DNA of 64,000 bases, from positions 46,760-110,759 of the forward strand of contig AQSI01000001.1 of NCBI GenBank assembly GCA_000402655.1, in the 5' to 3' direction. The notes beneath the pieces are model-generated. The model made no database searches. It saw nothing but the letters and a program-made list of their open reading frames with translations, and had not been told where the DNA came from. Numbering within the stretch: position 1 is the stretch's first letter; the number at the start of each line of letters is the position of its first letter. A program made the translations under genes and the position numbers. The DNA comes from Fidelibacterota bacterium SCGC AAA298-D23 (GTDB taxonomy: Bacteria > Fidelibacterota > Marinisomatia > Marinisomatales > Marinisomataceae). Positions 1 to 64,000 of the stretch are shown in pieces.

Positions 1-1343
1 CACTTAATAAATATTTACTTAAACAATCCTTCATTCCATTTGTACTATCTGTCGCAGTAATTACTACTGTACTTTTTTTACAATTTCTTATAAGGGCAGT
101 TGATCGCTTTTTAGGAAAAGGGTTAGACGCGATAACAATATTTGAGTACTTATATTTAAATCTCGCATGGATTATAGCTTTATCTGTACCAATGTCTCTT
201 TTAATATCAAGTGTAATGACGTTTGGAAGAATGGCACAACAAAATGAAATTACTGCATTAAAATCTGCTGGTGTGAATCTTTATAATATAATCAAGCCTG
301 CAATATGGTTTGGTTCTTTGGTTGCTATTGGATTATGTCTTTTTAATAATTTCATTTTACCTGAAATGAATTATAATGCACGTCTTCTTGCAAAAGATAT
401 TTATAAGAAAAAGCCTGAATTATCCATTGAGCCTGGATATTTCGTTGATATGATTCCCCAGTATACTATGATTGTAAAAGAAATGGATGGTAAAAATTTT
501 AAAGATGTTAAAATTTTTAGTAAAAATAATGATTCTGAGCAAACTACAATTTATGCTAATGAAGGCATACTCTCATCAAATGGAAATACGATTACAATCA
601 ATTTAAGTGATGGTGAAATTCATGAAATAGACCTTTCAGATTATGATTACTACAGAAAAATAAAATATAAAACTCATCAAATAATTATTTCTATGGATGA
701 CTTAATGTTAAATAGAACAAGTGAGTCAAATCGTTCGGATAGAGAAATGAGAGTTCCACAAATGATTCAAGAAATAGAGAAAAATAAAGGTTTAATCTCA
801 CAAATTTATGATAGGATTGATAAAGTGAAAGAACAAATAGGTATTACAAACCCTAACGCAAATTCACTGGCGATAATAGAAAATGAAATTGAGCTTTTAA
901 AACAATTGAAAAATAATGTAGTAAAAGAGGAAAGAGATTATAATGAAGATGTACCAATTTCTGCATTTGAAAATAAGGACTACATTTTATCTCTTACAAA
1001 TAATGCAAGACAGTTTAAAAATGAATTTACTTTAATTGAAAATTATGAAAAGACTAATAATAAATTCAAAGTAGAGATTCATAAAAAATTTACTCTAGCA
1101 CTAGCATGTATTCTTTTTACCATGGTAGGTGCACCACTTGGAATTCTTGTCCGCAATGGAGGAATGACTATAGCCTCAGGTTTAAGCATAGCATTCTTTT
1201 TAGTGTATTATATTTTACTCATATGGGGTGAACAATTAGCTGATCGAAGTCTTTTAAACCCTGGATTAGGCTCTTGGCTCCCAAATATTGTTCTTTTTAT
1301 TAGCGGAATAATAGTTCTTAAACTATCAAACGAAAAAAATTAA
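1..1343 (+). CDS. LptF/LptG-family LPS export permease (5' end cut by window edge)
   Basis: ORF 192..1343 stays open in the same frame back to nt 3 (LNKYLLKQSFIPFVLSVAVITTVLFLQFLIRAVDRFLGKGL...), a typical YjgP/YjgQ N-terminus. The FGRMAQQNEITALKSAG loop and the C-terminal TM bundle fit the family. The periplasmic domain carries a long coiled-coil-like insert. Confidence 0.75.
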   Translation, partial: LNKYLLKQSFIPFVLSVAVITTVLFLQFLIRAVDRFLGKGLDAITIFEYLYLNLAWIIALSVPMSLLISSVMTFGRMAQQNEITALKSAGVNLYNIIKPAIWFGSLVAIGLCLFNNFILPEMNYNARLLAKDIYKKKPELSIEPGYFVDMIPQYTMIVKEMDGKNFKDVKIFSKNNDSEQTTIYANEGILSSNGNTITINLSDGEIHEIDLSDYDYYRKIKYKTHQIIISMDDLMLNRTSESNRSDREMRVPQMIQEIEKNKGLISQIYDRIDKVKEQIGITNPNANSLAIIENEIELLKQLKNNVVKEERDYNEDVPISAFENKDYILSLTNNARQFKNEFTLIENYEKTNNKFKVEIHKKFTLALACILFTMVGAPLGILVRNGGMTIASGLSIAFFLVYYILLIWGEQLADRSLLNPGLGSWLPNIVLFISGIIVLKLSNEKN

Positions 1344-1344
1344 T

Positions 1345-3426
1345 TTACTGAGGAACGTTAGATCGAAGAAAATACTCTTTCTCCAAATTTTTAGTTCTGT
1401 TAGTTGGTAATTGTTTTGTGTCAGAATCGATTTCAACTTCGACAACTCCATCTGGTACTTCGAATGTATCTTTTGAAATGTTTAGTTCATTATGAGCATT
1501 TTTCATAAATGAAGCCCAAGCTGGAAGTGCAGCAACCCCACCGTATTGACCATCACCTAAACTTACAGAATATTCATCAATTCCATACCATACCCCAGCA
1601 GTAATATTAGGTGTGAATCCAACAAACCAGGCATCGCTCAAGTTTTGAGTTGTTCCAGTTTTACCACCAGCTGGGTGTCTAAATTTATATTTCCATCTTA
1701 AACTTCCTCCGGTGCCGCTATCGACTACTGACTGAAGCAAATTTGTTACCATGTAAGCAGTTTCTGGACTTAAAACTTCTTTCTGATCTATTGAATATTC
1801 TTTAATAATTCTACCATACTTATCTTCAATTCTCGTTATAGCAATTGGGCTAGAATAAATTCCTTTATTAGCAAAAGTAGAATATGAAGCCACAATCTCA
1901 ATTGGCTTTACTTCTGAAGTACCAAGAGCTATAGAATCAACTGCTCTAATAGGAGTTGTGATTTGCATTCGTTGTGCAATGTCTTTTACTTGCCTTGGAG
2001 GAACAAGTTCTTGGACCATTCTAACTGAAATTAAATTTAGAGATTTTTGAAGACCTTCCCTAAGTGTTGTCAATCCTCCAGTACTTTTATCATAGTTACC
2101 AGGCGTCCACTTTTCTCTTTCGCCTTTTGCATTATTCCTATACAAAGCAACTGGTTGATTTAAAAGTTGTGTTGTTACAGGATAATTATTATCTATCGCT
2201 GCAGTATATATATAAGGCTTGAAGACGGAACCCGGTTGTCTTAAAGCTTGAGTAGCACGATTAAATTCATCAGGATAATCTGATCTTCCACCGATCATTG
2301 CTAAAATCTCACCTGTTTTAGTATCCAATGCAATAAAAGCACACTGCACTAGAAGTTCTTTCCGAAGCTCTTCATACAATTCTACTTGTCCCTCTAACAT
2401 CATTTTCACAGAATCAGCATCAAAAATTGATAAGTAGGCAAGTTGTGAGAATTTTTCCTTATTGGCAAAAAGTTGGCGATTAAATTCGTCTTGATTTTTT
2501 TTCAATGTTTGCATTACAGAGTCTTCAGCTATTTTCTGTAATCTGTAATCAAGGGTTGTATGTATTTTTAATCCATCTTGGTAAATATTAATTCCTAATT
2601 GTTCATCCTGTTGTTCCAAAATCCTTCTAACATGTTCTGCAAAATATGGGGCTTTCCCTTTAGGTATTTCATAATAAATATTATCAGGAACTATACTATT
2701 ATGCTCCATGTAATCTTGATAGGATATAAAATCTTGATTGTACATTAACTTTAAGACTATTGATCTTCTTCCTATCGCTTTATTCAGGTTTCTAAGTGGA
2801 GAATAATTTGCTGGTGAAGGAAGAAGTCCGACTAACATTGCTGACTCACCTATAGTTAAATCAGATGCATTTTTATTGAAAAATCTTTTCGCTGCTGACT
2901 CAGCTCCATATGTTCCGTGACCGAAATGAACTGTATTTAAGTACATTTCAAGTATTTCATCTTTAGTATAAGTTCGTTCAATTTGAATAGCTGTTATCAT
3001 TTCTTTTAATTTTCGGGTGATACTATCTTTGAATCCAACTTCTTTGTAAAGATTTCTAGCTAACTGCTGAGAAAGCGTACTAAATCCTTGACGAAAACTC
3101 ATTGATGAAATATTTACAACCACAGCCCTAAAGAAGCTTTGTAAATCAACCCCCCAATGGGAGTAAAACCTTTTATCTTCTGAAGCTATAGCAGCATTTT
3201 TTAAATGTTCTGGCATATCCTCTATATCAACAAAAACTCTTTTCTGAATATAAAATTCCCCAATGACTTCTCCATTTCTATCATATAAAGTAGATAGCAT
3301 AGCCGGATCAAAAGTTTCTAATCGCTCCAAAGAAGGCAAATCTCTTGATAAGTAAAAGACATATACTAAGACTAGTATAAATAAATAAAAAATTATTCTT
3401 AATGATGAAAGAATTGTTCTAATCAT
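1345..3426 (-). CDS. mrcA: Class A penicillin-binding protein 1A (glycosyltransferase + transpeptidase)
   Basis: 693 aa with an N-terminal TM anchor, the GT51 motif EDKRFYSHWGVD and the transpeptidase SxxK motif (GSVFKPYIY). Start overlaps the fumC stop (ATGA). Confidence 0.9.
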   Translation of the reverse strand: MIRTILSSLRIIFYLFILVLVYVFYLSRDLPSLERLETFDPAMLSTLYDRNGEVIGEFYIQKRVFVDIEDMPEHLKNAAIASEDKRFYSHWGVDLQSFFRAVVVNISSMSFRQGFSTLSQQLARNLYKEVGFKDSITRKLKEMITAIQIERTYTKDEILEMYLNTVHFGHGTYGAESAAKRFFNKNASDLTIGESAMLVGLLPSPANYSPLRNLNKAIGRRSIVLKLMYNQDFISYQDYMEHNSIVPDNIYYEIPKGKAPYFAEHVRRILEQQDEQLGINIYQDGLKIHTTLDYRLQKIAEDSVMQTLKKNQDEFNRQLFANKEKFSQLAYLSIFDADSVKMMLEGQVELYEELRKELLVQCAFIALDTKTGEILAMIGGRSDYPDEFNRATQALRQPGSVFKPYIYTAAIDNNYPVTTQLLNQPVALYRNNAKGEREKWTPGNYDKSTGGLTTLREGLQKSLNLISVRMVQELVPPRQVKDIAQRMQITTPIRAVDSIALGTSEVKPIEIVASYSTFANKGIYSSPIAITRIEDKYGRIIKEYSIDQKEVLSPETAYMVTNLLQSVVDSGTGGSLRWKYKFRHPAGGKTGTTQNLSDAWFVGFTPNITAGVWYGIDEYSVSLGDGQYGGVAALPAWASFMKNAHNELNISKDTFEVPDGVVEVEIDSDTKQLPTNRTKNLEKEYFLRSNVPQ

Positions 3427-4820
3427 GCTTTTTTGGGTGTAACCATTAATTCTGGTTTAACAATTTTATCAAATTCTTGTTCCGATAAATGTCCCAAAGC
3501 TTTTGCACTTTGTTTAAGAGAAATATTTTCTTTAAGTGCTTTTTTAGCAATTTCAGCTGCCTTTTCATAGCCAATTTTTGGAGCAAGTGCAGTTACTAAC
3601 ATTAAAGATTTATCTAAATTTTCTTTGATTTTCTTTTCATTAGCTTTTATTCCATCAAGCGCATTAATTGTAAAAGATTCAGCAACTTCAGTAAGTAATG
3701 ATATTGATTCGTGAATTGATGAAGCAATAATTGGTCTATAAGTATTGAGTTCAAAATTACCATTAGTACCTGCGTAATTTATTGTAGTATCATTTCCTAA
3801 AATTTGAGCATAAACCATATTTACAGCTTCGCACTGCGTTGGATTAACTTTTCCAGGCATTATTGAACTACCTGGCTCATTAGTTGGGAGAATTAATTCT
3901 CCAATTCCAGCCATTGGTCCACATGCTAACCAACGGATATCATTTGCAATTTTATTTAATGATCCTGCACAAATTCTAATCTGAGCTGATAAGTTAGATA
4001 TTGCATTTTGAGATGATAATAATTCAAATTTATTCTTACATACATTAAATGAAAGACCTGTGTCTTCAGATATAAATGAACACATTAGCTCATCAAAGCC
4101 ACTGAGAGTATTAATTCCAGTCCCAACAGCTGTACCACCAACAGGTAAATCGCTACATTCTTTTAGTGCGTGCTTTATTCTTGAAATATCATTTTTAATC
4201 ATAGATGCATATCCTGAAAATTCTTGGCCTAATCGTATCGGCGTTGCATCCTGAAGATGAGTCCTCCCAACTTTAATTATTTTGTGAAATTCTCTCGATT
4301 TAACAACCAAAGACTTCTCCAATAAAGAAAGTGCAGGAAGTAAATTATCTTGAGATGATATCACGCTTCCAATTAAAATTGCTGTTGGAAAAGTATCATT
4401 TGTAGATTGTGACATGTTTACATGATCATTTGGATGAACAAACTTGTAGGAACCTAACTTAGCACCAAGAATTTCATTGGCTTTGTTTGCGACCACTTCA
4501 TTAACGTTCATATTTGTTTGAGTACCACTTCCAGTTTGAAAAACCGGTACTGGGAAATCATTTAAATATTGCTTAGGGTTATCTAAAATATGATTGCATG
4601 CTTTAATAATTGCATCAGAAATTTTTTTTGAAAGATTTTTTTGAGCATAATTTGTCTTTGCCGCACATTTTTTTACTATGATATAAGGAAGAATTAAGCT
4701 GAATTCCATGGACCATCCGATTTCGAAATTTTGAATTGCTCTTTGAGTTTGAGCACCATAATATGCTTTCGAAGGAACTTTTATTTCACCAATGCTGTCT
4801 CGCTCAATCCTGAAGGACAT
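3423..4820 (-). CDS. fumC: Class II fumarate hydratase
   Basis: 465 aa with the fumarate-lyase signature GSSIMPGKVNPTQCE. Full-length FumC-like sequence. Confidence 0.95.
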   Translation of the reverse strand: MSFRIERDSIGEIKVPSKAYYGAQTQRAIQNFEIGWSMEFSLILPYIIVKKCAAKTNYAQKNLSKKISDAIIKACNHILDNPKQYLNDFPVPVFQTGSGTQTNMNVNEVVANKANEILGAKLGSYKFVHPNDHVNMSQSTNDTFPTAILIGSVISSQDNLLPALSLLEKSLVVKSREFHKIIKVGRTHLQDATPIRLGQEFSGYASMIKNDISRIKHALKECSDLPVGGTAVGTGINTLSGFDELMCSFISEDTGLSFNVCKNKFELLSSQNAISNLSAQIRICAGSLNKIANDIRWLACGPMAGIGELILPTNEPGSSIMPGKVNPTQCEAVNMVYAQILGNDTTINYAGTNGNFELNTYRPIIASSIHESISLLTEVAESFTINALDGIKANEKKIKENLDKSLMLVTALAPKIGYEKAAEIAKKALKENISLKQSAKALGHLSEQEFDKIVKPELMVTPKKA

Positions 4821-5833
4821 TATTTTACCTCCCAGGTATCTCCAGCGTTAAGTAAATCGTTAACACTTTTTGGACCTTTAGTATTTTTTTCTGCTTCTTT
4901 CATCTGCTCTACCATCAAATCATCATAAGTAGGCCTCTCAACACAATATAATACTCCCAAAGGTTCTGGGAAAGTATCACTTGCAGTAAAATTAGAAAGC
5001 ATATCTCCAATGAAAGCATCGGTTTCATCATGAACTAAAATATCATCTATTGAATGTTTATCTCCAATTGTAACTACCTGAGGTTTGATTCCATCAAGAT
5101 GAATTCCTTTATTATTTTCTTTACCAAAAATCATTGGTTCACCGTGCTCAACTTTCAAAACTCTTTCGGACTTAGTTTCTTTATCAGTTAATTCTGAGAA
5201 AGCACCATCATTAAAAATATTACAATTTTGATAAATCTCAATAAAAGAAGTTCCGCGATGCTCGCTTGCTCTTTTTATCATGCTTTGTAAGTGTTTTAAA
5301 TCTCTATCAATAGTTTTAGCAACAAATGCACCTCTAGCACCTAAAGCTAATTTTGTTGGATTAAATGGATAGTCTAATGATCCCATCGGTGTGGAATAAG
5401 TTATTTTACCTTGTTCTGAAGTCGGAGAATATTGCCCTTTTGTTAATCCATAAATTCGATTATTAAATAACATGACATTTAAATCAACATTTCTCCTCAA
5501 AAGATGAATCATATGATTTCCACCAATTGAAAACCCATCACCATCTCCAGTAACAAGCCAAACAGATAGATCTGGATTTGAAATTTTTAATCCACTCGCT
5601 ACTGTTGGAGCTCTTCCATGAATGGTATGAAATCCGTAAGTATTCATATAATATGGGAATCGGCTTGAACAACCAATACCTGAAATAAATACAACTTTCT
5701 CTTTTTCAGTAGTTATTTCAGGAAAAATTTTTTGAGTTTGGGCGAGAATTGCATAATCTCCACACCCTGGACACCATCTAACTGCCTGATCCGATTCAAA
5801 ATCAGCTTTTTTCAATATTGGTTTATCAACCAT
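4820..5833 (-). CDS. korB: 2-oxoglutarate:ferredoxin oxidoreductase, beta (TPP-binding) subunit
   Basis: 337 aa with the N-terminal WCPGCGDYAIL motif and the GDGD TPP-binding region. Overlaps korA by 8 nt. Confidence 0.9.
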   Translation of the reverse strand: MVDKPILKKADFESDQAVRWCPGCGDYAILAQTQKIFPEITTEKEKVVFISGIGCSSRFPYYMNTYGFHTIHGRAPTVASGLKISNPDLSVWLVTGDGDGFSIGGNHMIHLLRRNVDLNVMLFNNRIYGLTKGQYSPTSEQGKITYSTPMGSLDYPFNPTKLALGARGAFVAKTIDRDLKHLQSMIKRASEHRGTSFIEIYQNCNIFNDGAFSELTDKETKSERVLKVEHGEPMIFGKENNKGIHLDGIKPQVVTIGDKHSIDDILVHDETDAFIGDMLSNFTASDTFPEPLGVLYCVERPTYDDLMVEQMKEAEKNTKGPKSVNDLLNAGDTWEVK

Positions 5834-7685
5834 TGATTAAATCCTTTACTTTTTCTTCAATTTTTGATGCACCAAGAGGTTTTCCTTGAACTTCATTTAG
5901 TCCAATTGCATCAACTAAATATTCTGCTCTTATAATTTGTCTAAATTGTCCTGTATTGACTTCTGGAATTAAAACTTTCTTATAATTATTCAATATTTCA
6001 CCCAAGTCTTTAGGTAAAGGAGAAATCCAATTAATTGAAACATGACCAACCTTAAGATTTTCAGATAATAAAGATTCTGTGGCAGCTCTACAGGCACCAT
6101 GAGAACTTCCCCAACTTAAGATCAGTACATCTCCACTTTTTTCACCAAAAACTTTTGTTTCAGGAAGCTCATTAGCGATATTTGCAATTTTTTGAGCTCT
6201 AATCTGAACCATTTTTTGATGATTATCAGAATCATAATTCACGTTTCCAGTAACATCTTGCTTTTCTAGCCCTCCGATTCTGTGTTCTAAGCCCTTTGTG
6301 CCAGGTATTGCCCAGCTTCTAGCTAAAGTTTCCTCGTCTCTTTTGTAGGGAAGAAATTGTTCGTCTTTATTTTCTTGAGCGAACTCAACCTTAAATTCTT
6401 CTAATTTATTTGGATCAGGTATAAGCCAAGGTTCGGAACCATTGACTAAATACCCATCTGACAATACCATTACAGGTGTCATATATTTAACAGCTAACCT
6501 ACATGCTTCATAGGTTGCAAAAAAGCAATCACCTGGGGTAGTTGGTGCAATGACGGGGATCGGCGCTTCGCCATTTCTTCCATAGACAGCTTGAAATAAA
6601 TCTGACTGTTCTGTCTTTGTTGGCAAACCTGTACTTGGACCACCTCTTTGAACATTGATAACTACCAAAGGTAGTTCTGTCATTACTGCCAATCCTAAAA
6701 ATTCTGTTTTAAGTGCAATACCAGGACCAGAAGAAGCTGTAATTCCAAGGGCCCCACCATAAGAAGCTCCTAAAGCTGCACCTATTCCAGCAATTTCGTC
6801 TTCTGCTTGGTAAGTTTTTATTCCAAACTGCTTCCAATTAGAAAGTGTATGTAAAATATTACTTGCAGGTGTAATTGGATAGCCTGCAAAGGTGATACCT
6901 AAATTACTTTTTTCAGCAGCAGTCAAAATACCCAAACACGAAGCAAGTGTTCCATTCATATTTCTATATTTACCCTTCGGAAGTTTTGCTTTTTCAACGA
7001 TAAATCTTGTAGTAAATATTTCGGCTGTATCCCCATAATTATATCCAGCATTTAAAGCTCTAACATTTGCCTCAATAATATCAGGCTTTGATTTAAATTT
7101 TTGATTTAGCCAGTCGATTGTAGGCTCAAGGGGTCTATCATACATCCAAAATAAAACTCCAAGTGCACATAAATTTTTTGTACGATCAACCATTTTTGAT
7201 GGTATGTCAATTCCTTCACATGCATTGGTAACAAGCTTCCCCATTTCGATAAAATGTGTAGAATAGTAATCAACAAGTGATCCATCCTCCGTAGGATCAT
7301 CTTCATATCCTGCTAATGTCAAATTTTTCTTTGTAAAAGCATTTTTGTTTACAATTAAAGTACCACCTGGTACTAAATCTTTTAAGTGTACTTTTAATGC
7401 AGCAGGATTCATTGCAACCAAAACGTCGGGTTTTTCACCGGGGGTGTGAATTTCCTGTGAGCTAAAATGGATTTGGAAAGAACTAACACCTGCCAAAGAA
7501 CCTGCAGGAGCACGAATTTCTGCTGGAAAATCAGGTAGAGTACTTAAATCGTTTCCAACAACAGCAGAAGTTTGTGTAAATCTTCCACCACTCAACTGCA
7601 TACCATCTCCAGAGTCACCTGCAAATCTAATTGTAACATTGTCGATTGTTTTGTTGCTTACATTTTTAGCCATTTTTTTCTCCAA
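5826..7685 (-). CDS. korA: 2-oxoglutarate:ferredoxin oxidoreductase, alpha subunit (fused gamma/alpha type)
   Basis: 619 aa with the two-domain 2-oxoacid:ferredoxin oxidoreductase layout. Lies directly upstream of korB. Confidence 0.9.
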   Translation of the reverse strand: MEKKMAKNVSNKTIDNVTIRFAGDSGDGMQLSGGRFTQTSAVVGNDLSTLPDFPAEIRAPAGSLAGVSSFQIHFSSQEIHTPGEKPDVLVAMNPAALKVHLKDLVPGGTLIVNKNAFTKKNLTLAGYEDDPTEDGSLVDYYSTHFIEMGKLVTNACEGIDIPSKMVDRTKNLCALGVLFWMYDRPLEPTIDWLNQKFKSKPDIIEANVRALNAGYNYGDTAEIFTTRFIVEKAKLPKGKYRNMNGTLASCLGILTAAEKSNLGITFAGYPITPASNILHTLSNWKQFGIKTYQAEDEIAGIGAALGASYGGALGITASSGPGIALKTEFLGLAVMTELPLVVINVQRGGPSTGLPTKTEQSDLFQAVYGRNGEAPIPVIAPTTPGDCFFATYEACRLAVKYMTPVMVLSDGYLVNGSEPWLIPDPNKLEEFKVEFAQENKDEQFLPYKRDEETLARSWAIPGTKGLEHRIGGLEKQDVTGNVNYDSDNHQKMVQIRAQKIANIANELPETKVFGEKSGDVLILSWGSSHGACRAATESLLSENLKVGHVSINWISPLPKDLGEILNNYKKVLIPEVNTGQFRQIIRAEYLVDAIGLNEVQGKPLGASKIEEKVKDLING

Positions 7686-7795
7686 ATGAGAAACAATTTA
7701 CATTATGGAATTTAACATAGCAATTAGTATGAAAATTAAAATTTTTCTAAAACTATAGGACATAAATCTTATGGTAATTAAATTCCTTCCCTTAT

Positions 7796-8107
7796 ATGGA
7801 AAACATAAAAAATAATGTGGTTGAAGTACTCAAGCAATGTAATGATCCAGAGCTTCCAATAGACCTGTGGAATCTTGGATTAATTTATGACTTGAAAATT
7901 AATGAAGAGGGTGAAAAATTTTCAGTGGATATTTTAATGTCTCTTACTACTCCCGGCTGTACAATGGGTCAATATATGATTGAAGACATAAAAAGTAAAA
8001 TGTCATCAATTGAATCTATTTCAAGAGTAGATGTGGAGTTAACGTTCGATCCACCATGGAGCCCAGAAATGATGACAGAGGAAGGTAAAGTAAAATTAGG
8101 GTTATAA
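7796..8107 (+). CDS. DUF59/MIP18-type Fe-S assembly protein (short SufT-like)
   Basis: 103 aa with DPELPIDLWNLGLIY and TTPGCTMG motifs. First gene of the suf cluster. Confidence 0.75.
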   Translation: MENIKNNVVEVLKQCNDPELPIDLWNLGLIYDLKINEEGEKFSVDILMSLTTPGCTMGQYMIEDIKSKMSSIESISRVDVELTFDPPWSPEMMTEEGKVKLGL

Positions 8108-8454
8108 TGAACGAAGATCTTAAAAACCAAAAAATTAGCATTACTAAAAAAGCTGCAACTAGGCTAAAAAATATAATTGAGAACGAAGAAACCGATTCAA
8201 AAGGAATTAGAGTTACAATTGATACTGGTGGTTGCTCTGGAATGTCGTATAAAATAACATTTGAAAATGAAAAAAATGAATTTGACAAAGTATTTGACAG
8301 TCATGGCATCACAATATTTTGTGATGTCAAAAGCTGGATTTATGTCAGAGGATGTGAGATAGATTTTTCAACAGACTTACTTAACGGAGGATTTAAAGTT
8401 AATAATCCAAATGCTACAAGAACATGTGGATGCGGGATTAGCTTTTCAGCATAA
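8107..8454 (+). CDS. sufA: A-type Fe-S cluster carrier (SufA/IscA/ErpA family)
   Basis: 115 aa with GGCSGMSY and the C-terminal CGCGISF cysteine triad. Confidence 0.85.
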
Positions 8455-8456
8455 TT

Positions 8457-9902
8457 ATGGTAGATAAAAATCAACAGGTAATTGATAAAACTCTTGAACA
8501 AGAGTATAAATACGGATTCACAACAGATATAGATCAAACCAAATTTGATCCGGGCCTTAATGAAGAGGTTATTACTAAACTTTCAAAAATTAAAAATGAA
8601 CCTAAATGGTTGCTTGAATGGAGATTGAAAGCATTTAAGAATTGGAAAAAAATGTCCGAACCAACTTGGGCAAAAATTGAATACGAACCAATCGATTATC
8701 AAGCACTAAGTTATTATGCTGCTCCTAAACAAAAAAAGAATGATAGTCTTGATGATGTCGATCCTGAAATACTGGAAACCTACAATAAGCTTGGTATTTC
8801 CCTTGATGAACAAAAAAGATTAGAGGGTGTAGCTGTTGACGCAGTTTTTGATAGTGTATCAATTGCAACTACATTTAAAGATGAGCTTGCTAAACATGGA
8901 ATTATATTCTGTTCTTTTTCGGAGGCAGTTCACGATCATCCTGAATTAATAAAGAAATATTTGGGCTCTGTTATTCCTGCAACCGATAATTATTTTGCTG
9001 CCTTGAATTCTGCAGTATTTAGTGATGGTTCATTCGTTTACATCCCTAAAGGCGTACGATGCCCAATGGAACTATCTACTTACTTTAGAATCAATGCAAC
9101 CAACACTGGTCAATTTGAGCGTACTCTTATCGTTGCTGATGAAGGTAGTTATGTAAGTTATCTTGAGGGGTGTACAGCACCAATGAGGGACGAAAATCAA
9201 TTGCACGCTGCATGCGTAGAGCTTGTTGCTCATAAAGATGCTACTATCAAATATTCTACAATTCAAAACTGGTATTCCGGAGATAAAGAAGGTAAAGGTG
9301 GTATCTATAATTTTGTAACAAAAAGAGGAACTTGTCTTGGTGATAATTCAAAAATTTCATGGACACAAGTTGAAACTGGCTCTGCAATTACCTGGAAATA
9401 TCCTAGTGTAATTATGCAAGGAGACAATAGTGTTGGTGAATTTTATTCAGTAGCAGTGACAAAGAACAAACAACAAGCTGATACTGGTACAAAAATGATT
9501 CACATGGGTAAAAACACAAAAAGCACTATCATTACAAAAGGTATATCTGCGGGAGAAGGACAAAATACTTATCGCGGTGGAGTTAAAATTTTAAAAAATG
9601 CTGAAAATGCGCAAAATTTTTCACAATGCGATTCAATTCTAATTGGAGATAAATGTGGAGCTCATACGTTTCCATACATTGATGTAAAAAATCCATCAGC
9701 AAAAATGGAACACGAAGCTACTACTTCTAGTATTGGAGAAGATCAACTTTTCTATTGTAATCAAAGAGGTATAAAGCTTGATGATGCTGTTTCAATGATT
9801 GTAAACGGATTCTGTAAAGAAGTTTTTGAAGAACTACCTATGGAATTTGCTGTTGAAGCAAAACAATTGATTGAAGTGACCCTTGAAAATAGTGTAGGAT
9901 AA
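8457..9902 (+). CDS. sufB: Fe-S cluster assembly scaffold SufB
   Basis: 481 aa, full-length SufB-like sequence, followed by sufC and sufD. Confidence 0.95.
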
Positions 9903-9906
9903 TAAA

Positions 9907-10647
9907 ATGATTAAAATTAAAAACTTAGAAGCATCGATTGATGATAAAACAATATTAAAAGGTATTGATATGGAAATACCAGCTGGAGAAGTGCATGTAA
10001 TTATGGGCAGAAATGGTTCTGGTAAGAGCACATTGGCTAATGTAATTGCTGGTAATGAAGCTTACGAAGTAGATGGTGGAAGTATTTCAATGAATGATAC
10101 TGATATTACTGAGATGAGCATTGAAAATAGAGCTTTAGAAGGTATTTTTTTATGCTTTCAATACCCCGTTGCTATTCCTGGAGTAGGTATGGCCTATTTC
10201 TTAAGATCAGCATTAAATGCTCATAGAAAACATCAAGGTAAAGATGAAATGGATGCACTAGAATTTTTAAATAATGCTAAAGCCATATTATCAGAGCTAG
10301 GACTTGATGATTCTTTTTTAAAGAGATCAATAAATGACGGATTTTCTGGAGGAGAAAAAAAGAAAAGTGAAATACTTCAACTCCTAACTATAAATCCAAA
10401 GTTAGCAGTTTTAGATGAAACTGATTCGGGATTAGATGTTGATGCATTAAGAACAGTTGCTAAAGGTGTTAATAAGTTTAAAAATGACAATAATTCTGTA
10501 TTAATTATCACCCACTATCAGCGCTTACTCAACTACATTAAACCTGATGTAGTTCATTTAATGATTGATGGAAAAATTGTTGAGTCTGGAGATATGTCAC
10601 TCGTAGAAAAAGTTGAAAAAGATGGATATTCTTGGTTAGAGAAATAA
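9907..10647 (+). CDS. sufC: Fe-S cluster assembly ATPase SufC
   Basis: 246 aa with Walker A GRNGSGKST, ABC signature FSGGEKKK and Walker B LAVLDETDSGLD. Confidence 0.95.
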   Translation: MIKIKNLEASIDDKTILKGIDMEIPAGEVHVIMGRNGSGKSTLANVIAGNEAYEVDGGSISMNDTDITEMSIENRALEGIFLCFQYPVAIPGVGMAYFLRSALNAHRKHQGKDEMDALEFLNNAKAILSELGLDDSFLKRSINDGFSGGEKKKSEILQLLTINPKLAVLDETDSGLDVDALRTVAKGVNKFKNDNNSVLIITHYQRLLNYIKPDVVHLMIDGKIVESGDMSLVEKVEKDGYSWLEK

Positions 10648-10648
10648 A

Positions 10649-11830
10649 ATGATCAACTTAATCAAAAAAAATAGTTTAGAGTTTTTCAATGCAAATGGTT
10701 TACCAAGCAAAAAACTCGAAAATTGGAAATTCACCTCTTCCAAAAATTTTAAAAGTTTTAATAAATCATCTTCTTCAATTAAAAATCAAAAAATTGAATC
10801 TGATGAATTATCAATTGTATTTGTTAATGGGGTTCTTGATAAAAATTCATTAAAAAATTTTAAATTTTCTGATTTACTTGAAGTTAAAAACTTAGATGAG
10901 CTTAATGATAAAGAACTATTACGTTGCTCTGAAAATTTTTTAAAAGAATCTATGTTTAATCTTGGAATATCTGAATTTGAACATGGTAGTTATCTTTCGT
11001 TTAAAAGAAATTCAGTTATTGAGGAAGTTATTAATATCAAAAATTATTTTTTTGAAAACGGCAATAATGAAAGAGTATCTTCTTTCAATATTTTTCATAT
11101 TAATGAAGGGTCGGAAATTTCTATCATTGAAGAAGATATTAAAGAAAACCATTCAATATTCAATTTGAAGCTAAACAAATTCATTTGTGAAAATTCTACA
11201 ATATTCAAATATGGAAAATCTTTCAATGATCACTCACAAACATATTCATTATCATACAACTACTATCAAATTAAAAAAGATGTTGTATTAAGTGTTGATT
11301 CCATAATCACAAGCTCTTTTTTTAATAAGGAATTTATTGAGGTTGATCTTAACAACTCAGGAAGTGATGCTAAAATTAATATTTTAAATCTTGGTAAAGA
11401 TGAGCAGCATATTGACAACAATATTTTAATAAACCACAACGCTGAGCATTGTACAAGTTTTCAACATGTGAGAAATGTCCTAGATAATAAATCTACAGCA
11501 GTTTTTAACGGTAAAGTTATTGTTGCTGAAGGAGCGCAACAAACTGATTCAAATCAATCTAATAAGAATCTACTTCTTTCACTTGAGTCAAATGCATTTT
11601 CCAATCCTCAGCTAGAAATCTATGCTGATGATGTTTCTTGTGGACATGGTTCAACAACAGGTGCTTTGGATGAGAATAGTATTTTTTACCTACGTGCCAG
11701 AGGAATTGACTATTCAAGTGCTCAAAAAATATTGATCAAAGCTTTTGCAAAAGAAGTCATTGACGACTTTTCTCTTTCATCGCTCCAAGATATATCCGAA
11801 ATTGCTTTGGATAGCTGGATTAATGGATAA
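10649..11830 (+). CDS. sufD: Fe-S cluster assembly protein SufD
   Basis: 393 aa with a SufB/D-family C-terminal beta-helix region (PQLEIYADDVSCGHGSTTG). Position after sufC. Confidence 0.85.
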   Translation: MINLIKKNSLEFFNANGLPSKKLENWKFTSSKNFKSFNKSSSSIKNQKIESDELSIVFVNGVLDKNSLKNFKFSDLLEVKNLDELNDKELLRCSENFLKESMFNLGISEFEHGSYLSFKRNSVIEEVINIKNYFFENGNNERVSSFNIFHINEGSEISIIEEDIKENHSIFNLKLNKFICENSTIFKYGKSFNDHSQTYSLSYNYYQIKKDVVLSVDSIITSSFFNKEFIEVDLNNSGSDAKINILNLGKDEQHIDNNILINHNAEHCTSFQHVRNVLDNKSTAVFNGKVIVAEGAQQTDSNQSNKNLLLSLESNAFSNPQLEIYADDVSCGHGSTTGALDENSIFYLRARGIDYSSAQKILIKAFAKEVIDDFSLSSLQDISEIALDSWING

Positions 11831-12248
11831 TATAAAAAATAATCTCGCAAATATTCGTGATGGCTTTTCTGTTTTAGACGGACAAGACAAGTTGGTGTAT
11901 TTAATTGATTTAGGCAAAAAACTAGATCATATAAACGAGTCTGATCGAACTGAAGATAGAAAAATCCATGCATGTACTTCACAAACCTGGCTAAAACTAG
12001 GTTATGAAAATAATCTTGTAACGCTTAAAGCTTTTTCAGAAAGTACGATTGTTAAAGGCCTGCTGCGAATTCTTCAAATTGGTTTCAATAATTCTGAAAA
12101 AAAGAGTATAATTAATTTTATAAATAGTTTTGATGATCCTAGTAGCTTATTTGAATGGCTAAATCTTGGTCCAGCAATATCTAGTCAGAGACAAAATGGA
12201 TTTCTAGGTTCACTTAAATACATTAAGAGGGAATTAGATAATGCATAA
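11823..12248 (+). CDS. sufE: Sulfur acceptor SufE
   Basis: The track ORF starts at 11745, inside sufD. The ATG at 11823 overlaps the sufD stop (ATGGATAA) and gives a 141-aa SufE-like protein with the active-site region HACTSQTWL. Confidence 0.75.
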   Translation: MDNIKNNLANIRDGFSVLDGQDKLVYLIDLGKKLDHINESDRTEDRKIHACTSQTWLKLGYENNLVTLKAFSESTIVKGLLRILQIGFNNSEKKSIINFINSFDDPSSLFEWLNLGPAISSQRQNGFLGSLKYIKRELDNA

Positions 12249-12762
12249 AGAGTTTACAATATTACAAGATATAGTTGTTCACAGTGTTCCTGATGGAGTA
12301 AGAACAACTTTAGAAAAAGGAAAAACAGGTATCATTTCTCAATCACTAGGAGATAACTATACTATAGTTGTTGAAGGTAATATGTATCAAGTTAGTGGTA
12401 TCGATGGCGAAAAAATTGGAGAAGAAAAGCGCGATATAAGTTCCAATAACTTTGCAAGTGAGGAAGAAATATGGAATGTTTTACATACATGTTATGATCC
12501 CGAAATTCCTGTAAATATTGTTGATCTTGGATTAGTTTACAACTGTGAGATAAAAGAGCAAGACAGTGGAGTAAATATTTTAATTCAAATGACACTAACT
12601 GCTCCAGGTTGTGGAATGGGTCCTGTAATTGCTGATGAAGTGAAACAAAAATTGTTATCACTCGGTGGCGCTAAAGCTGTTGAAGTAGAGCTTGTATGGG
12701 AACCTCAATGGAATCAAGATATGATGAGTGACGCGGCAAAGTTACAATTAGGACTTTATTAA
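12241..12762 (+). CDS. Long-form SufT-like DUF59 protein
   Basis: 173 aa. The C-terminal half carries the DUF59 motifs (CYDPEIPVNIVDLGLVY, LTAPGCGMG). The ~80-aa N-terminal extension is typical of the long SufT proteins found in suf operons. Confidence 0.7.
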   Translation: MHKEFTILQDIVVHSVPDGVRTTLEKGKTGIISQSLGDNYTIVVEGNMYQVSGIDGEKIGEEKRDISSNNFASEEEIWNVLHTCYDPEIPVNIVDLGLVYNCEIKEQDSGVNILIQMTLTAPGCGMGPVIADEVKQKLLSLGGAKAVEVELVWEPQWNQDMMSDAAKLQLGLY

Positions 12763-12768
12763 ATTATT

Positions 12769-13962
12769 ATGTTAAATATCAGACAAGATTTTCCAAATCT
12801 TAAAGAAAAAAATCGAGGTAAAACTTTAGTTTATCTTGATAGCGCTGCGACAAGTTTGACTCCGACACAGGTAATTAATTGTGAATCAGAATATTACGAA
12901 AAATTTGGAGGAAGCATACATAGAAGTGTGTACGAATTAGGTGAAAAAGCTACCAATGCATTCGAAAATAGTAGAAAAAGAATAGCAGATTTCGTTGGGG
13001 CATCAAAAAATTCAATTGTTTTTACAAAAAGTGCTACAGAAAGTATCAACCTTGTAGCTGAATCATGGGGATATGATAATTTAAATTCTGGCGATGTTAT
13101 TTTACTTACTGATATGGAGCATCATTCTAACATAATTCCTTGGCAAGTAATTTGTAAAAAGACAGGTGCTAAAATAAAGTATTTAAGATCAACTGAGAAT
13201 GGTACTATCAATCTTGAAGAATTAAAAAAATCTTTAGATAGTAATGTTAAAATAGTAAGCATAACTCATGCGTCAAATGTTTTCGGAACAATAAATCCAG
13301 TTAAAGAGATTACTAATATTGTTAAAAAGAATGGCTCGAAAATTATGATTGATGGATGTCAAAGTATTCCTCATATGAAAGTAAATGTGAAAGATTTAGA
13401 TTGTGATTTTTATGCTTTTTCTGGCCATAAGATGTTTGGGCCTACCGGAGTTGGTGTATTATATGGTAAGGAAGAAATTTTAGAAGAGATGCAACCATAT
13501 CAAACTGGTGGAGGCATAATTGAAACTGTCACAATGACTGAATCTACTTGGACAAGTATTCCGCATAAATTTGAACCAGGATCCCCAATGGCAGCTCAAG
13601 TCATTGCACTTGCGGAAGCAGTAGATTATTTAGAGGCATGCTTAGAAAAACATGATAATTTTTTAAATGAGTATTCCCTAGAAAAAATGAAGTCAATTGA
13701 TGGTATATCAATATATGGAAACGCTTCTGAAAGAACTCCAATTATAAGCTTTAATATTGAAGGTGTTCACTCACTCGATTTAGCTCACTTTTTAGATTAC
13801 GAAGGAATTAATATTAGATCAGGTCATCATTGTTGTCAACCGCTAATGCAAGCATTGGACATCACAGCGTGTGCACGAGCTAGTTTTTATTTTTATAACA
13901 ATACTGAAGAAGTAGATTATCTCGTCGATAAAATAAACAAAGCGATTCAGGTTATTAAATAA
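12769..13962 (+). CDS. sufS: Cysteine desulfurase SufS (group II, PLP-dependent)
   Basis: 397 aa with the PLP-lysine region SGHKMFGPTG and the catalytic-Cys loop RSGHHCCQP. Confidence 0.9.
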   Translation: MLNIRQDFPNLKEKNRGKTLVYLDSAATSLTPTQVINCESEYYEKFGGSIHRSVYELGEKATNAFENSRKRIADFVGASKNSIVFTKSATESINLVAESWGYDNLNSGDVILLTDMEHHSNIIPWQVICKKTGAKIKYLRSTENGTINLEELKKSLDSNVKIVSITHASNVFGTINPVKEITNIVKKNGSKIMIDGCQSIPHMKVNVKDLDCDFYAFSGHKMFGPTGVGVLYGKEEILEEMQPYQTGGGIIETVTMTESTWTSIPHKFEPGSPMAAQVIALAEAVDYLEACLEKHDNFLNEYSLEKMKSIDGISIYGNASERTPIISFNIEGVHSLDLAHFLDYEGINIRSGHHCCQPLMQALDITACARASFYFYNNTEEVDYLVDKINKAIQVIK

Positions 13963-14207
13963 TGCAAAATATAAATTTAGACGACTTTTTGACTGAAGGA
14001 ATAATTAAAGAAAAAGATTTTAGGGAAAAAGTATCTTTAATTGAATGGGAAAAATATCAAGATCAAAAAGTCATTATTAAAGGATGTTCAAAAGCTACAA
14101 TTCCTACATGGGCATATTTAATAATTGCTGCTAAATTAACTCGATATGCTAAACGAATCTATTTTGGTGAGCCTTGCTCTGCAATTGACATTTTTAAAAA
14201 CTCTTAA
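13962..14207 (+). CDS. Small suf-linked protein of unknown function (possibly DUF2480-like)
   Basis: 81 aa. Start overlaps the sufS stop (TAATG). The KVIIKGCSKATIPTWAYLIIAAKL segment resembles, from memory only, DUF2480 proteins found beside suf genes in Bacteroidetes, but at about half their length. Confidence 0.35.
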   Translation: MQNINLDDFLTEGIIKEKDFREKVSLIEWEKYQDQKVIIKGCSKATIPTWAYLIIAAKLTRYAKRIYFGEPCSAIDIFKNS

Positions 14208-16054
14208 GAAAGATTTTCAGCTACAATATCTGCAACGTCTTTAACTTTAATTTCTTCTTGACCGTCAGGAGTCAATGGTCCAATACCTTGATTCATCATA
14301 CCATAACAAAAATTACATCCGGTTACTACTGTATCAGTTTTTGATTCAATAACCTGCTCAGCTCTTAAAAGGTGGGTTCTACCTTCTCCACTATCTTTTT
14401 TCCACCATAAAGCACCACCAGCTCCACAACACAAAGTATCTTTACCGCTTTCATCTAATTCAAAGAATTCTGGTGCAGCTGCTTTTATTGCATTTCGGGG
14501 AGCAGAAACTTCATCAAGCGTTCTTGAAAGATTACATGGATCATGATAAGTCACTTTCTCTAATGAACCCGGATTAATATTAATCCTTCCTTCTTCTAAT
14601 AAATCTGAAATCACTTGGGTATGATGTTTTACCTCGTATTTAATTTCATGATATTTTTTATATTCTTTTTGAAGATTTACAACACAGTGAGGGCACATAG
14701 TTGTGACATTTTTTACTTTATTTAGTTCTTCAACATTTTGATCCATTAATAATTGGTAAGTTAATTTATCTCCCAATTTATTTGCAGGATCACCTGAACA
14801 TTGTTCATTACTTAATACACCATAAGTCACCCCGGCTGATTCAAGTATTTTTACAAAATTTCTTACCGAACTTACAAAATTAGGGTCCATTGCATGCTTA
14901 GCAAAACAACCCAACCAAAGCACTAATTCTTTGTCAGCTGTATAAACTGGAAGTTCATTAAGTAAATCACTTGATGATGATCCCTCCGTATTTCCCGTCT
15001 CTTGCAGATTTCTTAAAAGCTTTTGATACTCTTGTGGAACATCGCCTTCTGCAAGAACTTGAAAGCTTCTTATTTCATCTGCTTTCTCAACGTGATTTCC
15101 AACAGGACAAACTTCTGTACATGCTTGACATGTGGTACATTCCCATCCTGCTTCAACATTGATTTTATCAACAACATTAACATCGCCACTTTCAAGCATC
15201 GGATTTTTTAAATCTAGAATAAAATGATATTTAGGATCTAGGATTCCACCACCTCTATTTGCTGGGCATACCTCTGTACACCTTCCACATTCAACGCATG
15301 TAAAAATATCAAGAGCTTGATCTTTGCTAAGTCTTGATAAATCAAGTAATAAATTATCTAATTCCTCTTCCGATGCTTCCATATCGATTGGAATAGCTCC
15401 ATGATTTGGAACCTCAAATGGGCGCAAGAAAATATTGAAAGGTGATAATACCAAATGCATATGTTTGGATTGTGGGATTAAAAATAAAAACCCTCCAATT
15501 ACTCCAGAATGTAACCACCAATTAAATTTTTCCGCTACTCCCGATAGAATATGTAATTCATCAATTAAATAGGTGATCATTAGTGTAACAATGAATACTG
15601 AAACTAATGCAGAAGTGCTCGAAAATTTTCCTAAAGCCTCAGGTTTAATCACAAAACGTCTATATGCTAACCCTAAAATACCTATAGTACATAAGATTGC
15701 CCAAGGTGCACCAAAAATCAAAAAATAAGTATGTCTAAAAGACTCACTAAATATTGGAAATCCGAAGGCCATACCAAAATGATTGATTGTTATCAAACCA
15801 AAAAAGATAAAACCGTACATTACAAGAGCATGTAATATTCCAGCAGACTTTCTATTACCGCTGGTGACTTTTTTATGCAAAATGACTTCATCAAATACTC
15901 TAACGATTCTTTTCGGAAGCTCATCAACGCTGAAATCTGACTTACCTTTTAAAACAATTTTAAGTCTTAAGAGCAAGTGATATAGGAAAAAAGTAATACC
16001 AGATAGAAGAAAAACTGCTAAGATTACTTGTTCTACAATAGAAAATTGTAACAT
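14204..16054 (-). CDS. Membrane-bound (Fe-S)-binding oxidoreductase, HdrD/GlpC-like with N-terminal polytopic domain; likely ETF-oxidising
   Basis: 616 aa with about 5-6 N-terminal TM helices carrying His residues. It has two ferredoxin motifs (CVECGRCTEVCP, CTTCQACTEVCP) and two Cys-rich CCG-type regions (LCCGAGG, TGCNFC). Lies immediately downstream of etfBA. Confidence 0.8.
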   Translation of the reverse strand: MLQFSIVEQVILAVFLLSGITFFLYHLLLRLKIVLKGKSDFSVDELPKRIVRVFDEVILHKKVTSGNRKSAGILHALVMYGFIFFGLITINHFGMAFGFPIFSESFRHTYFLIFGAPWAILCTIGILGLAYRRFVIKPEALGKFSSTSALVSVFIVTLMITYLIDELHILSGVAEKFNWWLHSGVIGGFLFLIPQSKHMHLVLSPFNIFLRPFEVPNHGAIPIDMEASEEELDNLLLDLSRLSKDQALDIFTCVECGRCTEVCPANRGGGILDPKYHFILDLKNPMLESGDVNVVDKINVEAGWECTTCQACTEVCPVGNHVEKADEIRSFQVLAEGDVPQEYQKLLRNLQETGNTEGSSSSDLLNELPVYTADKELVLWLGCFAKHAMDPNFVSSVRNFVKILESAGVTYGVLSNEQCSGDPANKLGDKLTYQLLMDQNVEELNKVKNVTTMCPHCVVNLQKEYKKYHEIKYEVKHHTQVISDLLEEGRININPGSLEKVTYHDPCNLSRTLDEVSAPRNAIKAAAPEFFELDESGKDTLCCGAGGALWWKKDSGEGRTHLLRAEQVIESKTDTVVTGCNFCYGMMNQGIGPLTPDGQEEIKVKDVADIVAENLS

Positions 16055-16063
16055 AAAAGATTA

Positions 16064-17035
16064 CTACTTACTGTTGTTAATTTCTTCAGTTAACTTTGGA
16101 ACAATTTCGAGGACATCACCAATAACTGCGTAGTCAGCAATTTCAAATATTGGAGCATCTTCATCTTTGTTGATTGCTAAGATATTTTTTGAACCCTTCA
16201 TACCAACAACATGCTGAATCGCTCCAGAAACACCACAAGAAAAATATAATTTAGGAGATACAACTTGACCAGAACTTCCGACTTGTCTATAAGGAGGTAA
16301 CCAGCCCATGTCTACAACAGGTCTAGAAGATGCAACTTCAGCCCCCATTGCTTCAGCTAGCGATTCCATTGAAGGTAGGTTATCTTCACTTTCAATCCCT
16401 CTTCCAACTGAAACAATTAATTCTGCTGCTGTTAAATCAACGCCAGTGGATGATTCTTGAAACTCGGGTTCACTTTTTGACTTAATATCATTATCTAACA
16501 ATTGTACATTGAAATCTACTTCAGCTTCTGGCTCACCTTCCTCAATATCATCACTTGAAAATGCGGCAGATTGAAAACTTAATAAAGCTTGATCTGAAGA
16601 TACTTCAATGCTAGTTGCAAGCTTAGCATTAAAAACTTGTTTAGAGAAATGTGGATTTCCATCTTTGAAGTCAACTGAAATAATATCACTAACGAATGGC
16701 ATATTAAGTTTTGCACTAACTCTAGGTACAAAATCTCTTACCATATAAGAATGTCCAAATAATGCATATTTCGGTGAAAGCTCAGTTATAACGTCTGAAA
16801 GAACTTTTGAATAACCGTCAGCTGAATACATATCTATTAAGGAATGTTCTGCTAAAATAAGTTTACTTGACTTAAAATTTTGTGCTTGAGATTTTAATTC
16901 TTTAACTTTTTCACCAATACACAATACAGCTAAGTCACAATTAAGATTTTTTGCAAATTTTTGACCTGCAACTAATGCCTCGATACTGAAAGGATGAATT
17001 TTACCCCTCTGATTTTCTAATACAACTAATATCAT
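16064..17035 (-). CDS. etfA: Electron transfer flavoprotein, alpha subunit
   Basis: 323 aa with the C-terminal FAD region PKLYFSCGVSGAIQHVVGMKGSKNILAINKDEDAPIFEIADY. Confidence 0.9.
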   Translation of the reverse strand: MILVVLENQRGKIHPFSIEALVAGQKFAKNLNCDLAVLCIGEKVKELKSQAQNFKSSKLILAEHSLIDMYSADGYSKVLSDVITELSPKYALFGHSYMVRDFVPRVSAKLNMPFVSDIISVDFKDGNPHFSKQVFNAKLATSIEVSSDQALLSFQSAAFSSDDIEEGEPEAEVDFNVQLLDNDIKSKSEPEFQESSTGVDLTAAELIVSVGRGIESEDNLPSMESLAEAMGAEVASSRPVVDMGWLPPYRQVGSSGQVVSPKLYFSCGVSGAIQHVVGMKGSKNILAINKDEDAPIFEIADYAVIGDVLEIVPKLTEEINNSK

Positions 17036-17799
17036 TATATGACCTTTAATCTATTTTTTAAAATATCCATAAGCTTAGCGACAATTGTATCTGAGTCACC
17101 GACAATTTTTTCGGTCACTTTCTCATTTTTAGGAATGAATAAATTTACGAAGCTTTGATTTTGGGCTTCAGGAGTAGACTCAAGAGTATTTAATTCTTTT
17201 CTTTTTGCTCCCATAATACCTTTTAATGAGGGATAACGTGGCTCATTAATACCAGACTGAATTGAGATGCTTGAGGGGAAAGGAAGTGTTACCCACTGAA
17301 ACCATCCTGATTCCAACTCTCTTTTAACTTTAATTTTATCTCCTTCAACCTGAGTTTCGATGGCAAGTGTAGCAGTAGACATTTCAAGCAACTCTCCAAT
17401 GAGAACTCCCGTTTGACCTGAACCCAAATCATCTGATTGTAATCCAGATAGAACTAAATCAAAGTTTTCAGATTTTAAGTTTTCAGCAAATATTTTTGCA
17501 ACTGTAAGTGGATCGGTCGTATTGGAATCATTTTTAATGAAAATTCCTCGGTCAGCACCCTTAGCTAGACCATCTTTAATGACTTTTGAAGTGTTGGCTT
17601 CAGACCCAAGGGTAACAACAACAACTTCAGAATCGTCACCAACTTGCTCTTTAATTTGTAATGCTTCTTCCAAAGCATATGAGTCACTTTCATTGACAAC
17701 ATAATTGACAACGGACTCATCAATCCAGCTTCCAGAGTTATCTACTCTAATACTTGATTCGTAGCTTGGAATTGCTTTTGTTAATACTGCTATTTTCAT
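17035..17799 (-). CDS. etfB: Electron transfer flavoprotein, beta subunit
   Basis: 254 aa with an EtfB-like N-terminus (VVNESDSYALEEAL). 1-nt overlap with etfA. Confidence 0.9.
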   Translation of the reverse strand: MKIAVLTKAIPSYESSIRVDNSGSWIDESVVNYVVNESDSYALEEALQIKEQVGDDSEVVVVTLGSEANTSKVIKDGLAKGADRGIFIKNDSNTTDPLTVAKIFAENLKSENFDLVLSGLQSDDLGSGQTGVLIGELLEMSTATLAIETQVEGDKIKVKRELESGWFQWVTLPFPSSISIQSGINEPRYPSLKGIMGAKRKELNTLESTPEAQNQSFVNLFIPKNEKVTEKIVGDSDTIVAKLMDILKNRLKVI

Positions 17800-17835
17800 A
17801 GTTGGTCAATATAATAATATTTTATTATCAAACAA

Positions 17836-17871
17836 ATAAAATCCGACTAACTAGTCGGTATTTTATTTTTT
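17836..17871 (-). terminator. Rho-independent terminator (bidirectional shape) ending the 19716->17998 operon
   Basis: Hairpin CCGACTA-AC-TAGTCGG at 17843..17858, flanked by an A-run on one side and TATTTTATTTTTT on the other. On the minus strand the stem is followed by AUUUUAUUU. Confidence 0.55.
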
Positions 17872-17878
17872 AAAAGAA

Positions 17879-17944
17879 CAGGCTATAAAAGAAAGTTGAT
17901 AAGCGGGGGAAAGTCTTTCAATCTTTCGCGTTTTTTATAGCCTG
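17879..17944 (-). repeat. 66-nt dyad element: 12-bp perfect inverted repeat enclosing 42 nt (candidate structured 3'UTR or sRNA)
   Basis: CAGGCTATAAAA (17879..17890) pairs perfectly with TTTTATAGCCTG (17933..17944). The interior contains GAAAG/CTTTC and GCG/CGC complementary segments. The element lies between the stop of the 17998..18414 gene and the terminator. Confidence 0.6.
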
Positions 17945-17997
17945 ATAAATCTTCGATTTAACCAATTTAGTGTTATTATCAAGCTATTGAAAGAATT

Positions 17998-18414
17998 TTA
18001 TTCTGAATCGTCGTCTTCAGTTGCAAACTTTGTCCAATCACTTGAAACAGCAGACTCATCTATTGAATTTGAAGTTTCGGCTGCGACCGTGCTATTCCCT
18101 CCAAACTTCGAGTCATCTTCATAAATATTTAAGCTATCTTTTCTAACTTCATATTTATCTAAGTCAAGGTCTTCATCCGTACTATACAACGATTCTTTAT
18201 CTTGAGAATAAAGATCTAGATCAAAAAAATCTAGATTTTGGACATACCCATTTTCCATGAGATATTCAAGAAAAGGTAAGTAAGCCCTTTGCTTTAAATG
18301 AGCATTACATTTTGGACATTTTAGGCTTTCACCAATCTCAGATGCTATTATTTCTTCTTGTTTATCACAAGGACAAATAACTTCATCAACTTTACTTATT
18401 TCTTCCACAGACAT
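17998..18414 (-). CDS. Hypothetical zinc-ribbon protein with long acidic disordered tail
   Basis: 138 aa. The N-terminus has CPC...CPKC (four Cys, ribbon spacing). The C-terminal ~80 aa are rich in D, E and S and end in EDDDSE. I recognise no family. Confidence 0.5.
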   Translation of the reverse strand: MSVEEISKVDEVICPCDKQEEIIASEIGESLKCPKCNAHLKQRAYLPFLEYLMENGYVQNLDFFDLDLYSQDKESLYSTDEDLDLDKYEVRKDSLNIYEDDSKFGGNSTVAAETSNSIDESAVSSDWTKFATEDDDSE

Positions 18415-18448
18415 ATTAAGTCGAAGATATTATTTGTAGAGTATTGTG

Positions 18449-19216
18449 TCAATCTTTTTTATAAAGATCAAAGATAGTAGATTCTATTGAGGAGAAATCA
18501 ACATTTCTTCTGGACATTGCTTTTGAAGCAACATCCTTAAAATCGTCAAATGTGATTTTTGAAATTTTACCATTATAGTAAAATGAAAAGCTTGGAATAT
18601 ACCTGGGTGGAAAAGTTTGTGATACAATATTACAACCCATTTCAATTACCGTTCCCGTATTTAAGTTGGTACCAATTGAGGTTTTTACATGTTCTCCAAT
18701 GATTGAACCAAAGAAAATGGATTTAGTATCAATTAATTCTCCATTCCATTTCACTGAAATATTTGAGTAATTATTTTTCAAATTACTTGTGGTAGTACCT
18801 GCCCCAAGATTTACCCAAGAAGCAATGAAACTATGACCCAAGAATCCTTCATGAGCTTTGTTGGCAAATGGTTGAAAAATTGTGGTATGGACCTCACCTT
18901 TTACTTTACAGTCATGATTAATTATTGATTTTGAGATATTTGAGTGAGATTTAATTAAACAGTTATCACCAATAAATACAGGGCCATTAATAATTACAAA
19001 TGGTTCAATAATAGCTGAACTAGATATAAAAACGGGTCCATTTGATTCATCTATAACAACATTTTCAATATTTGAACATGAACTTTCAATATCTTTAAAA
19101 AATAGATCGATATTAGCAATCCATTGCCATGGAAATTTAAGACTCTCATCCAGATTATATACTTTGTCATTTATAATTAAATGAGATGATATAATTTTTT
19201 TTAAATGTTCCGTCAT
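18449..19216 (-). CDS. Left-handed beta-helix (hexapeptide-repeat) protein, GlmU-like 'putative sugar nucleotidyltransferase' family, C-terminal part only
   Basis: 255 aa with hexapeptide repeats. The block HEGFLGHSFIASWVNLGAGTTTSNLKNNYSNI...FPPRYIPSFSF resembles the C-terminal two-thirds of ~390-aa Bacteroidetes alt-GlmU-like proteins (from memory). The N-terminal nucleotidyltransferase-like domain is absent. Confidence 0.65.
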   Translation of the reverse strand: MTEHLKKIISSHLIINDKVYNLDESLKFPWQWIANIDLFFKDIESSCSNIENVVIDESNGPVFISSSAIIEPFVIINGPVFIGDNCLIKSHSNISKSIINHDCKVKGEVHTTIFQPFANKAHEGFLGHSFIASWVNLGAGTTTSNLKNNYSNISVKWNGELIDTKSIFFGSIIGEHVKTSIGTNLNTGTVIEMGCNIVSQTFPPRYIPSFSFYYNGKISKITFDDFKDVASKAMSRRNVDFSSIESTIFDLYKKD

Positions 19217-19716
19217 ATTTTTATAAACTGCTGTATCATTTCAAAAGTTTCTTCTAAATTTTGTTGATAATTTGTATCTAATATAACATTATAATATTTT
19301 TTGGAATTATCATAATTAAAACCCATTCGCACTTTTGGGTTACAAAATAAACACAAGAAAGCTCCAAACCTGCTAAAGCTCGCGTTTGTATCGACAATAT
19401 TCTCAAAATTATAACTTTTAATTTTTTCTGTAAAAATGTCTCTGGGCAAACCCAAGGAATCCATGTCATTATATGTATATTGAATAGAATTATTAATGAT
19501 TTTATCAGAATAAAAACTTGAAATAGAATCTTTTAAAAGAAAACTGACTGAATCATCAGTTTTATGTAAAAAAAGTTGTGCCATTTCAAATGCAATATCA
19601 TTTTCTGGAAGAATTATGAGGGTTTCACCATTAAATTCATTAAAGGTATTAGAATTTTGCTTATGTTTACGAAATTTTATAGCAAGCATTAATTTTTCTT
19701 TTAAAGTGAATTCCAT
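19213..19716 (-). CDS. Hypothetical protein
   Basis: 167 aa with an ATG start. 4-nt overlap with the downstream LbH gene. No motif recognised. Confidence 0.5.
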   Translation of the reverse strand: MEFTLKEKLMLAIKFRKHKQNSNTFNEFNGETLIILPENDIAFEMAQLFLHKTDDSVSFLLKDSISSFYSDKIINNSIQYTYNDMDSLGLPRDIFTEKIKSYNFENIVDTNASFSRFGAFLCLFCNPKVRMGFNYDNSKKYYNVILDTNYQQNLEETFEMIQQFIKI

Positions 19717-19778
19717 ATCTTTGTATTAATTTAATCATATATTAGAAAAATAAATTTTAATTAGACTTAATTTTTAAT

Positions 19779-21266
19779 ATGGCAAAAAATAAATTTGGTA
19801 AGTTTCCTTTTGAAAAAGGTATATATAAAAATATGTACCAAGATAAATTATGGACAATGAGACAGTATGCAGGTTTTTCATCTGTAACTGAATCAAATAA
19901 AAGATATTTAAAGCTAATTGAAAATGGAGTAAGTGGTTTATCTGTGGCATTTGACTTACCAACACAGATGGGGTACGACTCTGATGATGATATGTCCTTT
20001 GGCGAAGTTGGAAAATCTGGTGTTCCAATTTCGACAATTGAGGATATGGAACGTCTTTTTGAAAATATTAATCTTGAAGATATTTCAGTTTCTATGACAA
20101 TAAACTCTACAGCTTCCATTTTGTTAGCATTTTATTTTGCAACAGCTAAAAAACGAGGTTATGACTTTAATGCTCTTCGTGGAACTTTGCAAAATGACAT
20201 ACTTAAGGAATATATTGCTCGAGGAACTTTCATTTTTCCTGTAGAACACTCGCTAAGATTAACTTCTAATGTTTTTGAATTTTGTCAACAAAATCTTTTT
20301 AAATGGAATAGTATTTCTATATCAGGATATCATATTCGTGAAGCTGGGAGCACTGCAGTTCAAGAGCTAGCTTTTACATTTGCTAACGCAATCACATATC
20401 TAGAAAAAGCTGAAGAAGATAATCTAGATCTTATTAAACTGACTGAACAAGTGTCATTTTTTTTCAATGCCCACAGAGATTTTTTCGAAGAAGTTGCCAA
20501 ATTTAGAGCTGCAAGAATTATTTGGGCCAAAATTATAAAGAAAAGATTTAAAATAGATAATGTCAAATCTCAATTATGCCGATTTCATGTTCAAACCGGC
20601 GGATCAACACTTACTGCACAACAAATTGATAATAATATAGCCAGAACGACTTTAGAAAGCTTATCAGCCGTTTTTGGAGGAGCTCAGTCAATTCATACAA
20701 ATGGAAAAGATGAGGCTGTCAGTTTACCCTCAGAAGAAAATGCAACTACAGCTTTAAGAATTCAGCAAATAATTGCGCATGAAAGTGGAGTAGCAAACTA
20801 TATTGATCCAATAGGAGATAGTTCAATTATCACAGACTTAACTAATAATATTGTTCAAGAAGTAGAATTGAAAATTGATGAAATATTTGAAAAAGGTGGT
20901 ATGGAAATCTTAATTGAAAAAGGTGAAATTCAAAGTGAGATTGAAAAATCTGCATTCCAATTTCAAGAAGACATTGACTCAAAAAAAACAATCGTGGTTG
21001 GAGTAAATGAGTTTATTAATGAAAATGAGATTATAGATTCAGGTACTTCATTTAAAGATAGCTCAAAACATAGACTGCAACGATTAAATCATTTTAAAGA
21101 AAAAAGAGACAATAAAATTGTAGAAGATTCATTAAATGAGTTAGTTAATGTAGCCAAAACAAACAAGAACTTAATGCCACAAATTATAACCTGTGTTGAA
21201 AATAATTGCACTCTAGGTGAAATAATAATTGCTTTAAAAACAGTTTTTGGTGAATATTTAGAATAA
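19779..21266 (+). CDS. Methylmalonyl-CoA mutase-family catalytic (substrate-binding TIM barrel) subunit, no B12-binding domain
   Basis: 495 aa. RQYAGFSSVTESNKRYLKLIENGVSGLSVAFDLPTQMGYDSDD is the hallmark MCM N-terminal region. The protein ends before any DxHxxG B12-binding module. Confidence 0.85.
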   Translation: MAKNKFGKFPFEKGIYKNMYQDKLWTMRQYAGFSSVTESNKRYLKLIENGVSGLSVAFDLPTQMGYDSDDDMSFGEVGKSGVPISTIEDMERLFENINLEDISVSMTINSTASILLAFYFATAKKRGYDFNALRGTLQNDILKEYIARGTFIFPVEHSLRLTSNVFEFCQQNLFKWNSISISGYHIREAGSTAVQELAFTFANAITYLEKAEEDNLDLIKLTEQVSFFFNAHRDFFEEVAKFRAARIIWAKIIKKRFKIDNVKSQLCRFHVQTGGSTLTAQQIDNNIARTTLESLSAVFGGAQSIHTNGKDEAVSLPSEENATTALRIQQIIAHESGVANYIDPIGDSSIITDLTNNIVQEVELKIDEIFEKGGMEILIEKGEIQSEIEKSAFQFQEDIDSKKTIVVGVNEFINENEIIDSGTSFKDSSKHRLQRLNHFKEKRDNKIVEDSLNELVNVAKTNKNLMPQIITCVENNCTLGEIIIALKTVFGEYLE

Positions 21267-21315
21267 TATTTGGAACAATTATAAATTAATTTAGTTTTAT
21301 TTTTAGGAGGAAATT

Positions 21316-21888
21316 ATGTTACATAAAAATTTAATATTTGTTTTTCTTGGATTATTCATGATCAGTTGCTCAGGAACTGTTCCTAGTGTTGGTAATGAAG
21401 TTTCTGTTCAAGAAGTAGAAGAAAGCAATGAAGTTGCAGCAAAACAAGAAGTCTCTGTTGAAACATTCACTGTGCAAGAACCAGAATCACCACCATTGCC
21501 TGTAACTGTTTTTGAACCATATATGATTAAAAGAGGTGACTTTCTAACAAAAATAGCTCTAAGAGAATATGGTGATGCGTCAATGTGGAGAGATATTTAT
21601 TCATGGAACAAGGATGAAATTGGTGATAATCCAGATCGTTTATTTCCATATAACTTTTTATCACTTAAAAGAGAATCTACTGATGTAAGGGATTGTGAGC
21701 CTGAGTTTTTTGACTATACAGTTCAATCAGGTGATACTGCATGGAACTTAGCACAAAGAGTGTATGGCGATGAATTAGCTTGGGTTATCATTTATGTAGA
21801 CAATGCTAAATTGATTAATTCAACAGACGGAGTATTACAACCTGGTACTACATTCAAGATGAGAAAAAAACTCGATCCTTGCAATTAA
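21316..21888 (+). CDS. LysM-domain lipoprotein
   Basis: 190 aa. Strong SD (AGGAGG) and lipobox LFMISC. Two LysM-like repeats (YMIKRGDFLTKIA..., YTVQSGDTAWNLA...). Confidence 0.8.
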   Translation: MLHKNLIFVFLGLFMISCSGTVPSVGNEVSVQEVEESNEVAAKQEVSVETFTVQEPESPPLPVTVFEPYMIKRGDFLTKIALREYGDASMWRDIYSWNKDEIGDNPDRLFPYNFLSLKRESTDVRDCEPEFFDYTVQSGDTAWNLAQRVYGDELAWVIIYVDNAKLINSTDGVLQPGTTFKMRKKLDPCN

Positions 21889-22478
21889 TCTTAGAAGATA
21901 TTGATTTAAAAACTTGTTGGATAAAATCTGGAAAAGAGTCTTTCATATACTTTGAAACAATTGACTCAACTTTGAATATAGCTCTTGATCAACAATTTCA
22001 GAAAAGCTCCGTTGGTAAAATTGTCATAACGGATAATCAAACCTCTGGAAAAGGATCTTATAATAAATCTTGGTATAGCGAATCTTATAAAGATTTAACA
22101 TTTAGCATTATTCTTGGCTCATCAAATAATTTTCAACAAAATCTAATTGATGAAACTTGTTCAGTAATAGTAAGTGTTCTTAATGAATATCAAATTGAAG
22201 CATATCAAAAACTTCCTAACGATATCTATGTTAGAGATAGAAAAATAGCTGGGATACTTTTATCTAATGTACAAAGTGGCAAAAGTAGTAATTATCAAGC
22301 ATTAAGTGTCGGAATTAATATAAACTCTAATATTGAATTGAAAGAGTTAGATAGTAATGCTAAAGCAAATCATACATCTTTTGCAAAAGAATTAGGTAAA
22401 GAAATAAATAGAGAAAAAGTTTTAGTTGAAATTATTGAACTACTTGATAAAGTTATTCAAAAGCAGGTAAATCAGTAA
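21879..22478 (+). CDS. birA: Biotin--protein ligase (group I BirA-like, minimal)
   Basis: 199 aa with a TTG start (uncertain). ETIDSTLN plus QTSGKGSYNKSWYS align to the BPL motifs xSTN and GRGRxGRxW. A KIAGIL strand follows. There is no HTH domain, and the 3' end overlaps the convergent gcdH by 26 nt. Confidence 0.6.
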   Translation: MQLILEDIDLKTCWIKSGKESFIYFETIDSTLNIALDQQFQKSSVGKIVITDNQTSGKGSYNKSWYSESYKDLTFSIILGSSNNFQQNLIDETCSVIVSVLNEYQIEAYQKLPNDIYVRDRKIAGILLSNVQSGKSSNYQALSVGININSNIELKELDSNAKANHTSFAKELGKEINREKVLVEIIELLDKVIQKQVNQ

Positions 22479-23622
22479 TCTTCTGCCCAAGAATCAATGT
22501 GTGGATTTCATGTGTTCCTTCATACGTATAGACTGTTTCAAGATTCATCATATGCCTCATTACTGAATAATCGTCCATTATCCCATTGGCCCCAAGAATT
22601 TCTCTTGCACTTTTAGCGCAATCTCTTGCAATTGCTACATTGTTTTTCTTCCCAAGTGAAATATGAGCAAAATCCAAAAGGTTTGAATCTTTTAGTTTGC
22701 CCAATTGAATTGCTAATAATTGAGCTTTGGTGATTTCTTGAACCATTTCAACTAATTTTTTTTGAGTCAATTGGAAGCCTGCTATGGGTTTTGAAAACTG
22801 TTTTCTATCCTTGCTGTAGGCAAGTGCAACTTCATAACAATCTATTGCTGCTCCTATTGTTCCCCAAACAATGGAGTATCGAGCTTGAGTAAGACATGAT
22901 AAAGGACCTTTTAACCCTTCAACCCCAGGCAAACGATTTTTATCAGAAACTCTTACATCTTTCATAAATAATTCGGAAGTAATTGATGCTCTCAAACTCA
23001 TTTTTCCATGAATATCAGATGCAGTAAAACCTTCCATTCCTTTTTCAAGTAGAAAACCTCTTACTATGCCTTCTTCATCTTTAGCCCAAACTACCGCTAC
23101 ATCTGCAACAGTTCCATTAGTAATCCACATTTTAGATCCATTAATAATCCAGTCATCTCCATCCTTTACGGCTTTGGTAGCCATCCCACCGGGGTCAGAT
23201 CCATGATTTGACTCAGTTAAACCAAAACAACCTACAGCTTCTCCGGATGCAAGTTTAGGGAGCCATTTATCTTTTTGCTCTTCTGTTCCATATTGAAAAA
23301 TAGGATACATCACAAGACCGCCTTGAACACTACAAACAGATCTTAAACCCGAATCACCTTTTTCTAATTCCTGCATAATTAAACCATAAGCAGTGCTACT
23401 AACTTCACTACCGCCATATTTTTTAGGTAATGTTGCACCAAAAAATCCCAACTCACCCATTTTTGGGATTAACTCAACAGGGAATGAACCTTTTTCATAA
23501 TATTCGTTTACTAAAGGCATAAACTCTTTAGTTACAAATTCATTTGCTGTTTTTTGAATTAACAACTCCTCATCAGTCAAAAGAGTCGTAATGTTGCAAA
23601 AATCTGGACCAATATATTTCAT
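22453..23622 (-). CDS. gcdH: Glutaryl-CoA dehydrogenase (acyl-CoA dehydrogenase family)
   Basis: 389 aa. The C-terminal NLETVYTYEGTHEIHTLILGQKITDLPAF is characteristic of GCDH. The ACAD fold is present throughout. Confidence 0.85.
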   Translation of the reverse strand: MKYIGPDFCNITTLLTDEELLIQKTANEFVTKEFMPLVNEYYEKGSFPVELIPKMGELGFFGATLPKKYGGSEVSSTAYGLIMQELEKGDSGLRSVCSVQGGLVMYPIFQYGTEEQKDKWLPKLASGEAVGCFGLTESNHGSDPGGMATKAVKDGDDWIINGSKMWITNGTVADVAVVWAKDEEGIVRGFLLEKGMEGFTASDIHGKMSLRASITSELFMKDVRVSDKNRLPGVEGLKGPLSCLTQARYSIVWGTIGAAIDCYEVALAYSKDRKQFSKPIAGFQLTQKKLVEMVQEITKAQLLAIQLGKLKDSNLLDFAHISLGKKNNVAIARDCAKSAREILGANGIMDDYSVMRHMMNLETVYTYEGTHEIHTLILGQKITDLPAFE

Positions 23623-23653
23623 AATTTTATGTTGAATTTTATATCAAACTACA

Positions 23654-24433
23654 CTAAAAAAGCAAGTCTGAAACCCCCTCAAACAATACAGAATTTGTAG
23701 CAATTATTGTATCTGTAACAAGTGTTTTCTTCTGATTATAAATAATTTTTTTGTCATTAATTGTTTTAAACACTCCTCCTGCTTCTGATACAAGACAATC
23801 TCCTGCACATATATCCCATTCATTCTTAGGAGCAATAGTTGTAAAAATATCATAATTACCTGAACTGACAAGCGCTAACTTATATGCAACACTACCAATA
23901 GGATTTATAGATTTAAAGTCATTACGATATGGCTCCCAATCTTTTCTTTTTACCTCAGACCTGCTAACCGTTATAGATGCATCTAATAAATTTGTTTTTT
24001 GAGAAGCATTTACCTTATGACCATTCAAATAAACTCCTTTACCTTTTTGACATGAAAACATTTCATTGGTTGCAGGATTATAAATAACGCCAATAACAGG
24101 GTCTCCATCGTGAACTAATGCAATACTTACAGAAAAATGTGGGATGCCCTCAATAAATTCTTTGGTACCATCCAAGGGATCAACAATCCAAACTCTACTT
24201 TTACTGAGTCTTTCTTCCGTATCAACTGTTTCTTCTGAAAGCCAGCCATCATCAGGAAATTCTCCTATTAAAAATTCAAATAAATATTTGTCAGCTTCAT
24301 TATCAGCAATTGTAACCGGATTACCAATTCCTTTCATTTTGACTTTATTGTCCTCTGACTTATAATACTTCATAAGGATTTTACCGGCATTTCTTGCTGC
24401 TACTTTTGCTGCAATTAATTCTTCATTAAACAT
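23654..24433 (-). CDS. Inositol monophosphatase-family phosphatase (SuhB/CysQ-like)
   Basis: 259 aa with the metal motifs WLSEE, WIVDPLDGTKEF and WDICAG. Confidence 0.8.
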   Translation of the reverse strand: MFNEELIAAKVAARNAGKILMKYYKSEDNKVKMKGIGNPVTIADNEADKYLFEFLIGEFPDDGWLSEETVDTEERLSKSRVWIVDPLDGTKEFIEGIPHFSVSIALVHDGDPVIGVIYNPATNEMFSCQKGKGVYLNGHKVNASQKTNLLDASITVSRSEVKRKDWEPYRNDFKSINPIGSVAYKLALVSSGNYDIFTTIAPKNEWDICAGDCLVSEAGGVFKTINDKKIIYNQKKTLVTDTIIATNSVLFEGVSDLLF

Positions 24434-24492
24434 AAGAATAGATAATATGCATTTTAAATGTAAATTTCGTTATATTAATGTGATTTTGAGGT

Positions 24493-24520
24493 TTGAAGCT
24501 TAAAACAGTTTTTTTATAAT
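24493..24520 (+). promoter_or_regulatory. Candidate sigma70-type promoter for rng
   Basis: TTGAAG (24493..24498), 16-nt spacer, TATAAT (24515..24520). This would give a ~100-nt leader containing a hairpin at 24590..24607 just before the SD GAGGTG (24613..24618). Confidence 0.3.
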
Positions 24521-24624
24521 TTTTTTTTATTTAAAGTAATTTTCTTATAAAATTCTTCACTCCTCAAATCAACAAATAAAATAAAAAAACCAGAAGAATT
24601 CTTTTGGTATACGAGGTGTAAAAG

Positions 24625-26127
24625 ATGAAGAAAGAAATCTACATCAGCAAAGGAGTAGGCGAAACACGTATTGCCGTAAAAGAAAATGGTAAGTTAGCTG
24701 AACTACATGTTGATAAACAATCACAAGTTAAAACTGTCGGGAATATCTATAAAGGTATTGTTGAAAATGTTATTCCAGGCATGCAAGCTGCATTTGTAAA
24801 TATTGGCCAAAATGTAAATGCATTCCTACCTTTTTCAGAAATTTCAGATTCTGAACTTATTGTAGAAAAAAACAAAAAAACTCAAAACTCAAAAGAAGTA
24901 GATGTTCTTTTGCAACCAGGTCAAGAAATTATTGTCCAAGTCATTAAAGAGCCTTTTGATAAAAAGGGCGCTCGAGTAACTACTGATCTATCCATAGCTG
25001 GAAGATTTATCGTTTTGATACCAAAATCAAAATATATTGGGGTATCAAAAAAAATGAGAGATAAATATGAAAGAAGACGTTTGAAAAAAATTGCAATGGA
25101 AATCAAGAAGCCTGGTTTAGGAATGATCCTCAGAACAGTAGCTGAAGGTAAAACTGACTCACAAATTGAAAATGACTACAAATCGTTGATTAAAAAATAT
25201 AATGACCTTTTGTATAAGGCTGAAAAAAATAAGGCACCTAAACTTATTCATAATGATTTAAAAGTAACCTCAAGTGTTTTAAGAGATTTAATTAGTGAAA
25301 AGGTTGAAAAAATCATTGTTGATTCAAAAGAAGATTATAAAAGAATTCAAAAAATGATCAAAGAAGATGCCTTGGAAATTGGAGATGCTTTAGAGCATTA
25401 CAGAAAGCGAGAGCCGCTGTTCAAAGAAAGTGGAATCAATAATTCTATGATGAAATTATTAAGAAAAAAAGCATGGTTAAAAAGTGGTGCATATTTAATA
25501 ATTGAAAGAACTGAAGCCATGGTAGTGGTAGATGTAAATAGTGGAAAATTTGTAGGTAAAAAAGGTCATGAAGAAAATTCTTTAAAAATAAACCTAGAAG
25601 CTGCTAAAGAAATTTGTTCTCAATTAAGACTGAGACATTTGTCAGGATTAATTTTAATTGATTTTATTGATATGGTAAAACCTGAAAATCGAAAAAAAGT
25701 ATTTCTTGAAATGAAAAAAGAGCTTAGAAAAGATCGTGCTAAGGTAGCTGTTTCAGAAATATCTGAATTTGGTATTTTAGAAATGACTAGAGAAAGAACT
25801 GGTTTGAGCATTTTAGATTCCTTGACTGATTGTTGTGATGTTTGCAATGGTAATGGAAGAATTATTTCGAAAGATACCTTATTAACAGGAATTGATTATT
25901 GGTTAAGAGATTATAAAAAGCAAAATAAGGATTTAAGATTAAAGTTGTATTTACATCCAGAATTAGCAGAATATCTAAAAAAAGAAAAAACTAGGGATTA
26001 TATAAAGTTGATGTGGAAAAATTTCATTTACTTAAAGGTAGTAAATGATGATACAATGAATAAAAATCAATTTAAGTTTACTAAGATGTCAGATTCTAAA
26101 GATATCACAAATGAAATAGGTACTTGA
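24625..26127 (+). CDS. rng: Ribonuclease G/E family endoribonuclease
   Basis: 500 aa with the S1 domain GNIYKGIVENVIPGMQAAFVNIGQ and the catalytic region VVVDVNSGKF. No long RNase E scaffold tail. Confidence 0.85.
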   Translation: MKKEIYISKGVGETRIAVKENGKLAELHVDKQSQVKTVGNIYKGIVENVIPGMQAAFVNIGQNVNAFLPFSEISDSELIVEKNKKTQNSKEVDVLLQPGQEIIVQVIKEPFDKKGARVTTDLSIAGRFIVLIPKSKYIGVSKKMRDKYERRRLKKIAMEIKKPGLGMILRTVAEGKTDSQIENDYKSLIKKYNDLLYKAEKNKAPKLIHNDLKVTSSVLRDLISEKVEKIIVDSKEDYKRIQKMIKEDALEIGDALEHYRKREPLFKESGINNSMMKLLRKKAWLKSGAYLIIERTEAMVVVDVNSGKFVGKKGHEENSLKINLEAAKEICSQLRLRHLSGLILIDFIDMVKPENRKKVFLEMKKELRKDRAKVAVSEISEFGILEMTRERTGLSILDSLTDCCDVCNGNGRIISKDTLLTGIDYWLRDYKKQNKDLRLKLYLHPELAEYLKKEKTRDYIKLMWKNFIYLKVVNDDTMNKNQFKFTKMSDSKDITNEIGT

Positions 26128-26160
26128 AAAGGACAAAATTAGCTATTAAGTTCCCACGCT

Positions 26161-26535
26161 ATGTTTGCAATTGTTGAAATATATGGAAAACAATATAAAG
26201 TTGCTAAAGGTGACAAAGTCCTAGTTAATTCTAAGATTGATGTTGCTGAAGGAAAAACTATTAAGTTTGACGTAATTAAAGCTGTTTCAGACAAAGATAA
26301 GAATATTTTTGAAGCAAAAGACTTAGCAAAATATAATGTTAGCGCTAAAGTTCTTGAGCATAAAAAAGATTCTAAAATTACAGTTATTAAGAAAAAAAGA
26401 CGAAAAGGTTATCAAAGAAAACGAGGCCATCGTCAAGATTTAACTTTATTACAAATTCAATCTATTTCAGCTGCTAAAACAAAAAAACCAGCTGCTAAGA
26501 AATCAGCTGCTAAGAAAACTGAAAGCAAAAAATAA
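26161..26535 (+). CDS. rplU: 50S ribosomal protein L21 with Lys/Ala-rich C-terminal extension
   Basis: MFAIVEIYGKQYKV is a typical L21 start. 124 aa, with the tail AAKTKKPAAKKSAAKKTESKK. Confidence 0.9.
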   Translation: MFAIVEIYGKQYKVAKGDKVLVNSKIDVAEGKTIKFDVIKAVSDKDKNIFEAKDLAKYNVSAKVLEHKKDSKITVIKKKRRKGYQRKRGHRQDLTLLQIQSISAAKTKKPAAKKSAAKKTESKK

Positions 26536-26547
26536 AAGGAATTAACT

Positions 26548-26802
26548 ATGGCTCATAAGAAGGGACAAGGAAGTTCAAGGAATGGTAGAGATTCTAATGC
26601 TAAAAGACTAGGCGTTAAAGTTTCGGACGGACAGTCAATTTTAGCTGGTGGAATTATTATAAAACAAAGAGGTACAAAGTATCATCCTGGAAGAAATGTT
26701 AAACGAGGAAATGATGACACTTTATTTGCTACATCTCATGGCTTAGTCAAGTTTAGCAAAAAAGGTGGTACTACCTTTGTTAGTGTTCAAGAATTAAATT
26801 AA
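26548..26802 (+). CDS. rpmA: 50S ribosomal protein L27
   Basis: [24 protein letters not shown] is the canonical L27 N-terminus. Confidence 0.95.
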
Positions 26803-26805
26803 GCT

Positions 26806-27741
26806 ATGTCTAGACCTAAAATATCATTAATTGGCGGCGGTCAAGTTGGTGGAAATATCGCGCTGCTTTCTGCTCAGAAAGAACTCGGTGATATAGTCAT
26901 TGTTGATATTCCCGAAGCAGAAAATTTCATGAAAGGAAAAGCTTTAGATATTTCTCAGCTTCTTCCTCATGATGGCTATGACTCTAAATTATCAGGTACT
27001 TCAAATTTTGAAGATATTAAAGATTCTGATGTTGTAGTAATAACTGCAGGATTTCCAAGACAGCCTGGCATGAATAGAGAAGATCTTCTTCAAAAAAATC
27101 TGGATATTATGACAAATGTTGCAAATCAGGTTAAAAAATATTCACCGGAAGCATTTGTCATTGTTGTTTCAAATCCACTTGATGCTATGGTATATGCTTT
27201 CCATAAAATTTCTGGATTTCCAAAAAACAAAGTTGTTGGAATGGCTGGAGCTCTTGATAGCGCAAGATTTAGATCTTTTATTGCTGAAGCTACAAACCTA
27301 TCATCACAAGATATTAATTGTATGGTTCTAGGAGGTCATGGAGATACAATGGTGCCAGTTAGTAGGTTAGCAACTATAGGTGGTGTGCCATTATCATCTT
27401 TATTGAGTAAAGAAGAAATTATCGCTATAGAAAATAGAACTCGTGTTGGCGGAGGAGAAATTGTTAAACTTTTTGGTAAAGGTTCTGCATTTTATGCTCC
27501 TGCTCAATCTGCTGTAGAAATGATTGAAAGTTTTGTAAGAGATAAAAAAAGAGTCATACCATGCGCATCATTATGTGAGGGTGAATTTGATATAGATGGA
27601 TATTTCATTGGAGTTCCAACTGTTATAGGCTCAGGAGGTGTTGAAAAAATACTTACCTTTGATCTTGATGAAGATGAAAAAACAGCTTTAAGTAATACAC
27701 TTAATGAGGTAAAAAAAACTGTTAGTGAAACTGGTTTATAA
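26806..27741 (+). CDS. mdh: Malate dehydrogenase (LDH-like type)
   Basis: 311 aa with a Rossmann N-terminus, NPLDAMV, and the GGHGDTMVP catalytic His region. Confidence 0.9.
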   Translation: MSRPKISLIGGGQVGGNIALLSAQKELGDIVIVDIPEAENFMKGKALDISQLLPHDGYDSKLSGTSNFEDIKDSDVVVITAGFPRQPGMNREDLLQKNLDIMTNVANQVKKYSPEAFVIVVSNPLDAMVYAFHKISGFPKNKVVGMAGALDSARFRSFIAEATNLSSQDINCMVLGGHGDTMVPVSRLATIGGVPLSSLLSKEEIIAIENRTRVGGGEIVKLFGKGSAFYAPAQSAVEMIESFVRDKKRVIPCASLCEGEFDIDGYFIGVPTVIGSGGVEKILTFDLDEDEKTALSNTLNEVKKTVSETGL

Positions 27742-28510
27742 TAACCCGTTGAAATTATTCTTTGTTCTATTTCTTTGTATTATTGATAATGCATATTCAC
27801 AATCTAATCTTCTTGTAAATGAAAGTTTAAATGGATCTTTTTCCCAAGGAAAAATGGAAGGTTCAATTAATAAATTTTTTACTCAAGATACATATTATTT
27901 AAGAAGCAATTTTAATGTTAAAATTTTAAAATTATTCAATATCAAAAGAGATGAAGGATATATTATATCATTCAGTGATTCAACAGTTACAAAGATAAAT
28001 CATAAAAAAAAGAGGTTTGCAGTTTATTCCTTTAGCGAATTTCTTGAAGAAAATAAAAATAATCCACAAGGCGGTCCTCCCCAAGATGATAACAGCACTG
28101 AAAATGAATCAAATAGTGATGAAGAAGATTTGACAATTAATATTAGTGAAGAAATAGAAATCTTAAATGACTTTAAAACTAGAAAAGCTGAAATCGTTGT
28201 TAATGATGAAGATGAATCGGACTTATTTATTTGGTTTTCTGAATCAACTTTAAAGTCCAACACAGAATTAATAATTAATAAAAGATTAAAAGAAATGTTT
28301 GATGGATCAATACCTCCTAATTTGGGTATGAATGCAATGAATATACCTTATGATGAATATGATATTAATACAAATGCATTAACAATTAAGTTTGAAGCAG
28401 TAAGTGAAAATGGAACATTTACTTACAACTTACTGGGATATTCGGAGCAGGACTTATTACCAGAGATATTTAAAGTTTCTGAGAAATATAGAAAAGTTAA
28501 AAAACTATAG
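27725..28510 (+). CDS. Hypothetical exported protein with acidic low-complexity insert
   Basis: 261 aa. Non-ATG start: GTG at 27725, overlapping mdh, or TTG at 27749. Signal peptide ...LFFVLFLCIIDNAYS|QSN. Central insert NPQGGPPQDDNSTENESNSDEED. Confidence 0.5.
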   Translation: MKLVYNNPLKLFFVLFLCIIDNAYSQSNLLVNESLNGSFSQGKMEGSINKFFTQDTYYLRSNFNVKILKLFNIKRDEGYIISFSDSTVTKINHKKKRFAVYSFSEFLEENKNNPQGGPPQDDNSTENESNSDEEDLTINISEEIEILNDFKTRKAEIVVNDEDESDLFIWFSESTLKSNTELIINKRLKEMFDGSIPPNLGMNAMNIPYDEYDINTNALTIKFEAVSENGTFTYNLLGYSEQDLLPEIFKVSEKYRKVKKL

Positions 28511-29245
28511 ATTTTCTAAATAGCTTTTCATCCCCTGATATGCTCTTTCTTCTCGCTTATATGGTCTATCTAGAGTTACTCCCAATTTAAATAATTCAAT
28601 CGCCTTTTGTTCATTATTAAGCTTTAAATGAGTTTTTCCGAGCCAGTAATAAGTACCAATATAATCAGAATTTCTTTCTAAACTTTTTTCAAAAAAATAC
28701 TGTGCTTCTTCAAAAGATCCTTTTGGAGGTTCTGAAAATAAAATTGAAGCTATTCTTCTTGATGCTCTTCCTAAATCTGCTAATTTGTAGTGCCACTGTC
28801 CCATAATACTATAACAAAACTCATCATCAGGTAAAAGATTGATAACTTTTAAAGCAATATTTTTGATATTTTTTGAATGCTCAATTTGATTGCGAATAGT
28901 ATCTTCTTCAACTGTTTTTCCTAAGGTAATAACATACCATTTTAGTATATCAGGATTATCAGGTTCGATGTTAAATGCTTTTAGAGCATACTCAAATGCT
29001 CTTAAAGCATTGTCCTTATCTAAGTTTTTTTTCATTGCTGACTCAGACAAGTAGTGATGAGTAATTGACAATCTCAAAAGAACATCAGTATTTTGAGGGT
29101 ATTTATTATGGAGTTGCTCAAGAGGTGCTTGAGCTTTATCAAACTCGAGATTAGTAAGCTTAATATCAATATCTTTAAAATCTTGACCGGTAATTAGTGA
29201 AGATAAAATGATTCCTATAAATAGATTTTTCAAAGAAATAATCAA
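28505..29245 (-). CDS. Exported TPR-repeat protein
   Basis: 246 aa with a TTG start overlapping the upstream stop (TTGA). Signal peptide MIISLKNLFIGIILSSLITG|QDF. TPR-like helical repeats (YYWLGKTHLKLNNEQKAIELF). Confidence 0.6.
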   Translation of the reverse strand: MIISLKNLFIGIILSSLITGQDFKDIDIKLTNLEFDKAQAPLEQLHNKYPQNTDVLLRLSITHHYLSESAMKKNLDKDNALRAFEYALKAFNIEPDNPDILKWYVITLGKTVEEDTIRNQIEHSKNIKNIALKVINLLPDDEFCYSIMGQWHYKLADLGRASRRIASILFSEPPKGSFEEAQYFFEKSLERNSDYIGTYYWLGKTHLKLNNEQKAIELFKLGVTLDRPYKREERAYQGMKSYLENL

Positions 29246-30270
29246 GGATAAAATCTATAGATTACTGGCTGATGATCTGATATTCTATTTGATACATTGG
29301 AATTGGATGCGCCTGTTTGAGTTGGTAAAGCAATTACTTCTACGGACGATGTTGTTTGATATGAAAACAAAGGTTCATTAATAATAATATGATCTAAATG
29401 AGATGCATCATATGAACTTGTCCAGCCTTGCCAAGAATAGCCACTAGCAGGCCCTTGAAGAATATTTAAATCTGTTAATCTAAAAGAATCAGCAGAATCA
29501 AAAGATTCAGAATCAGTAAAGGGGCTTAAAGTTGGATTAGTTATACTTTGAGCACCAACATTATTAAAATCTCCAACCAATATCACATTATCATTTTCTC
29601 TATTATTAATTAAATAATCTGTTAAAAGAAGGCTTGCATGATGTCTTCTGGTTGCTTCGTTGGTTAAATCAGAAGCATCGTAATTATCATTTCCACAACA
29701 CTTATAATGAACATTTATTACATAAAGATTCATAGATTTAGTACCGTCGGTCCAAGTTATGTAGCTTTCCATTGGAGGTCTACTTGCGAACTGATATAAT
29801 TTGCAATTTAGGTAATCACCATTACATCCACTTGATGAATTTGAAGTATCAGCCCATAATTCATTTTTTGATACGTATGTAATGTTTTCATTCTTATAGA
29901 CAAGAGCAAAGCCAAGATTGCCTGACTCTTCATCCACAACATATGAATAATCTGTCATTGAATTAACCATGCTTATTAACTCAGATTCACTGGAAATTTC
30001 TTGCAGTAAATAAACATCAGCATTCCATTTTTCTAGTAAAGATTTAACCTGTTCTTTGGTAGAACTATGCTGAGGAAATTGTCTAATATTCCACGTAACA
30101 ATTTCAACTTGGTTAGATAAACCATAATCTACAGCATTTGGAAATTCGTAAGGATTTGTGTTATCTCCATTACCATTATCATCTCCAGAATCTGTAGTGG
30201 GTGAGCTGCCACCACTTGAGCATGCTAAAATAATCATAACAAGTAAATATTTATTTAATGATTTAATCAT
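29242..30270 (-). CDS. Endonuclease/exonuclease/phosphatase (EEP) family lipoprotein
   Basis: 342 aa with lipobox ILACS and a Gly/Ser/Asp/Asn linker. EEP motifs: VTWNIRQF, YLLQE, LVGDFN, SDHQPV. Confidence 0.8.
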   Translation of the reverse strand: MIKSLNKYLLVMIILACSSGGSSPTTDSGDDNGNGDNTNPYEFPNAVDYGLSNQVEIVTWNIRQFPQHSSTKEQVKSLLEKWNADVYLLQEISSESELISMVNSMTDYSYVVDEESGNLGFALVYKNENITYVSKNELWADTSNSSSGCNGDYLNCKLYQFASRPPMESYITWTDGTKSMNLYVINVHYKCCGNDNYDASDLTNEATRRHHASLLLTDYLINNRENDNVILVGDFNNVGAQSITNPTLSPFTDSESFDSADSFRLTDLNILQGPASGYSWQGWTSSYDASHLDHIIINEPLFSYQTTSSVEVIALPTQTGASNSNVSNRISDHQPVIYRFYP

Positions 30271-31174
30271 AGATGTAATTTAATAATAAAGTTCCAACTT
30301 GTTGCAAGCTTTGTGGAGAGCAATTTTCCGGAATATCGTTTTGAGTATGCCAATGATTATAAAATATATTAGGGTAATCAAAATCAATAATATCAATTGC
30401 TGGTATTTGAGCGTTTTCCCATAGAGGAACATGATCATCATAAATTTCATAGCCAATTCTATACTCAAAAGCGCTGAGACCTAGCTCATCTGCTAAGTTC
30501 CAAATTTCTTTAACCATTTCCGGGCTGGTTTGATAAGAAAATCGTTCAATGGGTAATTTTAAATATTTATCACCTACCATATCCACTATGATTGCGGATT
30601 TTGGTTTCTCAATTGGTAAATTTTTTGAAAAATATTCTGAACCCATTGCAAAAGTATATGGCTGTCCATTAATTCCAACATCCTCAGCGTCAAAAAAAAC
30701 TAAATCAACTCCAATTGGAGGTTTATTTTTTGAAAATATTGTTGCAAGCTCCATTAAAATTGCTGTACCGCTTGCACCATCATTAGCACCTAAGACAGGA
30801 ATAGAATGTTTTTCTTTATCTGGATCTTCATCTGAAAAGGATCTTGTATCCCAATGTGCACCAATTAGTAATCTTTCCTTTGATTCAACATTAAATCTAG
30901 CAACAAAGTTCTTACCATCTCTTTCAATGTTGGTTAAATGTTCTAAGTATGAAAACTCTTGAATTATTAATTCAGATGAAAACATATTCAAATATTCCTC
31001 TAAATAATTACTAAACTCTTTATGACCAATTGATCCAGGATTTCTCGGGCCAAAATCACATTGGTCAACTAGATGCTGGAAAGCTCTATTATGATCAAAT
31101 TGTGGTATACTTTTTTCAACACTATTAGTTGAACAACCAGCTAAAAATAATATGATTATAAATAAACTTTTCAT
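30263..31174 (-). CDS. M28-fold zinc lipoprotein, glutaminyl-peptide cyclotransferase (type II QC)-like
   Basis: 303 aa with lipobox FLAGCS. GAHWDTRSFSDEDPDKEKHSIPVLGANDGASGTAILMELA and LVFFDAEDVG match my recollection of Bacteroidetes QC (PgQC-like) rather than double-zinc aminopeptidases. Start shares 1 nt with the sprA stop (TAATG). Confidence 0.7.
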   Translation of the reverse strand: MKSLFIIILFLAGCSTNSVEKSIPQFDHNRAFQHLVDQCDFGPRNPGSIGHKEFSNYLEEYLNMFSSELIIQEFSYLEHLTNIERDGKNFVARFNVESKERLLIGAHWDTRSFSDEDPDKEKHSIPVLGANDGASGTAILMELATIFSKNKPPIGVDLVFFDAEDVGINGQPYTFAMGSEYFSKNLPIEKPKSAIIVDMVGDKYLKLPIERFSYQTSPEMVKEIWNLADELGLSAFEYRIGYEIYDDHVPLWENAQIPAIDIIDFDYPNIFYNHWHTQNDIPENCSPQSLQQVGTLLLNYIYD

Positions 31175-34100
31175 TATCCTCTTATTGCAACATTTAAGTT
31201 AATACCAAAATCTCTATCAATTCTTCTTCCAGTGAGGCGGGTATCGGTTTGTCTATATTCATAAAATAAACTTCCAGTTATATCATCTGTTAATGTATAA
31301 GTAATTCTTAAAACACTTTTTTGAGTATTTGTAAAATTTTGTTCCACAAAATTAATTTTATCCTTTGATCCCTCTTCTGTTTTATTTGAAAAGTCTAAGT
31401 TTAAGCTAATATTCATATTATTTCTTAGATAAATATTTCTTTCAGAAAATGGAAGGGGAAAACGAATTCCTTTTGAAAAATTATATGTCAATGTCGCAAG
31501 AATACTGTTATCAGAAATATATGTTAAACCGTTTGCAACTTCATCTAATGTATGGGTTATATTACTCCTTAAATTTGTTGAAATTCCATTATTAAATGTA
31601 GTGCTAATTCCAATCAAAGGTGAAAATGACCTTGATATCCTTGAGAATTGTAAATAATCATCATTACCATTTTCAAAAGATGAGATGTTGAAAAGATTTA
31701 TAGGCATGATGCCTTGTTCATTAAACTTCCATGATAAATTTTGCTTACCAGAAAAAGAATGTTCTAATGACATTGAACTAACATATGGCTTTATAAAACT
31801 AATCTTTTCAAGCCCGCCAACTCTAAAAGACCAATTTGAAAATGGAAATCCTTTTGATAAATAACTTCCAAATCCAATATAATCTCTTGTGGTCGAACGA
31901 ATATCTATATTATATCCATTGATATTAGATGATACACTTTCATTAAAGGAAATCATTAATGATGATTGAGGATTAAATCGTATACCTGTTCTGGCTGAAA
32001 ATGATTTTTTTATATCTTCATTACCTGTATTCAACCCAACTTCGGAGATTGAATCTAATCCAAGATCATCCTTAAACCCTAGACGATATGATAGTGGAAT
32101 TTTGCCATCTATTCCATTAGAAATCTTTGTGGTTATATTAGTAATATTGATTGTAAGAGGCTCAATCTTCTTGGATTCATTATATATTCTTTCAAGAGCA
32201 AAATTATTTTCAAGAGACTTTTTTTGATCCTTTTGAAGATTCTTTTTGTCTTCCTTCTTATTTTCATCTTCGGCGTCAAAACTTGCTAATCCTCTGGACC
32301 TCGTTCGTGATGGCGTCTTTGTTGATTCTCTCTTTGAAACCGGGGTATAAAATATTTCTATAACTTCTGTTGGAGATATAGAAAAATTAACACCTGAATT
32401 TCTTACTAAATTTAAATTTGCTGCGTCATATATACCATTTCTAGGCTGAATCCACGCATAATTTGTATTATATGTGAAATTAGGTTTAAACCAACTCAGC
32501 CATTGAGGGCTAAAAGTGTAGTTTAAAGTTTCATTAATATTTGTTAATGCACCAACTTTTAGTTGATTTAAAACTTCGTCTCGGTAATCTGACATGTCAC
32601 TTTTAATATTTTTTGTATAATTCAATTGAGTATTATCGAATACCTTATAATTAACAGTAAATCTTCTTTCTAGTCCCAAACTAAAATCTTCAATTAGTTC
32701 AGAATTCCTTCTTGATATTTTTTCAGATAGGTTTCTGTTTACGCGAATTCCGGTTGTAAATGTTGATGGTGTGTAAAAGAATCTTGTTTCACTCAATTTC
32801 TCTCCAATGATTGGGAAATTCTCAGTCCACTTAAAGGCCTCAATATAATTATCACTTGGAAATCTTAAATTATAATCAACATTAGTATTTATCTTGTTAA
32901 CATCTACTGACTCCATAATTGAGTCAGATTTTTTTTGAGTTGAAACATTAAATCCTGCGCTAAGGTTATCTACTGAATATTTAATAAATGGGTTTTCCGA
33001 CTTAACCCTCTTTGAAATTTTACCTGTAAGATTGATTGTTGAAGATTTTACCATTACAGAATCTGGAGGAGAATTATTTGTTCTTATATCTGTTCCTGGA
33101 AAATATTTTGGTGAGTTATTAATTAAATTATAGCTAGTGGTTACAGGAAAAGAAATTCCAAGGGAGCTAGGGAAGAAGTTACCAAGCTGAAAATTGTTAT
33201 TAAAAGTAAAATTTTCTACAGTCTGATTTGTTCCAATTCTTTCTTGAAGAACGTGAAAGTCTGCATCCTTTCTACTATAAGTAAATGTGCTTTGACTTAA
33301 GTCAGATAGATTAAATTTTGACTTAAGTCTTACTGCAGTTCCTGTTTCTTTTTTTACACCACTCAGCCTAAGTTCATCTAACCAAATTTCACCAGTTATG
33401 GGGTGATCAGAATCATTTTCTACCCCAACAATAAAATATTGTAATCTTGAAAGAGAAGGGTTTCCAATAATTTCAACATTTTTATAAATAGCACTGTTGT
33501 CATCAATGAAACTATACTCCTTATAGCTTAATGAATCAGTAAATGAATCATTTGAATTGAGTAAATTAATGGTATCATCAGTTTCATTTTTTAGCGAAGT
33601 GAGCCAATTAAGATCTAAATCAATTTCATTTCTTTTTAATTCTTCATCCCAATTATCATATACAGGTTTAGTAATTTTATAATACTCATCGCCGTTACCG
33701 AATTGAATGAAAAATTTTAAATCAGTTTCCTCATTTGAAGCAAAATCACTATTTCCGTATACAAACATTTTCATGCGATCATACATTAGATAACTTTGAC
33801 CCTTTTTTTCATCCATTGCTAGAATTTTTTTTGCCGCACCCTTGTAATTAGGATCTAGATTTTCAAATTGCAATACCAACGATTGTTCTTTTGATCTAAT
33901 TTGATTTATCTCGTCATATTCACCAAAAACCCCTTTTGGTGGTACATAATTTGGATTATCTTCATCATTGATTACTGAAACTATGAATGTGCTATCCTGT
34001 ACTGTGTAAGATTCAGTATCTGCAAGTGATGTTCCAAGTTCTTGCCAAGCATTACCAACTAATTCAATTTTAGCAATTTCTAATTTAGTTTCTTCCGTGA

Positions 34101-37100
34101 TACCAGATACAACTAATCTCACAGATTTTATTTCACTTAAAGATATGTCCTGGATTTTATCAAAATGGCTTAATGGAACTCTAATTAATTTCCAACCTGT
34201 TTTTATACCATCTACTTCAGTTGAACCTGCAACATAAGTGCTATCATTTAAAGATATTGTTTTAGTAAAGTAGTCATTGGTTCTATCTAAAAATCCTGAC
34301 TTATCTAAATCTTCAGTATCAGGATATTTACCACCTGTTTGAATTCTGTCACCTGTACCATTTCCTTCCGTACCATTGACTTTTTCATAATTTGAACTAC
34401 CTTCTGAATAATCCCAATCATCTCCATTAGGATCATTTGAATCGACATCTAAAGAGGCATTTATTAATTCGGTTTCTCCATTTGCAAAATATTCAAGGTA
34501 AGAAAGTCCTGATGGATCCAAACATCCTCCAAAACCATCTTCATATTCATTAAAACAACCATCTAACCCAGTATCTTCATTTTCTTCCAAAAATCCATTT
34601 CCTAGTGCCAACCCAGCTTCAGGTACATCTTCAGTATTCAAAATACCATTTCCATTATAATCTTCACTAATTTTTCCTAAATCAATTGTTAAATTTCCTT
34701 CATCACCCCTTAGCCAAATTTCAAAAAATCTTGTTCTTGTTTGATCATAATCTCCTATGAACATCGGAGTTATAATGCCTGCCCACAACGAGTCTGGATC
34801 AACTGACGATTGAAATTCTTTTGGCTTGTATTTTAAAACCAAAACATCCGTTGTAAGATTTTGTGCTCTTTGTGATGTAGAAACATTAGGCCAAATATTA
34901 TTAGTAAGTACCTGAGAATAGGGATTATACCAAAACATATTTAATCTATTTCTTTGGTCATACTCCTGGTTGTTAGATATATTGATAGGTGCAGAGGAAA
35001 TATTCCAAAAACGTCTCAAAATTGAAGGATTTGTTACTCTTTTTGATCCTTCAAAATCGTCAATGAAAGCTACCCCGTTACCATCTCCTGTCCTAGGATT
35101 TGATATTGAATTTGGATTAGGTAAAACTTGTGCTATCTCACCTTCAATTGAAAAGTTTGATAACTTATTAGCATTTAAAAAACTAAATTGATTTAATCGA
35201 GCAGATAAATTATCTAAATCCTTTTCATATCTACCATTAATATCCCAGATGAAATTTTGAATTGGTTCATAGCCTACTTCAACTTTTTTGTTTACAATAT
35301 CTTGATCATAATAAAGAGCTGTAAGTCCTAAAAATGACTTTTCATCAAAATCAATTTGTGCTCTAGAACCAACCATAATTTTTCTATCAAACGTAACAAG
35401 ATCATGTTTATCATAAGAAATCTCTAAATCACTATTTGGATCAATATCTCCTGTTAGCATTATTATTCCGGAAAAATAATCAATTTGATAATCGGTACCT
35501 TTTTCAAGCTTTTCGCCATTTGAAAGTATTTCTTCACTTCCTTCAACCAAGGTGAAACCTAAACTAATAGTTGATTTAGGATTAGTATAATTAGCGTTAA
35601 TTGTGAATCTTGAATCTCCAGTGTATTCTGTTCTATTAGAAGTAGTATACATTTTTCCTTGCTGTAAAAACTCTGATAATTCGCTATTATCATTACCCCC
35701 ATTAATAACATCATTTGAAACAAATGGTAATAAAGCAGGTAGATGAATTTCTCCGGTTACCAAATTAACTATATTTGGGTTATTGTAATCAATAACTTCA
35801 TCAGGTGATGAGGCTCCTGATTGATTAAAACTATCTAATCCAAAAAGATTTAAGAATGTGCTACCATTTTCAGTTCTATCGCTTACTGGCGTTGAAAAAT
35901 TATCAGTAATATTTACTTCAAGACTCTGGGAATCAACATTGGTTGAACCCATTGAATAAACATTTTTAAACATTAAATCCCATGCTGGATGATTTGGATG
36001 TGATGATTGAGCTTTAATCATTTTAAGAGTTAACGTTGGATTTTCAATAGAAACTCCTTCACCTATTTGAACGATTATTTGTCCTGTATTTCTATCTGCA
36101 AGTTGATAATGGGCAGCAATGATTTCATTCTGTAAAGAACTTTGCATTCTTATAAATCCTAAATCTTCATTGATACTATAATCTGTACCTCTATCTAATT
36201 TAATGAAAGCTCCCTCCTTACTTTCATCCGCAAATTCTGATGTATTATTAGGATTTATATAGGCAATTCCAGGATCTGCTTGTGGATTATTTGATGCATC
36301 AATCTTATATAATTCAAAGTTTTTAACAACAACATTTCCAATTGGGTGTAAACCATTGACAAGAGGATAATAAGATGGTATTGCTAGAGTAAAACCACTT
36401 TCATCAATTGTATCAGTTGAACCATTTCTAAACCATTCATGAATGAAGAAGTAAAGATTTTTTTTATAGTCATAATCTTGAATTTGATTTTCTTTTAATT
36501 CTGAAGTTCCTCTGTATCTTTGAGACTGTTTTTTGGTCTTTTCTAAAGAAGCAATACTAGTAATGTTTACTGGTCCAAGCTTTGATAATGCCTTAACCCC
36601 AAATAAGCCATTATTTTTCCCAGAAAAAGTTACAAATTCTGTTGAAGGTAATGACAAAGAAATATTTCCCATCTCCAGTCTTTGTAAAATATCATCCTCT
36701 TCTCCCTGATAATCAACTCTAATAGTATTTTCCCAATCAAAATCACGTTCTGAATTTTGATCTAAAGATACAGTGATACGTTCTCCAACTTTTCCCTGTA
36801 CATTAAGTTGCTGCTTTTGATCAAATTTAAAATTTGTTTTTTCTTGTTCCCTGTAAGAGGAGCGTACTAGCTCTTGATCTTGATTGACTAACTTACCTGA
36901 TAAATTAATGTTACCTTGAACCCTTAAAGATGCTCTTCCCAAAGCACCTAAATCTATATCTGCAATCTGCATAAATCTGTCTGTTTTTTTATCGATGGTA
37001 GTATCTGATGCAGCTATAGAAAAAGGTTTAGAAAGGTTAAATTTCTGATTTGAAGAAATTAAAAAATTAATATAATTATCAAAAGTTGAGACATAAGGAA

Positions 37101-37344
37101 GTGAGGTATTTGTATTTAATATTCTTTCATTTATTATGATTTTATCAAAAGATGAATTAAAAGAAACATTATATTCTAAAAATTTTTTATCAACTTTGAA
37201 GATTCCTATAGGATAATTTGATATATCACTGAGTGAATAATTTGTTTTTTTAGAATTGATGAAAGGATCAAACGTAATTTCTTTTACAATGCTATTGCTA
37301 AAAAGAACTCCAATCAAACAAACAAAGATGATCAGCTTCTTCAT
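31174..37344 (-). CDS. sprA: Type IX secretion system translocon SprA (Sov)
   Basis: 2056 aa with a signal peptide and beta-rich outer-membrane composition. The N-terminal block YQGEEDDILQRLEMGNISLSLPS...GLFGVKALSKLGPVNITSIASLEKTKKQS matches the conserved SprA segment (EDxIIxxIEAGNVSMPL...LFGVK). Confidence 0.85.
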   Translation of the reverse strand: MKKLIIFVCLIGVLFSNSIVKEITFDPFINSKKTNYSLSDISNYPIGIFKVDKKFLEYNVSFNSSFDKIIINERILNTNTSLPYVSTFDNYINFLISSNQKFNLSKPFSIAASDTTIDKKTDRFMQIADIDLGALGRASLRVQGNINLSGKLVNQDQELVRSSYREQEKTNFKFDQKQQLNVQGKVGERITVSLDQNSERDFDWENTIRVDYQGEEDDILQRLEMGNISLSLPSTEFVTFSGKNNGLFGVKALSKLGPVNITSIASLEKTKKQSQRYRGTSELKENQIQDYDYKKNLYFFIHEWFRNGSTDTIDESGFTLAIPSYYPLVNGLHPIGNVVVKNFELYKIDASNNPQADPGIAYINPNNTSEFADESKEGAFIKLDRGTDYSINEDLGFIRMQSSLQNEIIAAHYQLADRNTGQIIVQIGEGVSIENPTLTLKMIKAQSSHPNHPAWDLMFKNVYSMGSTNVDSQSLEVNITDNFSTPVSDRTENGSTFLNLFGLDSFNQSGASSPDEVIDYNNPNIVNLVTGEIHLPALLPFVSNDVINGGNDNSELSEFLQQGKMYTTSNRTEYTGDSRFTINANYTNPKSTISLGFTLVEGSEEILSNGEKLEKGTDYQIDYFSGIIMLTGDIDPNSDLEISYDKHDLVTFDRKIMVGSRAQIDFDEKSFLGLTALYYDQDIVNKKVEVGYEPIQNFIWDINGRYEKDLDNLSARLNQFSFLNANKLSNFSIEGEIAQVLPNPNSISNPRTGDGNGVAFIDDFEGSKRVTNPSILRRFWNISSAPINISNNQEYDQRNRLNMFWYNPYSQVLTNNIWPNVSTSQRAQNLTTDVLVLKYKPKEFQSSVDPDSLWAGIITPMFIGDYDQTRTRFFEIWLRGDEGNLTIDLGKISEDYNGNGILNTEDVPEAGLALGNGFLEENEDTGLDGCFNEYEDGFGGCLDPSGLSYLEYFANGETELINASLDVDSNDPNGDDWDYSEGSSNYEKVNGTEGNGTGDRIQTGGKYPDTEDLDKSGFLDRTNDYFTKTISLNDSTYVAGSTEVDGIKTGWKLIRVPLSHFDKIQDISLSEIKSVRLVVSGITEETKLEIAKIELVGNAWQELGTSLADTESYTVQDSTFIVSVINDEDNPNYVPPKGVFGEYDEINQIRSKEQSLVLQFENLDPNYKGAAKKILAMDEKKGQSYLMYDRMKMFVYGNSDFASNEETDLKFFIQFGNGDEYYKITKPVYDNWDEELKRNEIDLDLNWLTSLKNETDDTINLLNSNDSFTDSLSYKEYSFIDDNSAIYKNVEIIGNPSLSRLQYFIVGVENDSDHPITGEIWLDELRLSGVKKETGTAVRLKSKFNLSDLSQSTFTYSRKDADFHVLQERIGTNQTVENFTFNNNFQLGNFFPSSLGISFPVTTSYNLINNSPKYFPGTDIRTNNSPPDSVMVKSSTINLTGKISKRVKSENPFIKYSVDNLSAGFNVSTQKKSDSIMESVDVNKINTNVDYNLRFPSDNYIEAFKWTENFPIIGEKLSETRFFYTPSTFTTGIRVNRNLSEKISRRNSELIEDFSLGLERRFTVNYKVFDNTQLNYTKNIKSDMSDYRDEVLNQLKVGALTNINETLNYTFSPQWLSWFKPNFTYNTNYAWIQPRNGIYDAANLNLVRNSGVNFSISPTEVIEIFYTPVSKRESTKTPSRTRSRGLASFDAEDENKKEDKKNLQKDQKKSLENNFALERIYNESKKIEPLTINITNITTKISNGIDGKIPLSYRLGFKDDLGLDSISEVGLNTGNEDIKKSFSARTGIRFNPQSSLMISFNESVSSNINGYNIDIRSTTRDYIGFGSYLSKGFPFSNWSFRVGGLEKISFIKPYVSSMSLEHSFSGKQNLSWKFNEQGIMPINLFNISSFENGNDDYLQFSRISRSFSPLIGISTTFNNGISTNLRSNITHTLDEVANGLTYISDNSILATLTYNFSKGIRFPLPFSERNIYLRNNMNISLNLDFSNKTEEGSKDKINFVEQNFTNTQKSVLRITYTLTDDITGSLFYEYRQTDTRLTGRRIDRDFGINLNVAIRG

Positions 37345-37347
37345 TTA

Positions 37348-37935
37348 TTATAAGTCTCTAATTTTTGTCACAAACTTCTTAATAGCTAGTCCTCTGTGAC
37401 TAATGTTATTTTTTTGTTTATTATTCATTTGAGCAAGTGTCATATTAAACTTTTCAGAAAAGAAAATTGGATCATATCCGAAACCATTACTTCCAACTTT
37501 ACTCTTTGTAATTTTGCCCTCTAAAACGCCTTCCACATGAAAATCATTAATTCCATCAACATATGATATTATTGTACGAAACCTTGCTGTTCGTAGGTGA
37601 CTTTCAACACCTTCTAAGTTTTGTAATAGTTTTTGCATATTGTCTTCATAAGTAGCTTTATTTCCTGCATATCTTGCAGTATATAGTCCAGGATCTCCGT
37701 TTAAAGCATCAACTTCTAAAATTGTATCATCTGCAACTGAAGCAATTTTACTGAAATTGAAGCAAGCCCTTGACTTTATAAACGAATTTTCTTCGATAGT
37801 GTTTCCATCTTCAATTATTTCTCCAATTTCAGGAAAATCTTTTAAAGATAGAATATTATCAAAAAACGGTTGAATCTTTATAGAAATTTCAGATATTTTG
37901 TGTTTATTTGAAGAAGCTATAACAATTTTTTTCAC
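37348..37935 (-). CDS. rdgB: dITP/XTP pyrophosphatase (RdgB/HAM1)
   Basis: 195 aa with IASSNKHKISE and GFGYDPIF motifs. Sits 3 nt upstream of sprA. Confidence 0.9.
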   Translation of the reverse strand: MKKIVIASSNKHKISEISIKIQPFFDNILSLKDFPEIGEIIEDGNTIEENSFIKSRACFNFSKIASVADDTILEVDALNGDPGLYTARYAGNKATYEDNMQKLLQNLEGVESHLRTARFRTIISYVDGINDFHVEGVLEGKITKSKVGSNGFGYDPIFFSEKFNMTLAQMNNKQKNNISHRGLAIKKFVTKIRDL

Positions 37936-38005
37936 TTCTTAAACTAAGAAATATTTATGTGTTTTTTAAATAACTAATATTGCTTAGCTTTTCGAACATT
38001 TTATA

Positions 38006-38078
<73 letters not shown>

Positions 38079-38087
38079 CTTTCAGTT

Positions 38088-38621
38088 ATGAATTTGGATA
38101 AAAAAAATATATTACTTTTAGTATTAGTTGTACTTTTCATTGTATTTATTGGTTCGTTCTTAAGACAACCTAAAATTTATACTTTCTATAAAGAACAATT
38201 TGTACCAAGTGATATGGATACTGTTTTTGAATTTTTTTCTAGACCTGAAAACCTTGAAAAAATTACTCCAACATCAATGGGTTTTAATATTATAACACCA
38301 TCTCCAATTGAAATGAAAGAAGGTGCTATAATCGATTATACTGTCAAAATTATGGGAGTTCCAATGCGGTGGAGAACAATGATTACAAGCTATAAGAAAA
38401 ACGAATATTTTGTTGATGAACAATTAAAGGGTCCTTATAGCTATTGGCACCATAGGCATTCATTCAAAGAAGTTGAAGGTGGTGTACTAATCATTGATGA
38501 AATTACTTATGCTCTACCCATCCAAGCGTTTAGAAAAATTGTACATCCAGTCCTCATTAAGCCTCAAATAGAGCAAATCTTTAATTTCAGATTTAAAACT
38601 ATTCAAGATAAATTCAAATAA
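38088..38621 (+). CDS. SRPBCC-superfamily (START/polyketide-cyclase-like) protein with N-terminal TM anchor
   Basis: The track ORF start at 38049 lies inside the tRNA. The ATG at 38088 gives 177 aa (MNLDKKNILLLVLVVLF...). FEFFSRPENLEKITP...GPYSYWHHRHSF is typical of the COG4276-type SRPBCC family. Confidence 0.7.
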   Translation: MNLDKKNILLLVLVVLFIVFIGSFLRQPKIYTFYKEQFVPSDMDTVFEFFSRPENLEKITPTSMGFNIITPSPIEMKEGAIIDYTVKIMGVPMRWRTMITSYKKNEYFVDEQLKGPYSYWHHRHSFKEVEGGVLIIDEITYALPIQAFRKIVHPVLIKPQIEQIFNFRFKTIQDKFK

Positions 38622-39157
38622 TGATTAATTACATTCTTTCAAAATCAAACATATTAATTAATTATGTTGGATTCACTATTGTTTGGTTTTCATGTGTATA
38701 CAGCGGTGCGCAAGGAAATCCAATTATTGCCATTATACCTACCTTTATTTTTTTATTATTACATTTCTCAATTGTTACAGATCATTTAAAACAAGAAATC
38801 CAATTGATAATCATATCTATCATTCTTGGACTGGTTGTGGACTCCACTTTTTCTTTACTTGGGTTTGTGCAGTACAACGGTACGTTAGATTTCGCGCCAA
38901 ATCTAGCACCGCTATGGATAATTTGTATGTGGGCAGGTTTTACAGCTCAGATAAATCATGTGATGAAATTTTTGATTGGTAAATATACACTGATTTGTTT
39001 CTATGGATTACTAGCACCTTTAGCATATATTGCTGGGGAAGGCATTGGTGCAGCAATAGTTGAAGATACTTATCTATCTTATGGTTTTATAAGCATAGCT
39101 TGGTCGATAAGTTTATTATCTTTATTCAAAATTTCAGAAAACCTCATGAGTAAATAA
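38621..39157 (+). CDS. Polytopic membrane protein, DUF2878-like
   Basis: 178 aa with about 5 TM helices. APLWIICMWAGFT...LLAPLAYIAGEGIGA resembles DUF2878 (from memory). 1-nt overlap with the SRPBCC gene. Confidence 0.5.
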   Translation: MINYILSKSNILINYVGFTIVWFSCVYSGAQGNPIIAIIPTFIFLLLHFSIVTDHLKQEIQLIIISIILGLVVDSTFSLLGFVQYNGTLDFAPNLAPLWIICMWAGFTAQINHVMKFLIGKYTLICFYGLLAPLAYIAGEGIGAAIVEDTYLSYGFISIAWSISLLSLFKISENLMSK

Positions 39158-39158
39158 A

Positions 39159-40583
39159 ATGAGTAGAATTATTCTTTTAATTACATTATTTATTTTTGGT
39201 TGTGCATCACAAAAACCAATTGAACCCAATCAAGTCGTAGATTTTGATGTTCCTGAGAAATGGGAGGTTAATATTTCACAGAATTTAGATTTTGATCAAA
39301 AATGGTGGAATATTTTTGATGATGATAATCTTAATTCATTTGTGGTTGAATTCATGGATGAAAATATTAATCTCGAAAAAGCAATGCTTAATACTAGAAA
39401 AGCCAAGCAAGCTTCAGTTATAGCAACAGGTAGCTTATTGCCTTCAATTTCTATAAGTAGTGGTGTCGTAGAATCAGAACAGAATACTGCTGGTATCCCC
39501 ACAGTATTTTCAGCCTTATTAGGTCAATCATCAGATGAAGTAACTGTATTCACTCAAGAAAATTATAACTTATCTCTTGGTACTCAATGGGAAATTGATT
39601 TATGGGGTAAACTTCGTCAAGGAAGAATTGCAACTAAACAACAATATTTATCTGCTAAGTATTTTGAAGATTTCCTTAAGCTTTCACTTACTGCTGAAGC
39701 ATCTAAACTTTACTTTGCAATAATAGAAGCAGAGCAAGTTTTAAACAACGCATCAAAAAAACTTAAGAATGCAGAAACTATTTTTGAGTTATACTCTTTA
39801 CGCTACAACAAAGGGAGTATTTCCATACAAGCGTATCAACAATCAAAAATAATATTTAATGCTACAAAATCTGATTATAATAACAAACTTTTAATGGTCA
39901 ATTCTCTTAAAAGAGAAGCTAGACTACTTGTAAAAGACTATCCTTCAACAGAATTTTTAGTTAATAATAATTTTCCTAAAAAATTACCAAGTATTCCAAA
40001 TACTCTTCCTGCAGATATTGTAAAAAGAAGACCAGATCTAATTTCTCAACAATATAATCTACTTGCTAATAAAGCATTAGACAGACAAGCGCTTCTTACT
40101 TTATTCCCAACATTCAGTCTTAGTGGAAGCTATGGAAGCTCGTCAAATGATTTAGAAGACTTAACGAATGAAGATTTTTCAGTATGGAATAGAGGATTAA
40201 ACGTTTTTATGCCAGTATTTAATGCAGGAAAACTTATTGCAAATAAAAGATTGGCTAAATCTAACAGGGAAATTGCAATGCTTGATTTTGTTAATGCTCT
40301 GTTAACTGCATATAAAGAAATAGAAAGTGGATTTGAATCTGACTTGACTTCAAATCAAGCTTTAGAAATAATTAATGAAAATATTATTTTATCTGAAAAT
40401 ATTTACAATACAACTTTTGATGGATTCACGAAAGGATCTTCATCATTTGAAGATGCTATTAATGCCAATAATGCACTTTATGATAATCTTGATTTAAAAG
40501 CTCGATTAGAAAAAGTTCGCATAGAACAAAGAATAAATTTAATTTTAGCTCTTGGCGGAGGGTTTAACATAACAAATGATTAA
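39159..40583 (+). CDS. RND efflux outer-membrane factor lipoprotein (NodT/TolC family)
   Basis: 474 aa with lipobox LFIFGCAS. Two TolC-like repeat halves (DLWGKLRQG...). Confidence 0.85.
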   Translation: MSRIILLITLFIFGCASQKPIEPNQVVDFDVPEKWEVNISQNLDFDQKWWNIFDDDNLNSFVVEFMDENINLEKAMLNTRKAKQASVIATGSLLPSISISSGVVESEQNTAGIPTVFSALLGQSSDEVTVFTQENYNLSLGTQWEIDLWGKLRQGRIATKQQYLSAKYFEDFLKLSLTAEASKLYFAIIEAEQVLNNASKKLKNAETIFELYSLRYNKGSISIQAYQQSKIIFNATKSDYNNKLLMVNSLKREARLLVKDYPSTEFLVNNNFPKKLPSIPNTLPADIVKRRPDLISQQYNLLANKALDRQALLTLFPTFSLSGSYGSSSNDLEDLTNEDFSVWNRGLNVFMPVFNAGKLIANKRLAKSNREIAMLDFVNALLTAYKEIESGFESDLTSNQALEIINENIILSENIYNTTFDGFTKGSSSFEDAINANNALYDNLDLKARLEKVRIEQRINLILALGGGFNITND

Positions 40584-41718
40584 AAAATTAAAACCTTTAT
40601 TTATTTTATTGGGAGCATTTGCTTTATCGTATTTGCTCTGGTTTCTAGGACAAGTTCAGCCTGATCCAGTTGAAGAATTACCTCCACCAGATGTTATTAT
40701 TGAAATTTTAACACCAAAAGATTTTCAAGTTCAAATAAGTTCAAATGGTACAACAACCCCCCTTACTCAAACAGTGTTAACTGCAGAAGTAGGTGGTGAA
40801 GTTATTTATCGTTCAAAAAAGTTTGCAGAAGGTGCATCAGTTATTGAAGGTGAAATTTTAGCAAAAATTGATGACACAGATTTACAACTTCAATACAAAA
40901 ATGCCTTATTACAATTGGCGAATGCTGAAGTTCAATATTCTCTACAATTAGCCGAAGCTGAAGTTGCAAAAGAAGCTTGGGATAAAATTGGTGATGGAGT
41001 TGCAAGTGATTTGACTCTCAAAAAACCACAATTGAAACAAGCAGAAGCTTTCTTAGAGGTTGCAAAAGCACAAGTAAGTTCTGCAGCAAAAAAATTAAAT
41101 AAAACCGAGATTATTGCTCCATATGCTGGAAGAATTCAAAATGTTAATATTGACCTGGGGACTACTATTATTCCTGGTCAACCAGTTGGAGCAATGTATA
41201 CATCAAGTGAAATTGAAATTACATTAGCTGTGAAAGATAATGATTTACAATTTTTAAGTATTCCAATGGATGGAAGAAAACTTAATCCAAGTGAACAAGC
41301 ATCGGTAGTAATCGAAAGTTTTTACAAAGGAAAAACTCAATCTTGGAAAGGTAAACTTGAGAGAGTTGACGGGGTTATAGATCCTGTAACAAGAATGATT
41401 AATCTTATAGCGGTCTTTAAAAACGACTTTATTGAATCAGATAAACCTAATCTTCCTATTGGCCTTTTTGTTGAAGCAAAAATTGATGGCATTACATTAA
41501 AAAATATTTTTGAAATTCCAATTAATTCTATTTCAGAAGACAATGAAGTATATATTGTTGACAAAGATAATCAACTCGAGTTAAGAGAATTAACCATTTT
41601 AAAAAAATATAGTGAATTTGTGATTATTAAGGATGGATTAAAAGCTGGGGAGAGGATTGTTACTTCAAAACTTTCTACAGCTTCGAACGGAATTAAAGTT
41701 AACCCAGTTTATAAATAA
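40576..41718 (+). CDS. RND efflux periplasmic adaptor (membrane fusion protein)
   Basis: 380 aa with an N-terminal anchor, a coiled-coil hairpin (QLQYKNALLQLANAEVQY) and the lipoyl-like APYAGRIQNV. Confidence 0.85.
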   Translation: MIKKLKPLFILLGAFALSYLLWFLGQVQPDPVEELPPPDVIIEILTPKDFQVQISSNGTTTPLTQTVLTAEVGGEVIYRSKKFAEGASVIEGEILAKIDDTDLQLQYKNALLQLANAEVQYSLQLAEAEVAKEAWDKIGDGVASDLTLKKPQLKQAEAFLEVAKAQVSSAAKKLNKTEIIAPYAGRIQNVNIDLGTTIIPGQPVGAMYTSSEIEITLAVKDNDLQFLSIPMDGRKLNPSEQASVVIESFYKGKTQSWKGKLERVDGVIDPVTRMINLIAVFKNDFIESDKPNLPIGLFVEAKIDGITLKNIFEIPINSISEDNEVYIVDKDNQLELRELTILKKYSEFVIIKDGLKAGERIVTSKLSTASNGIKVNPVYK

Positions 41719-44700
41719 TGCGCAGTATAGTTACTTGGTTTGTTAATAATAGTGTTCCTGCAAACCTATTTATGTTTTTTTTAATAGTTGGTGGATTTTT
41801 TGTATCATACCCCTCAATAAAAGCTGAATTCTTCCCGGTACCAGATCCCAAAGCAGTAACGATTATAGTACCATACCCTGGAGCTTCTGCTTCAGAAGTT
41901 GAAGCTTCAATTTCTTCAAAAATTGAAGATAGACTCGAAGGTGTTTCAGGAATAAAAAAAATAAATTCAAATTCTTTAGAAGGTGGTGGATATGTAGGAG
42001 TTAGAATATTCGCTAGTGCTGATTTTGATAATACTTTTGAAGAAATCAAAACTATTGTTGATGGAATAACCACATTTCCAGAAAATAGTGAAGAGCCTAT
42101 TGTCAAGAAACTTGAAATAACCGAAAAAGTTCTGGATGTTGTTATTCATGGTGATGTAGATGAAAACGTTTTACTTAGTGTTACAAAAAGTATTAATGAT
42201 GAAATAAAAAATCTTAGTGAAGTTTCGTTTACAGAAATTAATGGAAATAGAAATAGAGAAATATCCATTGAAATTTCTGAAAATAATTTAGAAAAATATA
42301 ATCTTACTTTTGATGAGATTGCATTTGCTATAAATATGGGCTCAATCGATTTACCTGGTGGTGTTATCTCTAGCACTAAAGGTGACCTACTTATAAGAAC
42401 AGTTGGCCAGTCATACAAAGGTGATGAATTTGAAAATATTGTAATTAGAACAAATGCAAATGGTAGCACTCTGCTCTTGAAAGACGTTGCAATTATTAAA
42501 GATACTTTTGAAGACGTTGATAAATTTTTCAAATGGAATGGTACTAAAGCAATGTTTATAAGTGTAAATCTAGTTGGTGACCAAGATGTTTTAGATGCTG
42601 CCAATCAACTAAGGAATTTTGTAAAAAATAAAAAAAATGATATGCCCGAAAATATTCAAATTGATTATTGGTATGATCAAGCAAGATTTCTTGAGGATAG
42701 AATAAATATTTTATACAAAAATTTTGCAATTGGAATGTGCTTAGTTTTGATTCTTTTGACTATGTTTTTAAGGCCATCAGTTGCTTTTTGGGTTGCTATG
42801 GGTATTCCTATATCTTTTGGAGGTGCATTATTATTACTACCAATCTTAGGAGTTACAATAAATGTATTATCAACTTTTATGTTTATAGTTGTACTTGGAA
42901 TTGTGGTTGATGATGCCATTATTGTTGGTGAAAATGTATTTCGTCGAAGAATAAAGCTCAATGAAGATAATTTTACTTCCACCGTAAAGGGTACTATGGA
43001 AGTTATGCTTCCAGTATTTTTTGGAATTTTAACAACAATAGTTGTTTTTGCGCCTATGCTTGATTTAGCAGGAGATACTGGACCAATATGGAGGACATTT
43101 CCTTTAACAGCTATTCCTATTTTGGTTTTTTCACTTATAGAATCAACAACAATTTTACCTGCACATTTAAATCATGCTGGCGAATGGTTTCAGTATCGTT
43201 TTGTAAAATTTGGAAACGTCCTAAAATCTGCAAGAAATTATTTCTCGGAAAAATTATATACTTTCGTCGATAATAGTTGGCTTCCCTTGGTGCAAAAATC
43301 TATCAAAAATCGTTATCAAACTGTTTCAATTTTTGTAGGTGTACTACTTGTTTCATTTTCATTACTTGCTGGCGGATGGGTTAAATGGCAGTTTTTCCCA
43401 GTACTAGAAGCTGAAGAAATTGCAATTGTTATTGATCTTCCGGAAGGAACGCCAATTAATATAACAGAGAATGTGACAAAAATGGTTGAGACAGAAGCTT
43501 TAAAACTTAAAAATGAATTGAATTCGGAAAATAATAGAAAAATAATATCCCACGTTATGACAACTATAGGTGATCAGTATTTTAGTGCACAAGAAGCAGA
43601 AAGTAGTCCAACTGGACCAGTACTTAAAGCCAGCTCTACTCCTCATCTTGGTGAAATCGTAGTTATATTAACCCCTGCTGATAGTAGATGGGGATTAACT
43701 GGTGCTTATGATATTATTAATATTTTAAGAGAAAGAGTTGGAGTTATTCCTGGTGTTGAAAGATTGAATTTTAGTGCAAATATCTTTAGTGCTGGAAAAC
43801 CAATTCATTTTGAATTTTTAGGTAATAACTTTGGCGATTTAAATCGAGTAGTTAAAGATACTAAATCACTTCTTAGTAATTATTCTGGTATATATGATTT
43901 AAATGATTCTGATAAAATTGGTAAAAGTGAACTACAAATAGAGCTACTACCCGCAGCAGAATCATATGGACTGACTACAGCTGTAATAGCAAACCAAGTA
44001 AGACAAGCATTCTATGGAGAAGAAGTTCAAAGAATACAACGCCAAGATGATGATATCAAAGTTATGCTAAAACTAACAAAAAATGAGCGAGATAATTCAC
44101 GAACACTTGAAAATTTAAGAATTAGAACAAATAATGGCATCAAAATACCACTATATGCTGTTGCAAAAGTAAAAGAGATACCAGGAAAATCTGCAATTAA
44201 AAGAATTGATGGTAAAAGGGTCGTAGAGGTTACCTCTGATGTTGACATAAGTAAAAATACATCCTCAATGATATTATCTACAATGATTGGCCCAGAAGGA
44301 AATCCAATAAATAGTTTGAAAAATATCTTAGATAAAGAACCAGGAGTATCTTTTTCCCTAGCTGGAGAACCAGCAGAGCAAGCTGAACAACTTCAAGATA
44401 TTTTTGTAAAATTTCTGATAGCAATTTTTACCATTTTTGTTCTCTTAGCAATTCCTTTAAAATCATATTTCAAGCCGTTAATAATTCTTTCAGCTATTCC
44501 ATTTGGAATGGTTGGTGCAATTATTGGGCATTTAATTCTTTTTCAGCCGATGTCAGTTTTGTCTCTATTGGGTGTAGTAGCTCTTTCCGGTGTTGTAGTA
44601 AATGATAGTTTACTTTTAGTTGTTTTTGTAAATAGAGCTAAAGAAAATGGTGATGATACCCTGACAGCAGTAATCGATGCAGTTCGATCAAGATTTAGAC

Positions 44701-44915
44701 CAGTTATACTTACATCTCTTACAACTTTCTTGGGAATTGCACCCTTGTTATTTAATCAATCAACGCAAGTTCTATTCCTCAAACCAATGGCAATTTCATT
44801 AGGAATAGGAATTTTATTTGCAACTTTTGTAATACTTCTTCTTGTTCCAGTTTCATATGTAATAATTGATGATTTTATTAATCTGATAACTAGAAATAAA
44901 AATAAAAGCGCCTAG
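41718..44915 (+). CDS. RND efflux permease (AcrB/AcrD/AcrF superfamily)
   Basis: 1065 aa with 12-TM RND architecture. Conserved VLGIVVDDAIIVGEN and ALSGVVVNDSLLLV TM4/TM10 motifs. Confidence 0.9.
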   Translation: MRSIVTWFVNNSVPANLFMFFLIVGGFFVSYPSIKAEFFPVPDPKAVTIIVPYPGASASEVEASISSKIEDRLEGVSGIKKINSNSLEGGGYVGVRIFASADFDNTFEEIKTIVDGITTFPENSEEPIVKKLEITEKVLDVVIHGDVDENVLLSVTKSINDEIKNLSEVSFTEINGNRNREISIEISENNLEKYNLTFDEIAFAINMGSIDLPGGVISSTKGDLLIRTVGQSYKGDEFENIVIRTNANGSTLLLKDVAIIKDTFEDVDKFFKWNGTKAMFISVNLVGDQDVLDAANQLRNFVKNKKNDMPENIQIDYWYDQARFLEDRINILYKNFAIGMCLVLILLTMFLRPSVAFWVAMGIPISFGGALLLLPILGVTINVLSTFMFIVVLGIVVDDAIIVGENVFRRRIKLNEDNFTSTVKGTMEVMLPVFFGILTTIVVFAPMLDLAGDTGPIWRTFPLTAIPILVFSLIESTTILPAHLNHAGEWFQYRFVKFGNVLKSARNYFSEKLYTFVDNSWLPLVQKSIKNRYQTVSIFVGVLLVSFSLLAGGWVKWQFFPVLEAEEIAIVIDLPEGTPINITENVTKMVETEALKLKNELNSENNRKIISHVMTTIGDQYFSAQEAESSPTGPVLKASSTPHLGEIVVILTPADSRWGLTGAYDIINILRERVGVIPGVERLNFSANIFSAGKPIHFEFLGNNFGDLNRVVKDTKSLLSNYSGIYDLNDSDKIGKSELQIELLPAAESYGLTTAVIANQVRQAFYGEEVQRIQRQDDDIKVMLKLTKNERDNSRTLENLRIRTNNGIKIPLYAVAKVKEIPGKSAIKRIDGKRVVEVTSDVDISKNTSSMILSTMIGPEGNPINSLKNILDKEPGVSFSLAGEPAEQAEQLQDIFVKFLIAIFTIFVLLAIPLKSYFKPLIILSAIPFGMVGAIIGHLILFQPMSVLSLLGVVALSGVVVNDSLLLVVFVNRAKENGDDTLTAVIDAVRSRFRPVILTSLTTFLGIAPLLFNQSTQVLFLKPMAISLGIGILFATFVILLLVPVSYVIIDDFINLITRNKNKSA

Positions 44916-45526
44916 GCTTCAAACTGAGAATAGTTGTGATATCCAACTTTGGCAGGATCATCATAATCAATCTTTACAATAGCTTTCTTTAAAATTCTTT
45001 TAAGAATGACTAGTCTATCCTTTTCCGATTGACTTTTTAATAACATTTTTTTTGCTCGCTTATCTAAATCTAGCATGGATGCAATTTCGAATGCAGCTTT
45101 AGGCATACTTATTTGGGCAATTTTTGAGGAAGCACCTAATTTCATTAATACTTCATAAAGAAAAACATTAGTTTCTTGGAGTAATGTTTCATCTATTGAA
45201 TCATCAATATCCTGCCAAGTTTTTACGTAAGCTTGTTTATAGTCCTTCGAGTAGTTATAACTTTTTACTATAAATCTTTCGACTCCTGTTACAAGAATAT
45301 CATATTCTCCCGTATCGCCTTCAGCTGCAGTGATTTGGGTAATTTCAGCTGTGCATCCAATTGATAGAGTATCATTATTTCTTGAATTAATAATACCAAA
45401 CTTTTGATTATGTTTTAAGCAATATTCAACCATCTTCTTGTACTTAGCTTCGAAAATGTGTAATGGAAGCTTTTCACCTGGAAGTAGAACTAAAGGAAGC
45501 GGAAAAATTGGAATTTTATCATTCAT
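44912..45526 (-). CDS. LON N-terminal (PUA-like) domain protein
   Basis: 204 aa. IPIFPLPLVLLPGEKLPLHIFEAKYKKMV matches the Lon substrate-binding domain start. No AAA+ or protease domains. Confidence 0.75.
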   Translation of the reverse strand: MNDKIPIFPLPLVLLPGEKLPLHIFEAKYKKMVEYCLKHNQKFGIINSRNNDTLSIGCTAEITQITAAEGDTGEYDILVTGVERFIVKSYNYSKDYKQAYVKTWQDIDDSIDETLLQETNVFLYEVLMKLGASSKIAQISMPKAAFEIASMLDLDKRAKKMLLKSQSEKDRLVILKRILKKAIVKIDYDDPAKVGYHNYSQFEA

Positions 45527-45600
45527 AGTATTATCAAAATACGTATTGTTTTATTAATTTTCACTATCAAAATTTTAAAATTCAATTAAAAAAGGTAAAA

Positions 45601-45897
45601 ATGAAAAAAGACATATTAGATCATGTAGCTATTTGTACTGACGATATTAAAAAGTCAGTTATTTGGTATACTGAAAATTTTAAATGTAGTATTTTGTATC
45701 AAGATAGTTCTTGGGCGATGCTTGAATTTGAAAATGTTAAACTAGCATTAGTCCTACCAGATCAACACCCCTTTCACTTTGCAATTTTGAAGGATAACGT
45801 AGAGGATTACGGTAAACCTGTAACCCATAGAGATGGTTCTGTATCTGTCTATATAAAAGATAGATCTGGTAATAATATTGAAATACTGAGGTACTAA
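45601..45897 (+). CDS. VOC (glyoxalase/bleomycin-resistance/dioxygenase) family protein
   Basis: 98 aa. HVAICTDDIKKSVIWY...GNNIEIL shows the paired beta-alpha-beta-beta-beta pattern. Confidence 0.65.
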   Translation: MKKDILDHVAICTDDIKKSVIWYTENFKCSILYQDSSWAMLEFENVKLALVLPDQHPFHFAILKDNVEDYGKPVTHRDGSVSVYIKDRSGNNIEILRY

Positions 45898-45898
45898 A

Positions 45899-46762
45899 AT
45901 GAAAAGAATAGTTATCATGAATTGTATTACAATATCACTTATAGTGATTTTATCATATATTTCTACTGTAGACAATCAGGTCCTTGCTAATCATTATTTA
46001 TTGTATGGGTTTGGATCTGTAATTGCATTTATGACTTTCTTATGGATTGTTAGCTTGCTCGTTAAAGATGCAAGTATAGTAGATATTTTTTGGGGACCTG
46101 CATTTATAGTTCTCGGTTCTTCACTTCTTATATCAATGGATCAAGTTTATTCTGAAAGATCATTGTTTATACTTTTTCTTGTATCACTGTGGGCAATAAG
46201 ATTAGCATCTCACATTGGTTTCCGAAATATTGGTCATGGAGAAGATTTTAGATATGTTGAATGGAGAAATGAAAGTGGAAAAAGCTATTGGTGGCATAGT
46301 TTTATTAGAGTTTTTCTTCTTCAGGGGAGTTTATGCACATTAGTAGGTGTATCTATTTACTTTGGTTATTTAAATGAGAAACCTTTATCATTTATAGAAA
46401 CTATGTTTTGCTCAACAATCTTTTTTATTGGTTTTGCATGGGAATCAATTAGCGATTTACAATTAAAAGCTTTTAAAAAAGATCCAAAAAATAAAGGAAA
46501 GATTTGCAAAAATGGTTTATGGAAATTTTCAAGACATCCAAATTATTTTGGGGATCTTGTTGTATGGATTAGCATCTTCTCTTTTAGTATATCAAGTGAA
46601 AATCTTTTATTAATTACAGGATCTATATTAAGTCCATTGATTATGGGGTTAATTTTTTATTATATTACTGGCCCTATTATGGATCAAGCTATGATGCAAA
46701 GTAGGCCAGATTATAAAAAATACATGGAAAATAGTAATTCGCTATTACCAAAATTTAAATGA
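45899..46762 (+). CDS. DUF1295 / steroid-5-alpha-reductase-like membrane protein
   Basis: 287 aa, polytopic. GLWKFSRHPNYFGD is the family motif. Confidence 0.75.
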   Translation: MKRIVIMNCITISLIVILSYISTVDNQVLANHYLLYGFGSVIAFMTFLWIVSLLVKDASIVDIFWGPAFIVLGSSLLISMDQVYSERSLFILFLVSLWAIRLASHIGFRNIGHGEDFRYVEWRNESGKSYWWHSFIRVFLLQGSLCTLVGVSIYFGYLNEKPLSFIETMFCSTIFFIGFAWESISDLQLKAFKKDPKNKGKICKNGLWKFSRHPNYFGDLVVWISIFSFSISSENLLLITGSILSPLIMGLIFYYITGPIMDQAMMQSRPDYKKYMENSNSLLPKFK

Positions 46763-46774
46763 AAGAGGGGAAAA

Positions 46775-47221
46775 ATGTATAACAAGTTATTGTTAACACT
46801 TTCAATATTCATATTTATTGCATGCGGTGGTGGAACTCCAAAGGAAGCGCAAGTAGTAAATATCGGATCTTTAGGTGCTGAAATGAAATATGATGTAGAA
46901 GAATTCACAGTTAAAGCAGGTTCCAAAGTAAAGATTGTTTTGAAAAACAATACTCCTTTAGACTTTATGGGTGAAATGCAACATAATATTGTCATTTTTA
47001 AAGATGAAGCAGCTGCTCCAGAGATTATAAAATTATCTGAAAGCTACTTTGGCGGAGATGCACCTGACGATAATAGAATTCTAGCAAAATCTATATTAAT
47101 AGATAAGCAAGAAGAAACTGCTATCGAATTTGACGCGCCGAAAAAGCCAGGTAAATATTTGTATGTATGTACATATATTGCTCATGCAGGATCAATGCGT
47201 GGTTATATGATTGTTGAGTAA
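46775..47221 (+). CDS. Azurin-like type-1 copper (cupredoxin) lipoprotein
   Basis: 148 aa with lipobox FIACGG. Type-1 Cu ligands: QHNIVIF (His) and CTYIAHAGSM. The latter has Cys-x4-His-x3-Met spacing, identical to azurin CTFPGHSALM. Confidence 0.75.
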   Translation: MYNKLLLTLSIFIFIACGGGTPKEAQVVNIGSLGAEMKYDVEEFTVKAGSKVKIVLKNNTPLDFMGEMQHNIVIFKDEAAAPEIIKLSESYFGGDAPDDNRILAKSILIDKQEETAIEFDAPKKPGKYLYVCTYIAHAGSMRGYMIVE

Positions 47222-47246
47222 TTTCTTTAAATAGAAATTAACTGTC

Positions 47247-47275
47247 TTGAATGAATTGCAAATTGTGCATATATT
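47247..47275 (+). promoter_or_regulatory. Candidate sigma70-type promoter for the FTR1 gene with overlapping dyad
   Basis: TTGAAT (47247..47252), 17-nt spacer, TATATT (47270..47275). The inverted repeat GAATTG (47253..47258) / CAATTC (47277..47282) brackets the spacer and -10. Hairpin TTGAGA-CCTAA-TCTCAA (47288..47304) sits in the leader. Confidence 0.3.
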
Positions 47276-47315
47276 ACAATTCTAATATTGAGACCTAATC
47301 TCAAAAGGGGATAAA

Positions 47316-48179
47316 ATGAGCGAATTTTTAATAATGTTTAGAGAAGTACTAGAAGGTGTTCTTGTAGTTGGAATACTGTATACTTTCATTGTTAAAACAG
47401 GTAGAGACCATCTAAAAAGAAGTATTATTAATGGCATAATTGCATCATTTATCGCTACTGGAATCTTTGCCGTTGTATTTCAAATTTTATATGGAGGCTT
47501 TGAAGGGAAACAGGCTGCATTATTTGAAGGAACAACAATGTTAATTGCCGCTTTTTTGCTTTCTACAATGATTATATGGATGGGAAGAAATAAAAATGTA
47601 GCTGCTAGTTTAGAAAAAGAAGCCTCAGACATTATTGAAAAAGATAAGAATGTTTCTTTAGGTCTTTTTGCATTAACATTTTTTGCAATTTTCAGAGAAG
47701 GTGTTGAAGTTGTGCTTTTCATGTATGCTATTTTGATTCAATCAAGTGGTCTTTCCATTAGTGGTTCAATTTTAGGATCTATTGTTGCACTTATGATTGG
47801 TTACGCAATCTTTGTTCAAGGGAAAAGGGTTCCTTTGAAACAGTTCTTTAATGTTACATCTATATTACTCATTTTTGTGTGCGCTGGGTTAGTTGCGTAT
47901 GGTGTTCATGAATTTGAAGAAGCATTTTACACAAAAGATGAAATGAAGCAAATGGAAATATGGAATGTTAATGATAAAGGTCCCATTTTTGGCTTTAATA
48001 TTGATAATAATGGAACTCCTAAACCACTGTTAAGTGATAAGGGTGCAATAGGACAATTATTCAAAGGTTTTTTTGGATACAATGGCAATCCAACCTCTAC
48101 TGAGCTTTTAAGCTGGTTACTAACTTTAACCCTAGTTTCGTATTTTTGGAAAAGAGCGTCTAATCCTAAAAAAACATAG
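47316..48179 (+). CDS. FTR1-family high-affinity iron permease
   Basis: 287 aa with 7 TM helices. Both REXXE iron-binding motifs are present (FREVLEG near the N-terminus, FREGVEV in TM4). Confidence 0.85.
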   Translation: MSEFLIMFREVLEGVLVVGILYTFIVKTGRDHLKRSIINGIIASFIATGIFAVVFQILYGGFEGKQAALFEGTTMLIAAFLLSTMIIWMGRNKNVAASLEKEASDIIEKDKNVSLGLFALTFFAIFREGVEVVLFMYAILIQSSGLSISGSILGSIVALMIGYAIFVQGKRVPLKQFFNVTSILLIFVCAGLVAYGVHEFEEAFYTKDEMKQMEIWNVNDKGPIFGFNIDNNGTPKPLLSDKGAIGQLFKGFFGYNGNPTSTELLSWLLTLTLVSYFWKRASNPKKT

Positions 48180-48815
48180 CTAAGATTCGTTAATGATATC
48201 TTTAAGTTCCGTAATAATCATTGCAGTTGCACCCCAACAAATACATTCATTAAAATGAAAAGCTGGAACATTTATTTTAAAACCAGAACTATTAATTGGT
48301 GTTTTTGAAACTAAATTATTATCAAGTAATTCATCAAGACTAACCTTATAAACCTGATCAACTTCGCTATTATTAATTTTTATTTGAGGCTGAATCTTTG
48401 AATACCATAAAAAAACATGGATATTAAAATACGATACTGGTGTATAAAGGCTAGAAAGTTGTCCTAAGCTTTTTAAGGTTGAAGAATCAATCCCAATTTC
48501 TTCGTTTGTCTCTCTAAGTGAAGCATTTTGTGCAGTTTCATTTTTATCAATAGCTCCCCCAGGTAAAGATACTTGGCCTTTATGATGCTCAACATTATCA
48601 GTTCTTTTTGTTAGCAAAAAAAATAATTGATTATTTTCTTCAAATAAAATGATGCTAACGCTAGCCTGCTTAGCATCTTTTGGAGGAATAAATGCTTTTT
48701 CTGTAATACTATTTATCGGAATTACAGACATTTTTCTATGGCTTTTCCATCCAGGTAATTCATAATTACTACCAACTCTTTCCTTTATTAATGCAATTAT
48801 TTTGTCTACTTTCAT
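48180..48815 (-). CDS. Nudix hydrolase, CoA pyrophosphatase type (NudL/Nudt7-like)
   Basis: Nudix box GGAIDKNETAQNASLRETNEEIGI, preceded by the CoAse signature LLTKRTDNVEHHKGQVSLPGG. The track start at 48941 adds 42 aa that are antisense to the HAD gene. I prefer the ATG at 48815 (MKVDKIIAL..., 212 aa). Confidence 0.7.
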   Translation of the reverse strand: MKVDKIIALIKERVGSNYELPGWKSHRKMSVIPINSITEKAFIPPKDAKQASVSIILFEENNQLFFLLTKRTDNVEHHKGQVSLPGGAIDKNETAQNASLRETNEEIGIDSSTLKSLGQLSSLYTPVSYFNIHVFLWYSKIQPQIKINNSEVDQVYKVSLDELLDNNLVSKTPINSSGFKINVPAFHFNECICWGATAMIITELKDIINES

Positions 48816-49464
48816 ATCCGTGAAATATAAGCACATAATTTGGGATTGGAATGGAACTTTACTCAATGATTTAACCTTGTGCGTTGATCTACTTAATGTA
48901 TCTTTAGAAAAAAGAAAGCTACCTGAGATGACAGAAGACAAATATAGAAAGAAATTTCTTTTCCCAATTAAAACTTTTTATGAGTCCATTGGATTTGATT
49001 TTTCAAAAGAGGATTTTACAATTGCTAATGATGAATTTCATCAAGGCTTTGAACAAAAGTTTAAAAAACTAGCTTTACAACCTTATGCTCAAGATACCAT
49101 TGCACGTTTTCAGAAATTGGGAATTACACAAAGTATATTATCTGCAACAGTTCAAAGTCGACTAAATGAGCAAGTAGATTTTTTTGGTATTACACATCTA
49201 CTTGATAACGTGGTTGGTATAAGTAATACACCATCAGGCTATGGAAAAGAATTTGAAGGAAGAGAATTATTAAATAATACTGATATACCACTTGAACAAA
49301 CAATTATTGTTGGTGATAGTATGCTAGACTTTACCGTTTCAAAAGCACTTAACATTGATTGTGCACTACTTTCTAACGGGCATAACAATTTAGAAAGACT
49401 TCAAGCCACAGGTTCAAAAACTTTTTCTAATATTCAATCGTTTTCAGATTGGATTTTAGATTGA
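48802..49464 (+). CDS. HAD-IA family hydrolase (phosphoglycolate-phosphatase-like), motif I variant DWNGT
   Basis: 220 aa from TTG 48802 (alternative GTG 48820). Motif I is IIWDWNGTL, motif II SILSAT, and motif IV VGDSMLD. Confidence 0.7.
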   Translation: MSTFISVKYKHIIWDWNGTLLNDLTLCVDLLNVSLEKRKLPEMTEDKYRKKFLFPIKTFYESIGFDFSKEDFTIANDEFHQGFEQKFKKLALQPYAQDTIARFQKLGITQSILSATVQSRLNEQVDFFGITHLLDNVVGISNTPSGYGKEFEGRELLNNTDIPLEQTIIVGDSMLDFTVSKALNIDCALLSNGHNNLERLQATGSKTFSNIQSFSDWILD

Positions 49465-49465
49465 C

Positions 49466-50218
49466 TTAGGTGGTTATCCCACCATCAACAGTAAAAATTG
49501 ACCCTGTCACAAAGTCTGATGCTTCAGATGCAAGATAAAGTGCCATTCCTGATATATCATCCGGTGATCCCATTTTACCCTGTGGAATAGATTTAACAAT
49601 TTTGTTATATGTATCTTCGTTCTCCCATAACGCTTTACTGAAATCAGTTTTAATGAGTCCAGGAGCTAATGTGTTAACATTAATATTATGCACACCAAGC
49701 TCTTTAGCTAAAACTTTTGTGAGCATCACTACAGCAGCCTTACTTATGTTATAAACCCCTAAACCTTCAAGCGGTGTTTTAGCTGCTATGGAAGCTACAT
49801 TAATAATTTTACCAGAATTATTGGCAATCATTGTCTCACTACATGCTTTTGCAAAATTAAAATAGCCTTTAACATTAACATCAAAGATTTTATCCCAATG
49901 AGAATCTTCAGAATTTAAAATTGGTCCATAGTAGGGATTTGCCGCTGCGTTATTTACTAAAACGTCAACTTTATCAAATTTTTCTATTGTATGATCTACA
50001 ACGGATTGAATGGATTCTTTATTGCTTGTATTGCATTCAATAGGTATTAAAGTTAATCCATTTGATTCTGCTTCTATAACCGCAGAATCGAGATTTTCTT
50101 TTCTCCTGCTACAAATAACAACATTTGCACCTGCTTGTGAAAGCTTCATAGCAATAGCCTTGCCTATTCCTTTTGATCCTCCAGAAACTATTGCAGTTTT
50201 CTTAGCTAAATTGAGCAT
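49466..50218 (-). CDS. Short-chain dehydrogenase/reductase (FabG-like)
   Basis: 250 aa with SGGSKGIGKAIA, NNAA and the catalytic YNISKAAV. Confidence 0.8.
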   Translation of the reverse strand: MLNLAKKTAIVSGGSKGIGKAIAMKLSQAGANVVICSRRKENLDSAVIEAESNGLTLIPIECNTSNKESIQSVVDHTIEKFDKVDVLVNNAAANPYYGPILNSEDSHWDKIFDVNVKGYFNFAKACSETMIANNSGKIINVASIAAKTPLEGLGVYNISKAAVVMLTKVLAKELGVHNINVNTLAPGLIKTDFSKALWENEDTYNKIVKSIPQGKMGSPDDISGMALYLASEASDFVTGSIFTVDGGITT

Positions 50219-51067
50219 TTATTTTTTCTTTCTGCGCTCAGCCATTGCTTTCCACATTGATTCAGGCAATTTAGTTAAATCAGAAAATTCTCCTGCTCCC
50301 GCAATCCATTCTCCACCGTCAATTGTAACAACTTCTCCATTGATATATGCAGAACCATCGCTCATTAAGTAGGATGCTAGATTTTCTAATTCGTGTCTTT
50401 CGCCAAAACGTTTCATAGGAATTTTATTTTTCATATCATCTTCAAAATCATCAAATCCTGGCGGCATTAATCTTGACCAAGCACCTTTTGTGGGGAATGG
50501 CCCTGGTGCTATTGCGTTAAATCGAATATTATATTTACCCCACTCAACAGCTAGTGATCTTGTCATTGCTAAAACACCTGCTTTTGCAGCTGCAGATGGC
50601 ACTACAAAAGGTGAACCGGTCCAGGCGTATGTTGTTACAATACTTAAAATATTACCTTTTTTATTTTTGATCATTTCTTTACCAAGAACACTTGTACAAT
50701 TCCATGTACCCATAAGCACAATATCAATTACGGCCTTAAAAGCATTTTGACTAAGCATCTCAGTTGGAGAAATAAAATTACCAGCAGCATTATTCAACAG
50801 TGCGTCAACTGTTCCAAATTTATCTAATGCCTGTTTGGACATAGATTCAACATCCTCAATTTTTCGTACATCCCCAGGGCAAGTTAACACATCAATATTT
50901 TGTTGTGAAAACTCATGAGCTGCTTCTTCAAGGACTTCCTTTCGTCTTCCACTGATTACTAAATTTGCTCCAAGTTCACCAAACCTTCTTGCCATGCTTT
51001 TTCCTAAACCTGAACCACCTCCAGTAACAACAATGGTTTTATCATTTAATAAATTGTCTTTAAACAT
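50219..51067 (-). CDS. 2,4-dienoyl-CoA reductase-like SDR (DECR type)
   Basis: 282 aa. TGGGSGLGKSMA and PSAAAKAGVLAMTRSLAVEWGKYNIRFNAIAPGPFPTKGAWSRL closely parallel the DECR active-site block (SxAAKAG in place of YxxxK). Confidence 0.8.
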   Translation of the reverse strand: MFKDNLLNDKTIVVTGGGSGLGKSMARRFGELGANLVISGRRKEVLEEAAHEFSQQNIDVLTCPGDVRKIEDVESMSKQALDKFGTVDALLNNAAGNFISPTEMLSQNAFKAVIDIVLMGTWNCTSVLGKEMIKNKKGNILSIVTTYAWTGSPFVVPSAAAKAGVLAMTRSLAVEWGKYNIRFNAIAPGPFPTKGAWSRLMPPGFDDFEDDMKNKIPMKRFGERHELENLASYLMSDGSAYINGEVVTIDGGEWIAGAGEFSDLTKLPESMWKAMAERRKKK

Positions 51068-51085
51068 ATTGTATTCTCCCCTTCA

Positions 51086-51397
51086 TTACTTTAATGCGTC
51101 TAAATTATTTTTTATTGTCTCGGTTTTTTCTTTGAGTGGATTTAACACAGAATCCTCAATTACATCACCTATTTTTTCTTCGCTGCTTTCAAGCTGTGTT
51201 TTAATTTCATCAATATTGGGTAAAGGTTGATTTGTGAAAAGTAAATAGGCACAATATAAAATAAATAAGGTTATCCCAAGTGTAACAATTTTAAATAGTT
51301 TTTTAATTACGCTAAAGGTTATCATAGTAATTAACACTATTGCTACAGCAAGATAAGCAGGATTATCCGAAATGCTATTTAACAGATTTTCTAACAT
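51086..51397 (-). CDS. Small hypothetical membrane protein
   Basis: 103 aa with two predicted TM helices and an acidic, helical C-terminus. No recognisable family. Confidence 0.4.
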   Translation of the reverse strand: MLENLLNSISDNPAYLAVAIVLITMITFSVIKKLFKIVTLGITLFILYCAYLLFTNQPLPNIDEIKTQLESSEEKIGDVIEDSVLNPLKEKTETIKNNLDALK

Positions 51398-51434
51398 TAT
51401 ATCAATTTATACATTACATTTCTACTTTACAAAG

Positions 51435-54400
51435 ATGAAACATAAATCAATACAAAACGTTAATAATAATGTGATTAAAAAAGTATGTGTTTTATTCTTT
51501 TTTCTAAATCTTGTTTTTGCTCAAGATAAAATTGAGTTGAAACAAGCTGATTCTTTATCATCTATTCAAACTAATAATGAAACCCTTACTTCATTGAAGG
51601 GTAACATTATTTTCAAAAAAGGGAATCAGCTACTCTTTGGTGACAGAGCTACACAATCAAGCAATAATGATATAGTAAAACTTTACGATAATGTGAAAAT
51701 TGAAGATGGAAATAAAACAATATTTTGCGATTCTTTGTTCTTCGACACTGAAAAAGATAAAATAGAACTTCTTGGACGAGTCAATATAAATAACGGCAAT
51801 CAAATAATTACTTCTACCAAAGGAAGGTTGGACAATAAAAATGAAAAAATTACACTCTTAAGCAATTCCAGTATTGAGGATAAAGACCAAAAAATTGAGG
51901 GTGATTTAATTGAAATTATTTTTGACAAAAGTGAAATTATATCATTACAAGTTTTAGAAAATGGTTCCATTTTTTCTAAAAACTTTGGGTATGAAAAAGA
52001 TAATAATAACAAAAATCAATCTATTGAAAATCAAGATATACTTTCTGGTAATATTATTAGTATAAGTATGAAAGATAATCAAGTTGATGAAATTGAACTT
52101 AAAGGAATGGCTTCAAGCTTTATACACCTTTATGAAGATTCACTTTATCAAGGTACAAATGAAATTTCGGGCGATAAAATTGTCTTACAATTAAAGAATA
52201 ATAATGCTACTGAATTAGTATCTAATGGAGGTGTAATAGGTAAATTTATTCCTTCTTCTTCAAATTCATCAGGTCAGGAAAAAGTAGATTATAGTGGAGA
52301 TAGAGTAGAATTTGATACTAATTCAAGATCCTCAAAAATGTATGGGAATGCTAACATCGTTCAAGTTGGAATGGATTTAACAGCTGCTCAAATAAATCTT
52401 GACTGGAAAAGCAACATTCTAGAAGCATTTAGCACTAATGCTTTTAATCAAGATGAAAATTTAGAACCTACTTTAATTGAAAATGGTCGCGAACCAGTTT
52501 CAGGAAAATCTATGGTTTATAATATTAAAAATAGAAAAGGAAAAGTAATTGCTGGTAAAACTAAAGTACAAAATAATACTTATATCGGCACAAAAATTAC
52601 TACTGTTTCCGACAGCACTTTTTACATTGATGATTGCATTTTCACATCCTGTGATCCATCAAAATTTTATATTGGAAGTAAACAGGCAAAAATTATTTAT
52701 GGAGATAAAATTATATTAAAGCCATTAAACATCGTTGTCGGAGGTGTACCAATTTTTGGTATACCAAAAGCTATCTTTCCTCATTCCAATGAAGAAAGAA
52801 GATCTGGCTGGATCATGCCATCTTTCGGGTCATCAGATAATCGAGGAAACTACTTAGATGGGCTTGGATATTATTTTGCTCCAAATGATTATTTTGGTTC
52901 TGAAAATTCAATAATTTTTGCTGATAGACAGGGTTTAATTCTTAAATCAAAAAACCAATATAAAAATCGTTACAAATTTAGCGGTGGATTCAACTTTGAA
53001 ATTCGTAAACATTTGAGTTCCTCAGAACAGGATATTGCAAAACTAAATGAAAACAATAAGACAGATTTCTCTTTAAATTGGAATCACAATCAAATTCTTC
53101 GAAACGACCAAACACTAAGATCAAATGTAAGCTATTACAGTAATGGTGAATACAATCGTGAGACAAGCATTGATCCAATCAAAAGATTAAATCAGCAAGC
53201 AATTTCTAATGCTACATACTCAAAAAGATGGAAAGATAAAAATATCTCAATGAGCGTCAATGTATCCAACAAACAAGATTTAATGTCCAAAAATAAGGTT
53301 AATAGTTCATCTTCTTTTTATCAAAATCCTACTAGTCTTTCTTCTTCTATCACAGAGAACACAAGCACGCTTCCTTCATTAAATTTTCGAGTTGGAAGAA
53401 GAAACTTATTTCGCAACTCAAACGAATCTTTTTTAAATAATATTCAATGGGATTTTAATTCAAGAATTTTAAATAATTCTAAAAACTATTATCGCTCTCA
53501 AGAGTTGATTGACGAACAAGGAATAAGCAGCTTTCAATGGGAGCAGGATGATGATGGAAATGCTATTGCTTTTAATCAAAGTGATATAATGTTAAAAAAT
53601 AAATTTAGCATTAATGCTCCATTTACTGCTTTTAAGTATGTTGCAATAAACCCAAATATTAATATCAGTTCTGACTTTGTAAATAGATTTCAAGAAGCGT
53701 CCATTAATGAAGAAAATGAAGTAGAATTGAATACGATTGACCGCTTTAAAAATAGGACTATCTCAAATTTGGCTTTATCGATATCTACCAAAGTGTACGG
53801 CATTTTACCATTTAAGGTGAGAAATTTTCAAGCTATTAGACATGTAATGACGCCAAGGATTGGATTTTCATATTCCCCTAATTATCTCAAAAATGATAAT
53901 TATTTTCAGGAATTTAATGATGAATACTATGATTATTTTTCTGGAACCCTTATAGGCTCTACTCCAAGAACAAGTAGCAAAAAAATTAACCTATCTCTTG
54001 GAAATGTATTTCAAGCAAAGAGAAGTATAAATAATGAAGAAGAAAAAATAGATCTTTTTTCTTTACGTATGAATACTGGGTATGATGTAAACAAAGAAGA
54101 ATTCAAATTATCCACTTTAAATTCTTCTTTAAGAAGCAGCTTAAAAAATGGAACAAATATTGATATGAATTTTACTCATGATTTTTATGAGTTTAATAAA
54201 GAAGAAAGTATAAGAATTAATAAACTCCGATCAATTCCTAGGCTTACTGGTATCAGGCTTTCAACAAATTTTACATTAAAGGGTAAAAAAAATGATATTC
54301 AAAATGATAATGAATTATCAGAAGAAACAAAAAATTTTCTAAATGATTTTTCCTCCAATATTTGGCAAAGCAGAATTGGTGTAAGTTATACATTAAACAA

Positions 54401-54695
54401 AATTAATCCGGACAATAAAATTGAGAATTTTTGGCTTAATTCTAATACAAGTGTAAATGTCACAAATAATTGGAAGTTAAATTATAATGCGAGATTTAAT
54501 CTTATAGATAATAATATAGTTCGACACAATTTGACACTTTATCGAGAAATTGATTGTTGGGAATTATTTGTTGATTGGACCCCTAATGGATATGCTAGAG
54601 GATTATATTTTAGATTAAACTTAAAATCAGATATGCTTCAAGATCTAAAAGTTGAACAAAAAACAGGAATCTATACTACTAGACCAAGTTTTTAG
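51435..54695 (+). CDS. LptD/OstA-like outer-membrane LPS assembly protein (very large)
   Basis: The track start at 51372 would overlap the divergent gene. The ATG at 51435 gives MKHKSIQNVNNNVIKKVCVLFFFLNLVFA|QDK. The N-terminus holds repeated OstA-like beta-jellyroll segments (LKGNIIFKKGNQLLFGDRA..., VKLYDNVKIEDGNKTIFCDSLFFD...). The C-terminal ~700 aa are beta-barrel-like. Confidence 0.7.
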   Translation: MKHKSIQNVNNNVIKKVCVLFFFLNLVFAQDKIELKQADSLSSIQTNNETLTSLKGNIIFKKGNQLLFGDRATQSSNNDIVKLYDNVKIEDGNKTIFCDSLFFDTEKDKIELLGRVNINNGNQIITSTKGRLDNKNEKITLLSNSSIEDKDQKIEGDLIEIIFDKSEIISLQVLENGSIFSKNFGYEKDNNNKNQSIENQDILSGNIISISMKDNQVDEIELKGMASSFIHLYEDSLYQGTNEISGDKIVLQLKNNNATELVSNGGVIGKFIPSSSNSSGQEKVDYSGDRVEFDTNSRSSKMYGNANIVQVGMDLTAAQINLDWKSNILEAFSTNAFNQDENLEPTLIENGREPVSGKSMVYNIKNRKGKVIAGKTKVQNNTYIGTKITTVSDSTFYIDDCIFTSCDPSKFYIGSKQAKIIYGDKIILKPLNIVVGGVPIFGIPKAIFPHSNEERRSGWIMPSFGSSDNRGNYLDGLGYYFAPNDYFGSENSIIFADRQGLILKSKNQYKNRYKFSGGFNFEIRKHLSSSEQDIAKLNENNKTDFSLNWNHNQILRNDQTLRSNVSYYSNGEYNRETSIDPIKRLNQQAISNATYSKRWKDKNISMSVNVSNKQDLMSKNKVNSSSSFYQNPTSLSSSITENTSTLPSLNFRVGRRNLFRNSNESFLNNIQWDFNSRILNNSKNYYRSQELIDEQGISSFQWEQDDDGNAIAFNQSDIMLKNKFSINAPFTAFKYVAINPNINISSDFVNRFQEASINEENEVELNTIDRFKNRTISNLALSISTKVYGILPFKVRNFQAIRHVMTPRIGFSYSPNYLKNDNYFQEFNDEYYDYFSGTLIGSTPRTSSKKINLSLGNVFQAKRSINNEEEKIDLFSLRMNTGYDVNKEEFKLSTLNSSLRSSLKNGTNIDMNFTHDFYEFNKEESIRINKLRSIPRLTGIRLSTNFTLKGKKNDIQNDNELSEETKNFLNDFSSNIWQSRIGVSYTLNKINPDNKIENFWLNSNTSVNVTNNWKLNYNARFNLIDNNIVRHNLTLYREIDCWELFVDWTPNGYARGLYFRLNLKSDMLQDLKVEQKTGIYTTRPSF

Positions 54696-54730
54696 GTGTT
54701 ATTACTTAAAAAAATTATTAAAGTTGTTTT

Positions 54731-55954
54731 GTGAAATCAAAATTCCAGAAAATTAAAGGAACTTATGATATACTTCCGCCGGAAAGTAAAAAATGGAATA
54801 CAGCTGTTTCAATTCTTCAATCATTAAGCGAACAATTTGGATATGAAGAAATCAAAACTCCAATAATTGAAAATATTGATTTATTTAAACAAAATATTGG
54901 ATATGAAACTGATGTTTCAAAGGAAATGTTTTCTTGGGAAGATCCTTCTGGCAGTCAATTAGTTTTAAAGCCTGAAATGACTGCTCCTGTTGTTAGAGCG
55001 TACATTGAATCAGGATTTTTCAGAAGTAAACCTTTGTGCAAACTATTTTATATTGATGCTTTATTTCGTAGAGAAAAACCGCAAAAAGGAAGACAAAGAC
55101 AATTTCATCAATTCGGGATAGAAGCACTTGGATCTTCTGAGGTCGAACAAGATGTAGAGGTTATTCTTTTGGCAACAAAGATATTATGTCATTTGGGCAT
55201 TTCAAATACCACTCTTCAAATAAATGATATTGGTAATTATGAAACTAGAAAAAAATATCAGGAAAAATTGAATGAATACTTTTCAGATTATAAATCTAGT
55301 TTATCAAAATTATCTCAAAATAGGTTAGGAAATAACTCTTTGCGCATTCTTGACAGTAAAGAAGAGGAAGACATCGAAATCATTAAAAATGCTCCATTGA
55401 TTAAAGAATTTTTAACAAAGGATGAATTAAATAACTATTCATCACTTTTAACTCACTTAGATGCATTAGGAATACCTTACAAAGAAAATGGTCATTTAGT
55501 GAGAGGGCTTGACTACTACAATGGAACTACATTCGAAATTTCAAACATGTCATCAAAATCACAAAATGCGTTGCTTGGTGGTGGAAGATACGACTATTTG
55601 GTTGAAAGCATGGGTGGACCATCTACACCTGCTGTTGGGTTTGCTGCAGGTATTGAAAGACTTTTAATTGAATCATCAACAGAAGATAAAAATGAAACAA
55701 TAGATTTTTTCATTGGTTTTGAATCTCATGCTGAAAGCGCTATTAAGATAGCAAATCAATTAATTGATGAAGGTTATTCCCTTTATATTGATACTTTAAA
55801 AAGATCTGAAAAGAATCAGTTAAAAAATGCAATTAAAATGAATGCAAGTTTTTACTTAAGATGTGATGAATCAATTAAGCTAAAAAACTTAACTTCAAAA
55901 GAAGAATTAGTTGTAAATAATATTTCAGACATCAAAAAATTAATAAAATTGTAA
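54731..55954 (+). CDS. hisS: Histidine--tRNA ligase
   Basis: 407 aa with a GTG start. Class II motif 2 is FRREKPQKGRQRQFHQFGIE and motif 3 is GGGRYDYL. A C-terminal anticodon-binding domain is present. Confidence 0.9.
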   Translation: MKSKFQKIKGTYDILPPESKKWNTAVSILQSLSEQFGYEEIKTPIIENIDLFKQNIGYETDVSKEMFSWEDPSGSQLVLKPEMTAPVVRAYIESGFFRSKPLCKLFYIDALFRREKPQKGRQRQFHQFGIEALGSSEVEQDVEVILLATKILCHLGISNTTLQINDIGNYETRKKYQEKLNEYFSDYKSSLSKLSQNRLGNNSLRILDSKEEEDIEIIKNAPLIKEFLTKDELNNYSSLLTHLDALGIPYKENGHLVRGLDYYNGTTFEISNMSSKSQNALLGGGRYDYLVESMGGPSTPAVGFAAGIERLLIESSTEDKNETIDFFIGFESHAESAIKIANQLIDEGYSLYIDTLKRSEKNQLKNAIKMNASFYLRCDESIKLKNLTSKEELVVNNISDIKKLIKL

Positions 55955-55960
55955 CCCAAT

Positions 55961-55988
55961 AATTTATATTTATATATAAATATAAATT
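55961..55988. repeat. 28-bp perfect A/T-only palindrome
   Basis: AATTTATATTTATATATAAATATAAATT equals its own reverse complement (checked base by base). It lies 7 nt after the hisS stop and 1 nt before the topA -35 candidate. Confidence 0.9.
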
Positions 55989-55989
55989 T

Positions 55990-56019
55990 TTGACAAATAC
56001 TCTCCGATTTGTGTAAGTT
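55990..56019 (+). promoter_or_regulatory. Candidate sigma70-type promoter for topA
   Basis: TTGACA (55990..55995), 18-nt spacer, TAAGTT (56014..56019). Only ~10 nt separate the -10 from the ATG at 56030, and no SD is visible. Confidence 0.35.
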
Positions 56020-56029
56020 GCCAACCAAT

Positions 56030-58462
56030 ATGTCAAAAAATGAAAAACTATTAATTATTGTAGAGTCTCCATCAAAGACCAAAACAATATCAAAATATGT
56101 AGATAATGCATCAGTTATTGCTAGCGTAGGTCATTTCAAAGATCTTCCAAAAAAAGATATGGGAATAGATATTGATAACGATTTTGCTATGCAAATAGAA
56201 AGTATGCCTGATAAGAAAAAGTTTCTATCTCAATTAAAAAAAGAGGTGAAAATCGCTGATCGCATATTAATTGCCACTGACCCAGACCGTGAAGGTGAAG
56301 CAATTGCAGCAGATATTGCATCTGAAATCAAAGGAGATATTGAAAGAGTTGAATTCACTGAAATAACAAAGCAAGCTGTTTTAGAAGCAGTTAATAATTC
56401 TCGAAAAATAAATTATGATTTGGTAGATGCTCAACGTGCCAGAAGAGCTATTGACCGCATTGTTGGTTTTTCATTTTCTCCAGTACTTTGGAAAACATTA
56501 CGATCTTTAAAAAATAAAGGCCTATCAGCTGGTCGTGTACAATCAGTTGCTCTAAAACTATTGGTTGATCGTGAAAAGCTTAGAAATAAGTTTATTGAAA
56601 ATAAATTTTATGCTATTGATGCAAATATTTCGGAAGAGAGAAGCGGTGAAATTTTTAAAGCATCATTAGTCTCATATAACGGAAAACCCGTTGCTAAAAG
56701 CGATGATTTTGGAAAATTTGATGTTGGTTTAAAAGATGATAATATTATTCAAGTAGATCAAAAATTAGCAGAACAAATAAAAGAAGAATGCAATGCTAAT
56801 GATTGGTTAGTTAATAATATTGAAAGTAAACCAACTTCCAGCTCTCCAGCGCCACCGTTCACCACAAGCACACTACAACAAGATGCTTCAAGAAGATTTG
56901 GATTTTCTCCAAAAAGAACAATGGTAGTTGCACAAAAACTTTATGAACAAGGGTTTATTACATACATGAGAACTGATTCTACCCATCTTTCATCTGAAGC
57001 ATTAAATGCTTCCAAGAAATTTATAGAAAGCAGTTTTGGGAATGATTTTTTATCTGAAAAAACGAATATCTATAAAAATAAAGTTGCCAATGCTCAAGAA
57101 GCTCATGAAGCTATTCGTCCAGCAGGTACAGCATTTAGTAAAGTTGAAAATGTCCAAAAAATTGGTGCTGATGAAGCAAAACTATACGAATTAATTTTGA
57201 ATAGAACAGTTGCCTCTCAAATGAAGCCCGCACAATATATTCGAACAAACGTTGAAATTCATAATGGAACATCTATCTTTAAAGCTAGTGGAAATGTTAC
57301 AGTATTTAAAGGTTACACTTTAGCATATGAACAAGCCTTGACAAGAAAAGATAAAGGCAGACCTGATAGCCTACCAGCTTTGGATAAACAATCCAAAATT
57401 CAAAGCAAGGAAGTATTGCTTGAAGAAAAAACCACATCTCCTCCTAGAAGATTTTCAGAAGCTATGTTAGTTAAAGAAATGGAAACAAGAGGAATTGGAA
57501 GACCTTCTACTTACTCTGCAATTATAGAAAAATTGTCGCAAAAAGAATATGTTGTGAAAAAAAATAAAACTTTAATACCAACTTTTGTTGGAATAGCGGT
57601 ATCACAATTATTAGAAAACCATTATAATGCATTATTCAATGAGAGATTTACAGCTGATATGGAAAATCGTTTGGATGCTATATCCAGATCTGAAAATTCA
57701 TACTTAGAAGTATTAAAAGAATTTTACTATGGTAATAATGACTACAAAGGAGTAGCAAAATTATTAGATGAAGAAGTTGACATTGCAAAGGCATGTACAG
57801 TTAATGTAGAAAAAGATTTAGATATTAGAATCGGTAAGTTTGGTCCATATGTTCAAAAAGATGGTAATAACACAACTATTCCTGAAGATTTATTTTTTGG
57901 AGAGCTAAACAAGAAGAAATTAGACGATCTTGACAGTATGCAGAAAGAGGATAATGTTATTGGAGTTCATACTAATGGAGAAAATATTTTATTAAAAATT
58001 GGTAGATACGGACCATATGTCGAGCTTGAAAAAAGTAAAAAAAGAAAGTCTGTTTTAAAAAGTATTGGTGTAGAAAATCTCACACAAGACATAGCTATCG
58101 AACTATTAAGTCTTCCAAAAAAATTAGGTGCTCATCCTGATACAGATGAAGATGTTTTAGCTGATTTTGGGCCATACGGTCCTTACGTTAAGTGTGGTAA
58201 AATAAATGCATCAATGAAATCAGATGAGAGCCCATTAACAATAACATTGGAAAATGCTGTAAAGTTAATTAAAGATAGAAAGCTAAAATTTGAGCCAAAA
58301 GTTCTTGGTGAACACCCCAAGACTAAAAATGAGGTATCAATCAAAAGAGGACGATTTGGACCATACGTTACCGACGGAAAGAAAAATGCGTCTTTAAAAG
58401 GATATGTAGTTGATGAAGTCACTTTAGATCAAGCAGTACAATTAATTGACGAAAAATCATGA
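56030..58462 (+). CDS. topA: DNA topoisomerase I
   Basis: Start is ATG 56030 (MSKNEKLLIIVESPSKTKTI); the track TTG at 56009 is unlikely. Toprim ATDPDREGEAI and the active-site Tyr region ITYMRTDS are present. The C-terminus has four Cys-free repeats: GKFGPYV, GRYGPYV, FGPYGPYV, GRFGPYV. Confidence 0.95.
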   Translation: MSKNEKLLIIVESPSKTKTISKYVDNASVIASVGHFKDLPKKDMGIDIDNDFAMQIESMPDKKKFLSQLKKEVKIADRILIATDPDREGEAIAADIASEIKGDIERVEFTEITKQAVLEAVNNSRKINYDLVDAQRARRAIDRIVGFSFSPVLWKTLRSLKNKGLSAGRVQSVALKLLVDREKLRNKFIENKFYAIDANISEERSGEIFKASLVSYNGKPVAKSDDFGKFDVGLKDDNIIQVDQKLAEQIKEECNANDWLVNNIESKPTSSSPAPPFTTSTLQQDASRRFGFSPKRTMVVAQKLYEQGFITYMRTDSTHLSSEALNASKKFIESSFGNDFLSEKTNIYKNKVANAQEAHEAIRPAGTAFSKVENVQKIGADEAKLYELILNRTVASQMKPAQYIRTNVEIHNGTSIFKASGNVTVFKGYTLAYEQALTRKDKGRPDSLPALDKQSKIQSKEVLLEEKTTSPPRRFSEAMLVKEMETRGIGRPSTYSAIIEKLSQKEYVVKKNKTLIPTFVGIAVSQLLENHYNALFNERFTADMENRLDAISRSENSYLEVLKEFYYGNNDYKGVAKLLDEEVDIAKACTVNVEKDLDIRIGKFGPYVQKDGNNTTIPEDLFFGELNKKKLDDLDSMQKEDNVIGVHTNGENILLKIGRYGPYVELEKSKKRKSVLKSIGVENLTQDIAIELLSLPKKLGAHPDTDEDVLADFGPYGPYVKCGKINASMKSDESPLTITLENAVKLIKDRKLKFEPKVLGEHPKTKNEVSIKRGRFGPYVTDGKKNASLKGYVVDEVTLDQAVQLIDEKS

Positions 58463-58812
58463 CGAAAAATTTATATTTATTTTTTTTTAGTACAATTTTA
58501 TTACTTGGATTTCAATCTTCTATTGAAGAACGCTTATATACACTTAATAGAGATCTTATGTGTCCAGTCTGTGATGGGCTAACCTTAGAGCAATCTCAAG
58601 CTACACCTGCCCTCGAAATGAAAGACGAAATTAAAAAAATGGTGATTCAAGGAATGTCTGATGAAGAAATTAAAGAACATTTTGTTCAAAAATACGGTAT
58701 TGAAATTCTTGCTAACCCTCCAAAAAAAGGCTTTGATACTCTAGTTTGGCTCGCACCTCTATTTTTTGGTTTTTTTGGAATAGTTTTTCTGTACAGATAT
58801 ATTTTTTCTTAA
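58459..58812 (+). CDS. ccmH: CcmH/NrfF-like cytochrome c maturation thiol-oxidoreductase
   Basis: 117 aa with an N-terminal signal/anchor. The LMCPVCDGLTLEQS motif matches the family pattern LRCxxCxxxxxxxS. A C-terminal TM helix follows. ATGA overlap with the topA stop. Confidence 0.7.
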   Translation: MTKNLYLFFFSTILLLGFQSSIEERLYTLNRDLMCPVCDGLTLEQSQATPALEMKDEIKKMVIQGMSDEEIKEHFVQKYGIEILANPPKKGFDTLVWLAPLFFGFFGIVFLYRYIFS

Positions 58813-58824
58813 ACTCTATACAAA

Positions 58825-60261
58825 ATGATTACAAAACATTTAGATAAAATTGTTTCTCTTTGTAAACGTAAAGGCTTTGTATTTCCAAACTCTGAAATTT
58901 ATGGAGGATTAAAAGCGTCTTATGACTATGGGCCTCTTGGTGTAGAATTAAAAAAAGCTATATCAGAAAAATGGTGGAAAGCAATGACGAACAATTCAAA
59001 CATTGTTGGGCTCGATAGTTCTATCATGGTTCACCCAGATGTATGGGAAGCAAGTGGACATATTGCCAACTTTAATGATCCTATGACGGATAATAAGGAT
59101 AGTAAAAAACGTTATAGAATTGACGATCTTTTGTCCCAGCAAAAAAGTAAAGTTATTGATGCCTTATGTGAAATGCTGTCTATTGAAAATAAAAATGATA
59201 GTGATACTCTTGATAAAATCAGTCACACTTTACTTCAAGAATCAGATAAATATAGTAATGCTTTAGAATCAGCAGAAGTTATTGATCCATTTTCAGGAAA
59301 TATTGGAAAATGGACCCAAGCTACTCAGTTTAACCTAATGTTTCAGACAAATTCAGGTCCATCAGAAAAATCTGGTAAAAGTATTTATTTACGTCCTGAA
59401 ACAGCTCAAGGGATTTATATTAATTATTTATTAGTTCAAAATTCTATGAGATTAAAAGTTCCATTCGGTATCGCTCAAATTGGAAAAGCCTTTAGAAATG
59501 AAATTATTGCAAGAAATTTTATTTTTAGAACAAGAGAATTTGAACAAATGGAAATGCAATATTTTGTTCATCCATCTGAAGATGAATCATCTATGGAACT
59601 TTGGAAAAATAAAAGAATTAGCTTTTATTCTGAAGAATTAGGAATTAGCAAAGATAATTTAAAATTTCATCAACATTCCGAAGATACCCTTGCTCATTAT
59701 GCAAAAGATGCTTTTGACATTGAATATAATTTTCCATTTGGTTGGGGTGAAGTTGAAGGTATTCATAATAGAACTGATTTTGATTTAAAAGAGCATGAAA
59801 AATTATCTGGGAAAAATATGATGTATTTTGATGCTCTTAAAAATGAAAAGTATCATCCTTTTATCATTGAAACATCTACTGGCTTAAATCGACTATTTTT
59901 AATGGTTCTTTGTGAATCTTATTATGAAGATAATGAGAATAATAGAACTGTATTAAAACTACCTTTTGATTTGGCTCCAAATAAAATTGTAATCTGTCCT
60001 CTGCTAAAAAAAGACGGTCTTCCTGAAAAAGCTAAAGAAATATTTGATTCAATAAACTCAACATATAAATGTGTGTACGATCAACAAGGCTCCATTGGAA
60101 AAAGATATTATAGACAAGATGAAGCAGGAACACCTTTTGGTATTACCATTGATCACGAAACCTTAAAAGATAACTCTATTACAATTAGAGAAAGAGATTC
60201 TATGGAACAACATAGAATACCAACTGATAACATTTTAAAGTTTATTTCAGAAAATAAATAG
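58825..60261 (+). CDS. glyQS: Glycine--tRNA ligase (homodimeric GlyQS type)
   Basis: 478 aa with LRPETAQGIY and GKAFRNEIIARNFIFRTREFEQMEMQYF motifs. Confidence 0.9.
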   Translation: MITKHLDKIVSLCKRKGFVFPNSEIYGGLKASYDYGPLGVELKKAISEKWWKAMTNNSNIVGLDSSIMVHPDVWEASGHIANFNDPMTDNKDSKKRYRIDDLLSQQKSKVIDALCEMLSIENKNDSDTLDKISHTLLQESDKYSNALESAEVIDPFSGNIGKWTQATQFNLMFQTNSGPSEKSGKSIYLRPETAQGIYINYLLVQNSMRLKVPFGIAQIGKAFRNEIIARNFIFRTREFEQMEMQYFVHPSEDESSMELWKNKRISFYSEELGISKDNLKFHQHSEDTLAHYAKDAFDIEYNFPFGWGEVEGIHNRTDFDLKEHEKLSGKNMMYFDALKNEKYHPFIIETSTGLNRLFLMVLCESYYEDNENNRTVLKLPFDLAPNKIVICPLLKKDGLPEKAKEIFDSINSTYKCVYDQQGSIGKRYYRQDEAGTPFGITIDHETLKDNSITIRERDSMEQHRIPTDNILKFISENK

Positions 60262-60276
60262 AACAGGAGAAAAAGT

Positions 60277-61005
60277 ATGCGCTCTGCTAATCCAGCATTA
60301 AATAATAACACTTTTAGAAACACAAGACGAGTTAGCGGCGAGCAAGCTATGTCAATAGATGGCACAGTAAATAAAACTGCATTAAGTCTTCTTTTGGTCA
60401 TGACATCTGCAATTTATACATGGAATAATCCTGAAGTTGGATTGGCTTTATTTTGGCCTGTTACGATATTTACTTTTGTTTTATTAATGATTACAATTTT
60501 TAATAAAAAATCTGCCCCAATTACAGTTCCATTATATTGTTTAGCTGAAGGATTGGTTCTTGGTGGAATTTCGGCCTATGCGAATGCATTGTATCCTGGG
60601 ATTGCTAATCAAGCGATAGCCTTAACGTTCGGAATTTTAGCAGCTTTATTATTTTTATACAAAAGTAGATTAATCGCTGCCACTGAAAATTTCAAATTAG
60701 GCGTGTTTTCTGCTACTTTTGGTATTCTAATTATATATGTATTGAATTTAATTCTGTCCTTGTTTGGTATCTCATTCATGGGGCCTTTATTTGGTAATGG
60801 ATTAACGGGTATTTTATTTTCGCTCTTCGTCATAGGAATAGCATCATTAAACCTTGTGCTAGATTTTGACTTTATTGAAAATGGAGCTGATCAAGGCGCC
60901 CCTAAATATATGGAATGGTATGCTGCATTTGGGCTGATGATTACACTTATTTGGCTTTATATCGAAATACTCAATCTTCTAATGAAACTTAGAAGTAGAA
61001 GGTAA
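60277..61005 (+). CDS. Bax inhibitor-1/YccA-family membrane protein
   Basis: 242 aa. MRSANPALNNNTFRN is a typical N-terminus for this family. 7 TM helices. Confidence 0.75.
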   Translation: MRSANPALNNNTFRNTRRVSGEQAMSIDGTVNKTALSLLLVMTSAIYTWNNPEVGLALFWPVTIFTFVLLMITIFNKKSAPITVPLYCLAEGLVLGGISAYANALYPGIANQAIALTFGILAALLFLYKSRLIAATENFKLGVFSATFGILIIYVLNLILSLFGISFMGPLFGNGLTGILFSLFVIGIASLNLVLDFDFIENGADQGAPKYMEWYAAFGLMITLIWLYIEILNLLMKLRSRR

Positions 61006-61027
61006 TATACCTCTCCTCTTTAAATTA

Positions 61028-61056
61028 TTGACATAAAGTACACTTTCTCCTAGATT
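61028..61056 (+). promoter_or_regulatory. Near-consensus sigma70-type promoter for the TonB-dependent receptor
   Basis: TTGACA (61028..61033), 17-nt spacer, TAGATT (61051..61056). Confidence 0.4.
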
Positions 61057-61068
61057 ATGCCAACTAAG

Positions 61069-61101
61069 GGTATATTTATACCTCTATAAGAGGTACGTAC
61101 C
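61069..61101 (+). promoter_or_regulatory. Leader with three overlapping, mutually exclusive dyads
   Basis: Three dyads: GGTATA-TT-TATACC (61069..61082), ACCTCT-ATA-AGAGGT (61080..61094) and the palindrome GGTACGTACC (61092..61101). Each shares bases with its neighbour. They sit directly before the SD AAGGA (61102..61106). Confidence 0.3.
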
Positions 61102-61115
61102 AAGGATTTATTAAT

Positions 61116-63953
61116 ATGTACATAAACAAAGGAAAAACAATGAGAAAGCTATATAACATGATAGCACTAGTTTTATTTTCTAGTTTAATATTTGCCGTAG
61201 ATGGCCATCATTCAGTTTCAGGTACCGTTACTGATGCAGATGGTAATGCACTATTTGGAGCAAATGTTACTGTAGAAGGTACTTCATCTGGTGCTGCAAC
61301 AGGAGCTGATGGATCATATTCAGTCGACGGTGTTGCGAGCGGTACTTATACAGTTACTGCTTCATACATTGGATATGAATCTGCTAGTGTTTCTGTAAGT
61401 GTAGATGGTGCTGCTACTGCTAATTTTTCATTAGCATCAAGTGCAGTTGCTGGTAATGCAGTATCTGTTCTTGGTTCACGTTTTGCAAGAAACGTTGATG
61501 AACAAGCAGTTCCAGTAGAAGTCATTACTGAGCTTGAAATTCGTGCAGCCGGTTTTACTGAAACCAATGAATTGCTGCAATCTCTAGTTCCATCTTATAA
61601 TGCTCCTAGAGGGTATATTACTGATGGTTCCGATCATATGAGACCTGCAACTTTACGTGGTATGGCTCCTAATCAGACTCTTGTACTTGTAAATGGTAAA
61701 AGACGTCATCAGGGTGCTTTAGTTCACGTAAATGGTTCTGTTGGTAGAGGTTCAACTCAAGTTGACTTAAATGCAATCCCAGCTAGCGCTATCGCAAAAA
61801 TTGAAGTGCTACGTGATGGTGCTGCCGCTCAATACGGTTCAGATGCTGTTGCAGGGGTTATCAACATTATTTTAAAAGAATCTGGCGGTGCTGACTTAAG
61901 TGTAACTTATGGTCAGAATCTTTCATTATTTGAAAGAGGCTATGCTGCAGGAGAAGGTCTTATTGATGGCCAAGATGCTTCAACGTATGCTTGGGATCTT
62001 GATGAGGAAGTTGAAGGTACTGGATACCTTCCTTACTCTGCAGACAGAGGCTTTGCCCGTTCAGGTCTTGAAACAGTTCTTAAAGAAGATGGAAGAAACC
62101 TAATTATTCATGCTGGAAACGGCTTGGATCTTTTTGGTGGAAGCCTATATGTTAGCGGTCAAATCCGAGATGGTGGTCGCACCAATCGTGCTGGATTAGA
62201 CCCAAGAAGACAGTACTTTGCGGGAATGGATGATAAAGAATATGCATTCAATAGAGAAAATCATCGTATAGGTGCTGGTGAATTTGAACAAGTAAGTCTT
62301 ATGTTTAACGGAAGCTTCCCAATGGAAACTGGAGGAACATTCTATGCTTTTGGTGGAATGAACTCTCGTGATGGTGAAAGTGGATGTTATTATAGAAGAG
62401 CTCAAGATAACCGTACATTACGTGCATGGTATCCTGATGGGTTCTTACCATTAATTAGTCCAACACTTACTGATACTTCTCTTGCTTTAGGTATGAAAGG
62501 TATCATGGATGGAGCAGTATTTAATGGATATGCTTACGACTTTAGTGTAACAACTGGTAGTAATGAATTTGCATGGGGAATGCAAAACAGTCATAATGCT
62601 ACTGCAGGTACAGGTCCAAATCAGCAAGCTGAATTTGATCTAGGTACTTTAGGTTACAGTCAAACAACTGTAAACTTTGACCTTGCAACTCAAATTGAAG
62701 TTGATGGTTTTGCTGGACCAGTTGACCTTGCTATGGGTGCAGAAATGCGTATGGAAAACTATACTATTGAAGCTGGTGAAGAAGCAGGATATGCTGACTT
62801 TGGCTACGATGTATTGGACGGACCAAACGCTGGTGCATCAGCTGCAGTTGGTTGTCAATGTTTGCCTGGATTAGCACCAGCAAATGAACAAGATCGTGAC
62901 AGAGATGCTTTCAGTCTTTATGCTGAAATGGGTGGTAATGTCACAGAAGACTTGTTGCTTGATGTTGCATTAAGAACAGAAAATTATAGTGACTTTGGTT
63001 CAACAACCAATGGTAAAGTTGCAATGAGATATCAAATCGATGAAGGTGTTGCTGCAAGAGGTTCTTTCAGTACAGGCTTTAGAGCACCAGCTCTACAAGA
63101 AGCTTATTTTTCATCAATTGCGACAAACTTTATTGATGGTGTGCCTCTTGAAGTTGGTACATTCCCTGTTGATACTGAAGCTGCAAGAGCTCTTGGAGCT
63201 CAAGACCTTGAACCAGAAACATCTGAAAATCTATCTTTAGGTATGACTTACAAAGATGATAAATTCTCACTATCTGTAGATGCTTACATGATCACAGTTG
63301 AAGATCGTATTAGCATGAGTGAGACATTTAGAGGTTCAGGTACAAGTTCTAATATGGTTGATTTCTTTGCTGAAAGAGGTGTACCAGCTGCGGCAGGTAG
63401 ATACTTCTTTAACGGTATTGATACAGAGACCAATGGTTTAGACATTGTTGCAACTATGAGAGAAGACGTTGCAAATGGTTCATTATTGCTTAAAGCAGCA
63501 ATGAACTTTAACGATACCGAAGTTACAAATAAGGGAGAACTTGAAACTCCTGCTGAATTAGCTGCTTATACTTCAAGTGTATTGCTTGGACGTACTAATA
63601 CAGTAAGATATGAAAGTTCATCTCCAAGAGAAAACTTCCAATTCTCAGCAACTTTACAAAAACCATCATCTACTTGGATGGTGAAATTAAATCGTTGGGG
63701 TGAAGTAACTATTCCAGCAAGTACAGTTGAAAGAGAGCAGGTATTGAGTTCAAAAACTACAGTTGATATGGAATACTCATTCCAAGTCAATAGTCAAGTA
63801 AGAATGGCAATTGGTGCTAATAACTTGTTTGATGTTTATCCTGATAAAACTATTAAAAGAAATAGTTTTAATGGAATTTTCCAGCATTCAGGATATAGTC
63901 CATTTGGATTTAACGGACGTTACATTTACACACGTCTTGATATGACTTTATAA
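61116..63953 (+). CDS. TonB-dependent outer-membrane receptor with N-terminal carboxypeptidase-regulatory-like domain
   Basis: 945 aa from ATG 61116. The alternative ATG 61140 gives MRKLYNMIALVLFSSLIFA, and both starts have an AAGGA SD. CarboxypepD_reg-like VSGTVTDADGNALFGANVTVEG...YTVTASYIGYES. Plug motif IEVLRDGAAAQYGSDAVAGVINIILK. Long beta-barrel. Confidence 0.9.
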   Translation: MYINKGKTMRKLYNMIALVLFSSLIFAVDGHHSVSGTVTDADGNALFGANVTVEGTSSGAATGADGSYSVDGVASGTYTVTASYIGYESASVSVSVDGAATANFSLASSAVAGNAVSVLGSRFARNVDEQAVPVEVITELEIRAAGFTETNELLQSLVPSYNAPRGYITDGSDHMRPATLRGMAPNQTLVLVNGKRRHQGALVHVNGSVGRGSTQVDLNAIPASAIAKIEVLRDGAAAQYGSDAVAGVINIILKESGGADLSVTYGQNLSLFERGYAAGEGLIDGQDASTYAWDLDEEVEGTGYLPYSADRGFARSGLETVLKEDGRNLIIHAGNGLDLFGGSLYVSGQIRDGGRTNRAGLDPRRQYFAGMDDKEYAFNRENHRIGAGEFEQVSLMFNGSFPMETGGTFYAFGGMNSRDGESGCYYRRAQDNRTLRAWYPDGFLPLISPTLTDTSLALGMKGIMDGAVFNGYAYDFSVTTGSNEFAWGMQNSHNATAGTGPNQQAEFDLGTLGYSQTTVNFDLATQIEVDGFAGPVDLAMGAEMRMENYTIEAGEEAGYADFGYDVLDGPNAGASAAVGCQCLPGLAPANEQDRDRDAFSLYAEMGGNVTEDLLLDVALRTENYSDFGSTTNGKVAMRYQIDEGVAARGSFSTGFRAPALQEAYFSSIATNFIDGVPLEVGTFPVDTEAARALGAQDLEPETSENLSLGMTYKDDKFSLSVDAYMITVEDRISMSETFRGSGTSSNMVDFFAERGVPAAAGRYFFNGIDTETNGLDIVATMREDVANGSLLLKAAMNFNDTEVTNKGELETPAELAAYTSSVLLGRTNTVRYESSSPRENFQFSATLQKPSSTWMVKLNRWGEVTIPASTVEREQVLSSKTTVDMEYSFQVNSQVRMAIGANNLFDVYPDKTIKRNSFNGIFQHSGYSPFGFNGRYIYTRLDMTL

Positions 63954-64000
63954 ACTGATTTTAAGTCATAAAATAAATAAAAAGCCTCTACTCTTTGTAG

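Follow-up and report, generated by a model that had tools for sequence, protein, structure and literature searches.

In a marine Marinimicrobia (SAR406) bacterium with a streamlined genome, sprA, the gene for the outer-membrane translocon of the type IX secretion system (T9SS), is followed directly by a gene for a putative type II glutaminyl cyclase (QC). We consider it somewhat probable (about 0.55) that this pair is the meaningful core of a probably co-transcribed gene string, that it ties QC expression to the secretion machinery and that the arrangement is ancestral in FCB-group phyla. Where signal peptidase I leaves an exported protein with Gln at its N-terminus, QC turns this residue into pyroglutamate (the 'Q-rule'); Q-rule and T9SS are both hallmarks of Bacteroidota. 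To our knowledge, the pair is the first genomic-context evidence joining the two, and a literature search found no paper on sprA-QC linkage. The 'striking phylogenetic coincidence' of T9SS and Q-rule has been noted and left unexplained (PMC5837995).

Organization of the gene string

The string (Table 1) lies within a 64-kb stretch of DNA that was analysed as a whole and is called the window here. The ORF map and a reading of the junctions confirmed the five minus-strand genes of the preliminary description, with their coordinates and spacing: a 3-nt gap between rdgB and sprA, a 1-nt overlap in which the QC start lies on the sprA stop (TAATG), an 8-nt overlap between the QC and EEP genes (ATGATTAA) and a 4-nt overlap between the EEP and TPR genes (TTGA). 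The families anticipated for SprA, the M28 protein and the EEP protein (TIGR04189, PF04389 and PF03372) were all matched by the respective genes. There is no intergenic space within the string, the 113-nt gap ahead of rdgB would be the sole non-coding space for a promoter of all five genes, and rdgB-sprA-QC-EEP-TPR are probably co-transcribed. The convergent gene shares 6 nt at its 3' end with the TPR gene, and its protein found no family match in our search.

Table 1. Features of the sprA-QC string and its borders (positions in the window)
Feature	Position	Strand	Basis or remark
rdgB/HAM1, non-canonical purine NTP pyrophosphatase	37348..37935	-	first of string; PF01725, TIGR00042
sprA/sov, T9SS outer-membrane translocon, 2056 aa	31174..37344	-	TIGR04189, PF14349
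Putative type II (bacteroidal-type) glutaminyl cyclase (QC) lipoprotein, M28, 303 aa	30263..31174	-	PF04389, PDB matches
Predicted EEP-fold phosphodiesterase lipoprotein, 342 aa	29242..30270	-	PF03372
Exported RMD1-3-type TPR protein, 246 aa, TTG start	28505..29245	-	PF21033 and TPR models
Divergent intergenic region upstream of rdgB, 113 nt	37936..38048	.	ORF map
Convergent neighbour, exported 261-aa protein (cluster c9)	27725..28510	+	marks the string's 3' boundary

The tight overlaps had been taken as the sign of a co-expressed envelope module. This argument is weakened, because overlap is seen in 16 of the window's 42 same-strand gene pairs and a distance of at most 10 nt in 26, which makes the overlaps in the string unremarkable, and because a cytoplasmic enzyme, RdgB, is encoded inside the string as well. 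Tight overlaps in streamlined genomes are poor ground for calling functional modules. The part of the proposed module that stood is the sprA-QC order, which is widely kept; rdgB is a cytoplasmic housekeeping gene, and EEP and TPR belong to the nearest subclade only.

A SprA of ordinary length for its lineage

Members of the SprA/Sov family form a giant 36-strand outer-membrane beta-barrel. The window's SprA scores 709.6 bits against the equivalog HMM TIGR04189 (cutoff 200), matches PF14349 (E=6.4e-34) and aligns with SprA of F. johnsoniae (PDB 6h3i/6h3j, E=1e-54) in four ordered, colinear stretches (query 154-2030 versus Fj 153-2375). Compared with the latter protein (6h3i) it is about 350 residues shorter, a deficit scattered over many segments and, judged by alignment offsets, largest opposite Fj 1785-2168 (about 145 residues). 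The preliminary description had suspected in this a reduced translocon variant from a non-Bacteroidia lineage. The lineage was right, the host being a member of Marinimicrobia; SprA is not specially reduced, since sampled homologs outside Bacteroidota usually measure 1950-2200 aa and colinearity with FjSprA is maintained. Its N-terminal signal peptide, MKKLIIFVCLIGVLFS followed by NS, has its predicted cleavage site between LFS and NS, and thus an N-terminal Gln would not be exposed. Unlike sprA/sov of F. johnsoniae and P. gingivalis, the window's gene has rdgB and QC as neighbours. Other T9SS core genes (PorV, PorK/L/M/N, PorU) and CTD cargo were absent from the 64-kb window, nor were the SprA partner proteins PorV, plug and PPI identified.

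Assignment of the M28 protein

The earlier reading of the M28 protein as QC-type was upheld: sequence comparison identifies it as a predicted type II glutaminyl cyclase and not a two-zinc aminopeptidase. Searches against solved structures returned 3gux (1.3e-58), 6qro (1.1e-50), 4fuu/7d1d (1.6e-49) and PgQC 6qql (4.6e-45), compared with merely 1.4e-4 for the two-zinc aminopeptidase 1amp, and identity to the aligned solved Bacteroidota QCs is 36-38%. The residues D132-G133, E164-D165, D198, W275-H276 and R111 are invariant both in the solved-QC alignment and in all 75 informative loci of the sample described below; they map to PgQC Asp149, Glu182/Asp183, Trp298/His299 and Arg128 (PMC7948796). 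All three zinc ligands are kept, D132, D165 and H276 matching PgQC Asp149, Asp183 and His299 (roles from PMC7948796), and D165 is the bacteroidal-specific ligand that replaces human Glu202. Invariance across loci extends to catalytic E164 (HsGlu201) and D198 (HsAsp248) and to pocket residue W275 (PgTrp298); F271 (PgPhe294) is found in the window's protein and in the solved-QC alignment and falls in a loop that varies across phyla. The Asp132-Gly133 pair corresponds to PgQC Asp149-Gly150, which has been tied to loss of the second zinc site (PMC7948796). Fold and family, Asp/Asp/His zinc ligands, catalytic Glu and Trp-His motif are thus shared with the Bacteroidota enzymes PgQC (PG2157), TfQC, PiQC and BtQC (6qql, 6qro, 4fuu/7d1d), and cyclase activity would be expected of the window's protein.

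The Marinimicrobia protein nevertheless differs from these enzymes. Of the active-site-entrance set Arg128/Pro129/Asp132/Trp193, R111 and D115 are kept, while Pro129 is replaced by Ser112 and Trp193 by Phe, at a position where the loci have an aromatic residue (F/Y/W). The insertion loop has 6 residues fewer than in the aligned Bacteroidota QCs. One could cite these features in favour of an ordinary two-zinc aminopeptidase, together with the fact that Pfam gives Peptidase_M28 and nothing else, that NCBIfam gives weak aminopeptidase/DapE matches, far under cutoff, and that some PDB homologs were deposited as 'leucine aminopeptidase'. We consider such an assignment very improbable and largely refuted: E-values to proven QCs are lower by 40-50 orders of magnitude than those to true aminopeptidases, the bacteroidal-QC-specific Asp165 and the Asp132-Gly133 pair are present, Gln-start exported proteins are common in these lineages, and the 'aminopeptidase' entries 3tc8 and 4fuu have been re-annotated as one-zinc QCs (PMC7948796). 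The two substitutions and the short loop instead suggest a divergent QC subgroup and do not run counter to QC chemistry.

The protein carries a lipobox (LAGC, residues 11-14), a trait shared with the Bacteroidota enzymes, and exported proteins that frequently start with Gln recall the Q-rule of Bacteroidota. At one KSB1 locus (L047) the lipobox of QC gives way to a signal peptide of the signal peptidase I type, with Gln as the +1 residue.

Distribution of the sprA-QC pair

Adjacency was scored where sprA and QC share a strand and the end of sprA precedes QC by at most about 310 nt. Among the query's 80 most similar QC loci, which are not an unbiased survey and of which 75 were informative, the pair occurs in 42: in 25 of 25 loci of the Marinimicrobia QC clade and in 17 of the 50 outside it. 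By taxon label, taken from MAG record titles and in some cases doubtful, it is found in KSB1 (3/3), Calditrichota (3/3), Zixibacteria (3/4), Ignavibacteria (3/14) and Eisenbacteria (1/1), and in none of the eight Bacteroidota-labelled loci. In the QC tree the loci with the pair are spread over many deep branches, and their GC content ranges from 30 to 67%. The neighbours provide an internal control: rdgB, EEP, TPR, mdh, L27, L21 and RNase G all leave QC outside Marinimicrobia, and sprA stays. The recurrence of the pair exceeds chance, and the expectation that gene order is kept in relatives was borne out for sprA-QC. The preliminary description had also regarded this order as not known from characterised systems, which agrees with the null result in Bacteroidota-labelled loci and with P. 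gingivalis, whose QC gene lies not behind sprA but within the PG2157-PG2158-hemG operon (PMC10653852).

In 17 loci, some of them from KSB1 and Calditrichaceae, QC is followed within 10 kb by two PorV/PorQ-family genes, and by a gene for a propeller protein (c5) whose C-terminal domain is of T9SS type. Three PorV/PorQ copies pass the NF033709 cutoff of 90 bits (171 at L057, 161.8 at L047, 96 at L028); the five others that were tested stay under it, at 69-88 bits. The block is absent from this locus in the window and its closest clade. In Bacteroidota, by comparison, the PorV, PorQ, PorZ and PorU genes are scattered. An assignment of the c5 neighbour as PorZ was rejected, as it reaches 24-41 bits against NF052228 (cutoff 260) in the C-terminal region alone; its likeness to PorZ/PorU is sub-threshold and confined to the C-terminal domain, and the label 'PorZ-like' is at most a lead.

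Passengers around the pair

RdgB is firmly identified by PF01725 (E=4.8e-56) and TIGR00042 (159.8 bits, cutoff 145.35). Its cluster comprises 22 loci, all of the Marinimicrobia QC clade, and the gene is a housekeeping passenger found with sprA within Marinimicrobia alone. PrmA is a cytoplasmic ribosomal-protein methyltransferase. In 28 loci, some of them without sprA, its gene comes immediately after QC. Together with rdgB-sprA across Marinimicrobia, this indicates that long-lived adjacency of functionally unrelated genes occurs here. Within the window's clade, 14 loci have an ortholog of the convergent c9 protein.

The EEP protein matches PF03372 (E=1.4e-11; 45 bits, cutoff 24.5) and has a lipobox (ILAC) followed by a disordered G/S/D-rich linker. 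Its catalytic residues N61, E91, H188, D234/N236, D293/H294 and D332/H333 are invariant in the family. Sequence searches detected no relatives of solved structure; the AF2 model (pTM 0.79) has as its best Foldseek matches 3g6s, TDP2, DNase I and Nocturnin (E about 1e-11, 11-18% identity), so that sequence and model together predict a member of the EEP fold family with the full catalytic set. Fold and catalytic residues are thus shared with DNase I, TDP2, Nocturnin and the Bacteroides EEPs 3g6s and 3mpr. Set apart from these by its low identity, its lipid anchor and the acidic/Gly-rich character of the linker, the window's protein also belongs to a restricted family: its 158 clusters at E<=1e-5 are every one Marinimicrobia-type.

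The TPR protein matches PF21033 (42.4 bits, cutoff 26.7) as well as TPR models, and its full-length family profile finds the RMDN3 TPR domain 7cc7 (E=7.8e-26, residues 46-241). In contrast to RMD1-3/PTPIP51, it is bacterial, exported, and found in one subclade only. Predicted signal peptidase I cleavage between ITG and QD would expose an N-terminal Gln (Q21, kept in at least 90% of orthologs), and the protein is therefore a likely QC substrate. EEP and TPR genes stand beside QC solely in the nearest Marinimicrobia subclade, which places them outside any conserved module; they are lineage-specific passengers, an envelope pair in which a TPR protein stands beside a phosphodiesterase of nuclease type. 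An apparent EEP-TPR fusion was rejected as a broken gene.

Possible reach of the Q-rule

By a crude heuristic, Gln occupies +1 in 0.30-0.31 of signal-peptide-like proteins, compared with 0.04-0.12 for N, E, D or K, and is the top or joint-top residue at this position. Gln follows the signal peptide in 17 of 19 c5 and 11 of 12 TPR orthologs and in all 11 c9 orthologs with complete ORFs; the window's c9 protein has its predicted cleavage site between AYS and QS. QC acts on signal peptidase I substrates whatever their destination. In P. gingivalis, 86% of T9SS proteins are Q-positive, and QC is essential for reasons still unclear (PMC10653852). T9SS itself is reportedly not controlled by pyroglutamate formation (PMC5837995).

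Coupling, hitch-hiking or a dedicated accessory

We propose that a lipid-anchored, zinc-dependent type II QC would convert the +1 Gln of exported proteins to pyroglutamate. Many of these proteins start with Gln, T9SS-type neighbours and the operon's TPR protein among them, and would therefore depend on QC while crossing the periplasm. Placed directly behind sprA, and often ahead of PorV/PorQ-family genes, QC would have its expression coupled to the secretion machinery. On the simplest reading a broad range of FCB-group phyla would have inherited the arrangement from a common ancestor, and Bacteroidota and most Ignavibacteria would have lost it, with rdgB upstream and the EEP and RMD-type TPR genes downstream as lineage-specific passengers. 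We infer selection for the linkage, as well as the direction of its evolution. The same order might instead be a relic of ancestral gene order, kept by chance or by the generic operon economy of compact genomes with no functional coupling, QC being a general envelope housekeeping enzyme that lies there just as rdgB and prmA do; such hitch-hiking appears possible but doubtful. Since prmA is also kept beside QC, even at loci unlinked to sprA, hitch-hiking has to be reckoned with, and the rdgB-sprA order across Marinimicrobia and overlaps that are the genome norm fit it too. The pair, however, has outlasted all its other neighbours: it is retained in at least six phylum-level groups, where the remaining genes around it have all changed, and in the 17 loci with the PorV/PorQ block QC has sprA on one side and PorV/PorQ-family genes on the other. 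Survival of gene order across such divergence is rare without selection. On the other side, the window's SprA is no Gln substrate, proteins of all destinations are modified by QC and T9SS is reportedly not under its control (PMC5837995), and sprA and QC are unlinked in most Ignavibacteria and in Bacteroidota, where both systems work (PMC10653852; 0/8 loci).

A stronger form of coupling would make QC a dedicated T9SS part, which would either dock on or close to the translocon or serve specifically to mature the components and cargo of T9SS, with EEP and TPR as further accessories of a single envelope machine, much as the preliminary description had proposed. The adjacency in 42 of 75 loci, the order sprA-QC-c5-PorV/Q-PorV/Q-EEP-TPR at two loci (L016/L017) and the Gln start of the c5 CTD protein in most orthologs would suit this idea, which we nevertheless judge unlikely, as EEP and TPR occur in a single Marinimicrobia subclade, their supposed fusion is a broken gene, and P. 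gingivalis QC is essential solely via its general enzymatic activity (PMC10653852). Slightly less improbable, though still a long shot, is that Q-rule and cyclase arose within the T9SS pathway, QC being an ancestral dedicated accessory that later became an unlinked housekeeping enzyme in Bacteroidota. With its gene set between those of the translocon and of the PorV/PorQ shuttle, it would then protect or mark periplasmic proteins awaiting SprA. If true, the co-occurrence of T9SS and Q-rule would become a mechanistic and evolutionary link.

Implications

With expression coupling as the preferred reading, the window's operon amounts to one meaningful pair, sprA-QC, and several passengers. The linkage predicts co-expression, QC-dependent stability of T9SS components and cargo, and possibly SprA-QC contact. 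Occurring across Marinimicrobia, KSB1, Calditrichota, Zixibacteria and others, the pair would extend T9SS and Q-rule features well beyond Bacteroidota, and it directs attention to uncultured FCB lineages, in which the ancestral sprA-QC arrangement may survive.

A tightly packed gene string in the window

Five genes run head to tail on the minus strand of the window: rdgB, the type IX secretion system (T9SS) translocon gene sprA, the gene of an M28 lipoprotein identified below as a glutaminyl cyclase (QC), and genes for an EEP lipoprotein and an exported TPR protein. Their coordinates are exactly those of the preliminary description, and curated HMMs bear out all five of its family assignments (table). 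Reading the sequence directly, we also recovered the junctions it had reported. Three nucleotides separate rdgB from sprA, the sprA stop overlaps the M28 start as TAATG, the M28 and EEP genes share 8 nt (ATGATTAA) and the EEP and TPR genes share TTGA. Lipoboxes are visible in the M28 (LAGC) and EEP (ILAC) proteins, and the TPR protein carries a signal peptide.

These overlaps had been taken to mark the string as one envelope module, a reading we abandoned. Of the 42 neighbouring gene pairs that share a strand in the window, 16 overlap and 26 lie no more than 10 nt apart, so tight packing is no signal in itself; furthermore, the string opens with a cytoplasmic house-cleaning enzyme, RdgB. A sigma-70 promoter/terminator scan of positions 28000-38500 returned 56 promoter-like sites against 58.2 expected and was uninformative (window GC 31%). 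The divergent neighbour of rdgB is a tripartite efflux operon whose genes overlap by 1 and 8 nt. Two small membrane proteins, the second a DUF2878 protein in relatives, come first, and an OEP of lipoprotein type, a membrane-fusion protein and an RND-type pump of 1065 aa follow.

Features in the window and in the compared loci (L numbers)
Feature	Sequence	Position	Strand	Remarks
rdgB	window	37348-37935	minus	ORF map; PF01725/TIGR00042
sprA	window	31174-37344	minus	2056 aa; TIGR04189 709.6 bits (cutoff 200)
M28 protein (QC)	window	30263-31174	minus	PF04389
EEP protein	window	29242-30270	minus	PF03372
TPR protein	window	28505-29245	minus	TTG start; TPR models and PF21033 (RMD1-3)
Exported protein, cluster c9	window	27725-28510	plus	orthologs in L001-L014
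Efflux operon	window	38049-44915	plus	
LptF-like gene	window	192-1343		
LptA/C-like protein	window	51372-54695	plus	1107 aa
Repeat lipoprotein	L001	1-2898	plus	cadherin-like/Big_9 repeats
Repeat lipoprotein	L007	2268-3158	plus	cadherin-like/Big_9 repeats
QC of a KSB1 locus	L047	9962-10897	plus	
EEP-TPR reading frame P0237	L087	2177-3742	plus	
c7 lipoprotein	L019	10878-11735	plus	
c7 lipoprotein	L028	11429-12562	plus	
prmA directly after QC	L025, L028, L030, L040, L041, L045, L046, L049	~10.6-11.7 kb		positions for loci where QC begins at 10001
prmA directly after QC	L051, L053, L058, L061, L064, L065, L068, L072	~10.6-11.7 kb		

A divergent glutaminyl cyclase of the bacteroidal type

Compared with all PDB sequences, the M28 protein matches, with E=1e-45 to 1e-58, type II QCs of Bacteroidota and closely similar structural-genomics entries, namely 3gux, 3tc8, 6qro, 4fuu/7d1d and 6qql (the Porphyromonas gingivalis enzyme, PgQC). 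Animal QCs follow at ~1e-11, and the classical two-zinc aminopeptidases 1amp and 1rtq match only at ~1e-4. In PgQC the zinc ligands are Asp149, Asp183 and His299; Asp183 is a bacteroidal-specific replacement of human Glu202, the catalytic Glu immediately precedes it, and the Asp149-Gly150 peptide has been linked to loss of the second metal site (Taudte et al., PMC7948796). Pocket residues include Phe294/Trp298, Arg128/Pro129/Asp132 and Trp193 (PMC7948796). Aligned with three solved Bacteroidota QCs and five marine relatives, the window protein shares invariant D132-G133, E164-D165, W275-H276, F271, R111, D115 and D198, and over 75 loci from many lineages D132, E164, D165, D198, W275, H276 and R111 stay invariant.

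The zinc ligands are thus kept, and the earlier view of a QC-like protein and not a double-zinc enzyme stands; that it is an ordinary aminopeptidase is essentially excluded. In contrast to the bacteroidal consensus, Ser replaces Pro129, Phe replaces Trp193 (an aromatic F/Y/W position across loci) and the insertion loop is six residues shorter, so we place the protein in the bacteroidal-type QC family as a divergent representative, with cyclase activity and zinc stoichiometry predicted from sequence.

Conservation of the sprA-QC pair

The nearest homologs are marine metagenome proteins, the named ones belonging to Candidatus Marinimicrobia/Neomarinimicrobiota (SAR406); the closest reference locus is that of SAG AG-453-L05 (CACKGC01; QC 87%, SprA best-segment 93% identity), and MAG GCA_045560235.1 also ranks among the closest genomes. 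Close relatives (QC 65-72% identical) keep the whole order rdgB-sprA-QC-EEP-TPR, which says little about linkage because the housekeeping flanks are also syntenic. We therefore set it aside. One genome per GTDB species was scanned with a QC alignment spanning Marinimicrobia and Bacteroidota, and homologs of the five window proteins were located by tblastn and all-against-all ORF clustering. Across the best 80 loci similarity declines gradually, starting with Marinimicrobia (87% down to 45%) and passing to Kryptonia, Ignavibacteria, Zixibacteria, Calditrichota, KSB1, Latescibacteria, Eisenbacteria and Bacteroidota.

In this sample, biased toward QCs similar to the query, sprA lies on the same strand and ends within ~310 nt upstream of QC in 42 of the 75 loci with enough upstream sequence to be informative. 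The arrangement is found throughout the Marinimicrobia QC clade (25/25) and in 17/50 of all other loci. By record label, taken from MAG titles, these include KSB1 (3/3), Calditrichota (3/3), Zixibacteria (3/4), Ignavibacteria (3/14), Eisenbacteria (1/1) and Zhuqueibacter (1/1). In a neighbour-joining QC tree, linked loci, those with sprA directly upstream of QC, occupy many deep branches and range from 30 to 67% GC; unlinked loci cluster in one large Ignavibacteria/Bacteroidota-labelled clade and in true Bacteroidota. As an internal control, none of rdgB, EEP, TPR, mdh, L27, L21 and RNase G accompanies QC outside Marinimicrobia in the surveyed loci. Conservation of gene order, as first proposed, therefore holds for sprA-QC and fails for the rest of the string: rdgB stays with sprA throughout Marinimicrobia and only there, and EEP and TPR come straight after QC in the nearest subclade alone, where QC identity is at least 62%.

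The suggestion that the sprA-QC overlap is foreign to characterised systems was also borne out. No Bacteroidota-labelled locus is linked (0/8), and the P. gingivalis QC gene heads the PG2157-PG2158-hemG operon (PMC10653852), whereas the window QC sits directly behind sprA. QC orthologs have been put to complementation tests in a P. gingivalis strain depleted of the enzyme (PMC10653852). A search of open-access papers and preprints found no report of sprA-QC linkage or of a T9SS in Marinimicrobia.

A compact SprA and its upstream neighbours

The window SprA had been suspected to be a reduced translocon. Its alignment with the solved Flavobacterium johnsoniae protein (Fj) consists of four stretches in matching order that span Fj 153 to 2375, and the deficit of ~350 residues is gradual, the largest shortfall being ~145 residues opposite Fj 1785-2168. 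Since QC-adjoining SprA ORFs in other non-Bacteroidota lineages also measure 1950-2200 aa, the protein is a lineage-typical compact form with no special reduction.

Upstream of sprA, lptF/lptG (PF03739, TIGR04408) form a second recurrent neighbour, which links sprA to LPS export genes. They lie divergent and directly adjacent in L033, L047, L051, L056, L064, L080 and L083, among them KSB1, Zhuqueibacter, Eisenbacteria and unlabelled loci. Ignavibacteria and one Zixibacteria locus have a putative MurB, read from the ORF, in their place. Just upstream of rdgB-sprA, the close relatives L001 and L007 (AG-453-L05) encode lipobox-bearing lipoproteins with cadherin-like/Big_9 repeats.

Genes downstream of the cyclase

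Behind QC, in some cases with prmA in between, 17 loci carry the ORF clusters c7 and c5 and two tandem PorV/PorQ-family genes; these loci are the deeper Marinimicrobia plus a single one each from KSB1 and Calditrichaceae. The c5 product is a propeller-like protein of ~530 aa with a T9SS-type C-terminal domain (CTD) and a FlgD_ig match; it also weakly matches PorZ and PorU at the C-terminus only, and as the PorZ match is sub-threshold we do not claim c5 as PorZ. The PorV/PorQ genes reach 171 bits on NF033709 (cutoff 90), five of eight tested copies scoring 69-88 bits. The c7 lipoproteins (280-440 aa), whose sole family match is a sub-threshold one to 'choice-of-anchor X', always lie between QC (or prmA) and the block of CTD protein and PorV/PorQ.

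One locus, L016, reads sprA-QC-c5-PorV/Q-PorV/Q-EEP until its contig ends inside the EEP gene, and L017, which lacks the upstream part, runs on past EEP as far as TPR. Judging by these gene orders, the clade of the window appears to be derived, with its c5/PorV/Q block lost or moved elsewhere. Within the 64-kb window we found no homologs of PorV/PorQ, c5, c7 or prmA, and no T9SS parts among its other exported proteins (LptA/C-like, TonB receptor, NrfF-like, LysM lipoprotein, cupredoxin).

The methyltransferase gene prmA (ribosomal protein L11; PF06325, E=1.8e-53) directly follows QC in 28 loci from several phyla whether or not sprA precedes QC, and ppx often comes next. This QC-prmA adjacency is very persistent.

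Glutamine after signal peptides

The Q-rule, Gln at +1 after signal peptidase I cleavage of most exported proteins, is characteristic of Bacteroidetes and 'not the entire FCB group', Ignavibacterium album being one of the outliers (Bochtler et al., PMC5837995). In the window, Gln is exposed in the TPR protein (ITG/QD), the c9 protein (AYS/QS) and the LptA/C-like protein (VFA/QD), and is absent from +1 in SprA (LFS/NS) and the TonB receptor (IFA/VD). By a neutral heuristic, which is diluted by uncleaved membrane anchors and is neither a SignalP substitute nor a formal Q-value, Gln is top or joint-top at +1 in Marinimicrobia (0.31) and other linked loci (0.30), where Asn, Glu, Asp and Lys range from 0.04 to 0.12; in unlinked loci it comes second (0.20). 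Gln follows the signal peptide in 17/19 c5, 11/12 TPR and all 11 complete c9 proteins; among SprA N-termini the share is roughly one third. These data are consistent with an active QC that would serve many envelope proteins, T9SS-type ones included.

The c9 protein, a conserved exported protein of 240-260 aa without a family match, is encoded convergently with the TPR gene (6-nt overlap). The LptA/C-like protein, with weak LptC-like (residues 61-167) and LptA-like (258-356) matches, is unusually large for LPS-transport bridge domains; the window also holds an LptF-like gene. In the KSB1 locus L047, QC lacks the lipobox cysteine and appears to carry a signal peptide of the signal peptidase I type with Gln behind it (LRS/QTVPQFDD), so this enzyme might cyclise its own N-terminus.

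The EEP and TPR proteins

With 158 clusters at E<=1e-5, the EEP family is small; it is restricted to Marinimicrobia and retains the full canonical catalytic set. Neither sequence nor profile searches of the PDB found a match; an AlphaFold2 model (pTM 0.79, residues 1-38 disordered) has uncharacterised Bacteroides EEPs, TDP2, DNase I and Nocturnin as nearest fold neighbours at 11-18% identity. This fold search alone places the protein, and just generically, as a predicted nuclease-type phosphodiesterase; surface exposure or a role in phosphorus scavenging is something we only infer. The TPR family matches the TPR domain of RMDN3/PTPIP51 over its whole length (7cc7, E=7.8e-26). We rejected an apparent EEP-TPR fusion on a metagenome contig, P0237, as Rosetta-stone evidence: its EEP gene is split and runs straight into the TPR gene without its last ~110 codons and without the C-terminal catalytic SDH, which marks it as a pseudogene or an assembly artefact.

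Possible meaning of the sprA-QC adjacency

We favour, at a probability of roughly 55%, co-transcription of the string around a meaningful core, an ancient pair of sprA and QC that ties QC production to the secretion machinery. Output of the N-terminal capping enzyme would thereby be coupled to a system whose components and cargo must survive in the periplasm, and rdgB, EEP and TPR would be lineage-specific passengers. The main alternative, possible but less likely, is that the two genes have simply inherited their order and that, as with prmA and rdgB, it carries no functional meaning. Three observations favour this alternative: QC acts on proteins whatever their destination, pyroglutamate formation is reported not to control T9SS (PMC5837995), and sprA and QC are unlinked in Bacteroidota. 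A purely functional reading is also weakened by prmA, which stays directly behind QC even where sprA is absent, and by LptF/G (divergent) or the putative MurB, found on the upstream side of sprA in several phyla; around these genes, adjacency to unrelated housekeeping genes can clearly be conserved. The linked loci on many deep QC branches and the internal control speak for the favoured reading. A dedicated physical role of QC, and of TPR or EEP, at the translocon is unsupported, and we consider it improbable.

The component families are all known; the arrangement and its phylogenetic breadth appear to be new. In FCB phyla other than Bacteroidota, a glutaminyl cyclase gene is embedded in a T9SS gene cluster, and the conserved sprA-QC pair, known from genomic context, is noteworthy and testable for specialists on T9SS or the Q-rule.
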